Both the position numbers and the translations under genes were made by a program. Shown in pieces: positions 1 through 64,000 of a stretch of DNA of 64,000 bases (position 1 is the first letter of the stretch; each line of letters begins with the position of its first letter). This DNA is from an uncultured Chloroflexia bacterium (lineage in GTDB: Bacteria > Chloroflexota > Limnocylindria > QHBO01), in NCBI GenBank assembly GCA_963810925.1, contig CAWEPF010000008.1, positions 249,994-313,993 of the forward strand, read 5' to 3'. Below the pieces are notes generated by a model. That model did no database searches. It was not told the DNA's origin and saw only the letters and a list, made by a program, of their open reading frames with translations.

Positions 1-122
1 GGCGCACGGGGCGCGGCCGGACCTACGGAGCCACGAACCCGCCGCTGGCCGTCGATACGTCGGCATCGGATACTGAGCAGCCCACAACAGACGTCGAACC
101 CGCCCCCGACAGCGAGGAGTAG
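1..122 (+). CDS. 3' end of an upstream CDS (partial, unidentified)
   Basis: The frame is open from the window edge. It reads ...PLAVDTSASDTEQPTTDVEPAPDSEE, then TAG at 120-122. Too short to name. Confidence 0.25.
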   Translation, partial: RTGRGRTYGATNPPLAVDTSASDTEQPTTDVEPAPDSEE

Positions 123-128
123 CCGCCC

Positions 129-461
129 ATGCCCCTGATGGTCACCTTCTTCAACGTCCGCCAGGGCGTCCTGCGCGACACGGCCTTCAAGCGCGGCATG
201 CGCCACTTCTTCCCGAAGCGCGCCCGCCAGTACGAGGAGCGGTACGGGATCCGGTTTGTCGGCTGGTTCAACGTGACCGAGGGGTCGGAGTGGAACAACG
301 TGATCATCTTCGACCTGCCCAACTACAGCGTCCTCGACGAGCTGTACGTGGACCCGGCGACTCGCAAGCTGGGCCACAACGTGGCCGAGGGGATCATGAG
401 CACCAAGCACGTCATGTTCCTGCGGGAGCGGATGGGACCCGACCTGGTGTACAAGCCTTGA
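129..461 (+). CDS. hypothetical small protein (110 aa), possibly a dimeric alpha/beta-barrel (NIPSNAP/Dabb-like) fold
   Basis: ATG at 129 is preceded by GAGGAG. Composition is balanced and rich in aromatic and charged residues, unlike the R/G/P-rich shadow ORFs. The fold guess is tentative. Confidence 0.6.
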   Translation: MPLMVTFFNVRQGVLRDTAFKRGMRHFFPKRARQYEERYGIRFVGWFNVTEGSEWNNVIIFDLPNYSVLDELYVDPATRKLGHNVAEGIMSTKHVMFLRERMGPDLVYKP

Positions 462-1276
462 CCTCGCCGCGGCTCGTCGCCCTGCGCGAGCTGGCGGAGG
501 AGGCCGAGCTCGAGCGGCGGGACTACGTCGCGGAAGCCACCGAGCAGCTTCGGCGCTTCCTCGAGGCCAACCGCGAGCGGCTGCGCGAAATCGGTCAGTT
601 CACGCTGGTCGACGACGAACAGGACTTCCTGCGCTACCACCCCGCGGACGAGACCTGGGTCACCCGCCTGACCTACCAGGACCCCGCCGACGGCGAGTGG
701 TACGACCAGGAGCAGGAGGTGGACTCCATCTCCGAGCTGGTGGAGCTGTACAACCCGGCCGACATCCTGTCGTGGCTGATCGAGGCGGCGCGGAACCCCA
801 TTGACCACCTGGCAGCGGCGGACGAGCTGACCGATGAGACGGCTGTGCCGCCCGAGCATGACGAGGACTGGCAGGCGGTGCTCCCCGCCGAGCAGCAGGA
901 GACGATCGCCGCCCAGCGGCTGTGGCAGCTGGCCGATGCGTACCGCGCGCAGCTCCAGGAGCAGCAGGCCAGCCTCCTGCGCGAGTTCGTGGGCAACGCG
1001 GAGGACGCCCTCCAGCGGACCGGTGACCTCGTCCTGCTCGACGAGGCCGATGACGTGCTCGTCCTGCGCTCCGATGGGCGGTTCGAGACGACCTTGAACC
1101 TGGCCGATCTCCCGCCCCGGGGGGTGGAGTCCATGGAGGCCCATCGACAGGGCCTGACCGTGACCGATGCCCGGACGGTGGCCGAGTTCTACGACCCGGC
1201 CGACGTGCTCCAGTGGGTGACCGAGTCGCTGACCGAGCGCTACCCGGCGGTCGACTTCAGCGCGGTCTACGACTGA
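458..1276 (+). CDS. hypothetical acidic protein (272 aa) with an internal two-fold repeat
   Basis: An in-frame TTG at 458 overlaps the previous stop (TTGA). Two repeat units end in LYNPADILSWL and FYDPADVLQWV. The upstream part of the 328-aa track ORF is R/G-rich and overlaps gene 129-461, so I trimmed it. Confidence 0.55.
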   Translation: MTSPRLVALRELAEEAELERRDYVAEATEQLRRFLEANRERLREIGQFTLVDDEQDFLRYHPADETWVTRLTYQDPADGEWYDQEQEVDSISELVELYNPADILSWLIEAARNPIDHLAAADELTDETAVPPEHDEDWQAVLPAEQQETIAAQRLWQLADAYRAQLQEQQASLLREFVGNAEDALQRTGDLVLLDEADDVLVLRSDGRFETTLNLADLPPRGVESMEAHRQGLTVTDARTVAEFYDPADVLQWVTESLTERYPAVDFSAVYD

Positions 1277-1279
1277 CCG

Positions 1280-1894
1280 ATGGGACCCGCGACGGCCGAC
1301 GGTGCGCTGGCCGCGGCGTCGGTCCGCGAGCTGTTCGAGTCCGCTGGGGCGCTGCGGACCGGGCACTTTCGGCTGAAGAGCGGGCGCCACTCGGATCGGT
1401 ATCTCGAGAAATTCGCCGTGCTCCAGTACCCAGCCGTCGCTTCGGAGCTGTGCCGTCGCCTTGCGCACGCGCTGGCCGACGAGCAGCCGGACGTGGTCGT
1501 CGGGCCGACCACCGGCGGCGTGCTGCTGGCGTTCGAAACCGCGCGGCATCTCGAGTCACGACTGGGCCGCCAGGTGCGGGGCATCTTCGCGGAAGCGGTG
1601 GACGGTGGACGGGCGCTGCGGCGCGGGTTCGCAATGGGTCCCGACGAGCGGGTGGTCATCGTTGACGACATCCTGACCACCGGCCAGTCGGTGCGCGAGA
1701 CGCTCGACGCGGTGCGCGCGGCGGGGGGCACGCCGCGCGCGGTGGCCGTCATCGTGGACCGCTCGACGGAGGCGCTGGACCTTGGGCTGCCGGTCCATGC
1801 GCTCGATCGAATCGAGATCGGTTCCTGGGCTGCCGACGCCTGCCCCCTGTGTACCGCTGACGTTCCCCTCGAGACCCCGGGGAGCAGCGCCTAG
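1280..1894 (+). CDS. pyrE: orotate phosphoribosyltransferase
   Basis: HFRLKSGRHS N-terminal signature and PRPP-binding loop VVIVDDILTTGQS. 204 aa. Confidence 0.85.
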   Translation: MGPATADGALAAASVRELFESAGALRTGHFRLKSGRHSDRYLEKFAVLQYPAVASELCRRLAHALADEQPDVVVGPTTGGVLLAFETARHLESRLGRQVRGIFAEAVDGGRALRRGFAMGPDERVVIVDDILTTGQSVRETLDAVRAAGGTPRAVAVIVDRSTEALDLGLPVHALDRIEIGSWAADACPLCTADVPLETPGSSA

Positions 1895-2772
1895 CCGATC
1901 ACCGGCTCCTGCCACGTGACCTCGGTCAGGCGCGCCGGGGGAAACTCTCCGTCGGCGGGGACGATGCCCGCCTCGGCCTCCACCGGGATCCCGATCGGGG
2001 CGACGAGGTAGCGCCCAGCCAGGCGGCGCGCATCCGGATCCAGGACGAACCCGGCCTTGGCCCGGTGGAAGGTGACCGTGATGTCGGCCGCGACCACCGG
2101 ATCGGACTGCTCCCCGCCGGTCAGACCAATGAGCGTGGGCGTGTCTACGGCCAGGATCCGGCACGGGCGTCCGGCGGCCGCGGCGTGGGTCCGGATGGCG
2201 TTCAGGAGGTCGACCGCGGTCGAGATCGGCTCGCGGAGCGGGCCCGAGGCACCACTGCCCAGGAGCGCATCCACCAGAAGCGAGGCCGGGGACAGCCGCG
2301 CGCGCAGGCTGGTGAGCAGGTCGGCACTCGGGGCGATGAACAGCTCCAGCGAGCCACCGGCGGCCATCGCCTGGAGCACGCCCCAGTTGTGGGCTGCCGC
2401 GTGACCGCTGATCCCACCTGCGTTCCCCACCAGGACGGCAATGACCCGCTGGCCCCCGGCCGCCAGCCGGCGCGCGACGACGAACCCGTCCCCGCCGTTG
2501 TTGCCCGTCCCGCACAGGACCACGCTCATCAGGCGCTCGGCCAGCGGCCCACCCGGTCCCACAACGGGCTCCGCGAGGCGGGCCAGCTCGGTGAAGGCCA
2601 CCTCGGCCACGGCGGCCCCGGCGCTCTCCATGAGGGCGTCCTCGGTCAGGCCCAGCGCCTTGGCCGCTTCGTCGATCTTGGCCATCTCGGCCGCACCGAT
2701 GAGCACCGAGCGCGTCCGCCCTTCGGGTCCCGGCGCGGCGCTCGTGGGCGAGGCCCCGCCCGGATCGGTCAT
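1891..2772 (-). CDS. NAD(P)H-hydrate epimerase (YjeF N-terminal domain family)
   Basis: CGTGNNGGDGFVVAR motif typical of the YjeF_N domain. The internal ATG at 2772 forms an ATGA overlap with the upstream stop. The longer track ORF has an R-rich N-terminus. Confidence 0.75.
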   Translation of the reverse strand: MTDPGGASPTSAAPGPEGRTRSVLIGAAEMAKIDEAAKALGLTEDALMESAGAAVAEVAFTELARLAEPVVGPGGPLAERLMSVVLCGTGNNGGDGFVVARRLAAGGQRVIAVLVGNAGGISGHAAAHNWGVLQAMAAGGSLELFIAPSADLLTSLRARLSPASLLVDALLGSGASGPLREPISTAVDLLNAIRTHAAAAGRPCRILAVDTPTLIGLTGGEQSDPVVAADITVTFHRAKAGFVLDPDARRLAGRYLVAPIGIPVEAEAGIVPADGEFPPARLTEVTWQEPVIG

Positions 2773-3242
2773 TCGAGCGTGTAGAGGTACTCGACGATGG
2801 TCGCGATGTCCTCGGTCGACAGCTGCCCGCCGGGGCCGCCGAAGACCGGCATCCCGCCGCGGTCCAGGCCCGCCACCTCCGGCCCGCTGCCATCGATCCA
2901 CAGGTTGGGCCAGTCGTCAGGGTGATCGGTGCCCAGCTGCTGGAGGTTGTCGCTCTTGGGGCCGGCCGAGATGCCATGCAGGCTCGGGCCCACCAGGCCG
3001 GTCAGGTCGTCGCCATGACACGACTGGCAGCCGGCATGCTCGATCAGGGTCATCGCGTCCGCGGTGCCGCCCCCACTCGGGTTGGGCTGACCGCTTGGCG
3101 GCGGACCAACCAGGTCGGGATTCGTTCCCTCCAGGTTGAAGGTCAGCGACACGACGCCCAGGATCACCACGGCCGCGCCCACGCCCACGATCCAGCGCGG
3201 GATGCGCTCGGTACCGGTCTCGACCGGCGGAGGCCCGGTCAT
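2769..3242 (-). CDS. membrane-anchored mono-heme class I cytochrome c
   Basis: N-terminal TM helix (WIVGVGAAVVILGVVSL), a single CQSCH heme motif and a distal Met in GGMPVF. It starts 4 nt after the stop of the CcoN-like gene. Confidence 0.75.
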   Translation of the reverse strand: MTGPPPVETGTERIPRWIVGVGAAVVILGVVSLTFNLEGTNPDLVGPPPSGQPNPSGGGTADAMTLIEHAGCQSCHGDDLTGLVGPSLHGISAGPKSDNLQQLGTDHPDDWPNLWIDGSGPEVAGLDRGGMPVFGGPGGQLSTEDIATIVEYLYTLE

Positions 3243-3246
3243 CGGT

Positions 3247-4716
3247 TCAATGGCTCGCCGGCGCGGCAGCCGGGGCCGTGCCTGCGACCGCGGTGTGGAC
3301 CGGACGCCCGTGCGCCGCCAGGAGGTAGGCCTCGACCGCATGCCCGGCGGCCGCCAGGCCGAGCAGGCCCAGCCCGGCCCACGCGATCAGGTGGATGGGC
3401 AGGAGGCTGGTCAGGATCTCGTCCGGGGCCGTGCCGTCGGCCACGAGGCCCACGTGGAACAGTCCCCCCGCGATGAGCGCTGCACCCATCACGGCCGCGC
3501 CGACGAGCGCCGACCAGGTGACCGCGTAGGCGACGAGGCCGCCCTGATGGGAGCGATGCAGCATCCGGGGCCACGCGTGCTCCCCCACTGCCATCAGCCC
3601 GATGCTGGCCGCCCCGCCCAGGGCGAACGCGACCACGCCGATGGGCCACTCGGTGTGGGCCACCGCGGCCTGAACCTCGCGCAGCGACCCGATCCCGGCC
3701 AGGACCACGCTGCCACCGAGGAAGACCAGGGAGGAAACGGCCATCGCCAGGGGGCCGGGCGATAGGACCAGCGCCCACCGACCACGGAGGGTCATGGCCA
3801 GGTTGGCCACCACCGCCAGGACGGGGAGCAGCAGCATCATGGTGGCCGCGTTGCCGGCGCTGACCAGCGCGTATGGGATGGAGGGGTGGACGGCCGCCCC
3901 GAAGATCGCGATCACGCCCAGCACCGCCCAGGTCCACAGGCCGAACCAGGCCAGCGCCCCGGAAGCCAGCGGCTGTCCGCTGAGCCGCGGGACAAGGTAG
4001 TGCAGGCCACCGATCGTCACGCCGATCGCGAACAGGAGGGTCCAGGCCCGGATCCACATCGCCTCGGCCAGCGCGTCGGTCGTGGGGTCGAGGTTGAGGA
4101 GGCTCACGACCGACGCCTCGATCACGAGGCCCAGCAGGGTCAGCATGCCCACGCCGAACCAGGCCAGACTGATGAACGCGTGCTCGGCACCAAAGACGCT
4201 CCGCCAGAACGAGAGGCTGGTCAGCAGCAGGCCCAGCACCAGGATGAGGTTCACGACGAACGGGAAGCCCGTGACGGTCCCCTCGTCCACCAACTGGGGG
4301 ATGTAGAGCAGTGCCAGGCCCGCCGCAAAGCCCACGTTCCAGATGATCATCCCCAGCACCGCGGTCCGCTGGCCGGTGATCGGCCGCCCGGTCAGGCGGG
4401 GAGTCGCGAAGAAGATGGCGCCCAGGGCCGCATTGGTGAGCCAGCCCCACGCGAAGGTGTGCCGGAAGCCGGCCGCCACCGTGTCAGCGGTGAACTCGAC
4501 CGACAGGCCGAACGGCAGCTCGATGATGAACGTGAAGCTGGACATCACCAGCTGGAGGGCGGCGAGGGTGCCGATGCCGGTGGCGGTCAGGAACCACAGC
4601 GCCCCGAACCCGAAGAAGCCCTTGGCGGCAGCGTCCGGACCGGACGGAAAGAGCGATCGGCTCGACTTCGGCGGCTTGTCGTAGGGACGCAGCTTCTTGA
4701 GGTTTCCGCTGGTCAT
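3247..4716 (-). CDS. CcoN/FixN-like heme-copper oxidase subunit I homologue lacking the binuclear-centre histidines
   Basis: 489 aa with about 12 TM segments. FRHTFAWGWLTNAALGAIFFATPRLT resembles the CcoN helix II motif LHTNAVIF..YYVxxRT. AHTEWPIGVVAFALGG resembles HYTDWTIGHVHSGALG, but the HVH is replaced by VVA. See findings. Confidence 0.6.
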   Translation of the reverse strand: MTSGNLKKLRPYDKPPKSSRSLFPSGPDAAAKGFFGFGALWFLTATGIGTLAALQLVMSSFTFIIELPFGLSVEFTADTVAAGFRHTFAWGWLTNAALGAIFFATPRLTGRPITGQRTAVLGMIIWNVGFAAGLALLYIPQLVDEGTVTGFPFVVNLILVLGLLLTSLSFWRSVFGAEHAFISLAWFGVGMLTLLGLVIEASVVSLLNLDPTTDALAEAMWIRAWTLLFAIGVTIGGLHYLVPRLSGQPLASGALAWFGLWTWAVLGVIAIFGAAVHPSIPYALVSAGNAATMMLLLPVLAVVANLAMTLRGRWALVLSPGPLAMAVSSLVFLGGSVVLAGIGSLREVQAAVAHTEWPIGVVAFALGGAASIGLMAVGEHAWPRMLHRSHQGGLVAYAVTWSALVGAAVMGAALIAGGLFHVGLVADGTAPDEILTSLLPIHLIAWAGLGLLGLAAAGHAVEAYLLAAHGRPVHTAVAGTAPAAAPASH

Positions 4717-4819
4717 CCGAGCGCGCGGGGCCTCCTGAATGGGAATCCCGTGTGAGTCGGTTCCGCACCGCGGGCCGCGCCCAGCGACCCGGCCGCATTG
4801 TAGCGGTCACAATCGCCGT

Positions 4820-5383
4820 ATGACCGATGGCGCATCGTCTCGCTCGATCGTGCGCCCGCTCCTCCGGGCGCGCCAGGTCCGTGAGTTCACGGACACTCCT
4901 CTGACCGATGCGGAGCTCGACGCGATCACCGACGTGGCCCGCTGGACGGGGAGCAGCCGCAACACCCAGCCATGGCGGTTCCTGACCATTCGCCATGCGG
5001 CGACCATCCGCCGCCTCGAGGCCGTAGGCCTCCCGCAGACCCGTGCCCTGAAGACGGCGACCGCGGCCGTGGCCATCGTCCTGCCGGACGATCCGCGGCG
5101 CGTCACCTCCCTCGCCTACGACGACGGTCGGGCGGCGGAGCGGATGCTGATCGCCGCCGGCATGCTGGGCGTGGCGGCCGGCATCGCGTGGATCCGCCAG
5201 GACGTCCTGCCCACGGTGCGCGAGATCCTCGAGCTCCCCGAAAGCGTGATGGTCCGGACCGTGATGGCCCTGGGGCATCCGACCGATGCCGCGCTGCAGC
5301 CCAAGTCGGCGCCCGGCCTGGCCCGGCTGCCACGGGAGGCATCGGTCTTTGCCGAGCGGCTTCCGGCCGACGCCCTGGAATAG
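4820..5383 (+). CDS. nitroreductase family protein
   Basis: RSxRxF-type N-terminus (RARQVREFTD) and SSRNTQPWRF motif. I chose the internal ATG at 4820. Confidence 0.75.
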   Translation: MTDGASSRSIVRPLLRARQVREFTDTPLTDAELDAITDVARWTGSSRNTQPWRFLTIRHAATIRRLEAVGLPQTRALKTATAAVAIVLPDDPRRVTSLAYDDGRAAERMLIAAGMLGVAAGIAWIRQDVLPTVREILELPESVMVRTVMALGHPTDAALQPKSAPGLARLPREASVFAERLPADALE

Positions 5384-5415
5384 ACGAACCCCGGGCGGTC
5401 GGACCCGGGGTTCGT
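5384..5415. terminator. GC-rich hairpin between convergent nitroreductase gene and tRNA
   Basis: ACGAACCCCGGG-cggtcgga-CCCGGGGTTCGT, a perfect 12-bp stem starting right after the TAG stop. Confidence 0.5.
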
Positions 5416-5427
5416 GGGAGTAAACGT

Positions 5428-5502
<75 letters not shown>

Positions 5503-5538
5503 ACCACCTACGGTACCGGCGCTTGGGCCGGCGGTCAA

Positions 5539-5865
5539 CTAGCGGTGGGCGAGCGTCTTGGTCATCGAGCGCAGGACCAGGAGGGCGACGATCGCCACCA
5601 GCATGCCCCGCAGGGCGATCTGGGTGGCGTCCACCGCGGGCTCCCATTCCACCTCGTCCCCGCGGATGATCCACGTTCCAACGGGGCGGGCACTGACCCC
5701 AAATCCCCCGCCTGCATCACCCGACTGGTCGCTCCCACCACCCCCACCGCCCATCACCGCGGCAGCCGGAATGAGTGTCAGTCCGTTCCGTTCGATTGGC
5801 TCTCCGTACACGCGCGACACCGCGATGGCGTCGCGGGCACCCTGGAGCATTTCGTCCACGTTCAT
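5539..5865 (-). CDS. GerW/YtfJ family protein
   Basis: YGEPIERNGLTLIPAAAV followed by a Gly-rich loop and a C-terminal hydrophobic tail, as in GerW/YtfJ proteins. Confidence 0.65.
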   Translation of the reverse strand: MNVDEMLQGARDAIAVSRVYGEPIERNGLTLIPAAAVMGGGGGGSDQSGDAGGGFGVSARPVGTWIIRGDEVEWEPAVDATQIALRGMLVAIVALLVLRSMTKTLAHR

Positions 5866-6005
5866 CGGTTTTCTCCTTCATGCGGATGAGACCAGTCTAG
5901 GCGCGTCTGGAAATCGTGCCTTTCGGCACTGGTTGGGTACCTGCTCCTGAGCCGAGTCTTCCGGTCAAACGGGCCTCGAGGCCCGCACGTCCGTTGGAGA
6001 AGGTG

Positions 6006-7199
6006 ATGACGTCAAGCGATCCGGTCACGGCATCGGAGGCCAAGACGGCTCCCAGAGGTCTGTTGGGATCGCTCTCAGACCAGTTCGGCTTCCACCAGAT
6101 GATCAGCGACTACCTGATCCCCATCGAGTCGAACAACTTCTGGTACCTGCTCGGGGGGGTGCTGGGCATCGCGCTCGCGGTTGAGATCGGCACGGGCGTT
6201 CTCCTGTCGCTGGTCTACGTCCCGGATGCCGGGCAGGCGTTTGGCATTACCCAACATCTCATCACCACCGGCGGTTGGTCCATCGTCCTCAACTTCCACT
6301 TCTACAACTCGTTCGTGATCTTCGGGCTCGTGATGATCCACATGGTGCGGGTCTTCATCACGGGCAGCTATCGGCGTGGCAAGACGGGCCTGTGGCTGAT
6401 CGGCGTCGGTCTGGCCGCCGTCACCTTCGTCATCTCGCTCACCGGCGAGGCGCTTCATTGGGACGAGGTTGGCTTTGGCGTTCCCTGGAATGTCTCCGAG
6501 GTACTCGACGCCGTGGGTCTCGCCGCGTTCTTCGGGTACACGACCGACGCGCTGCTGGCCATCCCGACCGCCACCGAGAAGCTGACGCAGATCTACGTCC
6601 TCCACATCTCGATCGTTCCGATCGCGCTCGGTGTCCTCGTCGGCTGGCATTACCTGCTGATTCGGTTCAAGGGCATCTCCACCCCATTCTGGCTTCGGGC
6701 GAGTGGCCGGAAGGCCGGCTTTCTCGAGCACGTCCGCGGCTGGATCATTCTCAGCGCGGTCATCCTCGGCGTTGTCCTCCTCCTGGCGATCTTCGTTCCC
6801 CGCGAGGCCGGAACGGCGCCCCAGCTTCTTCCGTCCTCGCCGTTCTATGGCGTGGATGACGATCCCGGCGGACTTGGATTCAAGCCGACCTTCCCGATCA
6901 GCTGGACGCGCGGCATGAATATCGTCGCTGCCAACCTGGGGATCGATCCGGACATCTGGGGAGCGATGCTCGGGATGGGCATCATGCTCCTCGTCCTCGT
7001 CGTCGTTCCGTTCGTCGACCGAGGGGACCGGGAGCCGGACAGCTGGGCTGCCGCCTTCAACTGGCGCAAGCGGGGTTGGGCCTTCGTGGCGATGGGCGCC
7101 TTCTGGGTCGTGATGATCGGTGGGACTCATCGTCAACCAGATCACCGCCGCCGGCTGATCCAGGCAATCGAGCGGCCGAGGACAGGAGTGCACCGATAG
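6006..7199 (+). CDS. cytochrome b (fused b6 + subunit IV-like, stand-alone)
   Basis: H-x13-H in NFHFYNSFVIFGLVMIH and H-x14-H in LHISIVPIALGVLVGWH (bis-heme ligands). ATG at 6006 follows GGAGAAGG. The last ~25 aa are R-rich, so the 3' end is uncertain. Confidence 0.75.
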   Translation: MTSSDPVTASEAKTAPRGLLGSLSDQFGFHQMISDYLIPIESNNFWYLLGGVLGIALAVEIGTGVLLSLVYVPDAGQAFGITQHLITTGGWSIVLNFHFYNSFVIFGLVMIHMVRVFITGSYRRGKTGLWLIGVGLAAVTFVISLTGEALHWDEVGFGVPWNVSEVLDAVGLAAFFGYTTDALLAIPTATEKLTQIYVLHISIVPIALGVLVGWHYLLIRFKGISTPFWLRASGRKAGFLEHVRGWIILSAVILGVVLLLAIFVPREAGTAPQLLPSSPFYGVDDDPGGLGFKPTFPISWTRGMNIVAANLGIDPDIWGAMLGMGIMLLVLVVVPFVDRGDREPDSWAAAFNWRKRGWAFVAMGAFWVVMIGGTHRQPDHRRRLIQAIERPRTGVHR

Positions 7200-7329
7200 C
7201 CGCGCAACTGCACAGCCTGCTGGCGTTCGGCGCCGCGATGGTCGTGGCCGTCGCCGGCCTCGAGGCTACCTGTGGCGCGCTATCCGCGACGTCGCTCCGG
7301 GTACGGCGGCCTCGTGGCTCGAGGGCCTG

Positions 7330-7557
7330 GTGCTCCTGATCGTGGGCCTGAGCGCTGCGGCCGGCCTGGGCATGCTGGTCGGTGGAGCACGCCCCGCAGA
7401 GTTGCTCCATTTCGTCTACGCGGTGCTCGCCTTCGGCGCGCTGCCCGTCGCGGCATCCGTGTCCGCAACGTGGCAGCCGCGCCGTCGTGCCGCCGCGACG
7501 GTGGTCGCTTCGCTGATCGCGCTGGTCGTGATCATCCGCCTCTTCGCGACCGGCTAG
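7330..7557 (+). CDS. small hydrophobic membrane protein, 5' end unresolved
   Basis: Two TM-like segments. Another TM-like stretch (IAAQLHSLLAFGAAMVVAVAGLEA) lies just upstream in a different frame, which suggests a frame break near 7262. Confidence 0.35.
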   Translation: MLLIVGLSAAAGLGMLVGGARPAELLHFVYAVLAFGALPVAASVSATWQPRRRAAATVVASLIALVVIIRLFATG

Positions 7558-7559
7558 CC

Positions 7560-8798
7560 TCAGGTCGGGCGGTGCGCCCCCGGCTCCATGTCGACCATGG
7601 CCCAGTGGATTCCGTCCCGGTCCATGATGGCGAGGTACGGGTCCGCGTCAAATGCCTCCGGTCCGAGGACCCCGGTCCCGGACCACGCACCGGTGGCAAG
7701 GAGCTCCATGGCGACCACCGGATTGAACCCGGTCTGCCACCCGACCACCTGGACCCCGTACCGGCGCCAGGTGTCGGCGGCGTCCGCGTTCTGGTACAGG
7801 AACACCTCGCGCGGCCGGCCGTCCTTGCGACCGATGACCCACGTCCCGACCATGGCTCGCCCGACCATCCGGTCCCCCAGGGTGATGGGGTCGGGGGTGA
7901 TGGCCGCCAGCACGTCCCGCGGGGACACCTCCACGCCCTTGACCGAGACCTTGTCGGTGCGATGCATGCCCAGGGCGTGGATGGTCTTGAGCTTGTCGAT
8001 GAAGTCCTCGCCCAGGGCGTACTTGAAGGTGACGCGCCGCAACCCGGGAAGCTGGCGCGGCACGAGGAGCACCTCCTCGTGCTCCACGTTCACGCACTCC
8101 ATCGGTCCAATGCCTTCGGGGAAGGGGAAGGACTCGGGCGCGCTGAAGGGCTCGGTCGTGATCCACCCGTTCTGCTCACCGTTCCACTCGATGGGCGGGT
8201 TCAGGCATTCCTCGATCGTGGTCCAGATACTGAACACCGGAGCAAAGGCGTAGCCGGGAATCGCCAGGTCGCCACCGTCGCGGACGTGGACCTCGTGAAC
8301 CTCGTCGAACAGGTGGTCCGCGGCGTAGCGGGCGAACAGGTCGGCCAGGCCCGGATCCATGCCCATCCCGAGCACCGCCAGGCGGCCGTCGCGCACCCAG
8401 TCGTCGTGGCGGGCGAACTGCTCGTCCCCGAGCTTGAGCCCCGGGGTGTGGAACGGGTCGCTCGGGTGCGGGACCGACAGGCTGCAGGCCATGTCCATGT
8501 AGTTCGTGCCCGCCTCCAGCGCCCCGTCGAAGATCGACATCACGAACTGCGGGTCGACCGCGTTCATGACCAGGTCAGACCGATGGCGCCGCGCCAGCGC
8601 GGCGATGGCCGCCCGGTCGCGCGCGTCGATGTGCTCGACCGGGAACCGCTCCGAGTCACCGCCCAGGGCCGCCTGGAGCGTCTCCGCGCGGGCCGTGTCG
8701 TAGTCGGCCAGGACGAGCTGCTCGCACCACGCGTGAGTCGCGGCCAGGCGGGCGATGGACTCGCCCACCGTCCCAACCCCGATCAGCAGCACGCGCAT
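7560..8798 (-). CDS. saccharopine dehydrogenase family oxidoreductase
   Basis: N-terminal Rossmann motif MRVLLIGVGTVG and a 412-aa overall pattern typical of the saccharopine / carboxynorspermidine dehydrogenase family. Confidence 0.8.
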   Translation of the reverse strand: MRVLLIGVGTVGESIARLAATHAWCEQLVLADYDTARAETLQAALGGDSERFPVEHIDARDRAAIAALARRHRSDLVMNAVDPQFVMSIFDGALEAGTNYMDMACSLSVPHPSDPFHTPGLKLGDEQFARHDDWVRDGRLAVLGMGMDPGLADLFARYAADHLFDEVHEVHVRDGGDLAIPGYAFAPVFSIWTTIEECLNPPIEWNGEQNGWITTEPFSAPESFPFPEGIGPMECVNVEHEEVLLVPRQLPGLRRVTFKYALGEDFIDKLKTIHALGMHRTDKVSVKGVEVSPRDVLAAITPDPITLGDRMVGRAMVGTWVIGRKDGRPREVFLYQNADAADTWRRYGVQVVGWQTGFNPVVAMELLATGAWSGTGVLGPEAFDADPYLAIMDRDGIHWAMVDMEPGAHRPT

Positions 8799-8894
8799 CG
8801 CGATCCTCCGGTCATCGTGGTTGTCCGGGTATGACGGGCGCGCCGCGGCTGCGGCGCGCCATCGGTCCCGAACGGGGAATGTTGTTCGTCTAGC

Positions 8895-9794
8895 CTACCG
8901 GCTCGCGGCCTCCGCGAGCACGCGGCGCTGCTGCTCACCCCAGATGGCGACCGAGCCGATGAGCAGCGACAGGCCGTTCAGCCAGATCACGGGCAGGGCC
9001 AGGATGCACGCCGCGGGCACGAGCCACGGTCGATCGGACCGGGCGGCCCACCACAGGACCACGATCGCCGCGGGAAGCCGCACGAACAGCGGGACCGGGA
9101 TGGTGAAGGCGTAGCCGCCCACCGGGTTCTCGTTGAATACCACCGACAGCCAGTCTCCCCACAGAGCGGTGTCGGCCGAGAAGGAGAGGACGGCGATGAC
9201 GATGGTGGCCAGCAGCGCGATCCCGAACTCGGCCCACCGGCCACGGAACGCGAGCCACAGGGCGCCGAGGCCGGGTGTGACCTTGGTCAGGGCGATCCCA
9301 GCCCATGCCACGGGGATGGTCAGCCCCAGCACTACCCCGTAGGCAATGAAGAGGTTGATGTTGCCGGCATAGATATCGGTCCCGGCCAGGAGGTACAGGA
9401 AGGGCCACCAAGCGCGGTACTGGCGCGGGACGCGGTGGATCATGGCCACTGCGACAGCCGTCAGGGCAGCCGTCCAGCCGAACATGAACACGGGCCACGG
9501 CAGCTGGCCCAGCGGGGCCAGGATCTGGAGGAAGGGGGGCGGGTACAGGAACGAACCGATCACCCCCACCGCGGCCCCGGCGTACGGCTCGGGACTGTGC
9601 AGCGCTTCCCAGTAGGCGTGGCTGTCCCAGGCCAGGAACATGAATCCCATGTCCGACATGACCGCGGGAATGGTGAGCAGAGTGGCCACGGCCAGCACGA
9701 ACAGCACCGGGGCGAGGCGATTCAACCAGGCGGTGGTCGTGGCCTCAGAGGACCGCCAGCGGACGCGCGCAGCAGTGGTGATGGTCTCCTCCAT
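8895..9794 (-). CDS. polytopic membrane protein, DUF2029/GT87-like glycosyltransferase candidate
   Basis: 299 aa with 8 or more hydrophobic helices. The family assignment is by general resemblance only. Confidence 0.45.
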   Translation of the reverse strand: MEETITTAARVRWRSSEATTTAWLNRLAPVLFVLAVATLLTIPAVMSDMGFMFLAWDSHAYWEALHSPEPYAGAAVGVIGSFLYPPPFLQILAPLGQLPWPVFMFGWTAALTAVAVAMIHRVPRQYRAWWPFLYLLAGTDIYAGNINLFIAYGVVLGLTIPVAWAGIALTKVTPGLGALWLAFRGRWAEFGIALLATIVIAVLSFSADTALWGDWLSVVFNENPVGGYAFTIPVPLFVRLPAAIVVLWWAARSDRPWLVPAACILALPVIWLNGLSLLIGSVAIWGEQQRRVLAEAASR

Positions 9795-9877
9795 CGTCCT
9801 GATCCTACGATCGGCGACCCGGAATTGGGAAGGGCCGAAGGTCGTTTCTCGCGCGGCCGTCTGGCAGACTGGGGCTC

Positions 9878-11074
9878 GTGCGCGAGCGGCTGAACTGGAT
9901 CGACTGGCTCAAGGTGGTCGTCGTCGTCGGGGCGTTCCTGTTCCATGCCGCCCAGCCGTTCGTGTACACCGAGTGGCTCGTCAACGACACCGACAAGAGC
10001 CTGCTCCTGAGCCTGCTCTCGGGATTCGGCTACCTCTTCGGGATGCCGCTCATGTTCCTGCTGGCCGGCGCGGCCACGTGGCTGGCGGTCGAGCGGCGTG
10101 GGATCGGCGGCCATACCGGCCTGCGGCTGCAGCGCCTGCTCATCCCCCTCGTGCTGGGACTGGTGATCCTCGGGCCGCCCCAGGCCTGGGTGGCCTACGT
10201 CGCCGCCGGCGGTCAGGCCGGTCCGATCGAGTTCCTGGGCGAGTACCTGTCGGGCATCCAGCTGTACCTCAATCCGCGCTGGTTCGGGGACTACGGCCAC
10301 CACCTGTGGTTCCTGGCCTTCCTGTTCCTGTACGTGCTGGTGACCGCGCCGCTGCTTGGTTGGCTGCGAGCTCGGCGGGCCGCCGGAAAGGACCTCGTCA
10401 TCGGTGGGGTGGCCAGCCGGCCCGGTGGCCTGCTGCTGCTCCTGGCGCCGATCGTCGTCATCCAGCTGGTCCTGCGGCCCGCATTCCCCGACTACCGCGA
10501 CTGGGCTGACTTCGCCCTCTGGCTGTCGTACTTCGTGATCGGAATCGGGGCCATGGCCGACGATCGGGTCATGCCGGCCATCCTTCGCCGACGCCGCGTC
10601 ACGCTCTGGTCGGCCCCCTTGGTGGCGCTGGGCTACCTGCCCTTCTTCCTGCTCACCTCAGCGCTCGACCTGGAGCACGCGCCGGGATACACGCTCATCG
10701 GTCTGGCGTACGTCGCCTGGCGATCGGTCCTGGCCTGGGTCATGACCCTGGTCTTCGTGGGCGCCGCCGCGACGTATCTCACCGCGCGGCCCCGGTTCCT
10801 CGGCTGGGCGAGCTCCATGGTCCTCCCCTTCTACGTCCTCCACCACCCGATCACGGTGGTCGTGGCCGCCATGGTCGTGCCCCTGTCGCTGGGCCTGTGG
10901 GCGAAATACGGCCTCATCGTCCTGGTGGCGGGCAGCGTGACCGTGCTTCTGTGTGTCGCGCTCGACGTGGCCACCGCAACGCTGGGCGGGCGGTTCCGGC
11001 CCAGATCGACGTCGAATTCCGTTGCCCAGGCCGAGCCAGCCGGGACGCCCGAACGGGTGGAATTGCCCTCGTGA
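9878..11074 (+). CDS. acyltransferase family 3 membrane protein
   Basis: N-terminal WIDWLKVVVVVGAFLFHA motif (conserved His) and about 10 TM segments. Confidence 0.7.
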   Translation: MRERLNWIDWLKVVVVVGAFLFHAAQPFVYTEWLVNDTDKSLLLSLLSGFGYLFGMPLMFLLAGAATWLAVERRGIGGHTGLRLQRLLIPLVLGLVILGPPQAWVAYVAAGGQAGPIEFLGEYLSGIQLYLNPRWFGDYGHHLWFLAFLFLYVLVTAPLLGWLRARRAAGKDLVIGGVASRPGGLLLLLAPIVVIQLVLRPAFPDYRDWADFALWLSYFVIGIGAMADDRVMPAILRRRRVTLWSAPLVALGYLPFFLLTSALDLEHAPGYTLIGLAYVAWRSVLAWVMTLVFVGAAATYLTARPRFLGWASSMVLPFYVLHHPITVVVAAMVVPLSLGLWAKYGLIVLVAGSVTVLLCVALDVATATLGGRFRPRSTSNSVAQAEPAGTPERVELPS

Positions 11075-11084
11075 GCGTCCGGTG

Positions 11085-13051
11085 ATGAGCCCGGCCGCCC
11101 CGCGAATCGTGGCCGGCGAGCCGCTGGCGGTGCCGGTCGACGCCCAAGCCCGTTCGATCCCCGAGCTCGTGCACCGGACCGTGGCCCGTTCACCGGAACG
11201 GGTGGCGCTCAGGTGGAAGAACGAGGGTGGTTGGTCGTCCTGGACGTATGGCGAGCTGTGGGACCGTGTGGCGGCGGCGGCGATCGGCCTGCGACGCCTG
11301 GGCGTCGGGACCGGCGACCGGGTCGTCATCCTGAGCCGGTCGCGGCCCGAGTGGGTTGTCTTCGACCTCGCCTCGTTGGGCCTGGGTGCGGTCGTCTGCC
11401 CAATCTATCCGGGGGACCCGGCGACAAGGATGGCCGAGACCATCCGCCGCGTGAACGCACGACTGGTGGTGGTCGAGGACGGGAAGCTTCTGACCGGACT
11501 GCGGGCGGCCGGGGCGGGGGAGCGGCGGGAACGGCTGGTGACGGGTTCGCCGTCGTCGGACTCGAACCGGACGCGGTCGACCTCTCGGGGGTCACCGCCG
11601 CATCAGAGCTCCTTGAAGCCAGGCTCACGCCGGACGACCGCGTTGCGTGGCACGCGGCGTGGTCTGCGGTGACCCGTGACCAGGTGGCCACGATCAGCCA
11701 CACCGTCGCGGAGGATGGCGACGCCCTGGGGGTCGTCATCGCCCATGGGAACCTGCTCCACTCGTACGAAGCCATCGTCCAGGCCATCTCCCCGTCCTCC
11801 GAGGCGCGAGTCCTCAGCGTCCTGCCCATGAGCCACATGTTCGAGCGGGGAGCGGGCATCCTCGTCCCGCTCGGTGTGGGCGCAACCGTCTCGTTTGCCG
11901 ACCGCCAGATCGATCGCTGGCGAGGGGACATGATCGAGGTCCGTCCCACGGCGATGGCCACGATCCCGCTTTTCCTCGAGCGGGTGGAGCAGCGCGTGAC
12001 CATGGCGGTGGCCGATGGCCCCGCCTGGCGGCGTGCCCTGTTCGGGTGGGCCACCGGCCTCGGGCATCGCCACTACGCGAACCACGCAGCCGGGCGTCGT
12101 GACGGGTGGTGGCTCCGCGCACGCCGCTTCGTGGCCCTGCGGACCGTCATGAGACCCATCCGCAACGGATTTGGTGGAAGGCTGGAGTACCTCATGACCG
12201 GCGGGGCCGCCCTGCCCGAGTCCACCGGGCTCTTTTTCGAGTCGATCGGGATCCCGGTCCTGGAGGGCTATGGGCTGACCGAGACCGCCCCCATCCTGAC
12301 GGCGAACCAACCCCGGTCGTATCGGTATGGCTCGGTTGGCACGCCGGTGGCCGGGACGGAGCTGCGACTCGACCCGGTGAATGGCGAGATCCTGGCCCGG
12401 GGTCCGCAGATCATGGTCGGCTACCTCGACCGACCGGTCGAAACAGCGCGGGCCATTGACACCGATGGGTGGCTGCACACCGGCGACATCGGCGCATTCG
12501 ATGCGACCGGACGCCTGCGGATCGTGGGGCGGAGGAAGAACCTCCTCGTGCTGGCCACGGGCAAGAACGTCGCGCCGGCGCCCATCGAGCGGGCGATCGA
12601 GACCTCACCCTTCATCGCGCAGGCGGTTCTCGTTGGCGACGACCGGGACCAGACCGGCGCCCTGCTCGTTCCGAACCTGGCGGCGCTGCGGGAGGTCGTC
12701 GATGGGACCGATGGCGAAGCCGATGCCGATTTCGTCTCCCGACCGCAGGTTCAAGCCCGGCTGCGCGCCGAGGTGGAGCGGCTCACGGCCGAATTCGCGG
12801 CCTACGAACGACCGAGACGATTCGCCGTGCTGCCCCGCCCGCTCAGCACCGAGGCCGGCGAGCTGGATGGGATCGGCCGCCCGGTCCGTGCCGCCGTCCT
12901 CCGATCATTCGGCGGCATCGAGCGTGCCCTCCTCGGCGCGGATCGCTCGCATCGCGACCGGCCGGCGCCCGGTGCGGCCGGCAGCGTCACGCCGGGCGGC
13001 GTTCCGGCGCCCGAGTCCGAGACCGAACCCAGCCCCACCCCATCGGCCTGA
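11085..13051 (+). pseudogene. long-chain acyl-CoA synthetase-like AMP-binding protein, frame-disrupted and with a degenerate P-loop
   Basis: The N-terminal 150 aa are in frame 0 (track ORF 10953) and the rest is in frame 2 (track ORF 11213). The frame break lies at about 11505-11545. GYGLTET, WLHTGD and GRRKNLLVLATGKNVAP motifs are present. The A3 motif reads HTVAEDGDALGV. Confidence 0.7.
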
Positions 13052-13072
13052 CACTGGCCGTACGATGACGGC

Positions 13073-13147
13073 GGGCCGTTAGCTCAGCGGCAGAGCAGGG
13101 GACTTTTAATCCTCGTGTCGTGGGTTCGAATCCCACACGGCCCTCCA
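13073..13147 (+). tRNA. tRNA-Lys (anticodon UUU)
   Basis: GGGCCGTTAGCTCAGCGGCAGAGCAGGGGACTTTTAATCCTCGTGTCGTGGGTTCGAATCCCACACGGCCCTCCA forms a cloverleaf with the GTTCGAATC T-loop. CCA is encoded. Confidence 0.9.
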
Positions 13148-13162
13148 CTCCAGCACGGTGAC

Positions 13163-13192
13163 GGAAGGGCCGCTCTCGCGAGCGGCCCTTCC
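13163..13192. terminator. bidirectional GC-rich hairpin between tRNA-Lys and the phoX-like gene
   Basis: GGAAGGGCCGCTC-tcgc-GAGCGGCCCTTCC, a perfect 13-bp stem. Confidence 0.6.
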
Positions 13193-13212
13193 AACGGCTA
13201 AGCCAGCGGCGA

Positions 13213-14823
13213 TCAGCTCCCGGGCACGTACATCAGGAGGAGCTGACCATTCTCGCGGCGTTGCTGGTACGTAGTGCCCGGGGCCGGACCGGGAGGTCCG
13301 CTCCACGTCAGCACATTCGCGTCCACCGACTGGTTGGTGTGCGACTGCACATCGAGTGCCCACCACCCAGCTCCGAACCATCTCGAGACATCCAAGATGC
13401 CGCTCGACTCGCCCGGATCCGAGGTCGCCGGGTTGTTGTCCTGGTCGACGGTCGCAACGTGCGTCCAGGTCGTCCCGTAGTCGAACCGCCAGATCTTGGC
13501 GTTGCCCACGTCCTCCTGGACCATCAGGCTGTTCGACCCGGCATCGACGTTGTCGGGGTTGCGCATGCCAACGCTGGCAGCGTCCAGGACGACGGAGAAC
13601 TCGTCGACCTTCGTCGGATCGGTCTTATTGAAGACGATCTTGAAGATTCGCCCGAGGGAGGTGACCCCGCCCGATGCCGGACGCCACAGGCGCCCGGTGG
13701 TTGCGCTTTCCACCAGCCGGCTGTTGCCGGTGTCGGCGAAATAGACGACGCGCGGGTTGTCCGGGTCGTAGTCGATGTCTTCGACCCGCACGAACTGGAA
13801 CACGTTGTTCGCGTTCGACCAGTCCTCGAGCGCGTCCTGCGGAAGGTCAGCCGTCGTGCCGCGCGCGATCGCGTCCGGCACCGGGATGAACTCCCCCTTC
13901 CAGGTCTGACCCGGAGCGATCTCCAGGAAGTCGTTGGCGTCGTTGAACGGATCGGCAGGGTTCACCGCACCGTTCTGGGTCGCGGTGACCCGGAACGCCC
14001 AGAGCGTCTGCTTGTCCCGGGTGAAGTCCAGGAAGCTCCGGCCCATGTCCAGGTAGAGCTGGCTGAAGTTGGGGCGCGCCTCGGTCGATGGGGTCGTGAA
14101 CGTGTCGTCCCCAGACAGGGCGATCGTCTTCCCCCACCAAGCACCCGGGATGAACGCGGTGTTCTCATGGTTGAAGCGTCCCGCGCCAGCCATGACGCCG
14201 TATTTCCCGGTCAGCGTGTTCAACCAGACCGAGTAGCCGGCCTGGCGGTTCGCGCCGAGCGAGGCAGCATCCGGTCCGTAGACGGCGCCAGCCGGGACAG
14301 GAAGCTGGTCGTTGGACTCCTCGTTGAGGAAGAGCGTGTAGATCGGGAAGCCTTCACGCGGGCCGGCCATGGTGGCGGAGCAGAAGCGGATGAAGCCCGC
14401 ACCGGACGGCAGAACGACCTCCATGTCGATCACGGCGTGACTGACGGGATCAACCCGCACGCGAGTAACCGATGAATCCTGGAAGTCGGCAAATCCGCCG
14501 AACGGGACGTGAGACTGCTCGTGGTTGACGTAGAGGTCGATCCAGTCGGGGTGGCCCAGGACTGGCAGGCCGGTCGGCCAATGCTTCTTGCCTGGGACGA
14601 CGCCGATGCCGTCCGGGATGCCTTCGAACGTGTCGCCGAACGCGACATCCCCGGAGTTGATGAGCGGGGTGAACGTGACGCCCGGGATCAGTCCCGAGCT
14701 GACGACTAATGAGGTTGGCGGGGGAGCCCAGCCAAGCGCCGAAGCCGGCAGGGCTATGACCAGGACGAGGGCAGCCAGAACAGCTCGCGTGGAGCGTCGG
14801 GACCGCCCGATAGCCGGAGTCAT
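13213..14823 (-). CDS. secreted PhoX-like (DUF839) phosphatase
   Basis: RR-containing signal peptide (GRSRRSTRAVLAALVLV). FNHENTAF and VRVEDIDYDPDNP motifs are typical of the PhoX beta-propeller family. AGGAGG sits 8 nt before the ATG. The gene lies next to the pst operon. Confidence 0.7.
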   Translation of the reverse strand: MTPAIGRSRRSTRAVLAALVLVIALPASALGWAPPPTSLVVSSGLIPGVTFTPLINSGDVAFGDTFEGIPDGIGVVPGKKHWPTGLPVLGHPDWIDLYVNHEQSHVPFGGFADFQDSSVTRVRVDPVSHAVIDMEVVLPSGAGFIRFCSATMAGPREGFPIYTLFLNEESNDQLPVPAGAVYGPDAASLGANRQAGYSVWLNTLTGKYGVMAGAGRFNHENTAFIPGAWWGKTIALSGDDTFTTPSTEARPNFSQLYLDMGRSFLDFTRDKQTLWAFRVTATQNGAVNPADPFNDANDFLEIAPGQTWKGEFIPVPDAIARGTTADLPQDALEDWSNANNVFQFVRVEDIDYDPDNPRVVYFADTGNSRLVESATTGRLWRPASGGVTSLGRIFKIVFNKTDPTKVDEFSVVLDAASVGMRNPDNVDAGSNSLMVQEDVGNAKIWRFDYGTTWTHVATVDQDNNPATSDPGESSGILDVSRWFGAGWWALDVQSHTNQSVDANVLTWSGPPGPAPGTTYQQRRENGQLLLMYVPGS

Positions 14824-14976
14824 GGGGCACGCCTCCTGTCACATCTCAGTGGCGAAATACCAGACCCCCGGATGGGTGGCCTATGGTGCGCCGTCGGCCA
14901 CGCGATTTCTGGCGAATCTCGCCGGCCGGTGCCTAAGCGCACCGCCACGGAGGGGTTCCGCGCGGTGCGCAACCGC

Positions 14977-15342
14977 CTACGAGCCGACGAACACCGCGAG
15001 ACGAACGCCAACCACCACCAGCAGCACACCGAACATCCGCTGGATGACATCGTTCGGCAGGGTCACCGCCAGGCGTGCCCCGAAGTACGCCCCAACCAGG
15101 ATGCCGAGCGCGAGGACTACGGCCAGGCCCACGTCGATGAGGCCGGCACGCCAGTACTCCATCGCGCCCAGGATGCCCACCGGCAGCAGCAGCGCCGCCA
15201 GCGAGGTGCCTGCCGCGCGCTTGGTCTCCATCCCCAGGAACAGGATGAGGCTGGGGACGATCACCAACCCCCCACCGATACCGAACAGGCCCGAGAGCAC
15301 GCCGCCCACGAGACCGATGAGGCCACCCACGAGGAGCTGCAC
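14977..15342 (-). CDS. TSUP (TauE/SafE) family half-size membrane transporter
   Basis: 121 aa with 4 TM segments and the GIGGGLVIVP motif. Confidence 0.7.
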   Translation of the reverse strand: MQLLVGGLIGLVGGVLSGLFGIGGGLVIVPSLILFLGMETKRAAGTSLAALLLPVGILGAMEYWRAGLIDVGLAVVLALGILVGAYFGARLAVTLPNDVIQRMFGVLLVVVGVRLAVFVGS

Positions 15343-15403
15343 CGCGGACCTCCAGCTACGTCAGAGAGGCCGATGGTAGAGCCCTTGGGGCCTTAATCGT
15401 CCG

Positions 15404-15447
15404 TTGATGAACGGCTGACGATCGCTTGAGCAGGGTTCTGGAACATG
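15404..15447 (+). promoter_or_regulatory. candidate Pho-box array (11-bp phased direct repeats) upstream of pstS
   Basis: TTGATGAACGG / CTGACGATCGC / TTGAGCAGGGT / TCTGGAACATG are consecutive 11-nt units. The first three start (T/C)TGA. The array lies 40-80 nt upstream of the pstS GTG. Confidence 0.35.
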
Positions 15448-15484
15448 ACGGCGCAATTTGCCCATGCCTGAAGGAGTTCCCACA

Positions 15485-16543
15485 GTGAAATCCACGTTGC
15501 GCCCTGCTGCGCTGCTGTTTGTCGGACTGCTCGCGCTCTCGGCATGTCAGTCCTCCGCGAGCTCGTCGCCGTCAGAGAGCCAGGCGGCTGCAACCTCCGC
15601 CGCCAGCGAGGACACCCTTGCTGGCGACATCCAGATCTCTGGATCGTCGACGGTCCTGCCGATCAGTAGCCGGGTCTTCGAGGCATTCACCGCCCTCCAT
15701 CCGGGCGTGACCGGCTTCGTGGACGGTCCAGGCACCGGCGATGGCTTTGCGCTGTTCTGCAACGGCGAGACCGATATCAGCGACGCCTCCCGCACGATCA
15801 AGGACGAAGAAGCCACGACGTGCGCCGATGCGGGCATCGAGTACGTGGAGTTGAAGGTTGGGATCGACGGCATCGCCGTGATCACCTCCGCAGAGAACAC
15901 CTCAATCGACTGCCTCAGCTTCCTCGACCTGTACGCCCTGCTTGGGCCCGAGTCGGAAGGGTTCACGAACTGGTCCGACGCCAACGACCTCGCGGCCCAA
16001 CTGGCCACCGAGCTGGGTGGTGACTACGGCGAGTCGCACGCGCCGTATCCGGACGCGACATTGACCGTCACCGCACCAGGCGAGGAGTCCGGGACGTTCG
16101 ACAGCTTCATCGAGCTCGCCCTGGCCAAGATCGCGGCGGCGCGAAGCCAGGACGCGACCACGCGACCGGACTACCAGGCATCTGGTGACGACAACGTGAT
16201 CATCGAAGGCGTCGCAGGGACGGCCGATGCCCCGGATACGCTCGGATGGGTTGGCTTCGCCTATGCCACCGAGAACACCGACAAGGTCAAGCTGATCCCC
16301 GTCGACAAGGGCGACGGGTGCACGCCCGCGACGGAGGACACGATCGCCTCGGCGTCGTACCCCCTGAGCCGCTACCTGTACATCTACCCCAACCTCGCGA
16401 GTGTTGCCGACAAGCCAGCCGTGCAGGCATTTGTCGATTACTACCTCTCGGACGAGGGGATCGCGAATGTTGCGGCGGCCGACTATGTGCCGCTTGCAGA
16501 CGCAGACCTGGCGGCCACTCGCTCGGCCTGGGAGGGACGCTGA
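15485..16543 (+). CDS. pstS: phosphate ABC transporter substrate-binding lipoprotein
   Basis: GTG at 15485 lies 8 nt after AAGGAG. Lipobox LLALSAC. ISGSSTVLPI and GPGTGDG motifs of the PstS family. Confidence 0.85.
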   Translation: MKSTLRPAALLFVGLLALSACQSSASSSPSESQAAATSAASEDTLAGDIQISGSSTVLPISSRVFEAFTALHPGVTGFVDGPGTGDGFALFCNGETDISDASRTIKDEEATTCADAGIEYVELKVGIDGIAVITSAENTSIDCLSFLDLYALLGPESEGFTNWSDANDLAAQLATELGGDYGESHAPYPDATLTVTAPGEESGTFDSFIELALAKIAAARSQDATTRPDYQASGDDNVIIEGVAGTADAPDTLGWVGFAYATENTDKVKLIPVDKGDGCTPATEDTIASASYPLSRYLYIYPNLASVADKPAVQAFVDYYLSDEGIANVAAADYVPLADADLAATRSAWEGR

Positions 16544-16570
16544 GCAGCGTTCCATCTCCTCCCTCCTCGG

Positions 16571-16598
16571 GGGCCGGGCGCCTCAGGGCGCCCGGCCC
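16571..16598 (+). terminator. intra-operon hairpin (attenuator/terminator) after pstS
   Basis: GGGCCGGGCGCC-tcag-GGCGCCCGGCCC followed by TTTCC, between pstS and pstC. Confidence 0.5.
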
Positions 16599-16639
16599 TT
16601 TCCTTCCACGCTCGTCATCCGTAGAGTGATTTCCGGACC

Positions 16640-17584
16640 ATGACCGCCGTCTCCCAGTCAGCCTCACGCCAGCTTCGCGTCGATGACCTCCGGATCAGTC
16701 CCCGAAGGAGGATTCGCGAGGCATTCATCCGCGTGGCGATCACGATTTCAGCCACAGCGTCAATCCTGATCAGCACCCTGATCGTGCTTTCACTGATCGG
16801 CAATGCGATCGCCTTCATCACCGCGGTGGATCCGACCCAGCTCGTGGCCGAGGGCTGGTTCCCGCGCCGCGACTTGTTCTCCATCCCCACCATCCTGGCC
16901 GGGACCCTTGTCATCAGCGCCGTCGGCATGCTCATCGCCACCCCCTTGGGAATCGGGGCCGCCATCTACCTGTCGGAATACGCCTCGGATCGCGCTCGAA
17001 AGACACTCAAGCCCGTCCTTGAAGTTCTCGCGGCGGTCCCCTCGGTCGTGCTGGGGTACTTCGCCATCACGGTGATCAGCCCGAACGTGGTGTCCACCAT
17101 TCATCCGGGGACGCCAGTGTTCAGCATGGCGGCCGCCGGCATTGCGGTGGGCATCCTCATCACACCCCTGATCGCGTCGGTCGCCGAGGACGCGCTCCAT
17201 GCCGTTCCCAACGCGTTGCGCGAAGCCTCCTACGGCCTCGGTGCTCGGCGGCTGGCGACCAGTCTGCGGGTGGTCGTGCCGGCGGCCATCTCCGGCATCG
17301 TGGCTGCCCTGATCCTCGGTATCTCACGCGCCATCGGCGAGACAATGATCGTGGCCATCGCCGCGGGGGCGACCGGTGGCTCGCTGTTCACGATCAACCC
17401 GTTCGACCCGGGGATCACGATGACCGCCGCGATGACGGCCCTGGCGACGGGTTCGGACCAGGTTCGCGGAGCAACCCTTGCATTTCCGAGCCTGTTCTTC
17501 GTGGGCCTACTGTTGTTCGCCATGACGCTGGTCCTGAACTTCATCAGCGACGCATTCGTGCGCAGAGTGCGGGAGCGGTACTGA
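16640..17584 (+). CDS. pstC: phosphate ABC transporter permease
   Basis: 314 aa with 6 TM segments. EAA-like loop AVPNALREASYGLGA. Positioned after pstS. Confidence 0.9.
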   Translation: MTAVSQSASRQLRVDDLRISPRRRIREAFIRVAITISATASILISTLIVLSLIGNAIAFITAVDPTQLVAEGWFPRRDLFSIPTILAGTLVISAVGMLIATPLGIGAAIYLSEYASDRARKTLKPVLEVLAAVPSVVLGYFAITVISPNVVSTIHPGTPVFSMAAAGIAVGILITPLIASVAEDALHAVPNALREASYGLGARRLATSLRVVVPAAISGIVAALILGISRAIGETMIVAIAAGATGGSLFTINPFDPGITMTAAMTALATGSDQVRGATLAFPSLFFVGLLLFAMTLVLNFISDAFVRRVRERY

Positions 17585-18519
17585 TGACTGCGGAGACGGC
17601 GTCGACACGGCCAAGCGCCGCTCGGGCGGCGGTCGAGGCTGGACTGCACAGCGGGCGTCGCGACTGGGTAGGCCTGCTGGCCGGATTCATCCTCCTCCTG
17701 ACGCTGATCATTTCGCTCGCGATCCTGTTCGTTCTCCTGGCTGATGTCGTGACTCGCGCGCTGCCGGTCCTCAGCACGCGGGGCCTCGATTTCCTCACGG
17801 GCCCGAACAGCTCGAACCCGGAGATCGCCGGTGTCGGACAGGCCATCGTCGGGTCGATCGTGCTCACGATGTTCGTGATCGTCATCGCCCTCCCGATCGG
17901 AATCACGGCCGCGGTCTACCTCGAGGAGTACGCGGGTGACAGCCGCTTCTCCCGCCTCATCAACACGAACATCCGAAACTTGGCCGGGGTGCCGGCGATC
18001 GTCTACGGGCTGCTCGGTCTGGCCGTGTTCGTCACGGCCGTGGGCGCCGGCCGCAGCCTGATCGCAGGGGGCATGACGCTCGCCATCCTCGTATTGCCCA
18101 TCGTGGTGATCACCACTGCCGAAGCACTGCGGGCGGTGCCGTTGACCATTCGTGAGGCGGCCTTCGGAGTCGGCGCGACACGCTCAGAGGTCGTAACCGG
18201 TCACGTGCTCCCCTATGCCATGCCGGGCATTCTGACCGGCGTCGTCCTCACCCTGGCGCGAGCGTTTGGGGAGACGGCGCCGCTGATCATGGTCGGCGCG
18301 ATCACAGGCGTGTTCAGATCCCCACCACAGGAATCGATTCTGGATCGGCTGCAGGGACCGTTCACAGCCCTCCCAACCCTGGTGTTCAGCTGGGCAAAGC
18401 AGCCGCAGGACGAGTTCCGGGCGCTGACCGCCGCGGCCATCATCGTCCTGCTCGTCGTCATCCTGGCCGTCAACGCAGCGGCCATTCTCTTGCGCAATCG
18501 ATACGATAGGCGGTGGTAA
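17584..18519 (+). CDS. pstA: phosphate ABC transporter permease
   Basis: 311 aa. [16 protein letters not shown] loop. 1-nt overlap with the pstC stop. Confidence 0.9.
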
Positions 18520-18523
18520 CGCG

Positions 18524-19447
18524 ATGTCCGTCAAGCTCACCCCCAGGTCCGGGACGAACCCCGAGACGGAGAGTCAGCCGATGACCGAGCCCATGGCAGT
18601 AGAACCCGCTGGCACCCAGCCAGTGGTTCATCTCCGGCCATCGGCCGAACCGGCCCCAGTCGCGGATGCCCAATCGGTTCCGGCCGAGGTCGTCTTCGAG
18701 CTGGAGAACTTCTCGTGCTACTACGGGGACTTCCGCGCCGTCCGCGAGATCAGCCTCTCCATCGAACGCAACCGGATCACGGCCATCATCGGTCCCTCGG
18801 GATGCGGGAAGAGCACCCTCCTGCGGAGCTTCAACCGGATGAACGACCTCGTTCCGTCGGCGCGCGTGGACGGCAAGATCCTGTACCACGGCGTGGATCT
18901 CTACGCGGACGGGGTGGACCCCGTGGAGGTTCGTCGCCGGATCGGGATGGTGTTCCAGAAACCGAACCCGTTCCCGAAGTCGATCTACGACAACGTGGCC
19001 TTCGGTCCCCGCGTCGCCGGCTACAAGGGCGATCTCAAGGCGCTGGTGGAGCAGTCGCTTCGCCGTGCCGCGTTGTGGGACGAGGTGAAGGACAAGCTGA
19101 AGGAACCGGGGACGGCACTCTCGGGCGGCCAGCAGCAGCGGCTGTGCATCGCGCGGGCCATCGCGGTGGAACCGGACGTGATCCTCATGGACGAGCCATG
19201 CTCGGCGCTGGACCCCATCGCCACGCTGAAGATCGAGGAGCTCATGCGCGAACTGCGCGAGAACTACACGATCGTGATCGTGACCCACAACATGCAGCAG
19301 GCGGCACGGGCATCCGACACCACCGTCTTCCTGACGATGGGGGACGACCGCGCCGGCTACAAGGTCGAGATGGCGCCAACCGAGCAGCTGTTCACGCGAC
19401 CTGAGAACGAGCTGACCGAGCAGTACATCACGGGGCGATTTGGATGA
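18524..19447 (+). CDS. pstB: phosphate ABC transporter ATP-binding protein
   Basis: GPSGCGKST Walker [10 protein letters not shown] signature and ILMDEP Walker B. About 50 aa N-terminal extension. Confidence 0.9.
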
Positions 19448-20229
19448 GCGAGTACGACGACCCAACCACCACCGAGCAGCCATCGGCCAACGGTCCGAGT
19501 GACGACGAAGGGACCAGGCTCACCGAGCCCGTCATGGGAGCGAACGGCGCGCAGACGTCGGACGAGGAGGTGGCGTCCCCCCGGGCGGCCCTCGACAGCG
19601 ACCTGCGGGCAGTCAAGGACGACGTGTTGCGCCTGGGAGCGCTCGTCGAGGTTGCCCTGGAACGCGCCGGCCGCGCGGTCGTCGAGCGCGACGCCGAGCT
19701 GGCTGACCGCGTTCGCTGGGATGACGCGGAGGTCAACGACCTGCAACGACGGGTGAGCAACGAGATCGCCGTCACCCTTGCCACCCAGCAGCCCATGGCG
19801 CGCGATCTGCGGGAGTTGCTGGCGCTCTACCACGCAGCCGCGGAATTGGAGCGCATGGGCGATTACGCCGTGAATATCGCCAAGCTGGCCCAACAGCTGG
19901 CCTCGGAGCCGGAGATCCCGATGTTCGGGCAGATCCCGCTCATGGAACGCCTGTGCCGCTCGCAGTTGCGGGCCGCCATGCGGGCCCTCGTTGATGTCAG
20001 CGAGGCCGATGCCCGGGCGGTGTGCGCGAACGACGACGAGCTGGATCGGCTGTACGACGCGGTCTATCGCGGGGCCATGGAGTTCATGCAGGCCGATCCA
20101 ACCCGCGTCCCGCAGGCCACCCACCTGATCTTCATCGCGCACCACCTCGAGCGGCTGGGAGATCGGGTCACGAACATCGGCGAGGACGTGGTGTACCTCG
20201 CCACCGGCCAGATCGAGGACCTGAACTGA
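19444..20229 (+). CDS. phoU: phosphate signalling complex protein PhoU
   Basis: Two PhoU repeats ([14 protein letters not shown] and [14 protein letters not shown]). ATGA overlap with pstB. Acidic N-terminal extension of about 45 aa. Confidence 0.85.
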
Positions 20230-20924
20230 AGCGACGGATCCTGGTCGTCGAGGACGACCGAACGCTCCGCCAGGCGCTGACCTTCAACCTGACCCGCGAG
20301 GGATACGACGTTTCGAGCGCGGTCGATGGGGAGCAGGCGCTCGCGGCCGGCCGCGACCGGAGAGCGGATCTGATCCTGCTCGACCTCATGCTCCCCGGCA
20401 TGAGCGGCCTCGAAGTCCTCCGGGTCCTGCGCCGAGAGGGGGTCGATACCCCGGTCATCATCCTGTCCGCCAAGGGCGACGAGGTTGACAAGGTGGTGGG
20501 CCTCAAGGTCGGGGCCGATGACTACGTCCCCAAGCCGTTCAGCCGGCCCGAGCTGCTGGCGCGGGTCGAGGCGGTCCTGAGGCGCGACGGTCGGAGCGTT
20601 GCCGAGCAATCCGAGGGACGGGAGATGGTCGCCTCTGGATCGATCGAAATCGACGTGGCCCGACGGGAGGTCACGATGCAGGGCACCCCCTTGTCGCTGA
20701 CCACCAAGGAGTTCGACCTGCTCGCGCTGTTCGCGGCGCACCCGGGTCAGATCTTCACCCGCCACCAGCTCCTCTCGCGGATCTGGGGATTCGACTACGA
20801 CGGAACCGATCGCACGGTGGACGTCCATGTGAGCTGGCTGCGGACGAAGCTGCGCCGGATGGATGGGCACGACTACTTCCGGACGGTGCGCGGCGTCGGC
20901 TACGCATTTCGCCCTCGACCGTGA
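20226..20924 (+). CDS. OmpR/PhoB-family response regulator
   Basis: RILVVEDD...DLILLDLMLPGMSG receiver domain plus a winged-helix C-terminus (RTVDVHVSWLRTKL). There is no ATG, GTG or TTG near the N-terminus. CTG at 20226 overlaps the phoU stop (CTGA). Confidence 0.8.
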   Translation: MKRRILVVEDDRTLRQALTFNLTREGYDVSSAVDGEQALAAGRDRRADLILLDLMLPGMSGLEVLRVLRREGVDTPVIILSAKGDEVDKVVGLKVGADDYVPKPFSRPELLARVEAVLRRDGRSVAEQSEGREMVASGSIEIDVARREVTMQGTPLSLTTKEFDLLALFAAHPGQIFTRHQLLSRIWGFDYDGTDRTVDVHVSWLRTKLRRMDGHDYFRTVRGVGYAFRPRP

Positions 20925-22015
20925 CCGATTCGGACGTCCTGGCTGCGCTCTTCGGCCGCGCCGGCGACGACGCGCTGGTGGTGGTGGATCCCGACCTCCG
21001 CATCGTGCGCGCCTCGACCGAGGCCGCGGACCTGGCAGACCGTTCGATCCCGGAGCTGGGCGGGATGAGCCTGATTGCCGCCTTTGGGTCGGCCGCCCTC
21101 GACGAGGCCGCACGGTCGGCGCTGTCGGGTGGACCGTGGCCACGCGATCCAACCCCGGTGCGCATCGGACGCCGCGAGTTCGAGGCCATCGTCGTCTCGA
21201 TGGGAGGCGCGGGCCTGGTGCTGTGGCTCCACGACGTCACGGCGGCCCGGCGGGCGGGGCAGGCGCGACGCGACTTCGTGGCCAACATCAGCCACGAGCT
21301 GCGAACGCCCCTGGCCTCGATCAAGCTGCTGGCCGAAACCCTGGCCGACGGGGCGGTCGCGGATGAAGCGACGGGTCGCGAATTCGCGGTCCACATCCAG
21401 CGCGAGGTGGACCATCTCGCCCAGCTGGTGGATGAGCTCCTGGACCTGTCCATGATCGAGTCGGGGGAAACCGTTCTAGCCATCGGACCTGCCGACCCAT
21501 CGGAAGTCATCAACGGGGTTGCCGACCGGATCGGTCCGATCGCAGCTCGACGAGAGATCGGTATCCGGGTCGTCGAACCCACCGGGGCGGATGCCCAAGA
21601 GGTTCGCGTCGGGGCTGACCCATCTCGCCTTTCGCAGGCGCTCCTCAACCTCGCCCACAATGCGGTGAAGTTCAGCAACCCAGACTCGGAGGTGCGTCTG
21701 GGCTGGGACCCGCACCGGGGCGTCGTCCGGTTCTGGGTCGCCGACGACGGGGTCGGCATTCCCCTCGCCCACCGCGAGCGGGTCTTCGAGCGCTTCTACA
21801 AGGTCGACCGTGCCCGGGCGCGGGGCGGAGCGGGCGACCGCGGCGACGACGTGGGTGGGGTGAGCGCCGGACTGGGGCTGGCCATCGTGCGGCACATCGC
21901 CGAGGCGCACGACGGGTCGGTGGGCTTCGAGAGCGAAGAGGGCGTGGGATCGACCTTCTGGATCGACGTCCCCGTGACCGGTGACGAACCCTACTCGGAG
22001 CCGGCCGCCTCCTGA
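20921..22015 (+). CDS. soluble PAS-like sensor histidine kinase (PhoR-like)
   Basis: H-box ISHELRTPL, N-box LLNLAHNAVKF, and G-boxes DDGVGI and GLGLAIV. No TM segment. GTGA overlap with the response regulator gene. Confidence 0.8.
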   Translation: MTDSDVLAALFGRAGDDALVVVDPDLRIVRASTEAADLADRSIPELGGMSLIAAFGSAALDEAARSALSGGPWPRDPTPVRIGRREFEAIVVSMGGAGLVLWLHDVTAARRAGQARRDFVANISHELRTPLASIKLLAETLADGAVADEATGREFAVHIQREVDHLAQLVDELLDLSMIESGETVLAIGPADPSEVINGVADRIGPIAARREIGIRVVEPTGADAQEVRVGADPSRLSQALLNLAHNAVKFSNPDSEVRLGWDPHRGVVRFWVADDGVGIPLAHRERVFERFYKVDRARARGGAGDRGDDVGGVSAGLGLAIVRHIAEAHDGSVGFESEEGVGSTFWIDVPVTGDEPYSEPAAS

Positions 22016-23031
22016 CGGAGGGCCCGGATCATCGGCACCCGGCCGTCGTCGGGGGCGATCTCCAGGAACCGATCAAACGCGTCCACCGCCGTCTCGGCGT
22101 CGCCATCCCCGCGCCACGCGATGAGCCCCTCGAAGAACGGGACGTCCGGCGAGTCAGGGGCGATGGTGGCCAGGGCATCGGTGGTCGCGGCGGCATCGGT
22201 CCAGTCCTCCGCACGCACGTAGGCGCTGATCAGCTTTGGATACGGGTCGGGATCGTCCGGATTGAGACCGATGAGCGCGATGAGCACCACCGCGGCCTTC
22301 TGCAGGTCCTCGCCGCTCGAACCGGCCAGGTAGGCGTCGGCCAGGTCGGACAGGGCCACTTGATCGACCGGATTGGCCTGGAGCTGGGTCAGGAGGGCCT
22401 GGATCGTGTCCTGACGGGCGGCTTCGTCGGCCTGGGCCTGGGCGAGCGGTTCGTTGACGACCGTCTGGCCGGCCAGGCTGACCGGCTCGGGCATGAAGTA
22501 GCCAACCGCCACGGCGACCGCGAGGACGACGGCCGCCCCGGTCGCGAGGCGGCGGGCGCGCGACGAGGACATCCCGGGAGCGGGCGGAGTCGCCGAGCCG
22601 GAGGTCCCGTCGCCCGGTTCGTGCGCCAGCTCGGGCTCCACGCCCGTGGGCGATCGGCGGCCGAGCAGCCACCAGCCCAGGATGACGGCGCCGACCGCGG
22701 TCGCCAGCAGCGGGATGAGCCACGGAACCGGTCCCGGCGGGGTGAGCCGGATCCAGTCGCCGTAGCGGGCCACGAACGAGTCGATGATCTGCGCCTCGGT
22801 CCGTCCGGCGGCCAGCTGTTCGGCCACCTCGCGCCGCACCTCGGCGGCGGCCTGGGTGGGCGAGTCGGCCGCGGAGAGCCCCGCGCAGTCGGGGCAGCGC
22901 AGCTCCGAGGCCACGGCGCGCACCTGTTCCTCGGCGGTGGGCGTGGACGGGGGCCGGGACAGGATGGCGACGAGCCCGATCACGGCCACCACCGCGATCA
23001 CCGCCCCGAACGCCCACCATCGACCGGTCAT
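21991..23031 (-). CDS. ccmH: cytochrome c-type biogenesis protein CcmH with C-terminal TPR (CcmI-like) extension
   Basis: LRCPDC motif, two TM segments, then TPR-like repeats. ATGA overlap with ccmG. The 3' end overlaps the convergent kinase gene by 25 nt. Confidence 0.75.
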   Translation of the reverse strand: MTGRWWAFGAVIAVVAVIGLVAILSRPPSTPTAEEQVRAVASELRCPDCAGLSAADSPTQAAAEVRREVAEQLAAGRTEAQIIDSFVARYGDWIRLTPPGPVPWLIPLLATAVGAVILGWWLLGRRSPTGVEPELAHEPGDGTSGSATPPAPGMSSSRARRLATGAAVVLAVAVAVGYFMPEPVSLAGQTVVNEPLAQAQADEAARQDTIQALLTQLQANPVDQVALSDLADAYLAGSSGEDLQKAAVVLIALIGLNPDDPDPYPKLISAYVRAEDWTDAAATTDALATIAPDSPDVPFFEGLIAWRGDGDAETAVDAFDRFLEIAPDDGRVPMIRALRQEAAGSE

Positions 23032-23555
23032 TCGACCACCCCGATCTGGGCCAGGTAGTCGCTCAGCGTCGCATCGGTCAGGGGCCCGTAGTGCTTGGCC
23101 TGCACGATCCCGTCCGCATCCACGAAGAAGGTCTCCGGGGGGCCGAGCACGCCGTACGCCAGGGCCACGGCGCCATCGGCGTCATCGGTCTGCGGCCATC
23201 CCCCGTCGCCGTAGGTCACCAGGAACTCGAGCGCGTCAGCCGGATTGTCGTCATACAGCACGCCCACGATCTGGACCTGGTCCCCATAGCGGTCCTGGGC
23301 GTCCAGGAGGACCGGGTGCTCCTCCACGCAGGCCGGCTTGCACCAGCTGGCCCAGAAGTTGATCACCATCGGTTTCCCGGCCAGGTGCGCGGACGACAGG
23401 GTGTCGCCGTCCAGCGTCGTGAGGGTGAACGACGGCATGGGTTGACCGATCAGCGGCGACGGGATCTCCGAGGGGTCGCGGCCCAGACCGATGAACAGGA
23501 CCCACCCGATCGGGATGGCCAGCAGCGGGACGAGGAGCCACCGGGCGCGACGCAT
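23028..23555 (-). CDS. ccmG: thiol:disulfide oxidoreductase CcmG/DsbE (TlpA-like) with an atypical CxxxC site
   Basis: N-terminal TM segment and thioredoxin fold. The active site reads FWASWCKPACVEEH. ATG at 23555 lies just after the ccmF stop. Confidence 0.75.
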   Translation of the reverse strand: MRRARWLLVPLLAIPIGWVLFIGLGRDPSEIPSPLIGQPMPSFTLTTLDGDTLSSAHLAGKPMVINFWASWCKPACVEEHPVLLDAQDRYGDQVQIVGVLYDDNPADALEFLVTYGDGGWPQTDDADGAVALAYGVLGPPETFFVDADGIVQAKHYGPLTDATLSDYLAQIGVVE

Positions 23556-23559
23556 GGGC

Positions 23560-25516
<1,957 letters not shown>

Positions 25517-25526
25517 CAGGACGCGC

Positions 25527-25982
25527 TCAGTCGGCTGGGTAGACGAGGGGCGATGGCAGCGCGCCTTCAGTGGGCGCCACGTAGTTCTCGTCGTGCTTGA
25601 CGAGCACCTCCTCCGCCTCGAATACCCCGTTCGCCCCCAGCGTTCCCTCGACAACGGCCCCGGCACCCTCGCGGAACGAGCTGGCCGGCGCGACCGACGA
25701 GTGGACGGTGATCTCGGTGTGGCCGTCGGTCAGGACGAAGGTCAGGTCCGTGGCGGTCCCCGAGATGCTGCCCGCGGCCACGAGACCGCCGAGGCGGACC
25801 GATTGGCCGACTGCGGCGTCACCCCGGGCGGCGAGCTCGGTAGGGGTCAGGTAGTAGACCAGCGCGTTCCCGACCCCGCTGAACGCCAGCCAACCGATGA
25901 CGGCGAGGATCGCGAATCCCACCAACCAGGGCCCCCAGCTGCGCCGTCGGGCGGGGGGCGGGACCGGGGTCGCGACGGTCAT
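25527..25982 (-). CDS. ccmE: heme chaperone CcmE
   Basis: N-terminal TM segment, OB-fold region and heme-binding motif LVKHDENYVAP. Confidence 0.85.
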   Translation of the reverse strand: MTVATPVPPPARRRSWGPWLVGFAILAVIGWLAFSGVGNALVYYLTPTELAARGDAAVGQSVRLGGLVAAGSISGTATDLTFVLTDGHTEITVHSSVAPASSFREGAGAVVEGTLGANGVFEAEEVLVKHDENYVAPTEGALPSPLVYPAD

Positions 25983-26149
25983 GCGCTCCGGTCGTCTCCC
26001 GATTCGGGGGCATTCGGTGCCGCGGGCGGCGCGGCCGCGGCGCGGGCCGCGCGCAGACGACGAGCCAGGCTGATCGAGTACACCGCGACCGCGGTCAGGA
26101 TCACGCCGTAGGCAGCCGCCACGAAGGCGAGATCGGGCACGTCACTCAC
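25979..26149 (-). CDS. ccmD: heme exporter protein CcmD (56 aa, below the ORF-track cutoff)
   Basis: Translated by hand: VSDVPDLAFVAAAYGVILTAVAVYSISLARRLRAARAA.... It has a single TM segment. GTGA overlap with the ccmC stop and ATGA overlap with the ccmE start. Confidence 0.5.
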   Translation of the reverse strand: MSDVPDLAFVAAAYGVILTAVAVYSISLARRLRAARAAAAPPAAPNAPESGDDRSA

Positions 26150-26902
26150 GGCATCGGCTCCCGCATCGGCTCTGGCATCGGCTCACCCCGCGGCTCCGGG
26201 GCGGACACGGCAAGCCCGGGGAGGGCCCCGCGACGGGCCGCTTCCTCGGCGTCCCACTCGAGGCGCGCCAGCCGGTAGCGGGTGACCATCATCCACAGCC
26301 ACACGAGCATGAACGCACCGAGCATGAGGAGCAGCGCGGCCACGAACTGGCCGGGCGCCGCGGGATTGATGATCTTGTCGGGCGACCCGAAGGTCGGTCC
26401 CTGGTGCAGCCCGCGCCACCACACCACGCTGAAGTGGACGACCGGGATGTCGATCGCGGCGATGATCCCGACCACGGCCCCCCGCGTCGCTCGGCGCTCG
26501 GGCTCATCGGTCAGGCGGCGGATGAGCAGGTAGCCCACGTACAGGGCCAGCAGGAGCGCCGTTGTGGACAGGCGCGGGTCCTCCCACTGCCAGAACGTCC
26601 CCCACACCGGCTTGCCCCACATCATCCCAGCCCAGATCGCGGCCGCCGTGAAGAGGACGCCGACCTCCGCGCCGGCCAAGCGCCACCGCATCGGCTCGCG
26701 GGTCGCGCCGGACGAGCCACCAGATAGACGCCAGGGCCGTGATCCCGAAGGAGAAATACGCCAGCCAGGCACTGGCCACGTGGATGTACATCGTGCGCTG
26801 TGCGTCGCCCTGGTTGAGGTCCGCCGGCACGACGAACAGCGCGAACACGACCGCACCGATGACGGCGACGACCGCGCTGACGGCGAGCACCCGCATGGCC
26901 AT
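26146..26902 (-). pseudogene. ccmC: heme exporter protein CcmC, one frame break as sequenced
   Basis: The N-terminus (RTMYIHVASAWLAYFSF) is in track ORF 26504-26902. The WWD motif WGKPVWGTFWQWEDPRLSTT is in the 26146-28029 frame. The frame break lies at about 26695-26710. Confidence 0.8.
26150..26185 (-). repeat. three imperfect 12-nt tandem repeats inside the ccmC 3' end
   Basis: ggcatcggctcc / cgcatcggctct / ggcatcggctca, encoding the EPMPEPMREPMP tail. Confidence 0.5.
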
Positions 26903-26909
26903 CGGTCTT

Positions 26910-27599
26910 CTACTCCTCGAGGGCCAGCCCGTAGGCCAGCCCGCCGGCCAGGAGCATGACCAGGTCGTAGCCGATCAAAAGCTGCAGCCACGCGCTGACC
27001 TCGCCGAACGGGTCGCCGGCGATGAGCCCGACGGTGGCGCTCACCGCGGCCAGCAGGAGCGGGGCGATGACCGGCAGGAGCAGGAGGGGCAGGAGCACCT
27101 CGCGGGCGCGCAGGCGAATGGTGAGCCCCGCGTACAGGGTGCCCACCGCCGCGAAGCCCGCGGCGCCCAGGACGATGACCACGACCAGTCCCGGCAGCGA
27201 ACCCGCCGGGTCGAGGGCGTAGAGGATGACCGTCAGGGGCAGGACCAGTGCTCCCAGGGCGACCATGGCCGCGAAACCGCCCAGGGCCTTGCCCAGGTAG
27301 ATGGCCGAGCGCGGGACGGGATACAGGGCCAGGAGCTCGAAGGCTCCGTCGTCCGTCTCGAGGTGGTGAATCCGGCCCAGGGCGAGGACGCCGCTCAGCA
27401 CGACCGCCAGCCACAGGAGCCCGGGCGCGGCGGTCGCCAGCCGGGCCTGGTCCGGGCCCAGGGCGAAGCCGAAGATGAGGAGCGTCAAGGCGGCCAGGAA
27501 CAAGGTGGAGGTCACCGCCTGGCGGCCGCGCAGCTCGGCGCGCAGGTCCTTGGCCGCGATCGTGCGCGCCACCGACCAATGCAGGGCCACGGTGCTCAT
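26910..27599 (-). CDS. ccmB: heme exporter permease CcmB
   Basis: 229 aa with 6 TM segments, positioned between ccmA and ccmC. ATGA overlap with the ccmA stop. Confidence 0.75.
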   Translation of the reverse strand: MSTVALHWSVARTIAAKDLRAELRGRQAVTSTLFLAALTLLIFGFALGPDQARLATAAPGLLWLAVVLSGVLALGRIHHLETDDGAFELLALYPVPRSAIYLGKALGGFAAMVALGALVLPLTVILYALDPAGSLPGLVVVIVLGAAGFAAVGTLYAGLTIRLRAREVLLPLLLLPVIAPLLLAAVSATVGLIAGDPFGEVSAWLQLLIGYDLVMLLAGGLAYGLALEE

Positions 27600-28375
27600 C
27601 GGCCGGCCGCCGGTACCGCCGCCCCGACCCGCGGTTGCGGCGCGGCGCCCACGACGAGGCCCTCCACCCCGCTGCCGCCCACCTCGGCCAGGAGACCGTC
27701 TTCCAGGCGCATCCAGCCATCGGCCCACGCGGAGAGGCGCTCGTCGGCGTGGGTGGCCACCAGGATCGTGGCGCCACCCGTGCGCCACTGGTCAAGCAGC
27801 CCGTCAACGATGCCCATCCCATCGGCGTCCAGGGCAGAATACGGCTCGTCGAGGAGCACCAGCCGCGGATGGCCGAGCAGGAGCCGTCCCAACGCGAGCC
27901 GGCGGCGCATGCCCGCCGAGAAACGCCCGACCCGGGCATCGCGCTCGGACGCCAGCCCAACCCGCTCGAGCGCAGCCGCAATCCGGTCCTCGCGATCGGG
28001 ACGCGGGACGCCACCCAGGTCCGCGGCAAAACGCAGGTTCTCGGTCGCGGTCAGGTCGTCGTACAGGCCAGTGGCGTGGGGCAGGACGGCGACCCGGCGA
28101 CGCACCTCATCAGGACGCTGCGCCACGTCGATGCCGTCCACGAAGGCGGACCCGAAGGAGGGTCGGAGCGACGTGGCCAGGACGCGGAGCAGGGTGGTCT
28201 TGCCCGCTCCATTGGGCCCCAACACCGCGATCGCGCGACCCGGCTGGACGCGCAGCGTGACGCCGGCGAGAGCCGGGCTGCGGCGGAACAGGCGGGCCAG
28301 GTCTCGGGTCTCGGCCGCCGGCGTGGTCTCATCGGGGACCCCCGTCGGGCGGACGTGAATGGTGGTCGGGGGCAT
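27596..28375 (-). CDS. ccmA: heme exporter ATPase CcmA
   Basis: GPNGAGKTT Walker A, FSAGMRRRL signature and LVLLDEP Walker B. I chose the ATG at 28375. Confidence 0.8.
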   Translation of the reverse strand: MPPTTIHVRPTGVPDETTPAAETRDLARLFRRSPALAGVTLRVQPGRAIAVLGPNGAGKTTLLRVLATSLRPSFGSAFVDGIDVAQRPDEVRRRVAVLPHATGLYDDLTATENLRFAADLGGVPRPDREDRIAAALERVGLASERDARVGRFSAGMRRRLALGRLLLGHPRLVLLDEPYSALDADGMGIVDGLLDQWRTGGATILVATHADERLSAWADGWMRLEDGLLAEVGGSGVEGLVVGAAPQPRVGAAVPAAGR

Positions 28376-28486
28376 GCCTCGTCCAATGCACGGAGGGGCG
28401 GGTGGCATGAGTGTGCGACCTGCCCCACAATGCGTCAAATACCCCGCTTCGCGGTCCCGGGCGTCGCCACAGGAGATCAAATCAGC

Positions 28487-28870
28487 ATGTCCACCATCGC
28501 TTCCGCTCCCCGATTCCGGCCCGTTATGGCCGTCGCCCTGACCCTGCTGATGGTGGTGTCGCTCGCGGCCTGCAGCAACTCGGCCTCGCCGTCCGGCGGC
28601 GGTGACGTGACCACGGTCACCATCCAGGGCCGCTCGTTCGGCGACGACATCACCGTCCCGGTCGGAACGACCGTCGTGTTCCACAACGCCGATGGCTTCA
28701 CCCACACGGTCACCAACGGGACCGCTGGCGTGGCGGTCGAGGATCCGCTGTTCGACATGGAGGTCCCAGCCGGCACCGACAGCGATCCCATCGTGTTCGA
28801 CACGGCAGGCGTGTACGACGTGACGTGCCGGATCCACACCTCCATGCACCTGGTCATCACGGTCGAGTAG
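28487..28870 (+). CDS. cupredoxin (type-1 blue copper) lipoprotein
   Basis: AGGAGA lies 10 nt before the ATG. Lipobox SLAAC. Copper ligands are His in GFTHTV and C-x2-H-x2-M in VTCRIHTSM. Confidence 0.75.
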   Translation: MSTIASAPRFRPVMAVALTLLMVVSLAACSNSASPSGGGDVTTVTIQGRSFGDDITVPVGTTVVFHNADGFTHTVTNGTAGVAVEDPLFDMEVPAGTDSDPIVFDTAGVYDVTCRIHTSMHLVITVE

Positions 28871-28920
28871 CCCGCCGAGGTTTGACCCTCCCGGGGGCCG
28901 GTGCTACCGTTCGCCGCCTC

Positions 28921-29292
28921 ATGGACGCCGGCCTTCAGGCCCAGCCCACACCCCACGGCCGCGCAGAGCGGCGGGCCCAGGCAAGCAATGCCGAGGGTGC
29001 CGCCACCGCGGCCATGACCGTATTGGGACAGAAGTGGGTGCTCCGCATCATCCACGCCCTGGGCGAGCGCACCCAGCGGTTCTGTGAGCTGCAGGACGCC
29101 CTGGGCGGCGCGAACTCGGCCACCCTCTCGCAGCGGCTGAAGCTCCTCGAGGACGAGGGCCTGATCGCGCGCCGCGTCGTGTCCAACGTCCCACCCTGGG
29201 TCGAGTACTCCCTGACGCCCAAGGGGCGCGAGCTCCACGAGGCCCTGGCCCCCATCGACCGCTGGGCGGACCGATGGGCGACCGCCTCCTGA
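28921..29292 (+). CDS. HxlR-family transcriptional regulator
   Basis: LGQKWVLRIIHAL..RFCELQ...SQRLKLLEDEGLIARRV winged-helix pattern. The start could instead be the ATG at 29014. Confidence 0.7.
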   Translation: MDAGLQAQPTPHGRAERRAQASNAEGAATAAMTVLGQKWVLRIIHALGERTQRFCELQDALGGANSATLSQRLKLLEDEGLIARRVVSNVPPWVEYSLTPKGRELHEALAPIDRWADRWATAS

Positions 29293-29302
29293 GCACAGCC
29301 GG

Positions 29303-29806
29303 GTGAGCCATCCGGTCGCCGACACGGCGCCCGGCGAGCACGTCGATGCCCTGGCCCTCGTCCGCGACACGATCGCTGACGGCAGCGCCGAGCACGCCAC
29401 CCAGCGCGTCGTGGACATCCTCCACGAACGGTTCCCCCACTACGACTGGGTGGGGATCTACTGGGTCGACCCGAGCGGCACCATGCTCGACCTGGGGTCG
29501 TGGCGCGGTCCCGAGGCCACGGAGCACACCCGGATCCCGATCGGTACCGGCATCTGCGGCGCCGCCGCGGCGTCAGGAGAAACGGAGATCGTGGACGACG
29601 TGAACGCCGACCCGCGCTACCTGGCCTGCTTCACGACCACCCGGTCGGAGATCGTGGTCCCCATCGTGGTCGAGGGCGTGGTCCTGGGCGAGATCGACAT
29701 CGACGGCTCCGACCCGGCCGCCTTCGGGCAGGCCGATGCGCTGTTCCTCGAGGAGGTGGCGGCCCTCCTCGCGCCCCTGCGACCTGCCGTCGAGAGCGCG
29801 GCCTGA
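29303..29806 (+). CDS. GAF-domain protein, free methionine-(R)-sulfoxide reductase-like
   Basis: WVGIYW...GTGICGAAA...SEIVVPI...LGEIDIDS pattern of fRMsr/YebR-type GAF proteins. Confidence 0.65.
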   Translation: MSHPVADTAPGEHVDALALVRDTIADGSAEHATQRVVDILHERFPHYDWVGIYWVDPSGTMLDLGSWRGPEATEHTRIPIGTGICGAAAASGETEIVDDVNADPRYLACFTTTRSEIVVPIVVEGVVLGEIDIDGSDPAAFGQADALFLEEVAALLAPLRPAVESAA

Positions 29807-29810
29807 CGGC

Positions 29811-30017
29811 CTACAGGCCGGCGAGGGCCATGAAGTAGGTCACCAGATAGGGCAGGGCCAGGATCAGGACGATCACGCCCAATCCCAGGCCCACCCACGC
29901 GAAGACCTTCAGGTTGGGAGGCGCGGGGTGGTCCGGCGGCGGCGACAGCCGTCGAGGCAGGTGGAGCGGCCGCTTGGGCGGCTGGTGCTCGTAGGCGTTC
30001 GGCTTCAGGTCCGGCAT
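29811..30017 (-). CDS. small Pro-rich membrane protein (68 aa)
   Basis: C-terminal TM segment (FAWVGLGLGVIVLILALPYLV). The start lies 4 nt after the stop of the transketolase-like gene. Confidence 0.4.
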   Translation of the reverse strand: MPDLKPNAYEHQPPKRPLHLPRRLSPPPDHPAPPNLKVFAWVGLGLGVIVLILALPYLVTYFMALAGL

Positions 30018-30020
30018 CGG

Positions 30021-32378
30021 TCAGTCGCCTCCGGTCAGTCGGCGCAGTCGCGCATGGCGCTCCTCGCGCTCCCCAACATAGCGGCTGATCGCGTCCACGA
30101 TGTGCTGCGGCCCGAGATGTGCCTCGTCGATGACCTCGTCGACCGTGCCACCGGTTCGCCATCGGTGATCCCAGTCCGATGAGAGCGAGTACGTCTCGCC
30201 AATCGGTCCGGTCACGAAGTCGGTCATGAGCTTGTACGCGCGGTTGGTGACCGCCATGCCGTCCAAGCGATCCGCCTCGGAGCAGATCAGGTCGCGGTAT
30301 GCCTGGTCCTGGCGCCGGAACAGCTGGGGGCTGATGCAGGCCACGATCCGCACGTTCAGGCCCATCTCGTCCAACCGGGGCAGGATCGAGACCACGTTCG
30401 CCGTGGTCGCCGTGCCCTGGACGTAGACCGTGCCACCCGACGGGCGGTCTGGGTCCACGTCGCGGATGAGGTATGCCCCGCGCGCGGCCTCGAAGTGCGA
30501 CGCCATCCCCAGCGCCGCGCGGTCCGGGATCTCGACCGCGGGCCGAGTCAGGTGGAGGGCCACGATGGGCACCGGCAGGGCCAGCGCCGCAGCCAGGACC
30601 ACGGGCACCTCGTTGTGCTCCCACGGGTGGAGGTCGATCACGTGGCCTTCCGGGAAGAGCTGGGTGACGCCGGTCTCGTAGATCCCAAAGTGGGTTCGCG
30701 AGTCCTCGGCCGTCTCGGGCCCACTGTGGGCGGCCACCCAGATGACCTTGCCCACCTGCAGCTGGCAGTCCTGGGCGAGCTGCGAGAACAGGCGCATCGG
30801 TCCGTACTTGAGGTACGAGAACGAGCCGTAGGTCGAGCACGCGCCCCAGAAGCCGTTGAACGCGGTCATGGGGTCGTCCGCCAGATTGACCGATGCCAGC
30901 CCGACCGTGACCCCGGCGTTCGTGAACTCGGTGATCTGCTGGGGCAGCAGCGCGCCGCGCGGGTTCGAGTCGCGCTGGTACCAACCCCAGCCGGGCAGGT
31001 CCTCCCAGTCCTTTGCGAAGCCGGCGATGTTCGTCGACTCGGCCAGGTCGGCCGAGCACACGATGAACAGCGGCCTCCCGTAGTCCGCCCGGGCGGTGGC
31101 ATTGACCCACGACCCCCACGACGCAAACGCCGCGCGGTTGGCGACCTTCTCGCCGGGCGCCTTCCACATGGCCGCCGGATACGACGCCACGTCCGTGAAG
31201 CGGGGATCGCTGAAGATCTCGGCCCCGCGGCCACCGAGGTTGAACCCGGCGGGCCGATCCGGGACGAGGCCCGCCACCTCCACCAGTCGATCGCTGATGG
31301 CGTCCACGACCTCGGTGTTGGCCCGCAGCACGTTGATGGCCACTTCCAGGTTGTGTCGGGCCTGCTCGGTGCGCTCCGCGGCGTCGGCCGGCGCCGGCTG
31401 GTCCACCCCGGCGTAGGTCACGCCGTGCCTGGCCATGAACTCGTGACGCACGGCCCAGAACTCGGGCGCGTTCATGGGCCACGGCGTGCCGTGGGACTTG
31501 TTGTCGTACTTCCCGTACCCGCGACCCTTGCGGGTCCGGAACCACGCCATGGACGGCACCGATTCGGGGTTGTCGCCGCGGGCCGCCTCGAGCACGGCCG
31601 CGGTGACCGGGCCCCACTCCGAGCCCTCCATGGTGCCGTTCACCCGCCAGTCGTAGGCCTCGAACCAGCTCTGCGGAGTGCCGGGCACGACCGAGGAAAT
31701 GGCCGGGTCGTCGATCCCGTAGTCGTTCCAGTCGACGAGGAACACGAGGTTCGACAGGCCCAGGCCCCAGGCCGAGTTGCGCGTCTCGTGACTGGCACCG
31801 GGCGTCAGCCCGCCCTCGCCCTCCACCACGAAGACCTTCACGTCCTCGCAGCCCGCCAGCTTGAGGGCCACCGCTTCCCCGGCGGAGGGCGGCATCCCGT
31901 GCCCGGATGGGCCGGTGTTCCACTTCAGGAACAGGGTCTTGCCTTCCATCTCGGCGTGGCCCGCCAGGCCACCGCGGCGACGGAGGAGGAGCAGGTCCTG
32001 CCAGCCAAGGGCCCAGCGCCCATCGTCGGGGAGCTGGAACGCCGGGTCCGGGTCCCGCTCGGAGCGGGCGCGGAGCGTCTCGTTCAGGACGGCCAGGGTG
32101 GCGTACACGAGCGGCACCGTGTGGCCGGCCGAGAGGACGAATCGGTCCGCGAACGGGCGCCACGGGCGTCGGATGTCCCAGTGCATGGCCCCCGACAGCA
32201 TCAGGGACAGAAGCAGGTGGACCTTGGACCGCGAGCCGCCGGGATGGCCGCTCTGGCGATAGTTCAGGGCCAGGTCGATGACCTCGTCCACGACCTCGCG
32301 GACGAGGTCCCAGTGCGCGAACTGGGACTCCGCGTCGGCCAGCAGGCGGTCGGTGGAGGCGGGCTGGACGGCAGTCAT
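30021..32378 (-). CDS. transketolase-family ThDP enzyme (785 aa, long form)
   Basis: SGHPGGS and RFVLSAGH N-terminal ThDP-binding motifs, and a GEGGLTPGASHE-like central motif. Substrate unknown. Confidence 0.7.
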   Translation of the reverse strand: MTAVQPASTDRLLADAESQFAHWDLVREVVDEVIDLALNYRQSGHPGGSRSKVHLLLSLMLSGAMHWDIRRPWRPFADRFVLSAGHTVPLVYATLAVLNETLRARSERDPDPAFQLPDDGRWALGWQDLLLLRRRGGLAGHAEMEGKTLFLKWNTGPSGHGMPPSAGEAVALKLAGCEDVKVFVVEGEGGLTPGASHETRNSAWGLGLSNLVFLVDWNDYGIDDPAISSVVPGTPQSWFEAYDWRVNGTMEGSEWGPVTAAVLEAARGDNPESVPSMAWFRTRKGRGYGKYDNKSHGTPWPMNAPEFWAVRHEFMARHGVTYAGVDQPAPADAAERTEQARHNLEVAINVLRANTEVVDAISDRLVEVAGLVPDRPAGFNLGGRGAEIFSDPRFTDVASYPAAMWKAPGEKVANRAAFASWGSWVNATARADYGRPLFIVCSADLAESTNIAGFAKDWEDLPGWGWYQRDSNPRGALLPQQITEFTNAGVTVGLASVNLADDPMTAFNGFWGACSTYGSFSYLKYGPMRLFSQLAQDCQLQVGKVIWVAAHSGPETAEDSRTHFGIYETGVTQLFPEGHVIDLHPWEHNEVPVVLAAALALPVPIVALHLTRPAVEIPDRAALGMASHFEAARGAYLIRDVDPDRPSGGTVYVQGTATTANVVSILPRLDEMGLNVRIVACISPQLFRRQDQAYRDLICSEADRLDGMAVTNRAYKLMTDFVTGPIGETYSLSSDWDHRWRTGGTVDEVIDEAHLGPQHIVDAISRYVGEREERHARLRRLTGGD

Positions 32379-33577
32379 CCGGCGGCGGCCGTCACCAGCT
32401 CACCGGAGCGCTCCAGCCGGCCCAGCGACTCCCCGATCCGCTCCACCGCGGCCGTGATGTTCTCGCGGGAGTTCGCATAGCTGAAGCGCAGGTACCCCTC
32501 GCCAAAGCGCCCGAAGGCGGTGCCCGCCAGCCCGCACACCCCCCCGTCATACAGCAGGTGCGTGGCGATCTCGGTGCTCGACCGCCCAAAGGAGCTCACG
32601 TTGGGGAACACGTAGAACGCCCCATGGGGCATGACGCAGGTCACGCCGGGAATCGCGTTCAAGCCGTCCACGATGAGCTCGCGACGGGCGATGAACTCGG
32701 TCCGGAACGCGGCGGGCTCGTCCTGCGGCCCGGTGAGGGCGGCAACGGCCCCGGCCTGCGCGAACGCGTTCGTGCAGCTCACCGAGTTGATGACCAGGCG
32801 GCTGTAGGTCGGCTGCAGCCAGGTGGGGACGATGCCGTAGCCGAGTCGCCAGCCGGTCATGGCGAAGGTCTTCGAGAACCCGTCGAGCGTGATCGTGCGC
32901 TCGGCCATGCCGGGCAGGGTGGCGATGGACAGCGGCTCCCCCTCGTACTGGAGGCGGCCGTAGATCTCGTCGGCCAGCACGACCAGGTCGTGCTCGACCG
33001 CGATGTCCGCAATGGCGCGGATGTCGTCGGCGGTCAGGATCGAGCCGGTGGGGTTGTGCGGGCTGTTGATGACCAGCATCCGGGTGCGCGGGGTGACGAG
33101 GCGGGCGACCTCATCGGTATCCATCCGGAAGTCGTTCTCTTCGCGGAGCGGAGCAGCCACGGCGACCCCACCGACGTACTCGGCCATGCTCTCGTAGATC
33201 GGGAAGCCGGGGTTGGGGTAGATGACCTCGTCGCCCTCGTTGATCAGGGCCAGCATCGCGAAGAACATGATCGGCTTGGCACCCGGGGTGACGATCACCT
33301 GGGACGGCTCGGCCGTGATCCCCTTCCAGCGCAGCACGTCGGCGGCGATCGCCTCGCGCAGGGGCGCAATGCCCTCGGCCGCGGTGTAGTGGGTCATCCC
33401 CTGGTCCAGCAGCCCGCGCGCCGCCGCGTCCTTGATGTGCTGCGGCGTGTCGAAGTCCGGCTCGCCGATCTCGAGGTGGATGACGCTGCGGCCGGTAGCC
33501 TCCAGGGCGCGGGCCCGGGCCGCCGCCTCGAAGGCGGTCTCGGTCCCGATCCGCTCCATGCGGCTGGCGAGCTTCAT
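32375..33577 (-). CDS. class I/II PLP-dependent aminotransferase
   Basis: NSPHNPTG and FSKTFAMTGWRLGY (PLP lysine) motifs. ATGA overlap with the transketolase-like gene. Confidence 0.85.
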   Translation of the reverse strand: MKLASRMERIGTETAFEAAARARALEATGRSVIHLEIGEPDFDTPQHIKDAAARGLLDQGMTHYTAAEGIAPLREAIAADVLRWKGITAEPSQVIVTPGAKPIMFFAMLALINEGDEVIYPNPGFPIYESMAEYVGGVAVAAPLREENDFRMDTDEVARLVTPRTRMLVINSPHNPTGSILTADDIRAIADIAVEHDLVVLADEIYGRLQYEGEPLSIATLPGMAERTITLDGFSKTFAMTGWRLGYGIVPTWLQPTYSRLVINSVSCTNAFAQAGAVAALTGPQDEPAAFRTEFIARRELIVDGLNAIPGVTCVMPHGAFYVFPNVSSFGRSSTEIATHLLYDGGVCGLAGTAFGRFGEGYLRFSYANSRENITAAVERIGESLGRLERSGELVTAAAG

Positions 33578-33707
33578 GGTCAGTGCCTCGGTGCGTCAGG
33601 TGGGAGATGAGTGTACCGATGGAGCCCGTGATTGGCGTCCGCCCCTTGTCCGCCGACCCGGTGCTCCCTATTGTCCGCGCAGTGGGGTGGCAGGACGGAG
33701 GGAGTGA

Positions 33708-34262
33708 ATGGTGCAGCTCATCAACACCGACGGGCTGGCCCTCATCGGGCCGGGATCGGAGTGGTTCTGGATTGCGCTCCAGTTCATCGCGCTGGCCATT
33801 ACCTTCCTGGCCATCTACCGCCAGCTGGGGACGCAGCAGCTCTCGATCCGCGAGAACACCAAACTGCTGCGCAGCCAGGCGCATTTCAACGCGTTGTCGC
33901 TCTCACAGCGGGCCCGGGAGGTCCTGATCCAGAACGAGGGTTTCACCAGCGTGATGAACGTCGGCTGGGAGACGCCCGAGGCGTTGAGCCGGGACGACTG
34001 GACCAGGTGCAGTGTCTACATGTTCATGCAGTTCAACGCGTGGGAGTACCTGTACTACCAGCATCGCGACGATGCGATCCCTTCTGAGTATTGGGCCGGC
34101 GCAGAGGATTACTACGGGAACCTGGTGGCAACGAAGCGGGGATACGTCCGCTTCTGGTCAGAGAACGAGAGGTCGTTCGACGAGCCATTTCGCTCGTACG
34201 TCGTCCGCGAGTTCGCCAGTCGGGCACCTGCGGATGCACCGACCGCGCCGACTCCTGGCTGA
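33708..34262 (+). CDS. hypothetical protein with N-terminal TM anchor
   Basis: 184 aa. Aromatic-rich, non-biased composition. One TM segment (WFWIALQFIALAITFLAIY). Confidence 0.55.
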   Translation: MVQLINTDGLALIGPGSEWFWIALQFIALAITFLAIYRQLGTQQLSIRENTKLLRSQAHFNALSLSQRAREVLIQNEGFTSVMNVGWETPEALSRDDWTRCSVYMFMQFNAWEYLYYQHRDDAIPSEYWAGAEDYYGNLVATKRGYVRFWSENERSFDEPFRSYVVREFASRAPADAPTAPTPG

Positions 34263-34308
34263 CCCGGTCGAACCTCCGGCCAGTCGCGCCGGCCCCCCAA
34301 TCGGGCCA

Positions 34309-34339
34309 TTGCCGCGGGGCTGGTCGCGCTTGCTATACT
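34309..34339 (+). promoter_or_regulatory. possible sigma-A-type promoter upstream of the iscA-like gene
   Basis: TTGCCG, a 19-nt spacer, then TATACT. The spacer is longer than optimal. Confidence 0.25.
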
Positions 34340-34382
34340 TTCCGAAGCGAATTCCATCCCGCGCTTGGAGTACCCATCACCC

Positions 34383-34774
34383 ATGACGCTTTCCGAGACG
34401 ACCACTGCCGTCGAACCGCTCGTCAACCTGACCGATGCGGCTGCCGCCAAGGTCATGGAGCTCCGCGCCCGCGAGGGCAAGGCGGAGGCCGCCCTGCGAC
34501 TCTTCGTGAAGAGCGGAGGATGCTCCGGGTTCAGCTACGGTCTGGCCTTCGACGACAACCGGCCGATGACGACCGGGTCGAGCTCCACGGCGAGGTGCCG
34601 ATCATCATCGATGCCTACAGCGCCCAGTACGTGGACGGGGCCGAGATCGACTACGTCGACTCGCTCATGGGCTCGGGCTTCGCGATCAACAACCCCAACG
34701 CCGTGAGCAGCTGCGCCTGCGGTTCATCGTTCAACACCGATGGATCGCCCGCCAAGGCCGGGGGCTGCCACTAG
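34383..34774 (+). pseudogene. HesB/IscA/ErpA-family iron-sulfur cluster insertion protein, one frame break
   Basis: [22 protein letters not shown] is in frame 0 and [56 protein letters not shown] is in frame 2. The frame break lies at about 34557-34566. Confidence 0.75.
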
Positions 34775-34799
34775 GAACCCCAATCTCGCTTACTCCCTG

Positions 34800-34827
34800 A
34801 CGACCCCGGTCCCGCCACCGGGGTCGT
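34800..34827. terminator. bidirectional hairpin between convergent iscA-like and aldolase genes
   Basis: ACGACCCCGG-tcccgcca-CCGGGGTCGT followed by TTC. Confidence 0.55.
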
Positions 34828-34830
34828 TTC

Positions 34831-36231
34831 CTATCCGGGGAGCGGCCAGATCTCCGGCGGCATCGGTCGATCCACGGGCACGGGCTGGACGAACCGATCC
34901 ACCAGGTCGCGCGTCCCGTCCACGCCGAGCCGATCGAAGAGTACGGCCAGTCGACGGGCGAGGTTCGAGCCGATCTGGGCCTCCGCATCCGGACCGATGG
35001 CCCACAGGGCTTCCTTGAACGGGCCGAGCGCCTTCTTGCGGGTCTTGTACAGGAACTGCTCGTCGGTCTCGCCCGGTTTGCGCTCGTCCGCGCAGTTCGC
35101 GACACACCAGGCCATCATCTCGGCGCGCAGGTCGGGCGGCAGTCCACCGTCGTCGTACAGGATGTTCTGGAACCCGGTGGCCAGGTGGATCTCCGCGCAA
35201 CCGCTGCTCGGGAAGTGGCCGAACGCCTCCTCGGGGAGGGTGCTGGCGCCGTGCTGGACGCAGCCGGCCAGCCCAAATTCCTCGCGGGCGACGGTGGACA
35301 GGCGGGTAAGCGTCGCAAAGTCGAGCGCGACCGGGGCGATGGAGCCGTCGGGCAAGGCGACGCCCCCGTGCGAGGTGCCGGTCTGGACGCTGATCTTGGA
35401 CAGGCCGGGAGTTCCGCCGTCCCGGGCGGCGGCGTATTCGGCCAGGTAGGCGCGCAGCTCGTGCTCGGTGGAGTTGGCCTTCCCCACCTCCCCGATCTCG
35501 CCGCCCACCGACACGGTGACGCCTGGTGGCTCCAGGGCGCGGACGGCATCGGTCAGAGCGGCGCTGTTCATGGCGTTGACCCGCTGCTCCTCCTCGATGG
35601 TCGGCTGCTCCAGGTCGACCAGCGTGCTGCTGTCGATGTCGACGTTCAGGAAGCCGGCAGCCAGGGCTTCCTCGACCAGGTTGTGCAGCGCGCGCATCTC
35701 GGCCTGCGGATCCGCGGCCCAGTTGGCGGCGCCGAACTGGAAGTGGTCGCCCTGGAGGAACACCGGGCCCCGCCACCCCTCGCGGAGCGCGGCGGCCAGG
35801 ATCACGGCGGCGTACTCGTCGGGGCGTTGGTCCGTATAGGCCATCTCGCTCTTGGCGATCTCGACCACGACCGCCCCGACCCGGCGGTCGCGGGCGACCG
35901 CGAAGACGGTGCGCGCGGTGAGGTACGAGGCGGCCCGGATGTTGATGGCAGGGACCGTGAATGCGGTGGGGTCGAACTCGCCGCGGCCGCGTGCGGCGTA
36001 GAGCGGGGCAATGGACGCCGAGGGGCAGTCCAGGGCCTGGCTGGCGGACCAGATCGCCCAACGGGCTGCGGCGCGCGCACCGGGGTCCGCGTGGAAGACG
36101 GCGTCGCGGACGAGGGCGTCGGTCAGGGGGCCACGGAACGCGTCCGGGTCATGAATCGCCAGGCGGTCCGCGTTGACGGTGGCGACGGAGCCGAGGACCG
36201 CCCCCAGGTCATAGCGTGCGCCCGCGCTCAT
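34831..36231 (-). CDS. class II (metal-dependent) ketose-bisphosphate aldolase family protein
   Basis: FLQGDH, GGEIGEVG, QTGTSHGG and VQHGAS motifs of class II FBA/tagatose-bisphosphate aldolases. 466 aa. Confidence 0.8.
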   Translation of the reverse strand: MSAGARYDLGAVLGSVATVNADRLAIHDPDAFRGPLTDALVRDAVFHADPGARAAARWAIWSASQALDCPSASIAPLYAARGRGEFDPTAFTVPAINIRAASYLTARTVFAVARDRRVGAVVVEIAKSEMAYTDQRPDEYAAVILAAALREGWRGPVFLQGDHFQFGAANWAADPQAEMRALHNLVEEALAAGFLNVDIDSSTLVDLEQPTIEEEQRVNAMNSAALTDAVRALEPPGVTVSVGGEIGEVGKANSTEHELRAYLAEYAAARDGGTPGLSKISVQTGTSHGGVALPDGSIAPVALDFATLTRLSTVAREEFGLAGCVQHGASTLPEEAFGHFPSSGCAEIHLATGFQNILYDDGGLPPDLRAEMMAWCVANCADERKPGETDEQFLYKTRKKALGPFKEALWAIGPDAEAQIGSNLARRLAVLFDRLGVDGTRDLVDRFVQPVPVDRPMPPEIWPLPG

Positions 36232-36241
36232 GGCGCCGATC

Positions 36242-36586
36242 CTAGCCCAGCCACCCCAGTCCGGCGAGGATGGTGAAGGCCAGCAGCGGCGCGATCACGA
36301 GGCCCACGAGCGCGGCCACGACGTACCAGTCGCGGCCTCCGTGCGGGTCTGCGTTCGGTCGGGCGGCCAGCCGGGAGGCCCACCACACCACGGCGGTCAG
36401 CAGGGCGACGTACAGGATCGCGGCCAGCGGGATGAGCGCCAGGACGAGGTCGTGCACGGTGCCGCAGTCGAAGGCGAGGAACGCGTTCGGTTGGCAGGGG
36501 GCGCCACGGGCGGCGACCGTGACCAGCCCGGCCGTGACCAGGACGACGGCCGACCAGCCGAGGTGGACGAGGCGAAGGCGATCCAG
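36242..36586 (-). CDS. small membrane protein (3 TM), start unresolved
   Basis: The hydrophobic ORF tail starts at LVHLGWSAVVLVTAGLV. The only in-frame candidates after the upstream stop are CTG at 36586 and GTG at 36457. Confidence 0.35.
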   Translation of the reverse strand: MDRLRLVHLGWSAVVLVTAGLVTVAARGAPCQPNAFLAFDCGTVHDLVLALIPLAAILYVALLTAVVWWASRLAARPNADPHGGRDWYVVAALVGLVIAPLLAFTILAGLGWLG

Positions 36587-36602
36587 CGGAGGTGGGCCGG
36601 CG

Positions 36603-37181
36603 TCAGCCGGCTGCCTGGACCGATGCCTCGGCGGCGGCCTGCGCCTGCCGCCGGGCGATGCGCCGGAACTCGTAATAGAGGTAGGCCAGACCCACCGCGC
36701 CCATGCCGGCGACCATCGCGCCCAGGAGCAGGGCGATGAGCGGGAAGCTGGGCGGGATGAAATGCCCGCCGGCCACGTTGAACACGAAGTACGGGATGAG
36801 CACGAGGACGACGAGGACGTAGTTGGCCAGCACGAACAGGCGGAGCAGCAGCCAGCCGGGTCCCTGGCGCCCGCGCGAGGCCTGGACCGCAATCCCCAGG
36901 ATCACGACCAGCACGACATTGGTCCACGCCACGCCGTTCGCGATGATGAAGCCCACCTCGGCCGAGAGCTGGAGGAAGGGGATGTACTGGGTCACGCCGT
37001 AGTACACCGAGTTCGGGACGTACGTGAACAGCCAGTAGATGAATAGGAACATGGGCACGGCCTTCATGGCCGCGATCAGCCAGGTCTCCGAGCCGAAGAT
37101 CAGCCAGGTCGCGAAGTCGTCGCCTTCACCGATGAGCCGGGCAAACAGGCCGCGACGCCGCGGCAGCGCGTAGCTGGTCAT
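36603..37181 (-). CDS. unknown polytopic membrane protein (192 aa) coupled to the cytochrome c gene
   Basis: 5 TM-like segments. ATGA overlap with the corrected stop of the diheme cytochrome c gene. Confidence 0.6.
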   Translation of the reverse strand: MTSYALPRRRGLFARLIGEGDDFATWLIFGSETWLIAAMKAVPMFLFIYWLFTYVPNSVYYGVTQYIPFLQLSAEVGFIIANGVAWTNVVLVVILGIAVQASRGRQGPGWLLLRLFVLANYVLVVLVLIPYFVFNVAGGHFIPPSFPLIALLLGAMVAGMGAVGLAYLYYEFRRIARRQAQAAAEASVQAAG

Positions 37182-38265
37182 TCGGTGTGGCTCAGCAGGA
37201 ACGTGATGAGGGCCTGGAGCTGGGAATCGGTCAGGGCGTCCTCGGGGTGCGGCGGCATCCCGGTCGAGTTGCCATCGTTGTAGTTACCGGCCGAGTCGCG
37301 GATCCACTTCTCGAGGAACATCCGCGGGTCGGTGTCGTAGTCCTGCTGCATCTGGTCGAGGTGCGGCTGGCGGCGAGGGCAGGTCGGCGGTGGCGACGAG
37401 CGAGGTGCCGATCGTCTGGAGGTTCGGACCGATGCCGCCCTGGAGGTTGGTCACCGTGGCACCCGGAACAGCCCGCGTTGACGTACACCTCGGCGCCGGC
37501 CTCGACCGTGTTCGGCACGTCCTCGGGCGGCGGGTTGTCGAGCGTCTCCTGGGCCCAGGTCCCGATCATCATGGTCAGCGCCTCGATCTGCTGGCGGGTC
37601 AGCGAGCCGCCGAACGCCTGGCCCCAGGCCGGCATCTTGCTGTTGATGTTGCCGCTGCGGACCACGCCGCCCAGGGTGATGACCCACGAGACGTAGTTGT
37701 TCGTGCCCTGCGCTCCGCCGGTCTGGAGCCACTTGTTCGCCAGGGCCAGCGAGTGGAGGTCCGGCGCCCGCGTTCCATCGGGGTCGCCCGGGATGACTCC
37801 GCCCTTGCCATCCACGCCATGGCACCGCGCGCAGCCGGCGCCATAGGGAACCAGCTGCGGCCCGTGGGCGGAGACGACCAGTGATCCGTCGACGCCCGTC
37901 GCGGTGATCGTCGTGTCGCCTTCGCGTTCGAGTTTGACCGAGGCGCTCCCCTTGTCGGGGATCGTCACCTCGAAGGGGGTCGCCCCGGTGCCCGTGGCCG
38001 TGAGCTCGTCACCGGTCTGGTTGGCCAGGTTGATGGACATGTTGAGGAAAGCCGGCAGGTCGGCCCGCTCGAAGCCGGCTGGGGTCACGTTGACCGTCAC
38101 GGTGTAGGTGTCGTCGAACAGGAAGACCTGCTGCCCGAAGGCGAGCTGGTCGTCGTTCGTCTCGGTCTCGAATACCCCGCGGCGGGGCGCGTCGGTGATC
38201 CAGTAGAACGTGGTGAACGCGGCGAAGGCGACCATCAGCGCCACGCCGAGCGCCTTCATTCGCAT
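37178..38265 (-). pseudogene. membrane-anchored diheme cytochrome c, two frame breaks in the C-terminal domain
   Basis: N-terminal TM segment with CARCH and CSGCH heme motifs. After CSGCHG the track ORF turns R-rich. The other two frames read TNLQGGIGPNLQTIGTSLVATADL and then PHLDQMQQDYDTDPRMFLEKWIRDSAGNYNDGNSTGMPPHPEDALTDSQLQALITFLLSHTE, with a stop at 37178. Frame breaks are at about 37450-37455 and 37365-37385. Confidence 0.75.
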
Positions 38266-38275
38266 TGGCGAGCTC

Positions 38276-38896
38276 CTAGCCGACGCAATGCGGGATGTCC
38301 TCGGTCTTGCGGCTGTCGAACGTATCGGTCCCGATGGGCGGGCCGCTGACCTTGACCGAGGTGTTCACGACGTACACCCCGTCCTCGATGGAGTGATCGA
38401 AGCGGTCCATCCCCCGCGGCGCGGGGCCGGCGCGCTTCTCGCCCAGCACGGTGTACTTCGAGCCGTGGCACAGGCATTCGAACCAGTTGCTCTTTTCGCA
38501 CAGCTGGGGGATGTTGCAGCCCAGGTGCGGGCACTTGCGGTACATGGCCAGGATGTCGTCCCCCGGGTCGTCGAACTCGTCGCCGGTTCCGTCAACGCGC
38601 GCCTTGGCCGCGGGCACGTTCACGATGAACAATCGCGCCTTGTTGTAGATGAACGGCAGCCCGCGCACCCATTCCGGCTGCTGGGACGTGATGTCCGCGG
38701 CGGAGCCGATCACGAGGTGCGGGTCACCCAGGCCACCCTTGAGGTTGGGCCACAGGAAGAGGACGGTGCCGCCCACGAACTGGAGGGTCAGCAGGCCGAC
38801 GCCGACCCCAACCGCGCGGCGCAGGAACCCGCGACGGCTGATCTCGCGTACCGGCGGGCCGGGCTGCTCGCCCCACTCGGGCGGCTGGCTGCTCAT
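38276..38896 (-). CDS. Rieske [2Fe-2S] subunit with Tat signal
   Basis: SRRGFLR twin-arginine motif. CPHLGC and CLCHGS cluster-binding boxes. Confidence 0.85.
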   Translation of the reverse strand: MSSQPPEWGEQPGPPVREISRRGFLRRAVGVGVGLLTLQFVGGTVLFLWPNLKGGLGDPHLVIGSAADITSQQPEWVRGLPFIYNKARLFIVNVPAAKARVDGTGDEFDDPGDDILAMYRKCPHLGCNIPQLCEKSNWFECLCHGSKYTVLGEKRAGPAPRGMDRFDHSIEDGVYVVNTSVKVSGPPIGTDTFDSRKTEDIPHCVG

Positions 38897-38906
38897 GCGG
38901 GCGCCG

Positions 38907-39527
38907 TCATAACGTGAAGAAGATGCCGTCCCACGGCCAGACCCAGTTCCAGCCGGGGCCGCGGAAGAACGCGCCGATCAGGGTGACGCCGATGCCAAAG
39001 AACATGAGGGTCAGGAAGAAGATCCACACCATCTTCCGGTCGCGGGCGGCACGGAACGGGGACTTGTCCACGTACGCGATGAGCGCCAGACCGATGAAGT
39101 AGATCGGTGGAATGAAGATGCCGGCGATGGTGGGGTTGAAGTAGGCCAGGATCTCCTGGAGGCCGAGGAAGTACCACGGCGCCTTGGCGACGTGCGGAGT
39201 GACGTTCACGGTGGCCTGCTCCTCGAGGGGGGCCATGACCAGGAACGACATCACCAGCAGCATGCCCGTGATCAGGCAGGCCATGAGGAACTCCGCGCGG
39301 AGCAGGTGCGGCCAGGTCAGGACCGTCTCGTCCGGTCGCTTGTCGACCCGGACCATCGATTCCTGCCGGACGTAGGCCAGCAGCCGGAAACGCTCGGTCC
39401 CCGGCGCGCCGGGAGGACCCGGCAGCTTGGGCCCGGCGCCCGGAACGGCAGGGGGCGCCGTCGGTGCCGGCGCCTGGGTGGGCGCGTTCTTGTCGGCGGT
39501 GGCGTTCGGCCGCTTCTCGATGGTCAT
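38907..39527 (-). CDS. cytochrome b6f subunit IV-like / cytochrome b C-terminal domain protein
   Basis: APWYFLGLQEIL (PEWY-type Qo motif) and 3 TM segments. Ala/Pro-rich N-terminal extension. Confidence 0.8.
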   Translation of the reverse strand: MTIEKRPNATADKNAPTQAPAPTAPPAVPGAGPKLPGPPGAPGTERFRLLAYVRQESMVRVDKRPDETVLTWPHLLRAEFLMACLITGMLLVMSFLVMAPLEEQATVNVTPHVAKAPWYFLGLQEILAYFNPTIAGIFIPPIYFIGLALIAYVDKSPFRAARDRKMVWIFFLTLMFFGIGVTLIGAFFRGPGWNWVWPWDGIFFTL

Positions 39528-39540
39528 CGGTCAGCCAGCC

Positions 39541-40284
39541 CTATACCGGACCACTGATCCCGCCGTCCTTCCGGATCCGCCAGAAGTGGATGACCATGAA
39601 CGTGGCGGTGATCAGCGGGAAGGCGATGACGTGGAAGACGTAGAACCGGATGAGCGTCTCCTGGCCGACCTCGATGCTGCCCAGCAGGATGAGGTTCGAC
39701 TCCGCGGGGACGAGCGGGGCGTAGGCGGCCATCTGGGTGCCCACCGTGACGGCCCAGAAGGCGATCTGGTCCCACGGCAGCAGGTAGCCGGTGAAGCTCA
39801 GCCAGAGGGTGCAAAAGAGCAGGAACACGCCGACCGCCCAGTTCCACTCGCGGGGCGGCTTGTAGGCCCCGTGATAGAAGACCCGCATCATGTGCAGGAA
39901 CACGGTCAGCACCATGAGGTGGGCGCCCCATCGGTGCATGTTCCGGATGAGCGAGCCGAAGGCCACGCTGTTCTCGATGGACAGGATGTCCTGGTAGGCG
40001 CGGTCGACCGAGGGGATGTAGAAGAACATCAGGTACAGCCCGGTCACGGTCAGGACCAGGAACAGGAAGAAGCTCACCCCGCCCAGGCAGAACGTGTACG
40101 TGTAGCGCACCGCGTGGCGCTTGACCCGCACAGGGTGCAGGTGCAGGAACACGTTGTTCATGACCGCCAGCGCGCGGGTTCGGCTGGTGGTGGGGTATGG
40201 CTGACGGATCAGCGAGCGCCAGAAGTTGGACTCCTTGACGAGCCGAATGGGAAGCCAGTCCTGCCCGGGCGGCTTACGCGTCAC
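39541..40284 (-). CDS. cytochrome b6-like (N-terminal four-helix cytochrome b)
   Basis: H-x13-H in MHRWGAHLMVLTVFLH and H-x14-H in FHVIAFPLITATFMVIH. ATGA overlap with the upstream flavoprotein gene. Confidence 0.85.
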   Translation of the reverse strand: MTRKPPGQDWLPIRLVKESNFWRSLIRQPYPTTSRTRALAVMNNVFLHLHPVRVKRHAVRYTYTFCLGGVSFFLFLVLTVTGLYLMFFYIPSVDRAYQDILSIENSVAFGSLIRNMHRWGAHLMVLTVFLHMMRVFYHGAYKPPREWNWAVGVFLLFCTLWLSFTGYLLPWDQIAFWAVTVGTQMAAYAPLVPAESNLILLGSIEVGQETLIRFYVFHVIAFPLITATFMVIHFWRIRKDGGISGPV

Positions 40285-42254
40285 CGCTCGACCACGACCC
40301 CGGCCTGTTGGCCAACCTGCCCCAGCACGTTGTCCTTGTAGCTCTCCAGAAGCACTTTGCCGTCAGGGGTGAACCGCTCGAGCTCGAGCCGGTCCATCGT
40401 GATGCAGTTGGTGGGGCACCGCTCGACGCACAGGTTGCATCGGATGCAGCGCTCCTCATCGATGATCATCGCGATGCCCCGGGGCCACGACTGGAAGAGG
40501 TCGACCTCGGGGTCATCGCCACCTACCTGCGCCTTGTCGACCATGTAGATCACGCCTTCGGGGCAGACGTCAGCGCAGAGCCCGCACAGGATACAGCGGG
40601 GTCCGTCGATGTTGATGTTGTGGTTGCACTGGAGGCAGCGGGCCCCCTCGGCCACCGCGCTGCGCGTGTCGTAGCCGATCTCCACCAGCCCGGTGAAGTC
40701 GCGCCGCATCTCAGGCGGGGCCATGGGGATGTGCTGGCGCGGGATGGCCTCGTAGAAGCGCGGCATGTCGTGGTCGAGGGCCTGGGTGATGGTCGCCCGG
40801 TTGATGACCGGCAGCTCGGCCAGCTCCTCGTCGCGAACCCCGCCCAGCCAGCGGTCGACCGATCGCGCGCAGCGACGGCCCAGGCCCGCGGCCTCGATGA
40901 TCGTGGCCGGTCCGGTGACGTAGTCGCCCACCGCGAAGATGCCGTCCACGTTCGAGGCGAACGTGTTGCGATCGGTGACGACCTTGCCGCGCAGGATCTC
41001 GAACTCGAGCGCGTTCAGCTTGCGACCGTCGGGACCGATGGGAGTCGAGCCATTCATCGGCTGGCTGCCCCACGAGGTGATGGAGCCACCGGCCACGACC
41101 TCGCGCGTATCGGTCACGCCGATGTGCCGGTTCAGGGCGGCGCCGTACTCGCCCAGCACGTTGTTGTCCGGGGCCTGGCTGGTGCAGGGGATGACCATGT
41201 CGCACGGCACGACGAAGTCGCTGCCCGGGATGGCCTCGGCGGTTCGGCGACCGGACGCGTCGGGCGGGCCGAGCTGGGTCCGCTGGAAGACGACGCCCTT
41301 CACCCGGCCCTGGTCATCGGACAGGATCTCGACCGGTGCCGCGAAGTATTCGAAGCGCACGCCCTCGAACCGGGTCTCGTGCTGCTCCTCCTCGTCCACC
41401 ACCATCTCCTCGGGACCACGGCGATAAGCGACGACGCTGGTCTTGGCCCCCAGGCGCAGGGCGGTGCGGCTCGAGTCCATGGCCGTGTAGCCGCCACCGA
41501 TGACGAGGACGTGCTCGCCCACCCACTGCTCCTGGCCGAGGTTGGCGCGCTTGAGGAAGTCGACCCCGTAGATGACCCCGTCCAGCTCCTCGCCCGGGAC
41601 GTTCATGGCGACCGGGTACATGCAGCCGGTGGCCACCACCACCGCGTCATGCTGGGCGCGCAGCTGGTCCATCGTGATGTCCCGCCCGATCTCGACGTTG
41701 TAGTGGAACTCGACGCCGTGCTTGGCGACCCAGTTCACGTCCAGCTCGATGACGTCACGCGGGAGACGGAAGGCCGGGACCCCGATCAGGGTCGTGCCGC
41801 CGCCCGAGGGGAGCGCGTCGTACACGTGGACCTGATGGCCCCACGAGCCAAGCTCCTTGGCGGCGGCGAGGCCCGCCGGCCCGGCACCGATGACCGCAAC
41901 GCTCTTCCCGGTCGGCGGCGCGACCTGGATGTCGTCCGGCATGTTGTTGGCGTAGTGCCAGTCGACCAGGAACCGCTTCATGGCCCGGATGGCGAGTGGC
42001 TTGTCGATGTCCGCCCGGCGGCAGGCCTTCTCGCAGGGCGCCGAGCACACGTAGCCGCAGATCGCGGCGACCGGGTTCGGATCGCGGGCCAGGATGTAGC
42101 CCTCCTCGAACCGGCCCTCGGCGGCGAGCATGAGATAGCCGCGGCAGTTCGTGTTGACCGGGCAGCCTTCCTGGCATTCGATGTTGCACTGCAACCAGTC
42201 GACGCCGACCTCGGCGGTCTGGAATCGAAGAGGAACTGCGTCCTGGGAGGTCAC
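40281..42254 (-). CDS. GltD-like FAD/NAD(P)-dependent oxidoreductase fused to a 2x[4Fe-4S] ferredoxin domain
   Basis: N-terminal Cys clusters (CNIECQEGCP, CGYVCSAPCEKAC). Dinucleotide folds VAVIGAGPAGLAAA and VLVIGGGYTAMDSS. C-terminal CILCGLCADVCP and CIRCNLCVERCP. GTG start. Confidence 0.8.
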   Translation of the reverse strand: MTSQDAVPLRFQTAEVGVDWLQCNIECQEGCPVNTNCRGYLMLAAEGRFEEGYILARDPNPVAAICGYVCSAPCEKACRRADIDKPLAIRAMKRFLVDWHYANNMPDDIQVAPPTGKSVAVIGAGPAGLAAAKELGSWGHQVHVYDALPSGGGTTLIGVPAFRLPRDVIELDVNWVAKHGVEFHYNVEIGRDITMDQLRAQHDAVVVATGCMYPVAMNVPGEELDGVIYGVDFLKRANLGQEQWVGEHVLVIGGGYTAMDSSRTALRLGAKTSVVAYRRGPEEMVVDEEEQHETRFEGVRFEYFAAPVEILSDDQGRVKGVVFQRTQLGPPDASGRRTAEAIPGSDFVVPCDMVIPCTSQAPDNNVLGEYGAALNRHIGVTDTREVVAGGSITSWGSQPMNGSTPIGPDGRKLNALEFEILRGKVVTDRNTFASNVDGIFAVGDYVTGPATIIEAAGLGRRCARSVDRWLGGVRDEELAELPVINRATITQALDHDMPRFYEAIPRQHIPMAPPEMRRDFTGLVEIGYDTRSAVAEGARCLQCNHNINIDGPRCILCGLCADVCPEGVIYMVDKAQVGGDDPEVDLFQSWPRGIAMIIDEERCIRCNLCVERCPTNCITMDRLELERFTPDGKVLLESYKDNVLGQVGQQAGVVVER

Positions 42255-42354
42255 GGGCGTTCGGATCTCATCCAGCGTCCCCTTTGGCTCCCCCTGCAGT
42301 CAGCGGCGGAATCCCGGTGCGAACCGGCTCTCCGAGGCGAAAACCGGCAGTTCG

Positions 42355-42384
42355 ATGCTACCCGTCGCCCGCTCACGGTGTCAA
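42355..42384 (-). promoter_or_regulatory. candidate promoter of the flavoprotein-bc operon
   Basis: The minus strand reads TTGACA, an 18-nt spacer, then TAGCAT, about 95 nt upstream of the GTG start. Confidence 0.35.
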
Positions 42385-42411
42385 AGAAGGGGGCCACGGT
42401 CCAGCGCCTTC

Positions 42412-44430
42412 CTACCGGTTGAAATAGGTGGTCATGACCCGCCTGACGAGGGGCGCGGCGTCCGAGCCGCCGGTCCCCAGGTGGATGCGGGCCAGGACGG
42501 TGGCGACCACGATCTCCGAGTTCGTGGCCGGGGCGAAGGCCGGGAACCAGGCGTGCGGGTCCGGTCCACCGCTCTCCGCGGTGCCGCTCTTGCCGGCGAC
42601 CGGGATGCCGAACCCGTAGAACGCGGCGGTGGCCGTCCCATACGAATAGGTGGTCACCGCCTGGAGGGTCGTGACCAGGTAGTCCAGGGCGGCTCGGTCG
42701 ACGGGGATCTGCTGACGGACCTCTGGCTCGGTGGCGAGCACCACGGTGCCGTCGGGCAGGGTGGCGCTCTGGACGAGGCGCGGGGCCCACAAGGTCCCCC
42801 GGTTCGCAAAGGCGGCGTAGGCCAGGCCCTGCTGGAGCGGCGTGCCCAGGAACGAGCCCTGGCCGATGGCCAGCTGGACCTGGTCGAACGGCCCGAACGG
42901 AGAAAAGCTGCCGTCCCCACGGCGATGGCCCTCGAAGTACAGCGGGTCGGGCAGGATGCCGCCGGTCTCCGCGATCCAGCCGATGCCCGTGGGCTGACCA
43001 AATCCGAATTTCGCGATGAGATCGGTCAGGGCGGTGCGGTTGTGGTTGTAGACGAGCATGGACAGGGGCATGTAGGTCGTGTTGCAGCTGAAGGCCATGG
43101 CCTGGGCCAGGTCCACCGAATAGCCCAGTTGGTGGTCCTCGTAGTTGTGGAACGTGAATCCCTGGAGGTTCCAGGTCGACAGGCATGGCATCCGGGTGGC
43201 GGGGGTCGCGACGCCCTGCTGGAGGGCGGCGGCCAGGGTGAACGGCTTGAACGACGACCCGGTGGGGTACCCGGTCTCGGTCGCGTGGTTCGTCATCCGT
43301 GTCGCGCTGGGGGCCGCGATTGCAGCTCCGGCGTAGGTCGTCCCCAGGGTCATCGCGTTGGGGTTGAAGGAGGGAGCCGATGCCAGGGCCCAGATGTCGC
43401 CCGAATGCGGGTCGACGACCGCCGTCGCCGCCTCGGCATACGGGGCCAGCGCGGCCTCGGCCGTGCGCTGGATATCGGGCTGGATGGTGAGGAGCACGTC
43501 CGCGCCAGGGACCTCGGGATTCACCACCACCGGCTGCGCCGGCCCGTTGGCCGGCTGGGCCACGAGGCTGACCGATGCCTTCCCGCGGAGCAGCGCCTCG
43601 GCGCCGGCCTCGACGCCCCGTCGTCCTGCCAGCTGCCCGGTCGCGTAGCCATCGGCCGGCGGGCGGGCCGCGGCTTCGACATCGGTCAGGGGTGTTGCGT
43701 AGCCAACGGTCTGGCCCGCGAGGGACTCCTGGGGATAGACGCGCACTCCGTCAGACCGGGTCTCGGCCAGAACCGTGCCGTCGGCGGCCAGGATCCGACC
43801 GCGGACCGGCAGCGGGCCGCGCTCGAGCGTGAACCGGCCCGCGGTGGGGCCCAGCTCGGGAAACAGGAATTCGGGCGTCCAGCGCACCTCCCAGCCGGTG
43901 GGACCCATGGTCAGCTGCACCGTGCGGTCGAGGACGACGTCCCCCATGAGCTTCGTGTGCAGGGTCACGATTACCGGGACCTCGCGGGCCAGGACGGGGC
44001 CGAACACCACGCCCTGCGGGTCGATGGGCGGAGCGGGGCTGGCCGACGGTTCCGGTGTCGCCAGATCCGGCGGCGCGGGCGCGGGGTCATCCGGAGAGCG
44101 TGCTTCGGGCGGTCGAACGGTCAGCCTGGGTGAACCGATGGCCACGTCGATCGCGGTCAGGCCCACGGCCTCGGCCAGGCTCTGGTGGATGGCGGTGAAG
44201 CCGGCGCCGGTGAAGTGACCGCGGTCGGCTGCGGCCAGGACGTCGTGCATGCGGCGGTAGTCCCCGATGCGCCACAGGACGAGGAAGCGCTCCACGGCCT
44301 CGCGGGGCTGAACCTGCGAGGTCCAGCCCGCCGCGGCGGCGCGAGACGCCGTGACCGGGGCAGCCAGGGTCGAGACGAGGAACGCGAGCGCGAGTCCGAG
44401 GACCATGGCCCGCCGCGCGGGTCGGATCAC
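42412..44430 (-). CDS. class B penicillin-binding protein with NTF2-like N-terminal domain
   Basis: SSFKP (SxxK), SCN (SxN) and KSGTA (KTG) motifs with an N-terminal TM segment. GTG at 44430 forms a GTGA overlap with the upstream gene. Confidence 0.8.
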   Translation of the reverse strand: MIRPARRAMVLGLALAFLVSTLAAPVTASRAAAAGWTSQVQPREAVERFLVLWRIGDYRRMHDVLAAADRGHFTGAGFTAIHQSLAEAVGLTAIDVAIGSPRLTVRPPEARSPDDPAPAPPDLATPEPSASPAPPIDPQGVVFGPVLAREVPVIVTLHTKLMGDVVLDRTVQLTMGPTGWEVRWTPEFLFPELGPTAGRFTLERGPLPVRGRILAADGTVLAETRSDGVRVYPQESLAGQTVGYATPLTDVEAAARPPADGYATGQLAGRRGVEAGAEALLRGKASVSLVAQPANGPAQPVVVNPEVPGADVLLTIQPDIQRTAEAALAPYAEAATAVVDPHSGDIWALASAPSFNPNAMTLGTTYAGAAIAAPSATRMTNHATETGYPTGSSFKPFTLAAALQQGVATPATRMPCLSTWNLQGFTFHNYEDHQLGYSVDLAQAMAFSCNTTYMPLSMLVYNHNRTALTDLIAKFGFGQPTGIGWIAETGGILPDPLYFEGHRRGDGSFSPFGPFDQVQLAIGQGSFLGTPLQQGLAYAAFANRGTLWAPRLVQSATLPDGTVVLATEPEVRQQIPVDRAALDYLVTTLQAVTTYSYGTATAAFYGFGIPVAGKSGTAESGGPDPHAWFPAFAPATNSEIVVATVLARIHLGTGGSDAAPLVRRVMTTYFNR

Positions 44431-45146
44431 TGGGCCAGCGTCACCCGGCGAAAGCCCTCGGCGGCCGGATAGCCGGCCTGCTCCCCGAGCTCCTCGGCCC
44501 GCTGCCGCAGCCATCGCTCGGTCTCGGCGAAGTCCCGGAACTGGCTCTCGTGGTGGCGGAGGGCCGCGACCTTCCGGTCGAGGGTGTCCCCGATGTCCAC
44601 CAGCTGGTTCGCTTCGTTGGTCGACCACATGTACAGGTCGGTCACCTTCCACGGTTCAAGCCCCGCGGCGAGGTGCTCCGGAAAGTTCAGCGGATCCCGC
44701 GCGGTGGGGAAGACGGCGTCCACCACCACCTGGCCCACGGCCCGATGGTCGGCGTGGTTCACCCAGGCGTTGTTCACGAACAGGACGGTGGGGTCGTGGG
44801 TGATGACCACCTGGGGTCGATGCCGTCGGATGGCGCGCGTGACCTGCTCGCGCAGTGTGATGGTGGGCTCCACGCGCGCGTCGGACTCATCGAGGAATTC
44901 AACCGTGAGGACGCCGATCTCGGCCGCGGCGGCCCGCTGCTCCGCCTCACGACGGCGACCGAGCTCCTCCGGCTGGGTGGTCGGGTCATCCGATCCCTTG
45001 TCCCCGCGGGTCACCACCAGGTACGCGGCCTCGGTGCCTTCGACGACCCAGCGGGCAACGAGGCCGCCGGCACCGAACTCGATGTCGTCAGGATGGGCGG
45101 CGACGACCAACAGGCGCTCGGGGGTGGGCAGCTGGTCGCGGGCCAT
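44427..45146 (-). CDS. PIG-L/LmbE family N-acetylglucosaminyl deacetylase
   Basis: AHPDDIEFGAGG and HADH motifs. Confidence 0.8.
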   Translation of the reverse strand: MARDQLPTPERLLVVAAHPDDIEFGAGGLVARWVVEGTEAAYLVVTRGDKGSDDPTTQPEELGRRREAEQRAAAAEIGVLTVEFLDESDARVEPTITLREQVTRAIRRHRPQVVITHDPTVLFVNNAWVNHADHRAVGQVVVDAVFPTARDPLNFPEHLAAGLEPWKVTDLYMWSTNEANQLVDIGDTLDRKVAALRHHESQFRDFAETERWLRQRAEELGEQAGYPAAEGFRRVTLAQ

Positions 45147-47629
45147 CAGCTGCGCTCTGTGGTTTGGCGCGGGGAATCGAGGTTCACCAGGACGTCCCGC
45201 GTGGGATCCAGGTGCTCGACCGCCCAGTCGCCGATCCGGGTGTCATGGGTGAAGAGCACCACCTGGCGGTCACGACTGAGGTCGTGAAGCAGGCCCAGCA
45301 GCGCGTCCCGACGACCGTCATCGGCCTGGGCCGTGACCTCGTCCAGGAACAGTGGGGACGTCTCGCCGGTGGTGACCAGGTGCTCGGCGAGGGCCACCCG
45401 GAGGAGGAGGTACACCTGCTCACGCGCCCCCTCGGACAAGCGTCCCGCCTCGCGCCACTGGCCGGTGGTCGCCTCCTTGACCTGGACGCGCAGGTCCCGT
45501 GGGTCGACCGCCGCGTCGGTGTAGCGGCCGTTGGTGATGCGCGGCAGCGCGGACGTGACCGCCTTCTTCAGCACGGGTGCGAGATCGCGATGAACCTGCT
45601 CCTCGGACTGACGGAGCAGCTCGAGGGTGCGATCCAGCACGACAGCCACCGATTCGACGCGGGACAGCTCCGCGGTGGCCGTGGCCACCGCTTCCTCGGC
45701 GACCGCGACACTGGGCAGCCCATCGCGAAGCTGATGCGCTTCGCCGCCCAGGCGCGAGGCCTCCTGCTCGGCCGTGAGGCTCGCCGACCGGCGCGCGACC
45801 AGCGCCTGCTCGGCTGATGCAATCGCCGCCCGACCGTCACCGCCAACCGGGAGTGCGACCTGGTCGACGCCAGCCCGGGACAGTTGATCGGCCGCATCTC
45901 GGGCCTCTGCCTCGACCTCGGCCAAAGTTCGACCATCCAGGAGGTCGACCAGCTCCTGCCACTCGGCAATGGCCTGCTCGGAGGCGGCGAGCTCGGCCGT
46001 CTGTTCCTCCTGCCACGACTCCAGTCCAGCGACGACGTGCTGCAGATCCGTCCCATTGGCTGGCTGTCCGACGCGCTGCGCGGCGGCCCGGACCTCGGCC
46101 TCGGCCCGTTCGATGGCGGCCGCCGTTTCGGCCGCTGAGCCCTCGAGCTGCCGACGCGTCTCGAGCTCTCTCTGGAGCCCTTCGGCTCGGGCCGCCTCGG
46201 CTGCGCCCCGCGCCCGTTCCTCGCAGGCCGCCTGGTAGGCGGCCACGGCCAGGCGCAGGTCACCGCCCGCCTCAGAATCCCGGGCGCCAATGGCGTTCCG
46301 CAGTGCGTCGGATGCCTCGGCCACGCGGCGCTCGGCATCCTGCCGACGCGCGTCCAGGTCGGTCTGCACCGGGGGCCGGGAACCCGATGAGCGGCGGGAC
46401 AGGGCCATGCCCCCCAGCAGCAGGGCCGCGACCCCGAGCGCAAGCGCGACCAGCGCCGCGCCGGCCACGAATGCGGCCAGCGCCGCCACGCCGAGGAGCG
46501 CGGCACCGCCCCCGAGCCAGACCCACGTGGTCGCGGTCGCGGTGGGAACGTCCGGGGCGGCACCGGCCAGTTCGGCTGCGGCGCCTTCGGCCTGGTCGAG
46601 CGCGCTGAGAGCGGCCTGGACCGATGGGTGGGGGGTCAGGTCGCCGCGGGGGACGGCAGGAAGGTCTGCGATACGTTGGGCGATGGCTTGGCTGCCCGGG
46701 CCGTCCAGGACGGCGAGCGCGGGGCGGTTGTGCCACGCCGCGAGGGCCGTGGCGACCAGGGCCTGCTCGGCCTGGGCCATGGCCAGCGGGGCTGGTGCGG
46801 TTGGATGGCGCGTGGCGAGCTGAGCGGCCCGTTGGGCGCGCGCGATGGCCATGCCGGCGCGGGCCTGGGCGTGCGCTGCCTCGGCGTGCGCGAGGGCGCC
46901 GCGGGCCTGGATCGCACGAGCGGCAGCTGCCTGTGCCGCGACGGCGCCCGCGAGGTATCGGTCATGCCGAGCCTGCGCGTCCCCCAGCGCCGCGGTGGAT
47001 TCCGCGACGGCCTGCCGAGCCTGCCGCAGGGGGCCTACCGCGACGCGAGTGTCGGCCCCCACCGCGGTCTTCCGGAAATCGGTCAGGCGGCTGATGGCTT
47101 CGGCGGCTGTGGCGTCCCGTCCCGCGCTGGCGGCCGCGCGCTGGAGGTCGTCCTGCAGGCCGTCCGCCGAGTCGAGGATGGACAGGATCCTGGCCTGGTC
47201 CACCGACACGGTAGCGGCGAAGGCCTGCCGGTCGAGCCCGAGCCAGCGCGAGGCGTCCGGGCTCCCGTCGGCGATGATCTCGGCCGACACGTCGCGCCCA
47301 AGGCCCACGTCCATGGCCCGGCAGTCGACCCGACCGCCCAGGTCCTGGCTCAGCTCGATGACTCGACCGTCATCGAGGTGCAGGCGGGCGCCGACCTCCC
47401 ACGGTCCCTCGACGTCGTCCCACGGCCGATATCGCTCGGTCTCGCGGTCCTCGAGCGTCCGACCGCCTTTTCCACGGCGTCGTCCGGTGAGGGCCAGCCG
47501 GGTGGCCGCATGCCAGGTGGACTTGCCGGCCTCGTTGGGTCCCACGACGACCGTCAACCCGGGCGCGAGGTCCAGGACGGCATCGCGCAGCAGCCCGAAT
47601 GCGCGCGCGCTGACCTGCTCGACCCACAT
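45146..47629 (-). CDS. SbcC/YhaN-like SMC-type AAA ATPase with a central two-TM hairpin
   Basis: GPNEAGKST Walker A, long Ala/Glu/Arg coiled coil and C-terminal LFLDEV...VVLFTHD. Two hydrophobic helices (WVWLGGGAALLGVAALAAFVAGAALVALALGVAALLLGGMAL) sit at mid-length. Confidence 0.75.
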   Translation of the reverse strand: MWVEQVSARAFGLLRDAVLDLAPGLTVVVGPNEAGKSTWHAATRLALTGRRRGKGGRTLEDRETERYRPWDDVEGPWEVGARLHLDDGRVIELSQDLGGRVDCRAMDVGLGRDVSAEIIADGSPDASRWLGLDRQAFAATVSVDQARILSILDSADGLQDDLQRAAASAGRDATAAEAISRLTDFRKTAVGADTRVAVGPLRQARQAVAESTAALGDAQARHDRYLAGAVAAQAAAARAIQARGALAHAEAAHAQARAGMAIARAQRAAQLATRHPTAPAPLAMAQAEQALVATALAAWHNRPALAVLDGPGSQAIAQRIADLPAVPRGDLTPHPSVQAALSALDQAEGAAAELAGAAPDVPTATATTWVWLGGGAALLGVAALAAFVAGAALVALALGVAALLLGGMALSRRSSGSRPPVQTDLDARRQDAERRVAEASDALRNAIGARDSEAGGDLRLAVAAYQAACEERARGAAEAARAEGLQRELETRRQLEGSAAETAAAIERAEAEVRAAAQRVGQPANGTDLQHVVAGLESWQEEQTAELAASEQAIAEWQELVDLLDGRTLAEVEAEARDAADQLSRAGVDQVALPVGGDGRAAIASAEQALVARRSASLTAEQEASRLGGEAHQLRDGLPSVAVAEEAVATATAELSRVESVAVVLDRTLELLRQSEEQVHRDLAPVLKKAVTSALPRITNGRYTDAAVDPRDLRVQVKEATTGQWREAGRLSEGAREQVYLLLRVALAEHLVTTGETSPLFLDEVTAQADDGRRDALLGLLHDLSRDRQVVLFTHDTRIGDWAVEHLDPTRDVLVNLDSPRQTTERS

Positions 47630-47632
47630 CGG

Positions 47633-48727
47633 TCAGACCACCTCCAGGTCGCGGCGCCCGTCCAGCGCGCGCAGTCCGGTGGTCACCACCTGGCGGCGGA
47701 GCTCGGGGTCCTCGATGTCGTCCGTCGCCAGTCGCACGAACTGGCCGCGGACCGTGGACTCGGTGGCCAGGCGCTCGAGGTCATACGCGACGACAAGTCC
47801 GCCATCACGGACCACGAGATCGTCCAGGTGTGCGCCGACCCCCGCCCAGGTGGCGGGGCCGACCTCCGCCTCGGCGGCCAGCTCCCCGGTGAGCGTCACC
47901 CGCACACATCCGGTCAGGGGCGCCAGCGCCGCCTCCAGCTGGGCGCGGACCTCGTCGCCATGGCGCGCGCCGTCCACGGGCAGGACGAGGTCGTGCACGA
48001 CCGAGGTGGCCACGATCCGCCGCTCGCGCGCCACGGACCCATCCGCACCCACGACCGCAAGAACGGCGCCGCGATCCCCGGTCTCTCCGAAGTCCAGCGG
48101 ATCGGGGTTGCCCGGGTAGGTGTAGCGCTCGGCATCCCGCGGAGCGTGGAAATGGCCGAGGAACGCATGCGTGATGCCCGCCGCCTCGAGCTCGGCGGCC
48201 TCGAACGGGGCGTGCGGCATCTTGCCGCTCCCCTGCTGGGCCAGGAACCCGCGCTCCGAGGCGTGGGCCAGGGCGAGATGGATACCGCCGCGATCCGGCC
48301 GGAAGGCGGCGAAGAAGCCATCGGTGTTGGCCGGTGCGCGGTGGGCAGCCCCCCACAGGGTGAGGCCGTCGCCCAGGGCCATCGGGGTGAGCCGGTCCTC
48401 GGTGAACAGGTGGACGTTGGCGGACCACTCCGTCACGGCGTACGGACTGGCATCGGAGTACCAGTCGTGGTTGCCCGGCGCCAGGTAGACCGGGATGGCC
48501 GTGCGACCGAAGGTGGCGCGCAGGAACTCCACGGTGTCCGGCGCGATCCGATCGTGCTCGAAGAGGTCCCCGCCACTGAGGATGGCATCGACCTGCTCGG
48601 CCTCGGCCAGGTCGATGATCCGGGTCAGGGTGGTGCGCCGGTTCTGGCGGCGCAGCGCGGCCGTCGCCGGCTTCGCCCAGGTAAATGGGGCGTCGAGATG
48701 CAGGTCGGCGAACAGGAGGAGCTTCAT
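47633..48727 (-). CDS. SbcD/YhaO-like metallophosphoesterase
   Basis: FADLHLD, GGDLFE and GNHD motifs. Its stop lies 3 nt before the ATPase start. Confidence 0.8.
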   Translation of the reverse strand: MKLLLFADLHLDAPFTWAKPATAALRRQNRRTTLTRIIDLAEAEQVDAILSGGDLFEHDRIAPDTVEFLRATFGRTAIPVYLAPGNHDWYSDASPYAVTEWSANVHLFTEDRLTPMALGDGLTLWGAAHRAPANTDGFFAAFRPDRGGIHLALAHASERGFLAQQGSGKMPHAPFEAAELEAAGITHAFLGHFHAPRDAERYTYPGNPDPLDFGETGDRGAVLAVVGADGSVARERRIVATSVVHDLVLPVDGARHGDEVRAQLEAALAPLTGCVRVTLTGELAAEAEVGPATWAGVGAHLDDLVVRDGGLVVAYDLERLATESTVRGQFVRLATDDIEDPELRRQVVTTGLRALDGRRDLEVV

Positions 48728-48776
48728 CGCTCGGCCGCCATGGTCATCGGCCGCCCTGACAGGTCGCGTGTCGCGC

Positions 48777-48926
48777 TCACGACTCCGCGTGGTCCGGGGA
48801 GCGCCGAGCGGCGAAGACGGTCAGGCCAATGGCAAGCACGAGGAACAGGTGGACGATCGGACCGATCTCCAGCAGCAGCCCAATGAACCAGGCGGTGACG
48901 GCCAGGCCGACGGCGAGCCAGATCAC
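48777..48926 (-). CDS. 49-aa two-TM mini-protein (lmo0937-like), below the ORF-track cutoff
   Basis: Hand translation: VIWLAVGLAVTAWFIGLLLEIGPIVHLFLVLAIGLTVFAARRSPDHAES. The GTG overlaps the previous mini-ORF stop (GTGA). Confidence 0.3.
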   Translation of the reverse strand: MIWLAVGLAVTAWFIGLLLEIGPIVHLFLVLAIGLTVFAARRSPDHAES

Positions 48927-49027
48927 GGGGCGGGAAACGGGTTGGCGAGGGTCATGAGTCCCAGCACCACGCCGATGACCGCCAGCCCCACCACGGCCAC
49001 GGCCAGGCCGGCGGCGAGGTCGCGCAC
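48923..49027 (-). CDS. 34-aa single-TM mini-ORF
   Basis: VRDLAAGLAVAVVGLAVIGVVLGLMTLANPFPAP. The GTG overlaps the bcp stop by 1 nt. It could instead be the frame-shifted N-terminus of the next mini-ORF. Confidence 0.2.
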   Translation of the reverse strand: MRDLAAGLAVAVVGLAVIGVVLGLMTLANPFPAP

Positions 49028-49488
49028 TAGGCCAGGACCTCCATCAGCTTGGCCACGTGCTCGGTGGGCTTGACCCGGGGGAAGACGTGCTCGACCCGAC
49101 CGTCGGGACCGATCACGAAGGTCGTGCGCTCAACACCCTTGTAGTTGCGACCCAGATAGGTCTTGTCGACCCAGGTTCCATACGCATCGGCGACCGCGTG
49201 GCCCTCGTCGGCCAGCAGGCGATGGTGAAGGCCGTACTTCTCGCGGAACTTCACGTGGCTGGCCACGCTGTCGGGGGAGATACCGAAGATCTCGGCGTCG
49301 AGGCTCTCGACCCAGTCCCATGAGTCCCGCAGGCTGCAGGCCTGGGCCGTGCAGCCGGCCGTGTCGTCCTTCGGATAGAAGTACAGGACGTAGCGGGTCC
49401 CCTTGAGGCCCTCGGAGCTCACGACGGAGCCGTCATCGGCGGACAGGGTGAAGGCGGGCGCGGGCTCGCCCACAAGGGGGTAGGTCAC
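49027..49488 (-). CDS. bcp: thioredoxin-dependent peroxiredoxin Bcp
   Basis: YFYPKDDTAGCTAQAC active site. GTG at 49488. 153 aa. Confidence 0.85.
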   Translation of the reverse strand: MTYPLVGEPAPAFTLSADDGSVVSSEGLKGTRYVLYFYPKDDTAGCTAQACSLRDSWDWVESLDAEIFGISPDSVASHVKFREKYGLHHRLLADEGHAVADAYGTWVDKTYLGRNYKGVERTTFVIGPDGRVEHVFPRVKPTEHVAKLMEVLA

Positions 49489-49519
49489 GGCTTGGGCATC
49501 GTAGCGCAGGGTGGCCGGG

Positions 49520-50501
49520 TCAGCCGGAGACGCTCGGAGCGCTCTCCAGGGAGAGGAGAACGGTCGGCATGCGTCGCGCCTGAAGGCGGGCGCGCAGGTC
49601 GGAAGCGAGGTCCCGGAAGACCGTCGGTGGTGCCTCGTCGAGGTCGTGGCCGGCTCGGGGGACCAGGAGCGTGGCCGGTGCGCCCCGGTCTCGAAGAATG
49701 GCCGCGAGGAGCTCGGCCTCGGCCGGGTCCACCCAGGCGTCATCCGCGCCGTGTACGACGGTGACCGATCGCTGCTGGAGCGTGGCCAGGGCCCCGGTCT
49801 GGACCCGGAAGAGCTGCTCCCACAGGGCGAGCCCCAGGGTCGGCCGCTCACCTGCCAGCCAGGGGACGGGCATATGGGCCTCGCCGCGGTCCGCGCGTTC
49901 GATGAGCTCCTCCAGGCCACGATCCCAGGCACGGACGAACCGATGATCAGGCTCGTCGCGGGCGCCCTGGCGGCGCCGCGCACGCTCGGCGACCCCCCGA
50001 CGGAGCACGTCGCGCCACCCCCGCGCCGGGGCCCCGATCATGGTCAGCGGGCCCACTGCCGGATCAGCCGCCGCCACGCTCAGGGCCAGCGTCGCGCCCT
50101 CCCCATGACCCACCATGCCGATCCGGGACGCGTCCACCGCGTCGTGCCCGCGGAGCACGGCCAGGGCGTCGCGCGCGTCGTCGATCAGGGTGAACAGGCC
50201 GGCCTCGTCCCACGAGCCGTCCGATCGGCCGCAGCCACGCTTGTCGTATCGCAGGCTGGCCACGCCGTCGTCCGCCAGCGCGGCCGCCAGCCGGGCCAGG
50301 ATGCCCGGGGCAGTCGGGTCAGCCCGGCGCGAACCAGCCGGGATGCTGGACCGTGTCGAAACGGCCGTCGCGGTCGCGGGGTAGCAGGCTGGCGAGGAGC
50401 AGGACGGCGGGCACCCGGCCGGTCGGCTCGTCCGGGAGGGTCAGCGTTCCGGCGAGCGTCGCGCTCCCGGCGGTGATCGACTGTTCCAGATGGCGGGCCA
50501 T
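49520..50501 (-). pseudogene. alpha/beta-hydrolase fold protein, one frame break, nucleophile elbow GHGEG
   Basis: The N-terminal 60 aa are in track ORF 50319-50501 and the rest in 49520-50263 (LRYDKRGCGRSDG, VGHGEGA, RAGHDL). The frame break lies at about 50290-50330. Confidence 0.6.
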
Positions 50502-50526
50502 GCCGGCCGATCATGCCACCCGCTGA

Positions 50527-51312
50527 TCAGCCCAGAAGAAACACGTACGTGCCCAGGGCCACGCTGATCGCAACCGCACCGGCACCCAGGAGCAGGGCGG
50601 CGGCCAGCAGCAGCCAGTCGGGCCGTCGCATGTGCGGCGGTCGGGCCAGTGTGCGCGGAATGCCACTGGCGAATCCGCGGGCATCCATGGCCAAGGCCAT
50701 CCGCGACGCGCGCCGAATGGCCGACACGAGCAGGATCACGAGGGCCCCCAGGGCCAGCCGGGTGGCCACCAGCGGATTCCGTCCCGAATCCACGCCCCGG
50801 GCGCGGCGGGCGAGGGCGATCGTGCGCCACTCGGTGGCGAGGATGGGGGCCAGCCGGAGGGAAGCCAGGGCGCCCACCGCCAGGCGGGGCGGGAATCGCA
50901 GGTGGGCGATCAGGCCCGATGCGAGATCCGCGGGGTCGGTGGTGGCCAGGGCCAGGGTGCTGGCCAGGGCAATGGCCGCGATGCGCAGGCCCAGCGCCAG
51001 GCCCACCCAGGCGCGGCTCGTCGCGTCGCCTCCCGGCGACACCGCAGCGGTCCCAGCGAGCAACGCGTTGAGCACGCCCAGCAGGACGGCGGCCACGACC
51101 AGCGGTCCGAGCAGGCGCGCCAGGTCGCGCGGCCGCATGCCGGCCCCCGGAATGACGAGGGCGATCCCCGCCAGCAGGACGGCCGGCGTCACCGGGTCCC
51201 GCGACAGGAACGCGACGACGGCCACGATCAGGGCCGCTCCCAGCTTGGCCACCGCATCGGCGGTGGGCAGGAAGGCAGTCGGGTCGGCGACGGTGGCGCG
51301 GCGCAGCTGCAT
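50527..51312 (-). CDS. ECF transporter transmembrane (T) component
   Basis: CbiQ/EcfT pattern including ARRARG...R loops. It follows the ATPase gene. Confidence 0.75.
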   Translation of the reverse strand: MQLRRATVADPTAFLPTADAVAKLGAALIVAVVAFLSRDPVTPAVLLAGIALVIPGAGMRPRDLARLLGPLVVAAVLLGVLNALLAGTAAVSPGGDATSRAWVGLALGLRIAAIALASTLALATTDPADLASGLIAHLRFPPRLAVGALASLRLAPILATEWRTIALARRARGVDSGRNPLVATRLALGALVILLVSAIRRASRMALAMDARGFASGIPRTLARPPHMRRPDWLLLAAALLLGAGAVAISVALGTYVFLLG

Positions 51313-51315
51313 CGG

Positions 51316-52790
51316 TCAGGCCTCCGCCGGCAGGCGCAGGGTCCGGTCGGCCAGGGCGCTCACCAGCGCCTGGTCGTGGGTCGCGGTCACGACCGCTCGG
51401 CCCGAGTCGGCCAGCCCGGCCAGCAGGGTCAGCATCTCGTCCCACGTCCCGCGGTCTTGCCCGAAGGTGGGCTCGTCCAGGATCACGACCTGCGGCGCCG
51501 TCGCGAGGGCGGTCGCCACCGAGAGCCGCCGCTGTTCGCCGCCGGACAGGGTGAACGGGTTCGCCTCCCAGACGGCGTCGAGGCGCAGGCGTTCGGCCAG
51601 CTCGGTCGCGCGGCGCCCGGCCTCGACCTCGGAGAGCCCCGATCGAGTGGGTCCCAGGGCCAGCTCGTCGGCCACCCGCCCGGTGAGGAACTGGTGCTCG
51701 GGATCCTGGAAGACCGAACCGATGCGCGTCACGAGCTCCCGCGCCGGCCAGCGCCAGACCACGGCGCCCGCATGACCGGGAGAGAGGGCTTCGCTGGCCG
51801 TCACCTGCCCCGATTCCGGCCGAAGCAGGCCGCCGAGAAGCCGGGCCAGGGTGGACTTGCCCGACCCGTTGGGCCCCACCACGGCCAGCACCTCGCCTCC
51901 GCGGGCCGCCAGGTCGAGCCGCGTGAAGAGGGACTCGCCCGTACCCGGCCGCGAGGCGGACAGCTGCTCCGCCACCAGCAGTGCGTCGGACGGAGGGGCG
52001 ATCAGCGGGCGCGGCGGCCGGTGTCCCTCGTAGCCGGGCGTCCAGATCCCGTGGCGCGTGCAGACCTCTTCGTTGCCCACGAAGACCTCGGAGGGCGTGC
52101 CATCCAGGAGGACGCCACCCCCCGCGGCGAGGACGACGACCCGGCTGACCAGGGGCAGCCACTCCGCCACGCGGTGCTCGACCAGGACCATGGTCGCCTC
52201 CCGCTCCACGAGCACCCGGGCCAGTGTCTCGCGCACCCGCCGTGCCCCGTCGGGGTCGAGGTTGGCCGTGGGTTCGTCGAGCAGGAGCACGTCCGGCTCG
52301 AGGGCCAGCACCCCGGCCAGCACGAGTCGCTGCTGTTCGCCGCCGGAAAGCTGGTCGGTGGGGCGGTTCGGCCCGTACGCCCAGCCCACCGCATCGAGGG
52401 CGGCCCGGACCCGGGGCCAGATGGCATCGGTCGGGACACCGCGGTTCTCCAACCCAAAGGCCACGTCATCGCCGGCGCGGCTCATGATGATCTGGGACTC
52501 CGGATCCTGGAGGACGAGGCCGGTGTGCGCCCGGGCGTCGGCGGGCGACGCCTCCATTGCACCCGCAGGGTGCCCTCGGACTCGCCCGCTCCGCGGTCGT
52601 CGTGCAACCCGGCGAGGCCGGCCAGAAGGGTGGACTTGCCCGATCCGGACGCGCCCAGCAGCAGGACGCGCTCGCCCGCTGCGATCGTCAGGTCGAGGTG
52701 TCGAACCGCCCAGCCCTGGCGGCCGGGGTGCCGCCAGCCCCAGCCGTTGGCCTCGATGGCCGGAGCGCGGGACGGGCCTCCGTTGGTCAG
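51316..52790 (-). pseudogene. duplicated ECF/ABC ATPase (YkoD-like), one frame break, non-canonical start
   Basis: The first Walker A (GASGSGKST) is in track ORF 52482-52979. The rest, in 51316-52557, has two LSGGEQ(Q/R)RL signatures and a second Walker A GPNGSGKST. The frame break lies at about 52556-52566. The only start candidate is CTG at 52790 (CTGA overlap). Confidence 0.75.
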
Positions 52791-53356
52791 GTGGCCGCCT
52801 CCCGGCTGGTGCGACCCGAGGGGAAGGCGTCCAGCACCCCGGTCGGCCGCAGCAGGCGGACGAGGTACCACGATCCCAGGCCGGCGAAGAGGACCCCGCT
52901 GACCAGCATCCAGGCGCCGTACGCCAGCTGGACGGACAGGTCCACCCCCACGAAATAGAAGCTCATGTCGTGGATCCACTCACCGATGGAGGCGCCCGCG
53001 GCTGCCAGGAGGGTCATGGGCAGGGTCCATTGCCGATACAGCGCAAGGGCGAACACGAGCTCGGCCCCGAGCCCCTGCATGAGGCCCGAGGCCAGGGTGT
53101 CGATCCCCCACGCCGAGCCGAGCAGCGCGGACACGGCGGCGGCCATCGTCTCGGCCAGCAATCCGGCGCCCGGCAGGCGGACGATGAGCGGCGCCAGGAC
53201 GGCCGGGATGAGCCACACCCCCGACAGGATGTACAGCGGTGGCGCGAAGGCCGGGGCCGCCACCACGTTGAACAGCAGCCCCCAGGCCCAGAACACGACC
53301 CCAAAGGCCACGCCGATGGCCGCCGTGACCACGATGTCCACCGTCCGCCAGCCCAT
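52787..53356 (-). CDS. ECF transporter substrate-specific (S) component, thiamine/HMP-type (YkoE-like)
   Basis: 189 aa with 6 TM segments, first of the S-A-T gene order, under a TPP riboswitch operon. The ATG overlaps the thiamine kinase stop by 1 nt. Confidence 0.65.
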   Translation of the reverse strand: MGWRTVDIVVTAAIGVAFGVVFWAWGLLFNVVAAPAFAPPLYILSGVWLIPAVLAPLIVRLPGAGLLAETMAAAVSALLGSAWGIDTLASGLMQGLGAELVFALALYRQWTLPMTLLAAAGASIGEWIHDMSFYFVGVDLSVQLAYGAWMLVSGVLFAGLGSWYLVRLLRPTGVLDAFPSGRTSREAAT

Positions 53357-54006
53357 CAGGAAGCGCCTCCTTCGTCGTCGTTGATCTCGATCACCAGCAG
53401 TTGACCCGACTCCACCCACACGCCGGCCCCGATGCTGTCGACCCGATTGGCCAGACCCAGGGTGGATCCGGGCCCGAGGTGCGCGCCTTCCAGGGGCCAG
53501 TGCAGCCCGCTGGTCGTGACCCCGTCGACCGGACCGAGGGGGAGGAGGCTCACCCGAGCGCCGGGGCCTCCGTCCACGGACAAGCGACCGGGACCATGGA
53601 TCACCCGGGCCTGCGTGTGTCGCGCGCTGAGCCGAAGGGTCGCCCCGCTCGTGAGTTGGGTAGCCAGCAGGAGCAGGTTGGCCGCCAGGTGGTCCACCGC
53701 ACCACCGCGCCAGCCGACGACCACGATCTCGTCGGCCCCCTGGGCGAGGGCCCACGACAGGCTCAGCTCCAGGTCCGATGCGTCCTTGTCAACCGGATGC
53801 TGCTCGATCGCCACCCCCGCGGCCCGCAATCGATCCACGACGGCGGGGTCCGCCGAGTCGAGGTCACCGATGAGCCGATCCGGACGGACGCCAATCGCGT
53901 CGAGCCAGTTGGCACCGCTGTCGGCGGCGATGACGAGGTCGGCGCCGGTCAGCGCCTGCTCATCCCCCTGGTCGTGCTCGCCCCCGGCCACGATGACTGC
54001 CTTCAC
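53356..54006 (-). CDS. thiamine diphosphokinase
   Basis: VIAADSGANWL..PDRLIGDLDS...DKDASDLELSL motifs of the TPK catalytic domain plus a C-terminal thiamine-binding domain. GTG start. Confidence 0.8.
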   Translation of the reverse strand: MKAVIVAGGEHDQGDEQALTGADLVIAADSGANWLDAIGVRPDRLIGDLDSADPAVVDRLRAAGVAIEQHPVDKDASDLELSLSWALAQGADEIVVVGWRGGAVDHLAANLLLLATQLTSGATLRLSARHTQARVIHGPGRLSVDGGPGARVSLLPLGPVDGVTTSGLHWPLEGAHLGPGSTLGLANRVDSIGAGVWVESGQLLVIEINDDEGGAS

Positions 54007-54100
54007 GTCGACTCCCTACGCTGGCATAACCCAGGTCAGGTTCGAGGGTCTGCGGATGGCTCCGCACTCTCAGCGCCGAGGCGCTCCCCTGTCGTGCTCC
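54007..54100 (-). promoter_or_regulatory. TPP (THI-box) riboswitch
   Basis: The minus strand reads GGGGAGCGCCTCGGCGCTGAGAGTGCGGAGCCATCCGCAGACCCTCGAACCTGACCTGGGTTATGCCAGCGTAGGGAGTCGACGTG. It contains the conserved CUGAGA, ACCC, GAACCUGA and GGNUAAUGCCAGCG-like elements. Its 3' strand carries the GGGAG Shine-Dalgarno sequence and the GTG start. Confidence 0.85.
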
Positions 54101-54140
54101 CTGTCTCCGGCAGACTAGCACTCGCCGTACCATCGGTCCG

Positions 54141-54623
54141 ATGAGCACGGCAGACGAACGGGTCGCCCAGGCCGCCCGGGACGCGGGACTCGAGATCGAG
54201 GTCAAACGCTTTCCCGAGGGCACCCGGACGGCCGTTGATGCGGCCCGCGCCGTCGGCTGCGAGGTGGCCCAGATCGTCAAGTCGCTGGTGTTCCTCGCCG
54301 ACGGACAGGCGGTGCTCGCCCTCGTCTCCGGGGCGGACCGGGTGGACACCGGTCGGCTCGGTGCCGCGCTGGGCGCGACGCACGTCGACCGCGCCGATGG
54401 CGACACCGCGCGCGAGGCAACCGGCTATGCCATCGGGGGCGTGCCGCCCTTTGGCCACGTCCGCCCGGTGACGGTGGTCATGGACCGCCATCTCCTCGAC
54501 CACGACGTCGTCTGGGCGGCGGCCGGGCGACCCGACGCCGTGTTCTCGATCGCGCCCGAAGACCTTCGGCGGGTGAGTGGCGCCCAACTCGCAGACGTGG
54601 CCGAGGACCGGCCTGCTCCCTGA
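54141..54623 (+). CDS. YbaK/EbsC-type aminoacyl-tRNA editing domain protein
   Basis: VKSLVFL...GYAIGGVPPFGH motif pattern. 160 aa. Confidence 0.8.
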   Translation: MSTADERVAQAARDAGLEIEVKRFPEGTRTAVDAARAVGCEVAQIVKSLVFLADGQAVLALVSGADRVDTGRLGAALGATHVDRADGDTAREATGYAIGGVPPFGHVRPVTVVMDRHLLDHDVVWAAAGRPDAVFSIAPEDLRRVSGAQLADVAEDRPAP

Positions 54624-54641
54624 GCGCCGCGGCACCCACTG

Positions 54642-55631
54642 TTACTGCACCTGGCCCGAGGTCACGAAGATGGGCACGTAGAACCCGCCCAGGCGCCCCC
54701 AGTCGAACCAGACCGTGGGATACGCCTCGAGGTTGAACGCCTCGCTGTATGACCCCGAGGTGGCCGGGGCCCGCAGGCCAAACGTGAACCGTCCAACGCC
54801 GTCCGGCGGAACCGAGGCCGGGTCGAGGTAGGTGGCGATCCACGTCGAGGGCCAGTCGGCGGCGCGGAACCCGCTCGCTCGGCCAGCCGGGTTCGTGGTC
54901 CCGAGCAGGACGCGGTCGCCGGATCCGTCCCGCAGCCAGGTGCGGCCGCCCGTGTTCCGGAAGTCGACCCAATGGGTGATCGTGGTCAGGCGCTTGATGA
55001 CCTCGGTCGACCCGTTGCTCTCCCCCACGTAGCCGGCCAGGTACGCGACCCGGCCTGGCCAGGTGGTCCACAGGCGCCCGGACATGGGATCCACCGACTG
55101 CCAGCCGCCGCTCACCGGCCGCAGGAGCTCGAAGTGGAGGTGCGGCCCGGTGCAGATCCCGCTGCATCCGGACTTCGCGATGACCTGCCCCGCGGCCACC
55201 GATTGGCCCACCGTGACGAGGGCTCCCTGCTGGGCGAGGTGGTAGTAGAGGGTGTCGCGCCCGTCAGCGTGACGCACGCGTACGAAGTTGCCGTAGTCCC
55301 CGTGCTGATTGGTCCCGAATCCCTCCTCGAGTGACACGACCGTTCCGCTGCGAGCCGCGGCGACGAACGTCTGGAGCGGCATGGCGTAGTCCAGCCCGGT
55401 GTGCTGGTCGTACACACGCCCGGCGTGGGCCACGGTGTCGGCCCACAGCTGTCCGGTCCAGTCGAGCTGGTAGCCAACCCGTGAGTCACGGTCCATCCCG
55501 TACCCCAGGCTGAAGCCCGGATTGAGGAAGGGGAGAGTGAAGTCGTCCGCCGCGGCCACCGGACCGCCGGTGAGCAGCACGGCGGCCAGGCTGAGGACCG
55601 ATACGAGGAGCGACCGATGCAGGCGGTTCAT
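54642..55631 (-). CDS. secreted M23 (LytM) metallopeptidase with a C-terminal Ig-like domain
   Basis: Signal peptide. HTGLDYA, GNFVRVRH and GPHLHFEL zinc-site motifs. Confidence 0.8.
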   Translation of the reverse strand: MNRLHRSLLVSVLSLAAVLLTGGPVAAADDFTLPFLNPGFSLGYGMDRDSRVGYQLDWTGQLWADTVAHAGRVYDQHTGLDYAMPLQTFVAAARSGTVVSLEEGFGTNQHGDYGNFVRVRHADGRDTLYYHLAQQGALVTVGQSVAAGQVIAKSGCSGICTGPHLHFELLRPVSGGWQSVDPMSGRLWTTWPGRVAYLAGYVGESNGSTEVIKRLTTITHWVDFRNTGGRTWLRDGSGDRVLLGTTNPAGRASGFRAADWPSTWIATYLDPASVPPDGVGRFTFGLRAPATSGSYSEAFNLEAYPTVWFDWGRLGGFYVPIFVTSGQVQ

Positions 55632-56635
55632 GGCCGGCACCCCCGCCCATCGCCGAGCCAGCACGCAGCCGGCGAGGCCGGTCCCACGACCGCCCCGGAC
55701 AGGTCGAGGATCGTCCCGCCCTGGGCTGCCGAAAGGAGGAGCAGCGTGCCGTCGGGCGAGAAGCGGACGCTGTCGCCCGGTCCGATGTCGCGACCTGACG
55801 TCGCCTGACCGGCGTGCGCCAGATGAATCCGGCCGGCGGCTGCCCAGGCGACCCACCCACCGTCGGTCGAGACGTCGACCCTGGCCACCTGGTCGAGGTC
55901 CAGGATGGATGGGCGGGCCAGGCCGTTCACGGCGGTGATGACCGATATGCCGCCCTCGTCCCGGTGGCGGACGACGGCCGCAGCACCCGCCTCCAGGGGC
56001 AGGGCCTGGTACGTCAATACGGAGCTGCCGCCATCGTCGGCCGTCACCGGCGTCTCGACGCCACGCTCGGCGTCCACGATCACCGCCCGAGCCCAGGTCG
56101 GTGCCTCGACCGACGACAACCGGATGGCGAGGATCTGCCCATCGGGCAGGACGGCGGGCGACGAGCCGAACGGCCCGATCGCGAGCCTGGTGGCCACGTT
56201 GCTGTCGGAGTCGATCCGCCACAGGGCGCCCGCGCCGTCCACCGCCACCAGCCACGATCCATCGCCGGCAAACGCCGCTCCGCGGGCCCCGGGCAGCGCG
56301 ACGTCCGCCTGCGAGCCGTCGGCGTGGCTGATGGTCAGTGGCGCGACCTGGCCACCCGGCTGCTCCGCGAACGCGGCGCGAAGGCCATCCGGCGCGACCG
56401 CAACCACCGGTGCGGCGAAGGCGGTGGCTCCGCGCCTCGGCTCCACCAGGGCGAGGCCGCTCACCTCGCGGATGGGCAGCAACAGGCTCCGGCCGCTGTC
56501 CCGAACGGCCGCCGGGTCCAGCACGGTGACCGGGGGCGGTGGCCCGGCCTGCGCCTGTCCGGAGCAGTCGCTCAGGGCCAGGGCACTGATGGCAAAGGGG
56601 AGGACGAGCAGGGGGAACTTCCGGGTTCGAAGCAC
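55628..56635 (-). CDS. lipoprotein, beta-propeller (TolB-like) candidate
   Basis: GTG at 56635. Lipobox ALALSDC. Repeated DG(S/T)-(W/L)-(L/V) strands. ATGA overlap with the M23 gene. Confidence 0.55.
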   Translation of the reverse strand: MLRTRKFPLLVLPFAISALALSDCSGQAQAGPPPPVTVLDPAAVRDSGRSLLLPIREVSGLALVEPRRGATAFAAPVVAVAPDGLRAAFAEQPGGQVAPLTISHADGSQADVALPGARGAAFAGDGSWLVAVDGAGALWRIDSDSNVATRLAIGPFGSSPAVLPDGQILAIRLSSVEAPTWARAVIVDAERGVETPVTADDGGSSVLTYQALPLEAGAAAVVRHRDEGGISVITAVNGLARPSILDLDQVARVDVSTDGGWVAWAAAGRIHLAHAGQATSGRDIGPGDSVRFSPDGTLLLLSAAQGGTILDLSGAVVGPASPAACWLGDGRGCRP

Positions 56636-56772
56636 GGCAAACCTCCGAGACGACGTGGTGAGACGGGGAGGCAGATCAACGGCGGTCTGGGCGGCGGCAC
56701 GAGTCCTCGAGCAGATGAGAGGGCCAGCCTGATCGGCGTCGCTTACCGTGGACGTACCGCATACTCGCGGCC

Positions 56773-57529
56773 GTGACCGAGCTGGCCGCACCCCTCGCCG
56801 TCGTCGTCGCGGGCGGGCTCGCCGTCGTCGCCGGCGCATGGCTCATCCGTACGAGCGGGGCCCACACCGGCCTGGGGCGACGCCTCGCCGCCGCCCGGAC
56901 GATTCCTCTCGCCGAGCTCCACCAGCTCGCGGCCGCGAACGCCCTCCCCGCCGAACCGATCCGGATCGAGGGGCGGGTGCGCTGCGCGAATCCGATCAAC
57001 ACCCCGGAAGGCGATCGCCTGGCCGTCCTGCACCGCGACGTGGACGTGGCGCTGCCCGACGGACGCTGGCGGACGATCGAGCACTTGCGCGACGCGCGGT
57101 CGGTGGACCTGTGGGAGCGTGCCAGCTCGGTGCGGCTCGACCTGGGCACGGCGGGCGAACCCCTGATCACGATCCCGCACGTGTGGGACGGGACTCCCAG
57201 ACGAGCTCCCGGCCAGCTATCAGCCGGCGATCGAACGCCTGGCCGCCGAGATCGGCGCGCCGACCGCGGCACGGGCCACGACCCGGGAGATCACCCTCGT
57301 GGACCAGTTGACCGTGCTGGCCGTCGCGCGCCGGGACCCTGCCGGGCAGCTGCAGCTCACCCCGCCCGATGGCGGTTTCGTCGTGTCGGCGGTCGATCTC
57401 GACGTCGCCATGCGCCTCCTGGCGGGTCCGCGCCGGCCGCGGATGCTCGGCGGCTATGCCGTTTCGGCGTTGGGCGGAGTCGCCGTGTTCCTGGGCCTCA
57501 TCGGTCTGGTCGTCGCCCTCGTGGGATGA
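56773..57529 (+). pseudogene. membrane protein with N- and C-terminal TM anchors (GIDE-like?), one frame break
   Basis: The N-terminal 140 aa are in track ORF 56773 up to IPHVWDG. The +1 frame then reads LPDELPASYQPAIERLAAEIG...VDQLTVLAV to the stop at 57529. The frame break lies at about 57190-57196. Confidence 0.5.
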
Positions 57530-57649
57530 CGGCGGTACCGGGGGGAGGTACGAACGGGGTATGGAGGCGGCGACTTGCCGTTTCTAGCATGGGCCACACG
57601 CCGCCTACCAGATCCTCCAGTGGGGTCGGGCGGTCCGAATCGGTGAACG

Positions 57650-60490
57650 ATGGCCTCATCCACGACCTCGAGCGGGCGAACCGACGCGCTGATCAGCGTG
57701 GCGCAGGCGGCTGCCCTGCTCGGAGTCCATCCCAACACCGTTCGAGCGTGGACCGAGAGTGGTCGCCTGGCCGCCTGGCGCATCAATCCACGCGGCGACC
57801 GGCGCTACCGCAAGGCAGACGTCGAGCGGCTCCTGGCCGAAGGCGCCGCGGCCACCGGGAGTGATCCCGCCGGTTCGGGCGACGCCGGTTCGGGAACCGG
57901 GCGCGGGACCGATTCAGACATGGAAACGGCGGTCCTGACCCGCATCTCACAGGGGACCGTGGACGCCGGCAGCGTGGCTGCCGTGTGCCGGGTGACGGTC
58001 GAGTCGCTGCGCACGATCGAGGCCATCGCCCGTGTGGCGGTGTACCTCGTCCGCGATGACCGCCTGGTCCTCGAGACGCACGCCGGGCACAGCACCCCGC
58101 CGCCGCCCACCATGGCATGGCCTGGCGACACCGACGAGTTCGCGCCGGACGGGTCGATTCGCCTGCCGTTGACGATCGGGCAGGAGCGCATCGGCCTCCT
58201 GGTCGCGACCGATGAGTCCGGCGGCGCATTCCTGAAGTCCCGCCGCCGCTTCATGTCGGCCGCCGCGGGCACCGCCAGCGTGGCACTCCGCCATGCCCGG
58301 GTCATCGCCCGCGCCCGTCGCGAGCTGACCCGTGCCCGGGCCCTGGCCAGCGTCACCCGCGAGCTGACCGGCCAGCTGGAGCTGGGCGCGGTGCTGAGCG
58401 ACATCGCCGACCGAACCCGCGGCCTGTTCGACGCTGACCGGGTAGGCCTCTGGATGTTGACCGAGGAACGCGAGCATCCCTTCGACCTGGCCGCGGAACG
58501 GGGCATCAGCCCGGCATTCCAGGCCATGGTCGGCTCCCTCACCCTGAACTCCCCCTCCCTGGGAACACAGGCGGTCCGCGAACGGCGGACGTTCGTGGCG
58601 CGCCACGCCGACACCGACCCTTCCGTCGGCGCGCTCCAGGAGGTGTATCGCACCGAAGGCGTGAAGACCGCGTGCCTCGTGCCGCTCGTCTCCCACGATC
58701 GGGCGGTGGGCGTCATCGGCCTGTACCACTCCCGCGACCGGGAATGGCCCGATGACGAGCTGGGCCTGGCCCAGGCGTTCGCCAACCAGGCCGCGGTCGC
58801 GATCAGCAACGCCCGTCTGTATCGGTCCACCGCGGAGCAGGCCGCCCGGATGCGGTCCATCCACGACCTGTCGGCCCGACTGAACCGCCTGACCGACGTC
58901 CAGGCCATCGCCGACGCGATCGTGGCCGAGGCCAGCACCCTGGCCGCCTTCCACGACATCCGGATCTACACCGTCGACTGGGAGCGCGGGACGTGCGAGC
59001 CCATCGCATTCACCGATCGCCTGCTGGGAGAGGGAGACGGCGACTTCCGCGACCTGCTCCGGGTCGACATCGGTCCGGGATCGTTCACCGGCTGGGTGGC
59101 CGCCAACGCGCAGCCCATCCTCAGCAACGACGCCCTGAACGACACGCGCGGCCACACGATCGAGGGCACCGACGAGATCGAGGAGTCGATGCTCGTCGTC
59201 CCCATGGTCTACGAGGGCCGCTCGGTGGGCGTCATCGCCCTGTCCAAGCTGGGCGTGAACCAGTTCTCGACCGATGACCTGCAGACCATGATGATCTTCG
59301 CCGGCTACGCGGCCCAGGCTCTCGTCAACGCGCGGAGCTACCGTCGGCTGGAGGAGCAGTCCAGCCAGCTCGCCCGCCAGCTCGAGTCGCAGCGCAAGCT
59401 CCTCGACGTGAGCGCGCACGTCATGGGCACCCTCGAGCAGGAGGACATCCTGGAGACCGTCGCCGACGGGCTGAAGGCGGTGGTCCACTACGACAACCTG
59501 TCCATCTACCGCGCCGACAACGTCAAGCAGGTCCTTGTCCCGGTCCTGACCCGCGAGCAGCACGCCGAAGAGGTGATGCGCTACATCATCCCGTTCGGGC
59601 GCGGCCTCATGGGCTGGGTGGTCCAGAACGCCGAGGCCGTGCTGGCCAACGACGCGCTGGCCGATCCCCGCGCGCTGCAGATCCCCGGCACCCCGGCCGA
59701 CCAGGAGGCGCTGATCGTCGTCCCCCTGATCAGCGACGGCCAGGTCACCGGCTCCATGAACGTGAGCCGCGACGGTGGCGCTGACGTCTACTTCAGCGAG
59801 ACCGATTTCGAGCTGGTTCAGCTGTTCGCCGCCCAGGCGTCAGTGGCCCTCCGCAACGCGGACGAGCATCACGCCATGAGCCTGCGGGCCGAGACCGATG
59901 CCCTGACCGGTTTGGGCAACCACGGCGCCTTCCAGCGCGACCTGGCCGAGTCCATCGAGGCGCTCCGCAACACCGAGCCCAAGGAAGGGCACCTGGGCCT
60001 CCTGATGATGGACCTCGACCGATTCAAGTCCTACAACGACCGATTCGGCCATCCGGCCGGCGACGCGCTGCTGCACGCGGTGGGCGAGGCGCTCTACGCC
60101 GCCACGCGCAGCGACGACCGCGTGTACCGCTATGGCGGTGACGAGTTCACCGTCGTGCTGGCAGGGGTGGGCCTGCCCGAGGCCCAGCGGGTCGCGGAGC
60201 GTGCCCGACGGATGGTCGCCGCGGTGTCCATCGAGAGCGGCGCCGCCCCGGTCACGATCACGGTGGGCGTGGCCCTCTTCCCCGATCACGGGGCGGAGAA
60301 GGACGCGCTCATCGGCGCGGCCGACGCGGCGCTGTACACCGGCAAGCAGGCCGGTGGCGACCGGGTGGTCATCCCCGGCGAGAAGCCAAAGGCCCGCGCC
60401 CCGAAGGCGGCCGCCGGGCGCGATCCGCGCCGGGCCGTGGAGCAGCGCCGTCGCCGCAGCGACTCCCGCACCAAGACGACGGCCGCCTGA
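57650..60490 (+). CDS. HTH (excisionase/MerR-like) - 4x GAF - GGDEF diguanylate cyclase
   Basis: N-terminal ISVAQAAALLGVHPNTVRAWTESGRL helix-turn-helix, four GAF-like modules, and a C-terminal RYGGDEF active site preceded by DLDRFKSYND. Confidence 0.85.
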   Translation: MASSTTSSGRTDALISVAQAAALLGVHPNTVRAWTESGRLAAWRINPRGDRRYRKADVERLLAEGAAATGSDPAGSGDAGSGTGRGTDSDMETAVLTRISQGTVDAGSVAAVCRVTVESLRTIEAIARVAVYLVRDDRLVLETHAGHSTPPPPTMAWPGDTDEFAPDGSIRLPLTIGQERIGLLVATDESGGAFLKSRRRFMSAAAGTASVALRHARVIARARRELTRARALASVTRELTGQLELGAVLSDIADRTRGLFDADRVGLWMLTEEREHPFDLAAERGISPAFQAMVGSLTLNSPSLGTQAVRERRTFVARHADTDPSVGALQEVYRTEGVKTACLVPLVSHDRAVGVIGLYHSRDREWPDDELGLAQAFANQAAVAISNARLYRSTAEQAARMRSIHDLSARLNRLTDVQAIADAIVAEASTLAAFHDIRIYTVDWERGTCEPIAFTDRLLGEGDGDFRDLLRVDIGPGSFTGWVAANAQPILSNDALNDTRGHTIEGTDEIEESMLVVPMVYEGRSVGVIALSKLGVNQFSTDDLQTMMIFAGYAAQALVNARSYRRLEEQSSQLARQLESQRKLLDVSAHVMGTLEQEDILETVADGLKAVVHYDNLSIYRADNVKQVLVPVLTREQHAEEVMRYIIPFGRGLMGWVVQNAEAVLANDALADPRALQIPGTPADQEALIVVPLISDGQVTGSMNVSRDGGADVYFSETDFELVQLFAAQASVALRNADEHHAMSLRAETDALTGLGNHGAFQRDLAESIEALRNTEPKEGHLGLLMMDLDRFKSYNDRFGHPAGDALLHAVGEALYAATRSDDRVYRYGGDEFTVVLAGVGLPEAQRVAERARRMVAAVSIESGAAPVTITVGVALFPDHGAEKDALIGAADAALYTGKQAGGDRVVIPGEKPKARAPKAAAGRDPRRAVEQRRRRSDSRTKTTAA

Positions 60491-60496
60491 CGGCCT

Positions 60497-60520
60497 CATC
60501 CGGTCGACGGCGACCGGATG
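60497..60520 (+). terminator. hairpin after the GGDEF gene
   Basis: CATCCGGTCG-acgg-CGACCGGATG, 7 nt after the stop. Confidence 0.45.
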
Positions 60521-60537
60521 CTATCCTCGCCCCTTCC

Positions 60538-61248
60538 ATGCGCCAGCCTCGCCGGTTCCGCCTGCCCTTCGTGGTAGCCGCCGTGGTGCTGGCCCTGGTC
60601 GCAGCGGGATGCGGATCGCCGTCGCCCACGCCCAGCGCGGGGCCGTCCACCTCGGCGGGACCCACCCCAACCCCGCTTCCCACACCGGAGCCCACGCCGC
60701 GCTTCACGAACGAGCCTGACCCCACGCTGTCGGGACTCATCCCCGATGCGGTGGGGGCCGCGGCGGTCGACAAGCCGGACCCCACCGAATACGGGCTCAC
60801 CCCCGGCGACATCGGTCAGGCGGCCTACGGGGAGCTGGGCCTCCGCTTCCAGTCGCTGGTCATCGCCTTCGTCCGCGAGCCCCGCCTGAGCCTGTACGCC
60901 ATCCGGGTCGACGGCCCGCCCGTCCAGACCGAGGACCTCGAGCCGTACCTCGCCACCGCCGGCCGCTACGTGGGGATCGCGGGCCTCGAGCGCGACCCGT
61001 GGGAGCTGAAGGCCGTCGGCGACCACTGGACGTGGACCCGCCCCTCGGACAGCGCGACCCTGGTCGGGACGACGGTCTACACCTGGGCCGACGGGCACTA
61101 CGTGTTCCTGATGATCGGGGTGGACGACGCCCAGAACCAGGCCATGCTGGCCCTGCTGCCCGGCGAGGCCCCGCCGAGCCCCAGCCCGGAGCCCAGCTCG
61201 ACCGGCGCAGGCAGCCCCGAACCCTCGGCCCTTCCCAGCCCCTCCTAG
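60538..61248 (+). CDS. hypothetical lipoprotein with Pro/Ser/Thr-rich linkers
   Basis: Lipobox LVAAGC. A globular core is flanked by PTPSP-type low-complexity segments. Confidence 0.6.
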   Translation: MRQPRRFRLPFVVAAVVLALVAAGCGSPSPTPSAGPSTSAGPTPTPLPTPEPTPRFTNEPDPTLSGLIPDAVGAAAVDKPDPTEYGLTPGDIGQAAYGELGLRFQSLVIAFVREPRLSLYAIRVDGPPVQTEDLEPYLATAGRYVGIAGLERDPWELKAVGDHWTWTRPSDSATLVGTTVYTWADGHYVFLMIGVDDAQNQAMLALLPGEAPPSPSPEPSSTGAGSPEPSALPSPS

Positions 61249-61264
61249 ACTGTCGTCCAGACCG

Positions 61265-62269
61265 ATGGACGACCACGAGGACCTGACCAGCTCAGCCCGG
61301 AAGCGCGACCGGCTGGCCCGCCTGCTCGCGGTGGCCTCGATCCTGTATGCCAAGGGCAGCACCGAGCAGGGCGTGCCGGTCACCGAGATCGCGCGCCTGA
61401 CCGGCATGAACGTGCGGACCGTATACCGCGACCTCCGCGCCCTCGAGGACGAGCTGTCGGTCCCGATCTTCCAGGCCGGCCGAGGCCGGTACGGGATCGA
61501 GAAGAAGTTCTTCCTGCCCCCGCTCCACCTGAGCGTGCCGGAGGCCATCGTCCTGTTCCTGGCCGCCCGCCTCATCGCGCGCTGGTCCGACGAGGCGGAC
61601 CAGGTCGTCATCTCGACCTTCACCAAGATCGCCAGCGAGCTGCCCCAGCCCATCGCCCGCCACGTGACGGCGACCATGCTGGCGGTCGGCGCCCAAAGCG
61701 CGAACGAGCGTTTCACGGCCATCTTCAACAGCGTGGCCCGGGGCTGGGCCGAGGGGCGGGTGCTGGACATCGTGTACGAGGGCACCAACGGCGAGACGCG
61801 CCAGACCCGGGTCCAGCCCTACGCCCTGGAGCCCTACGCCGAGGGACGAAGCATCTACCTCATCGCGTTCGACGAGTCGGTGGCCGCGCTGCGCACGTTC
61901 AAGGTGGAGCGCATCAAGCAGGCCATCCTCACGCTGGATCCATACGAGATCCCCGAGTCATTCGACCCCGACCAGTTCTTCGCCCACTCGTGGGGCATCT
62001 GGTCGGCGGAGGGCACGCCCATCGAGGACGTCCGGCTGCGGTTCGAGAAATCGGTCGCGCGCCGCGTCCGCGAGACGGTGTGGCATCGGTCCCAGGTGTT
62101 GACCGATCTGCCCGATGGGCGAATCGAGATGACGGTCAAGGTCGCCGGGATCGTCGAGATCCGGCCATGGATCCTGTCGTGGGGCGACCAGGTCGAGGTC
62201 CTCGAGCCGGCCAGCCTGCGCGACGCGGTGTCGGCCGCGGTCCGCGGAGCAGCTGCGCGTTACGGCTGA
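61265..62269 (+). CDS. HTH-WYL-WCX transcriptional regulator (PafB/PafC-like)
   Basis: N-terminal HTH (VTEIARLTGMNVRTVYRDLRAL), central WYL-type domain (YLIAFD...RTFKVERI) and a C-terminal extension. Confidence 0.8.
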   Translation: MDDHEDLTSSARKRDRLARLLAVASILYAKGSTEQGVPVTEIARLTGMNVRTVYRDLRALEDELSVPIFQAGRGRYGIEKKFFLPPLHLSVPEAIVLFLAARLIARWSDEADQVVISTFTKIASELPQPIARHVTATMLAVGAQSANERFTAIFNSVARGWAEGRVLDIVYEGTNGETRQTRVQPYALEPYAEGRSIYLIAFDESVAALRTFKVERIKQAILTLDPYEIPESFDPDQFFAHSWGIWSAEGTPIEDVRLRFEKSVARRVRETVWHRSQVLTDLPDGRIEMTVKVAGIVEIRPWILSWGDQVEVLEPASLRDAVSAAVRGAAARYG

Positions 62270-62980
62270 TCGGACGCGGGATCCGGTCATGTCGAGCGGG
62301 AGGCGGAGGATCAGCGCGAGGGTCGGTCGGTCCGGCAGGGGTGCCGGGGTGAGCGGTGCCCGCCACCACGCCGTTCCGGCGGGTCCGGAGCGGTAGCGCG
62401 CCGACAGGCGACGCGCGGACAGGCCGTCGATCCCGAGCCGCGCCAGCGCCTCGGCCACGAGCGTCCCGTCGCCGCGATACCCGTGACCCACCGTGATCCG
62501 GTCGCCCGGGGCTAGGATCGCGGCCAGCCAGTCTCGGCGAACGGAGAACGAGCGGCGCATGACCGATTCCCCGCCGGCCCACAGCAGGTCGGCGGCGACG
62601 TACGCGGCCCGCCCGGGTCGGGGCTGCCGGCCTTCCAGGCGGGCCCGCAGGAGGTCCGGATCGGGCCGCCCGGCGTCGTCCAGCACCAGCAGCGTCCCCT
62701 CGACGACGACCCCGTCCTCGCTCAGCTGGGCGGGCAGCTCCGCCAGCTCGGGGAACGCGGCCTCGGCATCGGCCAGCCCGGCCACCTGGAGCCGGACCCG
62801 GCCCCGTTCGGCAAACGCCAGCGCCCGCGCGCCGGGCCACCACGGCTCGAAGAGATAGTCGGGATCGTCGAACGGCGCGGCCGCGTCCGACGGCTGCATG
62901 AGGGGGATTCGCGAGGGGAGGCGCGCCGGGCGGGGATCGAGGTCCGGTTCCGCCGGGAGGGGCAGCTGTTCGGCCGGCAC
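61958..62980 (-). CDS. ATP-dependent DNA ligase (LigD/LigC adenylation-domain)-like protein lacking all motif lysines; 3' end doubtful
   Basis: YLFEPWWPGARAL matches motif I EPKWDGxR, VVVEGTLLVLDDAGRPD matches motif III, GIDGLSARR matches motif IV EGxxxK, and TAWWRAP matches motif V WxKxK. GTG at 62980 or ATG at 62899. The last ~300 nt run antisense through the WYL gene. Confidence 0.5.
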   Translation of the reverse strand: MPAEQLPLPAEPDLDPRPARLPSRIPLMQPSDAAAPFDDPDYLFEPWWPGARALAFAERGRVRLQVAGLADAEAAFPELAELPAQLSEDGVVVEGTLLVLDDAGRPDPDLLRARLEGRQPRPGRAAYVAADLLWAGGESVMRRSFSVRRDWLAAILAPGDRITVGHGYRGDGTLVAEALARLGIDGLSARRLSARYRSGPAGTAWWRAPLTPAPLPDRPTLALILRLPLDMTGSRVRSAVTRSCSADRGRHRVAQAGRLEDLDLVAPRQDPWPDLDDPGDLDRHLDSPIGQIGQHLGPMPHRLADAARDRFLEPQPDVLDGRALRRPDAPRVGEELVGVE

Positions 62981-62988
62981 GCGGCGCG

Positions 62989-63916
62989 TCAGGCGGTCTT
63001 GCGCCGCCGGGTCTGACGGGTCTCGTCGGCCTCCGCCGGCTTGTCTGCGCGGCTGCGCTTCGCGGGCGTGGGCTTGGACTTGCGCGGCCGCGGGCTTGGC
63101 CTCCGCCGGCGCATCCCCGGCGGCCGCATCGCGCCGGGCCTCACGGGCCGCGGCCACGCTGGCCTCGAGGGCTGCCATCAGATCGCCGATCCGGGTGGGC
63201 TCCGCCTGGGCCATGGGCGTGGGCTCTTCGCCGGCCACCTTGGCCTCGATGACGCCCATCAGCGCCTCGCGGTACCCGTCGCGGTACTCGGACGCGTCGA
63301 ACGTCCCGGTCATGGACGCAATCAATTGCTCGGCCATCTTCCGCTCCGAGGCCTTGATCTCGATCCCCTCGCGGTCCACCGCGATCTCCTCGATGGGGCG
63401 CACCTCGTCGGGCCAGTGGAGGGTGGTCAGGAGCATCGATTCCGAGTAGGGATTGATCGCGGCCAGCTGCTCGCGGTCCTTCATGACCACCTTGCAGATG
63501 GCGGTCTTGTTCGCATCGGCCAGGACCTCGCGCAGGAGGAAGAAGGCCTTCTTGCCGACCGGATCGGGCTCCAGGTAGTAGGCGCTCTTCACGAACTGGG
63601 CACCGTGGGCTTCCTCATCGGCGTCCACGAACGTCTCGATCTCGATGGCCCGGATCGTCTTGAGCGGGACGGCCTCCAGGTCGTCATCGGTCACGACCAC
63701 GTAACGGCCCTTGCTCCACTCGTAGCCCCGCACCGTTTCCGAGCGCGGCACGACCTCGTCGTGGAACGGGCAGTAGATCTTCATCTGGATCCGGTTCAGG
63801 CAGCTGGCATGCAGCATGTTGAAACCGATGCCGCTCGACTCGGTCGCCAGGTACAGCTTGACGGGAATGGTCACCAATCCGAACTGGATGGCGCCCCGCC
63901 ACATCGCGCGTGCCAT
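62989..63916 (-). pseudogene. ku: Ku (NHEJ DNA-end-binding protein), probable +1 frame break before the basic tail
   Basis: MWRGAIQFGLVTIPVKLY and YYLEPD..G.KAF.LL motifs. As sequenced it is fused to the ligase-like ORF. The +1 frame from about 63085 reads RKSKPTPAKRSRADKPAEADETRQTRRRKTA with a stop at 62989-62991, which is a typical Ku basic tail. Confidence 0.7.
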
Positions 63917-64000
63917 AGGGTCGGTGAGGATACACCCGGTCTTCCAGCCCCCCAAGCGGGGCCGCTGGTCACGACGGCCCGGTGACCACCACCAGTGCCT

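What the first reader, a model, noticed from the sequence alone, without database searches (positions are those of the whole stretch)
2769..4716. CcoN/FixN-like oxidase subunit that has lost every binuclear-centre ligand, paired with a membrane-anchored cytochrome c
The 489-aa, roughly 12-TM protein aligns by eye with cbb3 CcoN landmarks, but the catalytic histidines are gone.
- Helix II is retained: RHT (His86) in FRHTFAWGWLTNAALGAIFFATPRLT, compared with LHTNAV...YYV.QRT.
- The CuB/Tyr-crosslink motif WWYGHNAVGF reads AMWIRAWTLLF (Arg223).
- The GPHH pair reads GAAVH.
- HYTDWTIGHVHSGALG reads AHTEWPIGVVAFALGG, so both the high-spin heme ligand and the second low-spin heme ligand are replaced by Val/Ala while the flanking residues are conserved.

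The gene is intact, with no frame break, and lies 4 nt upstream of a mono-heme cytochrome c gene. This looks like a repurposed, non-catalytic heme-copper oxidase scaffold (channel, sensor or assembly partner) rather than an oxidase.
Basis: partly seen in the sequence, partly recalled or inferred. Interest (0 to 1): 0.7.

Follow-up and report, generated by a model that had tools for sequence, protein, structure and literature searches.

The report
Cofactor-free cbb3 oxidase subunit relative
This gene encodes a well-conserved relative of the catalytic subunit of cbb3-type respiratory oxidases that has lost all six metal- and heme-binding histidines, is always paired with a membrane-anchored cytochrome c, and so cannot be the oxygen-reducing enzyme that databases call it.

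Summary
The 489-aa ORF (3247-4716, minus strand) belongs to Pfam COX1. Its predicted fold matches cbb3 CcoN over its full length (TM 0.82-0.88).

Profile-profile alignment shows that none of the six canonical His ligands is present. The cross-link Tyr and the K-channel residues are also gone.

The gene is not decaying. dN/dS is 0.11, and 79 genome loci, mostly labelled Limnocylindria or Chloroflexota, carry it. In every locus that extends far enough, the order is HCO-like, TM-anchored monoheme cytochrome c, yjeF_N. The cytochrome keeps its CxxCH motif in 83 of 84 loci.

More distant ligand-free relatives are followed by, or fused to, intact FixO heme-c or blue-copper domains. Among 147 diverse relatives, 69 have 0/6 ligands.

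Best reading: a non-catalytic CcoN-derived membrane scaffold for outward-facing one-electron carriers. The physiological role is inferred, not shown.

It is a new variant of a known kind. The closest precedent found is the ligand-less COX1-like protein reported in Acetobacter. Databases annotate these proteins as cbb3 oxidase subunit I, which can mislead metabolic inference. Interest 0.68.

The parts
3247..4716 (-). Ligand-free CcoN-like (C-family heme-copper oxidase subunit I fold) membrane protein, 489 aa, 12 predicted TM helices
   Evidence: Pfam COX1 E=7e-15. AF2 pLDDT 87.6. Foldseek best match CcoN, TM 0.82-0.88. hhalign against ligand-bearing relatives, probability 100.
4465..4467 (-). 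Phe84 codon, at the position of the helix-II heme b ligand (P. stutzeri His60)
   Evidence: hhalign and hmmalign register. Phe in 128/128 family members. Coordinate checked.
4459..4461 (-). It aligns with Asn62 of the canonical H-x-N motif.
   Evidence: Only 50/128 family members have His here; 61 have Asn.
4048..4050 (-). Arg223 codon, replacing CuB ligand His207. It is the only conserved charged residue in mid-membrane.
   Evidence: Arg in 122/128 members.
3916..3918 (-). Gly267 codon, at the position of the cross-linked Tyr251
   Evidence: A, G or S in 125/128 members.
3895..3900 (-). Gly273-Ala274 codons, replacing CuB ligands His257/His258
3628..3636 (-). Val361-Val362-Ala363 codons, replacing the helix-X H-x-H motif (heme b3 His345 and heme b His347)
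4669..4704 (-). Family-specific N-terminal cytoplasmic motif NLKKLRPYDKPP (R10, P11, Y12 and P15 are at least 95% conserved). Canonical CcoN relatives have no counterpart.
   Evidence: gap in at least 93% of 28 ligand-bearing relatives. Low pLDDT of 46-54.
2769..3242 (-). Membrane-anchored monoheme class I cytochrome c, 157 aa: TM helix, a Pro/Gly/Ser-rich linker, then the heme domain
   Evidence: Pfam Cytochrome_CBB3 and Cytochrom_C. Resembles Bacillus-type c550/c551 models. Follows the HCO-like gene in every locus that extends past that gene.
3138..3200 (-). TM anchor of the cytochrome c (PRWIVGVGAAVVILGVVSLTF)
   Evidence: Sequence read directly.
3015..3029 (-). CQSCH heme c attachment motif
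   Evidence: CxxCH is present in 83/84 orthologous loci, and R.GMP.F (the Met ligand) is at least 90% conserved.
1891..2772 (-). yjeF_N (NAD(P)HX epimerase domain) gene, 293 aa. Its ATG overlaps the cytochrome c stop codon (ATGA). It is probably co-transcribed; any functional link is unknown.
   Evidence: Pfam YjeF_N E=5.8e-28. Junction read. Same gene order in every Limnocylindria-type locus that extends far enough.

Best explanation
The gene encodes a cofactor-free pseudo-enzyme derived from the catalytic subunit (CcoN) of a C-family (cbb3-type) heme-copper oxidase.

**Shown**
- The 12-helix HCO fold is kept.
- All six His ligands (heme b x2, heme b3, CuB x3), the cross-linked Tyr and the K-pathway residues are replaced. 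The replacements are Phe, Arg, Gly/Ala, Val/Ala and aliphatic residues.
- The protein is under strong purifying selection.
- It sits in a tightly coupled gene order with a membrane-anchored, heme-competent monoheme cytochrome c.

**Inferred**
- The two proteins form a membrane complex, with the cytochrome's TM helix packing against the scaffold as CcoO and CcoP helices pack on CcoN.
- The only redox centre of the complex is the outward-facing heme c, held on a flexible Pro/Gly/Ser tether.
- The complex works as a docking or positioning module for one-electron transfer between a quinol:cytochrome c oxidoreductase and a real terminal oxidase or reductase. Chloroflexota are reported to be single-membrane cells (my knowledge, not tested), which would require such carriers to be membrane-anchored.
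- Arg223, possibly paired with Glu/Asp356, and Phe84 fill the space left by CuB and the hemes.

The protein does not reduce O2 or NO, and it does not conduct protons by the cbb3 pathway.
For: **Fold and family:**

**Loss of catalytic residues:** 0/6 ligands, no Tyr cross-link and no K-channel. Several family members contain only 2-5 histidines in total.

**Selection:** dN/dS of 0.056/0.521 against the 90%-identical orthologue. There are 79 distinct genome loci at 35-90% identity.

**Operon and partner**
- The order HCO-like, cytochrome c, yjeF_N holds in every locus that extends far enough.
- The spacers are 4 nt and -4 nt.
- The cytochrome keeps CxxCH in 83/84 loci, plus the Met motif.

**Physical association (Rosetta-stone evidence)**
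- Ligand-free relatives are fused to FixO heme-c domains (P0093, P0106, P0163, P0183, P0210) or to blue-copper cupredoxin domains (P0101, P0209), with CxxCH or T1Cu ligands intact.
- Other relatives are followed by FixO and cytochrome c genes in ccoNOP order (L007, L009, L010, L090, L091).

**Family-specific conservation:** it is concentrated at F84, R223, L333 and the N-terminal motif. The remaining conserved positions are structural residues shared with ligand-bearing relatives.
Against: - No direct evidence that the two proteins bind each other. A multimer prediction could not be run.
- A cytochrome that already has its own TM helix does not obviously need a 12-TM anchor, so the scaffold probably does something more than anchoring.
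- No partner complex is identified. No oxidase, FixO or ResB/CcsA gene lies in the 64-kb window.
- The window's subclade has gained several conserved histidines (H86, H239, H380, H459, H469, H489). Their role is unexplained, and they might bind a metal.
- No expression or proteomic data are available.
Confidence: 0.55

Rival explanations
1. Cofactor-free quinol-binding membrane subunit. The HCO scaffold supplies a quinol oxidation site near the outer face and passes electrons directly to the heme c (or FixO/cupredoxin) partner. This would be analogous to the cofactor-less NrfD-type subunits of alternative complex III and Psr/Nrf-type complexes.
For: - It would explain why a large polytopic protein is kept with intact outward-facing one-electron centres.
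- Quinol sites have evolved repeatedly in the HCO superfamily (gNOR and qNOR are discussed in PMC11214002).
- Conserved polar residues lie in the membrane (N95, N127, R223, E/D356).
Against: - No recognisable quinol-binding motif was found.
- The distance from any such site to the tethered heme is unknown.
- The flexible linker of the window's cytochrome argues for a mobile carrier rather than a fixed acceptor.
- The idea is entirely inferential.
Confidence: 0.1
2. Biogenesis or stabilising factor. The dead subunit I chaperones or stabilises another membrane protein, such as the cytochrome c maturation machinery, a heme-handling enzyme or a real oxidase. A similar role was proposed for the ligand-less COX1-like protein next to CtaB in Acetobacter.
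For: - Precedent described in PMC10715153.
- In two distant ligand-free subfamilies, the gene directly follows ResB and CcsA, the system II cytochrome c maturation genes (L009, L092).
- In L092 it precedes a COX2-cytochrome c gene.
Against: - In the window and in 79 Limnocylindria-type loci, phmmer scans found no FixO, and no ResB, CcsA or COX genes were found anywhere in the 64-kb window.
- Gene calls available for a handful of the loci show no maturation or oxidase genes nearby.
- The constant partner is a mature electron carrier, not an assembly enzyme.
Confidence: 0.12
3. Ion or proton channel, transporter or sensor built on the HCO scaffold, with the conserved cytoplasmic N-terminal motif used for signalling or gating.
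For: - A conserved family-specific cytoplasmic motif, KKLRPYDxPP.
- A subclade-specific set of histidines that lie towards the cytoplasmic ends of TM6, TM10 and TM12 and in cytoplasmic segments.
- A buried Arg223 with an acidic residue at position 356.
Against: - The canonical K-pathway residues are replaced by hydrophobic or small ones.
- No signalling domain or cognate regulator gene is nearby.
- This does not explain the constant link to c-type cytochromes and cupredoxins.
Confidence: 0.1
4. Still a catalytic O2 or NO reductase that binds heme or metal through non-canonical ligands.
For: - The automatic name "cbb3-type cytochrome c oxidase subunit I".
- The window's subclade has 9-15 histidines.
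Against: - 0/6 ligand positions are occupied.
- No His, Cys or Met is conserved across the family in the membrane core.
- Sister subclades have only 2-5 histidines in total.
- The cross-link Tyr and the proton pathway are absent.
- The ligands are stated to be conserved in all other HCO families, with one His-to-Asp change in gNOR (PMC11214002).
Confidence: 0.03
5. Decaying pseudogene or relic with no function.
For: Loss of all catalytic residues.
Against: - dN/dS is 0.11.
- The reading frame is intact and full length in dozens of species-level genomes at 35-90% identity.
- About 60 positions are conserved at 93% or more.
Confidence: 0.01

Closest known systems
CcoN, catalytic subunit I of cbb3-type (C-family) cytochrome c oxidase (e.g. 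P. stutzeri 3MK7 chain A; TIGR00780)
   Same: - 12-TM fold, TM-score 0.82-0.88.
- Shared structural motifs: W41, W126/N127, Y240-x2-P-R/K, T355-x-W357, P383-R384.
- The gene is followed by a c-type cytochrome gene.
- More distant ligand-free relatives keep the ccoN-ccoO-ccoP gene order.
   Different: - 0/6 His ligands, no cross-link Tyr and no K-channel residues.
- 36.9 bits against the TIGR00780 cut-off of 583.
- No FixO/CcoO gene in the window locus.
- The partner is a monoheme cytochrome rather than the diheme CcoP.
- It carries an extra conserved N-terminal motif.
"Deranged" COX1-like protein of Acetobacter spp., which lacks all metal-binding residues and is encoded next to ctaB (described in PMC10715153)
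   Same: It is a subunit I homologue of a heme-copper oxidase that has lost every cofactor ligand yet is retained in the genome. A structural or stabilising role was proposed for it.
   Different: - Per PMC10715153, that protein is alphaproteobacterial and linked to heme O synthase. I take it to be A-family from the name COX1; no sequence was available to test this.
- The present protein is C-family-like and is linked to c-type cytochromes or cupredoxins.
- It forms a large, diversified clade in Limnocylindria and beyond.
Nitric oxide reductase subunits NorB and the newer NOR families (eNOR, bNOR, sNOR, gNOR, nNOR)
   Same: They are members of the HCO superfamily that lack the cross-link Tyr and do not reduce O2. 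cNOR pairs with a monoheme cytochrome c subunit. Foldseek gives TM 0.76 to 4xyd_A and 3o0r_B.
   Different: All NOR families keep the heme ligands and the FeB/CuB histidines; gNOR has one His-to-Asp change (PMC11214002). This protein keeps none.
Membrane-anchored small cytochromes c of Gram-positive bacteria (Bacillus CccA c550) and cytochrome cy of Rhodobacter (comparison for the partner protein)
   Same: An N-terminal TM anchor, a flexible linker and a single class I heme c domain. The best NCBIfam hits are the c550 and c551 models.
   Different: - The scores are far below the family cut-offs (29 bits against 118-125).
- Those cytochromes are not encoded behind a dead CcoN gene, as far as I know (from my own knowledge, not tested).

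Membership tests
Pfam COX1 (PF00115), heme-copper oxidase subunit I superfamily | Score above the Pfam gathering threshold over most of the profile | tested here: met
   55.3 bits against 34.8; profile positions 3-405 of 436.
Heme-copper oxidase subunit I fold | 12-TM helix bundle superposable on solved subunit I structures | tested here: met
   AF2 pLDDT 87.6 and pTM 0.88. Foldseek TM 0.82-0.88 to CcoN, 0.76 to NorB and about 0.7 to A/B-family subunit I.
C-family oxidase CcoN (TIGR00780 equivalog) | Score above the NCBIfam trusted cut-off | tested here: not met
   36.9 bits against 583.15.
C-family oxidase CcoN | Two axial His ligands for the low-spin heme b (helix II His60 and helix X His347, P. 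stutzeri numbering) | tested here: not met
   F84 and A363 occupy these columns. F84 is invariant in 128 family members.
C-family oxidase CcoN | Proximal His ligand for the high-spin heme b3 (His345) | tested here: not met
   V361.
C-family oxidase CcoN | Three His ligands of CuB (His207, His257, His258) | tested here: not met
   R223, G273 and A274.
C-family oxidase CcoN | Cross-linked active-site Tyr on helix VII (Tyr251) | tested here: not met
   G267; A, G or S in 125/128 family members.
C-family oxidase CcoN | K-pathway analogue residues (T215, Y223, S240, H243, Y317, E323). The list is recalled from the 3MK7 literature; residue identities were checked against the 3mk7_A sequence. | tested here: not met
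   I231, H239, A256, G259, L333 and L339. Only the Y223 position stays polar or aromatic.
cbb3 oxidase operon (ccoNOQP) | An adjacent ccoO (FixO, PF02433) gene for the monoheme subunit | tested here: not met
   No FixO hit in the window or in the Limnocylindria-type loci L011-L089. FixO is present in the more distant ligand-free relatives L007, L009, L010, L090 and L091.
cbb3 oxidase operon (ccoNOQP) | An adjacent membrane-anchored c-type cytochrome (CcoP, diheme) | tested here: inconclusive
   A TM-anchored cytochrome c is adjacent, but it is monoheme and generic class I.
Nitric oxide reductases of the HCO superfamily (cNOR, qNOR, eNOR, etc.) | Heme ligands plus three His (with or without Glu) at the FeB/CuB site | tested here: not met
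   Same columns as above, all non-His. Conservation of these ligands in the NOR families is stated in PMC11214002.
Acetobacter-type ligand-less COX1-like protein | Subunit I homologue without metal ligands, encoded in a ctaB cluster | not testable with these tools
   No sequence of that protein was available. No heme O synthase gene is evident among the ORFs and gene calls near the window gene and its closest orthologues. The resemblance is conceptual only.

The most novel reading that the evidence does not exclude
The ligand-free CcoN-like proteins may be the membrane arm of a previously unrecognised class of respiratory complex. This includes the Limnocylindria family and the much larger radiation seen in Verrucomicrobiota-labelled and other metagenomic lineages. 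In this reading, the HCO scaffold has been re-used without cofactors, for example as a quinol-binding or ion-coupling module. It would feed or gate an outward-facing heme c, FixO or blue-copper centre. This would parallel the cofactor-less NrfD-type subunits of alternative complex III.
Probability: 0.1. Interest if true: 0.9.

Novelty: new variant of a known kind. Interest (0 to 1): 0.68.

Why it matters
**Annotation and metabolic inference.** Sources name these proteins "cbb3-type cytochrome c oxidase subunit I". Genome-based metabolic reconstructions of Limnocylindria, Verrucomicrobiota and others may therefore wrongly credit them with a high-affinity oxidase and a microaerobic lifestyle. 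A six-column histidine check would correct this.

**Assumed invariance of the ligands.** The invariance of the six histidines is treated as a defining property of the heme-copper superfamily (PMC11214002). A large clade kept under purifying selection with 0/6 ligands shows that the scaffold has a second, non-catalytic use.

**A testable hypothesis.** The constant association with intact heme c or blue-copper modules, including natural fusions, suggests an uncharacterised electron-transfer module. That can be tested directly.

**A natural series of active-site loss.** In one subfamily, relatives with 6/6 and 0/6 ligands each share about 50% identity with the same ligand-free protein. They could be used to study how a metalloenzyme core is refilled, for example by Arg in place of the CuB ligand and Phe in place of the heme ligand.

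Tried and rejected
- **phmmer against PDB for helix II.** It did not align helix II. Its first domain matched the internal pseudo-repeat (query 178-272 to target 16-111). I therefore settled the helix-II register with hmmalign and hhalign.
- **Literature searches.** I searched for ligand-less CcoN or HCO homologues. I found no description of this family, only the Acetobacter COX1-like precedent. A 2026 Ferrigenium preprint that kept ranking high was irrelevant. The library lacks most subscription journals, so absence is not proof of novelty.
- **Search for respiratory genes in the 64-kb window.** I used phmmer to look for a real oxidase, FixO, ResB/CcsA or cupredoxin. None was found.
- **Pseudogene hypothesis.** Rejected by dN/dS and conservation.
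- **Unrelated transporter family.** Rejected by fold and profile matches.
- **Cupredoxin lipoprotein upstream in relatives L001 and L002.** I considered it a possible partner. The window has no clear counterpart, so I did not pursue it.
- **Complex prediction for the scaffold-cytochrome pair.** Not possible. Structure prediction accepts only single window or database sequences, and model coordinates are not exposed. Pocket filling and interface conservation could therefore not be measured.
- **NJ tree of 147 relatives.** I used it only descriptively. It is not robust enough to count independent losses.


Full report
**What is at the coordinates**

On the minus strand there is an intact 489-codon ORF (3247-4716). 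Four bases after its stop codon (…CAT TGA ACCG ATG…) a 157-codon ORF follows (2769-3242). The stop codon of that second ORF overlaps the ATG of a yjeF_N gene (ATGA, start at 2772).

- The 489-aa product matches Pfam COX1 above threshold (E=7e-15, 55.3 bits against 34.8, nearly the whole profile).
- It reaches only 36.9 bits against the ccoN equivalog cut-off of 583.
- The 157-aa product has an N-terminal TM helix, a Pro/Gly/Ser-rich linker, one CQSCH motif and a GGMPVF Met-ligand motif. It matches class I cytochrome c models.

**Fold**

An AlphaFold2 model built on a 24-sequence family alignment is confident (mean pLDDT 87.6, pTM 0.88) and has 12 long helices. Foldseek against the PDB ranks the matches as follows:

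- cbb3 CcoN chains first (8smr_E, 3mk7_A/D/G, 9g6b_A, 6xkw_n): E about 1e-15, TM 0.80-0.88, about 480 aligned columns.
- NorB next, at TM 0.76.
- A- and B-family subunit I at about 0.7.

The protein is therefore a C-family-type HCO subunit I by fold, not an unrelated transporter.

**The ligand columns**

I used three alignments:

- phmmer against solved CcoN sequences.
- hmmalign of P. stutzeri CcoN segments and 28 ligand-bearing relatives to the family HMM.
- hhalign of the family profile against a profile of 15 ligand-bearing C-family relatives (probability 100, E=8e-69, 453 columns).

They give these equivalences (P. stutzeri numbering):

| Canonical residue | Role | Window residue |
|---|---|---|
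| His207 | CuB ligand | Arg223 |
| His257/His258 | CuB ligands | Gly273/Ala274 |
| His345 | heme b3 ligand | Val361 |
| His347 | heme b ligand | Ala363 |
| Tyr251 | cross-linked Tyr | Gly267 |

The phmmer alignment places a gap at His347; the other two place Ala363 there.

The helix-II claim was not right. In the gap-free alignment anchored by the conserved Arg at the cytoplasmic end of the helix (R107 to R83), the heme b ligand His60 falls on Phe84. That residue is Phe in 128 of 128 family members. His86 falls on the Asn of the canonical H-x-N motif and is Asn in 61 of 128 members. So none of the six ligands survives.

The K-pathway residues T215, S240, H243, Y317 and E323 are I, A, G, L and L. 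Some family members contain only two histidines in the entire protein.

**Not a relic**

- Against the 90%-identical orthologue, dN=0.056 and dS=0.521, a ratio of 0.11.
- A scan of one genome per species (185,579 species) returned 79 distinct loci at 35-90% identity. Most are labelled Limnocylindria or Chloroflexota. A few carry other labels and are probably mis-binned.
- Every locus that extends far enough has the same order: HCO-like, cytochrome c, yjeF_N.
- The cytochrome keeps CxxCH in 83 of 84 loci, plus a conserved R.GMP.F motif.
- About 60 positions of the scaffold are at least 93% conserved. Most are structural residues shared with ligand-bearing relatives.
- The family-specific conserved positions are Phe84, Arg223, Leu333 (at the K-channel Tyr317 position) and an N-terminal cytoplasmic motif, K-K-L-R-P-Y-D-x-P-P, which has no counterpart in canonical proteins.
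- Arg223 is the only conserved charged residue in mid-membrane. An acidic residue at position 356, at the outer end of helix X, is 89% conserved and may pair with it (this is inference).

**Wider context**

A profile search of 1.84 billion cluster representatives found 2,392 proteins at E≤1e-3 and 437 at E≤1e-30. Of the 147 near-full-length proteins among the top 150, 27 have all six histidines and 69 have none. The rest have one to five. The profile was built from ligand-free sequences, so these proportions are biased. The diversity itself is real.

Gene contexts of distant ligand-free members keep the cbb3 operon logic:

- L007: N-like, FixO-cupredoxin fusion, cytochrome c, yjeF_N.
- L009: ResB, CcsA, N-like, FixO.
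- L010 and L091: N-like, FixO, cytochrome c.
- L090: N-like, FixO, next to a complex I operon.
- L092: ResB, CcsA, N-like-cupredoxin fusion, COX2-cytochrome c.

Natural fusions of ligand-free N-like domains to FixO or to plastocyanin/azurin-type domains occur repeatedly. In every case checked, the heme c motif or the type-1 copper ligands are intact.

A second ligand-free subfamily, queried with P0092, has more than 1,285 clusters. The few organism-labelled hits are Verrucomicrobia/Verrucomicrobiae, plus one Methylomirabilota. Among the 118 listed hits plus one canonical control, 91 have no ligand and 10 hits have all six, all at about 50% identity to the ligand-free query. Ligand loss therefore happened among close relatives of presumably active enzymes.

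**Interpretation**

What is shown:

- A CcoN-fold protein without any cofactor ligand, Tyr cross-link or canonical proton pathway.
- It is kept under purifying selection.
- It is genetically coupled to a heme-competent, tethered cytochrome c.
- It belongs to a large radiation in which the membrane module is dead and the outward-facing redox modules are alive.

What I infer, at about 0.55 confidence: the protein is a structural membrane partner for these one-electron carriers. It would form a complex through TM-helix packing as in cbb3, and position the carrier between a quinol:cytochrome c reductase and a true terminal enzyme. Chloroflexota are reported to be single-membrane cells (my knowledge, not tested), which would require anchored carriers.

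Why a 12-TM scaffold is needed remains unexplained. This keeps several rivals open:

- A cofactor-less quinol site, as in NrfD-type subunits of alternative complex III (0.10).
- A biogenesis or stabilising role, as proposed for the Acetobacter COX1-like protein, supported weakly by the ResB/CcsA neighbours in two distant subfamilies (0.12).
- A channel or sensor role using the N-terminal motif (0.10).

Residual catalysis (0.03) and pseudogene status (0.01) are effectively excluded.

**Comparison with the known**

The protein is a member of the HCO superfamily by Pfam score and by fold. It fails every catalytic membership criterion of CcoN and of the NOR families.

Murali et al. 2024 (PMC11214002) state that the active-site histidines are conserved in all other HCO families, with one His-to-Asp change in gNOR.

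The nearest precedent I found is a remark in PMC10715153. [quoted passage not shown] I take that protein to be A-family from its name. It belongs to another phylum and has a different gene context.

NCBIfam has no dedicated model for this family, and sources name the proteins cbb3 oxidase subunit I. I therefore rate the finding a new variant of a known kind. The caveat is that the searchable literature excludes most subscription journals.

**Limits**

- No coordinates were available for pocket analysis.
- No multimer prediction was possible.
- The rest of the genome could not be inspected for real oxidases.
- No expression data were available.
- The NJ tree is descriptive only.

Noticed in passing
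window 5916-7557 (+): There is an intact cytochrome b gene (427 aa, Pfam Cytochrome_B plus Cytochrom_B_N_2, His pairs at 128/142 and 230/245) followed by a 75-aa membrane ORF. They form an insertion of about 1.7 kb between the ytfJ-like and saccharopine dehydrogenase genes. Neither gene was detected in any related locus held (within about 8 kb of the HCO-like gene where the contig extends that far), including the 90%-identical L011. No Rieske gene is adjacent.
   Followed up: partly
window 1891-2772 (-); loci L003-L089: The yjeF_N (NAD(P)HX epimerase domain) gene is translationally coupled to the cytochrome c gene by an ATGA overlap. It follows the cytochrome c gene in every Limnocylindria-type locus that extends far enough, even at 35% scaffold identity. 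I found no functional rationale linking metabolite repair to this module.
   Followed up: partly
window 4669-4704 (-), residues 5-16 of the scaffold: The cytoplasmic N-terminal motif NLKKLRPYDKPP is nearly invariant across the family (R10, P11, Y12, P15). It is absent from ligand-bearing relatives and is modelled with low confidence. It could be an interaction peptide.
   Followed up: no
window 3247-4716 (-): residues H86, H239, H277, H380, H387, H390, H421, H442, H459, H469, H489: The window's subclade has 9-15 histidines, whereas sister subclades have 2-5. Several of these histidines are conserved within the subclade. By the predicted helix boundaries, most lie towards the cytoplasmic ends of TM6, TM10 and TM12 or in cytoplasmic segments. 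A secondary metal site cannot be excluded.
   Followed up: partly
L007 1603-2481: A FixO-type monoheme cytochrome c is fused to a type-1 blue-copper cupredoxin domain (His in VPHNVSIY; Cys, His and Met in CDVHPLM). It is encoded between a ligand-free CcoN-like gene and the cytochrome c orthologue. P0101 and P0209 instead fuse the cupredoxin directly to the dead scaffold.
   Followed up: partly
L009 138-2619; L092 1471-4795: In two distant ligand-free subfamilies, the scaffold gene directly follows the system II cytochrome c maturation genes ResB and CcsA. L092 also has a thioredoxin-like gene there, and in L092 the scaffold gene precedes a COX2-cytochrome c gene.
   Followed up: no
proteins P0219-P0336 (hits to P0092): In a subfamily with a few Verrucomicrobia-labelled members, proteins with 6/6 histidine ligands and proteins with 0/6 each share about 50% identity with the ligand-free query P0092. 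This points to ligand loss among close relatives of presumably active enzymes.
   Followed up: partly
L037-L040, L045, L085 (labelled Steroidobacteraceae), L027 (Dormiibacterota), L066 (Angelobacter): Limnocylindria-type scaffold, cytochrome c and yjeF_N loci sit in MAGs assigned to unrelated phyla. The likeliest cause is binning contamination rather than horizontal transfer. I did not check this.
   Followed up: no
proteins P0056, P0057; loci L021, L047, L086: Some family entries look frameshifted or fragmented. Examples are scrambled stretches in the alignment and split hits within one locus. These could be assembly errors or occasional true pseudogenes.
   Followed up: no
window 5428-5502 (-): A tRNA-Met (CAT) gene lies between the nitroreductase and ytfJ-like genes.
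   Followed up: no
window 4739-5383 (+): The divergent nitroreductase ORF is 214 aa from the first ATG, but orthologues are called at 184 aa (L001, L002). The true start is probably about 90 nt downstream, which leaves an intergenic promoter region of about 110 bp shared with the scaffold operon.
   Followed up: no

Follow-up and report, generated by a model that had tools for sequence, protein, structure and literature searches.

A conserved ligase-like gene without catalytic lysines downstream of ku in Limnocylindria, a candidate non-catalytic factor of bacterial end joining

Introduction

[quoted passage not shown] In an uncultured Limnocylindria bacterium, ku is followed by a ligase-like sequence from which the catalytic lysines are missing, and as sequenced the two share one reading frame. 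Is this one gene or two, and what would a ligase fold that is predicted not to ligate do beside Ku? Here, these questions are approached through the window (the whole 64,000-nucleotide stretch of DNA that was analysed) and related loci. The ligase-like gene, called pLig below, has the appearance of a helper in bacterial DNA break repair that is non-enzymatic and so far undescribed.

Results

Two genes in one reading frame

The open reading frame as sequenced spans 61958-63955 on the minus strand and encodes 665 aa, in which a LigD-type nucleotidyltransferase (NTase) domain comes after Ku. Bacterial Ku occupies residues 16-267 (TIGR02772 E 1e-79, 267 bits against a cut-off of 150; Pfam Ku 5.5e-41), and residues ~347-532 match the NTase domains of ATP-dependent ligases (NF007210 LigD, E 8e-25). 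The closest relative, L001 (96% aa identity), has two genes instead, namely ku and, after an 8-nt gap, a GTG-started gene. The ligase-like gene is separate from ku in all relatives, where it measures about 230 aa (about 240 aa in the corrected window copy), and in ~65 of 74 loci its GTG start lies 5-11 nt past the end of ku. Comparison with these relatives gives the following gene models and disruptions:

62989..63916, minus strand: ku, corrected model (ATG 63916, stop 62989-62991; 1-nt frame correction within ~63070-63091)
63070..63091, minus strand: frame disruption in the Ku tail, 22 nt without counterpart in L001 (7 codons plus 1 base)
62260..62980, minus strand: lysine-less ligase-like gene 'pLig', corrected model (GTG 62980, 8 nt past the ku stop; TAA 62260-62262)
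62286..62289 (~62288), minus strand: 1-nt insertion relative to relatives, by which the normal stop of the ligase-like gene is lost
61265..62269, plus strand: convergent HTH-WYL-WCX regulator gene (Pfam WYL 1e-12, WCX 5e-20; HTH_PafC weak)

In the Ku tail, the alignment to the L001 gene leaves 22 extra nt (21+1) in the window, and the 1-nt insertion relative to relatives lies at ~63082. A preliminary description of this DNA had proposed that a +1 shift near 63085 restores a lysine-rich Ku tail, and the tail so obtained indeed matches that of the 96%-identical relative. With the 1-nt correction, the basic C-terminal tail of Ku is present in frame 1 (...KSKPTPAKRSRADKPAEADETRQTRRRKTA*, stop at 62989-62991), and three of the five differing codons are synonymous in this frame versus none of three in the frame as sequenced. 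At the other end, frame 1 across ~62286-62289 reads PDPASDQP* (stop 62260-62262) where L001 has PDRASAQP*, and the corrected pLig overlaps the convergent WYL gene by 10 nt, likewise in L001. In the uncorrected sequence, the frame of the ligase-like gene extends as far as 61958, on the strand opposite the WYL gene. A second frame problem had been suspected at 62290-62330; it exists, but sits just outside that interval. A third 1-nt insertion, at 57190, breaks an unrelated gene 5 kb off, so that three genes are broken within 11 kb, a pattern expected from consensus errors. Comparable disruptions occur in 2 of 21 loci from long-read MFD MAGs and in none of the short-read loci. Public runs searched for read support contained related strains only (at most 25% of words), and contigs from those runs did not cover 63070-63100 or 62290; a search for RNA runs gave none.

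Since ku and the ligase-like gene are separate in the relatives and differ from the window by 1-nt indels, the fused frame is best read as an indel effect, most likely of single-base assembly errors. The single 665-aa frame reported earlier is thus present in the sequence as given, but is very probably not a real gene, ku and pLig being separate in every relative. Alternatively, the frame shifts could be real, and the strain would either make a 665-aa Ku-ligase-like fusion or have just inactivated both genes. The given sequence is one uninterrupted frame, as this would require, although such a fusion would have no basic Ku tail and a long out-of-frame C-terminal extension. We consider this unlikely, because the fusion is absent from every relative, the Ku tail frame retains synonymous-biased change, the C-terminal extension is antisense to the WYL gene, and comparable breaks are confined to long-read MAG loci.

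A ligase fold without the ligase residues

A profile of the pLig family matches the ligase domain of Mycobacterium tuberculosis LigD (1VS0/6NHX) with E 4e-20. An AF2 model computed from a diverse alignment reached pLDDT 90.5 (against pLDDT 50 for a rejected model built on a shallow alignment of the family alone), and Foldseek matched this model to the adenylation domains of archaeal, LigD, and human ligases (E 1e-14 to 1e-9, TM 0.62-0.76). The predicted structure of pLig thus has the NTase (adenylation) fold of ATP-dependent ligases. The counterparts of the ligase motifs are as follows:

62825..62848, minus strand: motif I equivalent EPWWPGAR (residues 45-52), Trp47 in place of the adenylated lysine
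62678..62710, minus strand: motif III equivalent VVVEGTLLVLD, Glu of DGE replaced by Thr96
62411..62428, minus strand: motif IV equivalent DGLSAR, Lys replaced by Arg190 (LigD counterpart EGVIAK)
62354..62368, minus strand: motif V equivalent WWRAP, two Lys replaced by Arg and Pro (LigD counterpart WVKxK)

That the catalytic lysines are lost motif by motif had been proposed from the letters alone, and the profile alignment to 1VS0 bears this out: Lys481 of LigD (FEGKWDGYR) falls opposite the Trp of FEPWWPGAR, with no lysine at the motif I position, and motifs III to V stay in register. E45, P46, W47, W48, P49, G50, and R52 are invariant in 56 sequences; motif III reads EGT in the window and DGT in most relatives; and motif V is W(W/L)RAP across the family. 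pLig has neither the motif I (KxDGxR) lysine nor the catalytic residues of motifs III, IV, and V. The OB domain, not evident in the preliminary description either, is absent by every measure applied: PF04679 gives no match, the AF2 model stops after motif V without an OB fold, and the protein ends ~20 residues past this motif. With the residues for lysyl-AMP all replaced and a short tail in place of the OB domain, pLig should be unable to act as a ligase, and we predict from its sequence that it consists of a LigD-type NTase (adenylation) domain only and would be negative for both self-adenylation and sealing. A catalytically dead ligase fold kept beside Ku, as first suggested, is supported by the profile alignment, the AF2 and Foldseek results, and the linkage to ku.

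The protein is acidic (pI ~5.1) and escapes standard annotation. It scores 19.7-24.2 bits for PF01068, under the Pfam gathering score of 26.2, and lies below every NCBIfam LigD, LigC, or LigB ligase cut-off (best match 87-92 bits versus a cut-off of 989). Family members are labeled 'bifunctional NHEJ protein LigD' at JGI and 'hypothetical' at NCBI. With such labels and sub-threshold Pfam scores, surveys would either credit these genomes with an absent ligase or score them as 'Ku only'.

A family under purifying selection

The search of relatives for ku-adjacent ligase homologues without KxDG was productive, placing the pLig family in 266 species-level Limnocylindria (Chloroflexota) genomes. 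The database search returned 819 matches, of which the best 120 are 203-239 aa long; homologues of this length share 68-96% identity. The median dN/dS is 0.27 over 2845 pairs, indicating purifying selection, and 72 alignment columns are invariant. The close relatives carry the same non-lysine motifs, and the possibility that they are ordinary active ligases can be set aside.

Lysine is altogether missing from 64 of 77 members, and the other 13 have one non-conserved lysine. In the lysine-poor local proteome (1.5%), any one protein of 230 aa would be free of lysine with P ~0.03; zero lysine is therefore not counted as an independent anomaly. The informative point is the loss at catalytic positions while the neighboring ligase retains its own. 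The enzyme in question, an intact ATP-dependent ligase of three domains and 574 aa, is encoded 3-6 kb upstream in relatives, just past the end of the window, and keeps KYDGIR, DGE, EGLMVK, and WLKLK; its conservation could be simple synteny within one class.

Linkage to ku and sister families

ku is directly upstream of pLig in all 78 loci with enough upstream DNA to be testable. Even the divergent members P0122 and P0280 directly follow ku, in two unrelated neighborhoods. In addition, two ligase-domain residues of M. tuberculosis LigD, D522 and L580, take part in Ku binding (bioRxiv 10.64898/2025.12.12.693941); their aligned counterparts in the pLig family are E88 and W151, both invariant. 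Other lysine-less ligase-like families adjoin full LigD genes, and the sister families P0282 and P0291 occupy polyphosphate-kinase neighborhoods, beside neither ku nor ligD. A defense-system link was rejected: PADLOC had no matches for Ku or the ligase-like protein, and its matches were generic WYL models on the regulator only.

Conserved terminal peptides

Two short peptides flank the NTase domain:

62951..62968, minus strand: N-terminal peptide QLPLPA (residues 5-10), candidate beta-clamp-binding motif (family consensus QLxLP[VI])
62291..62329, minus strand: C-terminal tail RPTLALILRLPLD (residues 218-230), occupying the place where an OB domain would begin

Clamp-binding peptides follow a pentapeptide (QL[SD]LF) or hexapeptide (Q-phi-x-L-x-L) consensus in flexible terminal or linker segments, and this consensus was adopted here (PMC5397184; bioRxiv 10.64898/2026.05.27.728225). 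The pattern [ED]QLxL[PS][VIL..] is found in 77 of 79 family loci, with Q in 73 of the 77 and both Leu in every one. The strict form Q-phi-x-L-x-[LFIVM] is matched by 58/77 members, three of which read exactly QLSLPL; at position 6 the window protein has Ala, and roughly one member in four has a non-hydrophobic residue. pLDDT is low over this segment. Among lysine-less representatives, 19 of 44 carry a clamp-type motif, compared with 2 of 28 among the lysine-containing ones (Fisher p = 0.001). A clamp-binding function of QLxLP[VI] is a speculative suggestion drawn from this resemblance.

The C-terminal tail has the family form RPTLALILRLPL, with R218, P219, T220, L221, L225, L227, and L229 invariant and pLDDT 57-69. 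Further lysine-less families share this tail, whether or not they have an OB-like domain. Its candidacy as a Ku-specific docking motif is weakened by its presence in sister families not adjacent to ku; P0282 and P0291 carry both the N-terminal motif and the tail, so the module is not intrinsically Ku-specific.

A promoter motif specific to ku and a WYL regulator

The region ahead of ku contains one further conserved element:

63927..63946, minus strand: ku promoter/operator motif TGGAAGACCGGGTGTATCCT (family form T[TG]G-N7-G[GT]TGTA-N3-T)

It has a single match in the window with one mismatch allowed, and 61 of its 62 matches in 1.09 Mb of related loci lie <150 nt upstream of ku. A -10-like TATCCT ends 10 nt ahead of the ku ATG. 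A canonical sigma-70 reading was rejected: the TTG element is just 8 nt from the -10 and is thus not a -35. The convergent regulator has the domain order wHTH, WYL, WCX (Pfam HTH_11, WYL 48 bits, WCX 72 bits; PADLOC WYL models), and a WYL regulator is found near the ku-pLig pair in 72/80 loci. This promoter motif, almost exclusively upstream of ku, the clamp-binding-like N-terminus, and the C-terminal tail are new beyond the preliminary description.

Discussion

A proposed role in end joining

What, then, could a conserved non-ligase do beside Ku? On balance, the sequence evidence favors a pLig that assists Ku-dependent end joining as an accessory factor without catalysis, perhaps with a tether to the clamp, and that is encoded by a gene of its own, most likely fused to ku in the window by errors. 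The earlier proposal of an NHEJ scaffold or end-recognition factor remains the best reading, in which both the NHEJ role and Ku binding are inferred. pLig would be made together with Ku from the ku-specific promoter, probably with translational coupling, and its ligase fold would be retained to bind Ku and/or the broken end; general DNA binding is not favored given that pLig is acidic. The N-terminal QLxLP[VI] may dock on the beta sliding clamp and the C-terminal tail on some further partner, while sealing would fall to a real ligase, for which the intact three-domain enzyme upstream in relatives is a candidate.

More tentatively, and doubtful as it stands, lysine-less LigD-derived 'pseudo-ligases' might form a widespread class of NHEJ accessory proteins that link Ku- or LigD-bound ends to the clamp. 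Members of such a class would carry the N-terminal clamp motif and a C-terminal RPxLALLxRLPL, and their genes would lie beside ku in Limnocylindria and beside ligD in other lineages.

The same Ku linkage, fold mimicry, and docking peptides would also suit a negative regulator or decoy that occupies the Ku C-terminus and/or the clamp pocket and restrains end joining until conditions are right, and an acidic pLig could pair with the basic Ku tail. Activation and inhibition look alike at the sequence level, but co-transcription and apparent translational coupling imply a more or less constant ratio to Ku, an unusual arrangement for an inhibitor that can be switched, and we regard a decoy as improbable. 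Less probable still is a non-canonical catalytic or ligand-binding protein that performs step 3 sealing of pre-adenylated nicks, uses another nucleophile, or senses ATP/AMP. Some ligases retain the sealing of pre-adenylated nicks when their motif I lysine is mutated; in pLig, Arg52 of motif I is invariant, Arg190 and Arg207, also invariant, are conservative replacements for the lysines of motifs IV and V, and one sister family adjoins PPK2, a nucleotide-phosphorylating enzyme. Against this, six of seven canonical nucleotide or catalytic contacts are changed (metal/ribose contacts Asp to Pro and Glu to Thr, the adenine-stacking aromatic to Ala or Ser), the OB domain is absent, and Trp47 probably fills the pocket. 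Finally, a recently decaying ligD or ligC pseudogene that lost its catalytic residues through disuse, the other option raised at the outset, would explain the missing lysines and OB domain and the 3'-end disruption of the window copy, but hardly merits belief when EPWWPG, DGT, DGLSAR, and WLRAP are fixed across 266 species-level genomes, length, start context, and purifying selection are maintained with all those invariant columns, and the position after ku is held in three unrelated neighborhoods.

If pLig is indeed such an accessory factor, it would be a third component of bacterial NHEJ, conserved, obligately Ku-linked, and non-catalytic, and the first natural bacterial counterpart of the structural, non-enzymatic roles of eukaryotic ligase IV and its partners. 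Should the broader pseudo-ligase class be real, end joining would be a multi-factor process, and a 'Ku only' score could be given to organisms that are in fact capable of NHEJ. The clamp-binding-like motif, enriched in lysine-less relatives, suggests a link of end joining to the sliding clamp.

Comparison with known systems

The closest sequence relatives of pLig are the ligase domain of M. tuberculosis LigD (1VS0, 6NHX/6NHZ) and LigC. The LigD domain and the modeled pLig have the adenylation fold in common (TM ~0.65-0.70, rmsd 2.5-2.8 A); as with LigD, there is genetic linkage to ku, and residues of a similar kind (E88, W151) stand at the Ku-contact positions D522 and L580. Unlike LigD, pLig is without Lys and Asp in motif I, Glu in motif III, and Lys in motifs IV and V; OB, polymerase, and phosphoesterase domains are absent as well. 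It bears extra conserved N- and C-terminal peptides and scores far under all curated family cut-offs. Nothing relevant on an inactive or pseudo-ligase beside Ku came up in the literature searched.

XLF, PAXX, and APLF are small eukaryotic non-catalytic NHEJ factors with terminal Ku-binding peptides. pLig is likewise small and non-catalytic with short conserved terminal peptides, although its fold is unrelated and, to our knowledge, bacterial Ku lacks the domains bound by the XLF, PAXX, and APLF peptides. No bacterial counterpart of these factors was found in the literature searched.

Yeast Dnl4 (DNA ligase IV) offers a precedent for a structural role, as its catalytic mutants are reported to support end joining (PMC3694833), so that a ligase fold aids NHEJ without its own chemistry. 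Those are engineered mutants of an active eukaryotic enzyme, whereas the inactivity of pLig is natural, conserved, and found in a separate bacterial gene; in the pLig case, another ligase must seal.

The N-terminal peptide has its nearest parallel in Hda, the clamp-binding motif of which is N-terminal 6-QLSLPL-11 (PMC5397184). pLig has a similar hexapeptide, Q-L-x-L-P-[VIL], at residues 5-10 of its flexible N-terminus, but is otherwise unrelated to Hda; the window copy ends in Ala, and clamp binding by pLig is a candidate property read from the motif.

The regulatory region can be compared with PafBC-type WYL activators (PMC8635444), in that an HTH-WYL-WCX gene adjoins a DNA-repair operon. The geometry of the ku promoter appears to resemble that of PafBC-type promoters (PMC8635444): it has no -35, and an element at about -26 lies ~14 nt upstream of TAnnnT. 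The two differ in sequence, TTGC-N6-GGTG-TAnnnT at ku versus tGTCgg-N10-tAnnnT for PafBC (PMC8635444), and the ku motif appears to be a single-operon target rather than the mark of a regulon.

Results

A ku–ligase-like pair read as one frame

A single open frame of 665 aa joins Ku to a ligase-like protein. Its N-terminal part is unambiguously bacterial Ku (TIGR02772, E 1e-79; Pfam Ku, E 5.5e-41), and the true ku start is the ATG at 63916 (MARAMWRGAIQ...), shared by every homologue. Residues ~347-532 correspond to the nucleotidyltransferase (adenylation) domain of ATP-dependent ligases, with the LigD type scoring best (NF007210, E 8e-25; TIGR02779, E 4e-19). Every ligase-family score of this part lies far under the curated cut-offs, including PF01068 (19.7 bits vs a gathering score of 26.2).

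Features of the locus in the window
63955 to 61958, minus: 665-aa open frame
61265-62269, plus: convergent HTH-WYL-WCX regulator gene, covering ~310 nt at the end of the long frame
63927-63946, minus: ku promoter/operator motif T[TG]G-N7-G[GT]TGTA-N3-T, single occurrence in the window

ku and the ligase-like gene are two genes. They are separate in the closest relative (L001, also numbered L005; a 182-kb MAG contig, 96% aa identity) and in all other relatives, where intact loci have a ku of ~280-350 aa, mostly ~300, and a ligase-like gene of 203-239 aa. The latter starts with GTG, rarely ATG or TTG, 5-11 nt past the ku stop (mostly 8 nt) in ~65 of 74 loci, giving the N-terminus (M/V)PxEQLPLP. 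The preliminary description had placed a +1 shift near 63085, and this holds. The same GTG is found at 62980, 8 nt past the restored ku stop (62989-62991), as in the relatives. Aligned with L001, the window shows two additions: 22 nt at ~63070-63091 in the Ku tail, equal to 7 codons and one base, and a single base at ~62286-62289. After correction, Ku ends in ...KSKPTPAKRSRADKPAEADETRQTRRRKTA and the ligase-like protein in ...LRLPLD(x)PDPASDQP (stop 62260-62262), with a 10-nt overlap with the WYL gene that is identical in L001.

Taken at face value, the long frame would be a real 665-aa fusion in this strain, but the pattern of synonymous changes favours the corrected Ku tail: of the differing codons, 3 of 5 are synonymous in the corrected frame and 0 of 3 when the tail is read as sequenced. 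Also against a fusion, position 57190 carries a third inserted base relative to L001, which breaks an unrelated 251-aa gene of unknown function (~56773-57526, +) into two frames. This brings the genes disrupted by single-base insertions to three within 11 kb, which suggests consensus indel errors in the assembly. Comparable breaks of ku or the ligase-like gene are limited to long-read loci (2 of 21 long-read 'MFD' MAG loci, 0 short-read loci) and fit indel errors of long-read assemblies. By comparison with relatives, the public runs being of related strains with the frame-shift sites outside their coverage, the fused frame is quite probably an assembly error. In the two affected long-read loci, L057 (Ku ORF 7144-7473) and L038 (ku/second-gene junction ~7918-8049), ku is truncated or the ligase-like gene is disrupted at its start.

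Loss of the catalytic motifs

The ligase domain of M. tuberculosis LigD (1VS0, 6NHX) and a profile built from 56 members of the family align at E 4e-20, with no gaps in the motifs.

Ligase motifs in LigD and in the ligase-like family
Motif I: FEGKWDGYR; FEPWWPGvR (Trp47 opposite Lys481, Pro opposite Asp)
Motif III: VLDGEAVVLD; VLDGTLLVLD (window copy VEGT)
Motif IIIa: EFWAFDLL; AYVA(A/S)DLLW
Motif IV: EGVIAKR; DGLSARR
Motif V: WVK; W(L/W)R, then AP

The preliminary description had read the substitutions in motifs I, III, IV and V one by one and was right: the profile alignment puts Trp47, and no lysine, at the motif I position. Its statement that no OB domain is evident agrees with the AlphaFold2 model and domain search, in which the chain stops ~20 residues past motif V. 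The model, built from a diverse alignment and confident (pLDDT 90.5), matches ligase adenylation domains in Foldseek (E 8e-15 to 1e-9, TM 0.62-0.76), the best matches having an rmsd of 2.1-2.8 A.

Lysine is absent from 64 of 77 members and occurs once, at a variable place, in the other 13. Because the local proteome is lysine-poor (1.5% Lys vs 5-12% Arg in ten proteins, window 52790-63916), zero lysines in a 230-aa protein is only mildly unusual. Despite this, the three-domain ligase of the same locus retains KYDGIR, DGE, EGLMVK and WLKLK. Since the lysine-less motifs are invariant while that ligase keeps its lysines, the lysyl-AMP intermediate is predicted not to form; that the protein still binds a nucleotide or carries out step 3 is unlikely. 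Judged from the sequences, this is a conserved ligase fold unable to self-adenylate, and its lysine-less state is a selected one.

A conserved family linked to ku

The alternative of a decaying ligD, raised in the preliminary description, is contradicted by a relative of the protein in 266 of 185,579 species-representative genomes scanned, 72 invariant alignment columns (including E45-P-W-W-P-G50, R52, T96, R190, W205 and R207) and a median pairwise dN/dS of 0.27 (2845 pairs), which argue for a conserved family. Nearly all 266 genomes are Limnocylindria or Chloroflexota MAGs; the few odd taxon labels are probably binning errors. A protein search gave 819 matches, the best 120 of which are 201-239 aa long and 68-96% identical, belong where labelled to Candidatus Limnocylindria or Chloroflexota, and are annotated 'hypothetical' (NCBI) or 'LigD' (JGI).

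Linkage to ku is strict. The ku-adjacent, KxDG-less homologues that the preliminary description proposed to look for in related genomes exist, with ku immediately upstream in 78 of 78 loci with upstream DNA. Two divergent members (~45-50% identity) lie in wholly different neighbourhoods and still directly follow ku, P0280 after a gap of 32 nt and P0122 with a 4-nt overlap of the ku stop, so the pair behaves as a module of two genes. Main-clade loci also encode a complete ATP-dependent ligase of 574 aa, with DNA-binding, adenylation and OB domains and a TIGR00574 score above cut-off. Its gene is found on the same strand, 3-6 kb upstream, in 62 of 80 loci; most of the others have upstream sequence too short to reach its position, which in the window falls past base 64000.

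Intact three-domain ligase, same strand as ku
L001 3027-4751
L002 5358-7082

A WYL regulator lies close to the pair in 72 of 80 loci. As to other neighbours, genes for a DUF6812 protein and an OsmC-family protein follow the upstream ligase, a layout kept in most loci. In a subset, ~3 kb with genes for a membrane/TPR protein (736 aa) and a CYTH-like protein (211 aa) is inserted between the WYL and ligase-like genes (e.g. L040 8712-11554). Window 57650-60490 (+) encodes a 946-aa protein with an N-terminal MerR/HTH_17 and multiple GAF domains, syntenic with ku in 58 of 80 loci, which from its translation apparently ends in a GGDEF-like output domain (outside the Pfam families listed); a 236-aa putative lipoprotein (60538-61248) lies 3' of it.

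The ku promoter motif occurs 62 times in 1.09 Mb of related loci, 61 of them <150 nt upstream of ku. It is conserved upstream of ku in L005-L085; the lone off-ku match (L058, ~13498, minus) precedes a lipoprotein-WYL pair. The spacing between the upstream element and the -10 is too short for a -35. With a WYL regulator gene adjacent, the layout resembles, by analogy, PafBC-type '-26 element' promoters of similar geometry (PMC8635444).

Terminal peptides and other lysine-less proteins

Residues 4-11 read [ED]-Q-L-x-L-[PS]-[V/I/L...]-P in 77 of 79 loci (Q in 73/77, both Leu in 77/77), in a segment that is flexible in the AlphaFold2 model. The beta-clamp-binding hexapeptide consensus (bioRxiv 10.64898/2026.05.27.728225), as Q-phi-x-L-x-[LFIVM], is fitted by 58 of the 77 and three have exactly QLSLPL; by this pattern match the peptide shares sequence and N-terminal position with the clamp motif of E. 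coli Hda, 6-QLSLPL-11 (PMC5397184). The window copy, QLPLPA (62951-62968), fits less well at the last position. In a set of representatives at 50% identity whose N-terminal peptide is free, a motif of this kind occurs in 19 of 44 lysine-less vs 2 of 28 lysine-containing ligase-like proteins (Fisher p = 0.001), with MPQLSLF, QLSLKL, QLTLHL and QLSLGL among the textbook matches. The C-terminal tail RPTLALILRLPL is nearly invariant, has low pLDDT, and also ends other lysine-less families, both those that have an OB-like domain and those that lack one.

Many further proteins without the motif I lysine occur among the 8562 matches (E <= 0.001) of an exhaustive representative search. P0204 (362 aa; Ser for Lys, N-terminal QLTLQL, the same C-terminal tail) is encoded on the same strand as a full-length LigD of 932 aa, 4 nt upstream of its gene, and P0157 (355 aa; Leu at the lysine position, OB domain present) adjoins a 927-aa LigD; thus lysine loss in LigD-like paralogues at NHEJ loci is recurrent. 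P0282 and P0291 are OB-less sister families away from NHEJ genes, near polyphosphate kinases; the P0291 locus, L088, and the LigD locus L092 have flanking DeoC and GBBH-like genes in common.

Other lysine-less genes
L092 1585-5476; L089 979-4839: adjoining full-length LigD genes
L086 8001-8744; L087 3919-4662; L088 3383-4174: OB-less sister families (FEPRWGGRR; FEPWWGGERV)

The sister families carry the same terminal peptides, and ku is not adjacent; one gene directly follows PPK2, with PPK1, CYTH-CHAD, GBBH-like_N and YbjQ genes nearby.

Discussion

The functional proposals for the ligase-like protein all draw on sequence, structure prediction and gene context. We infer that its role would be that of a non-catalytic factor working beside Ku in end joining. 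Within M. tuberculosis LigD it is the adenylation domain itself that contacts the C-terminus of Ku, and binding is lost in the D522R variant (bioRxiv 10.64898/2025.12.12.693941). In the alignment, LigD D522 and L580 stand opposite E88 and W151, both invariant in the family, which would fit a retained Ku-binding surface. The protein has an acidic pI (~5.1), and the Ku tail is basic. More speculatively, the N-terminal peptide, a candidate clamp motif, might dock on the sliding clamp and link Ku-bound ends to DnaN. Activating and inhibiting roles would fit the sequence alike.

The ligase domains of LigD and LigC are homologous to this protein, but it fails all their defining catalytic features and curated thresholds, and a ligase annotation is not appropriate. 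A full-text literature search turned up no account of a ligase homologue that lacks the lysine and partners Ku, and we infer that the protein may represent a natural pseudo-ligase module in bacterial NHEJ. The nearest parallel in concept is the part that ligase IV/Dnl4 plays in end joining apart from catalysis (PMC3694833).
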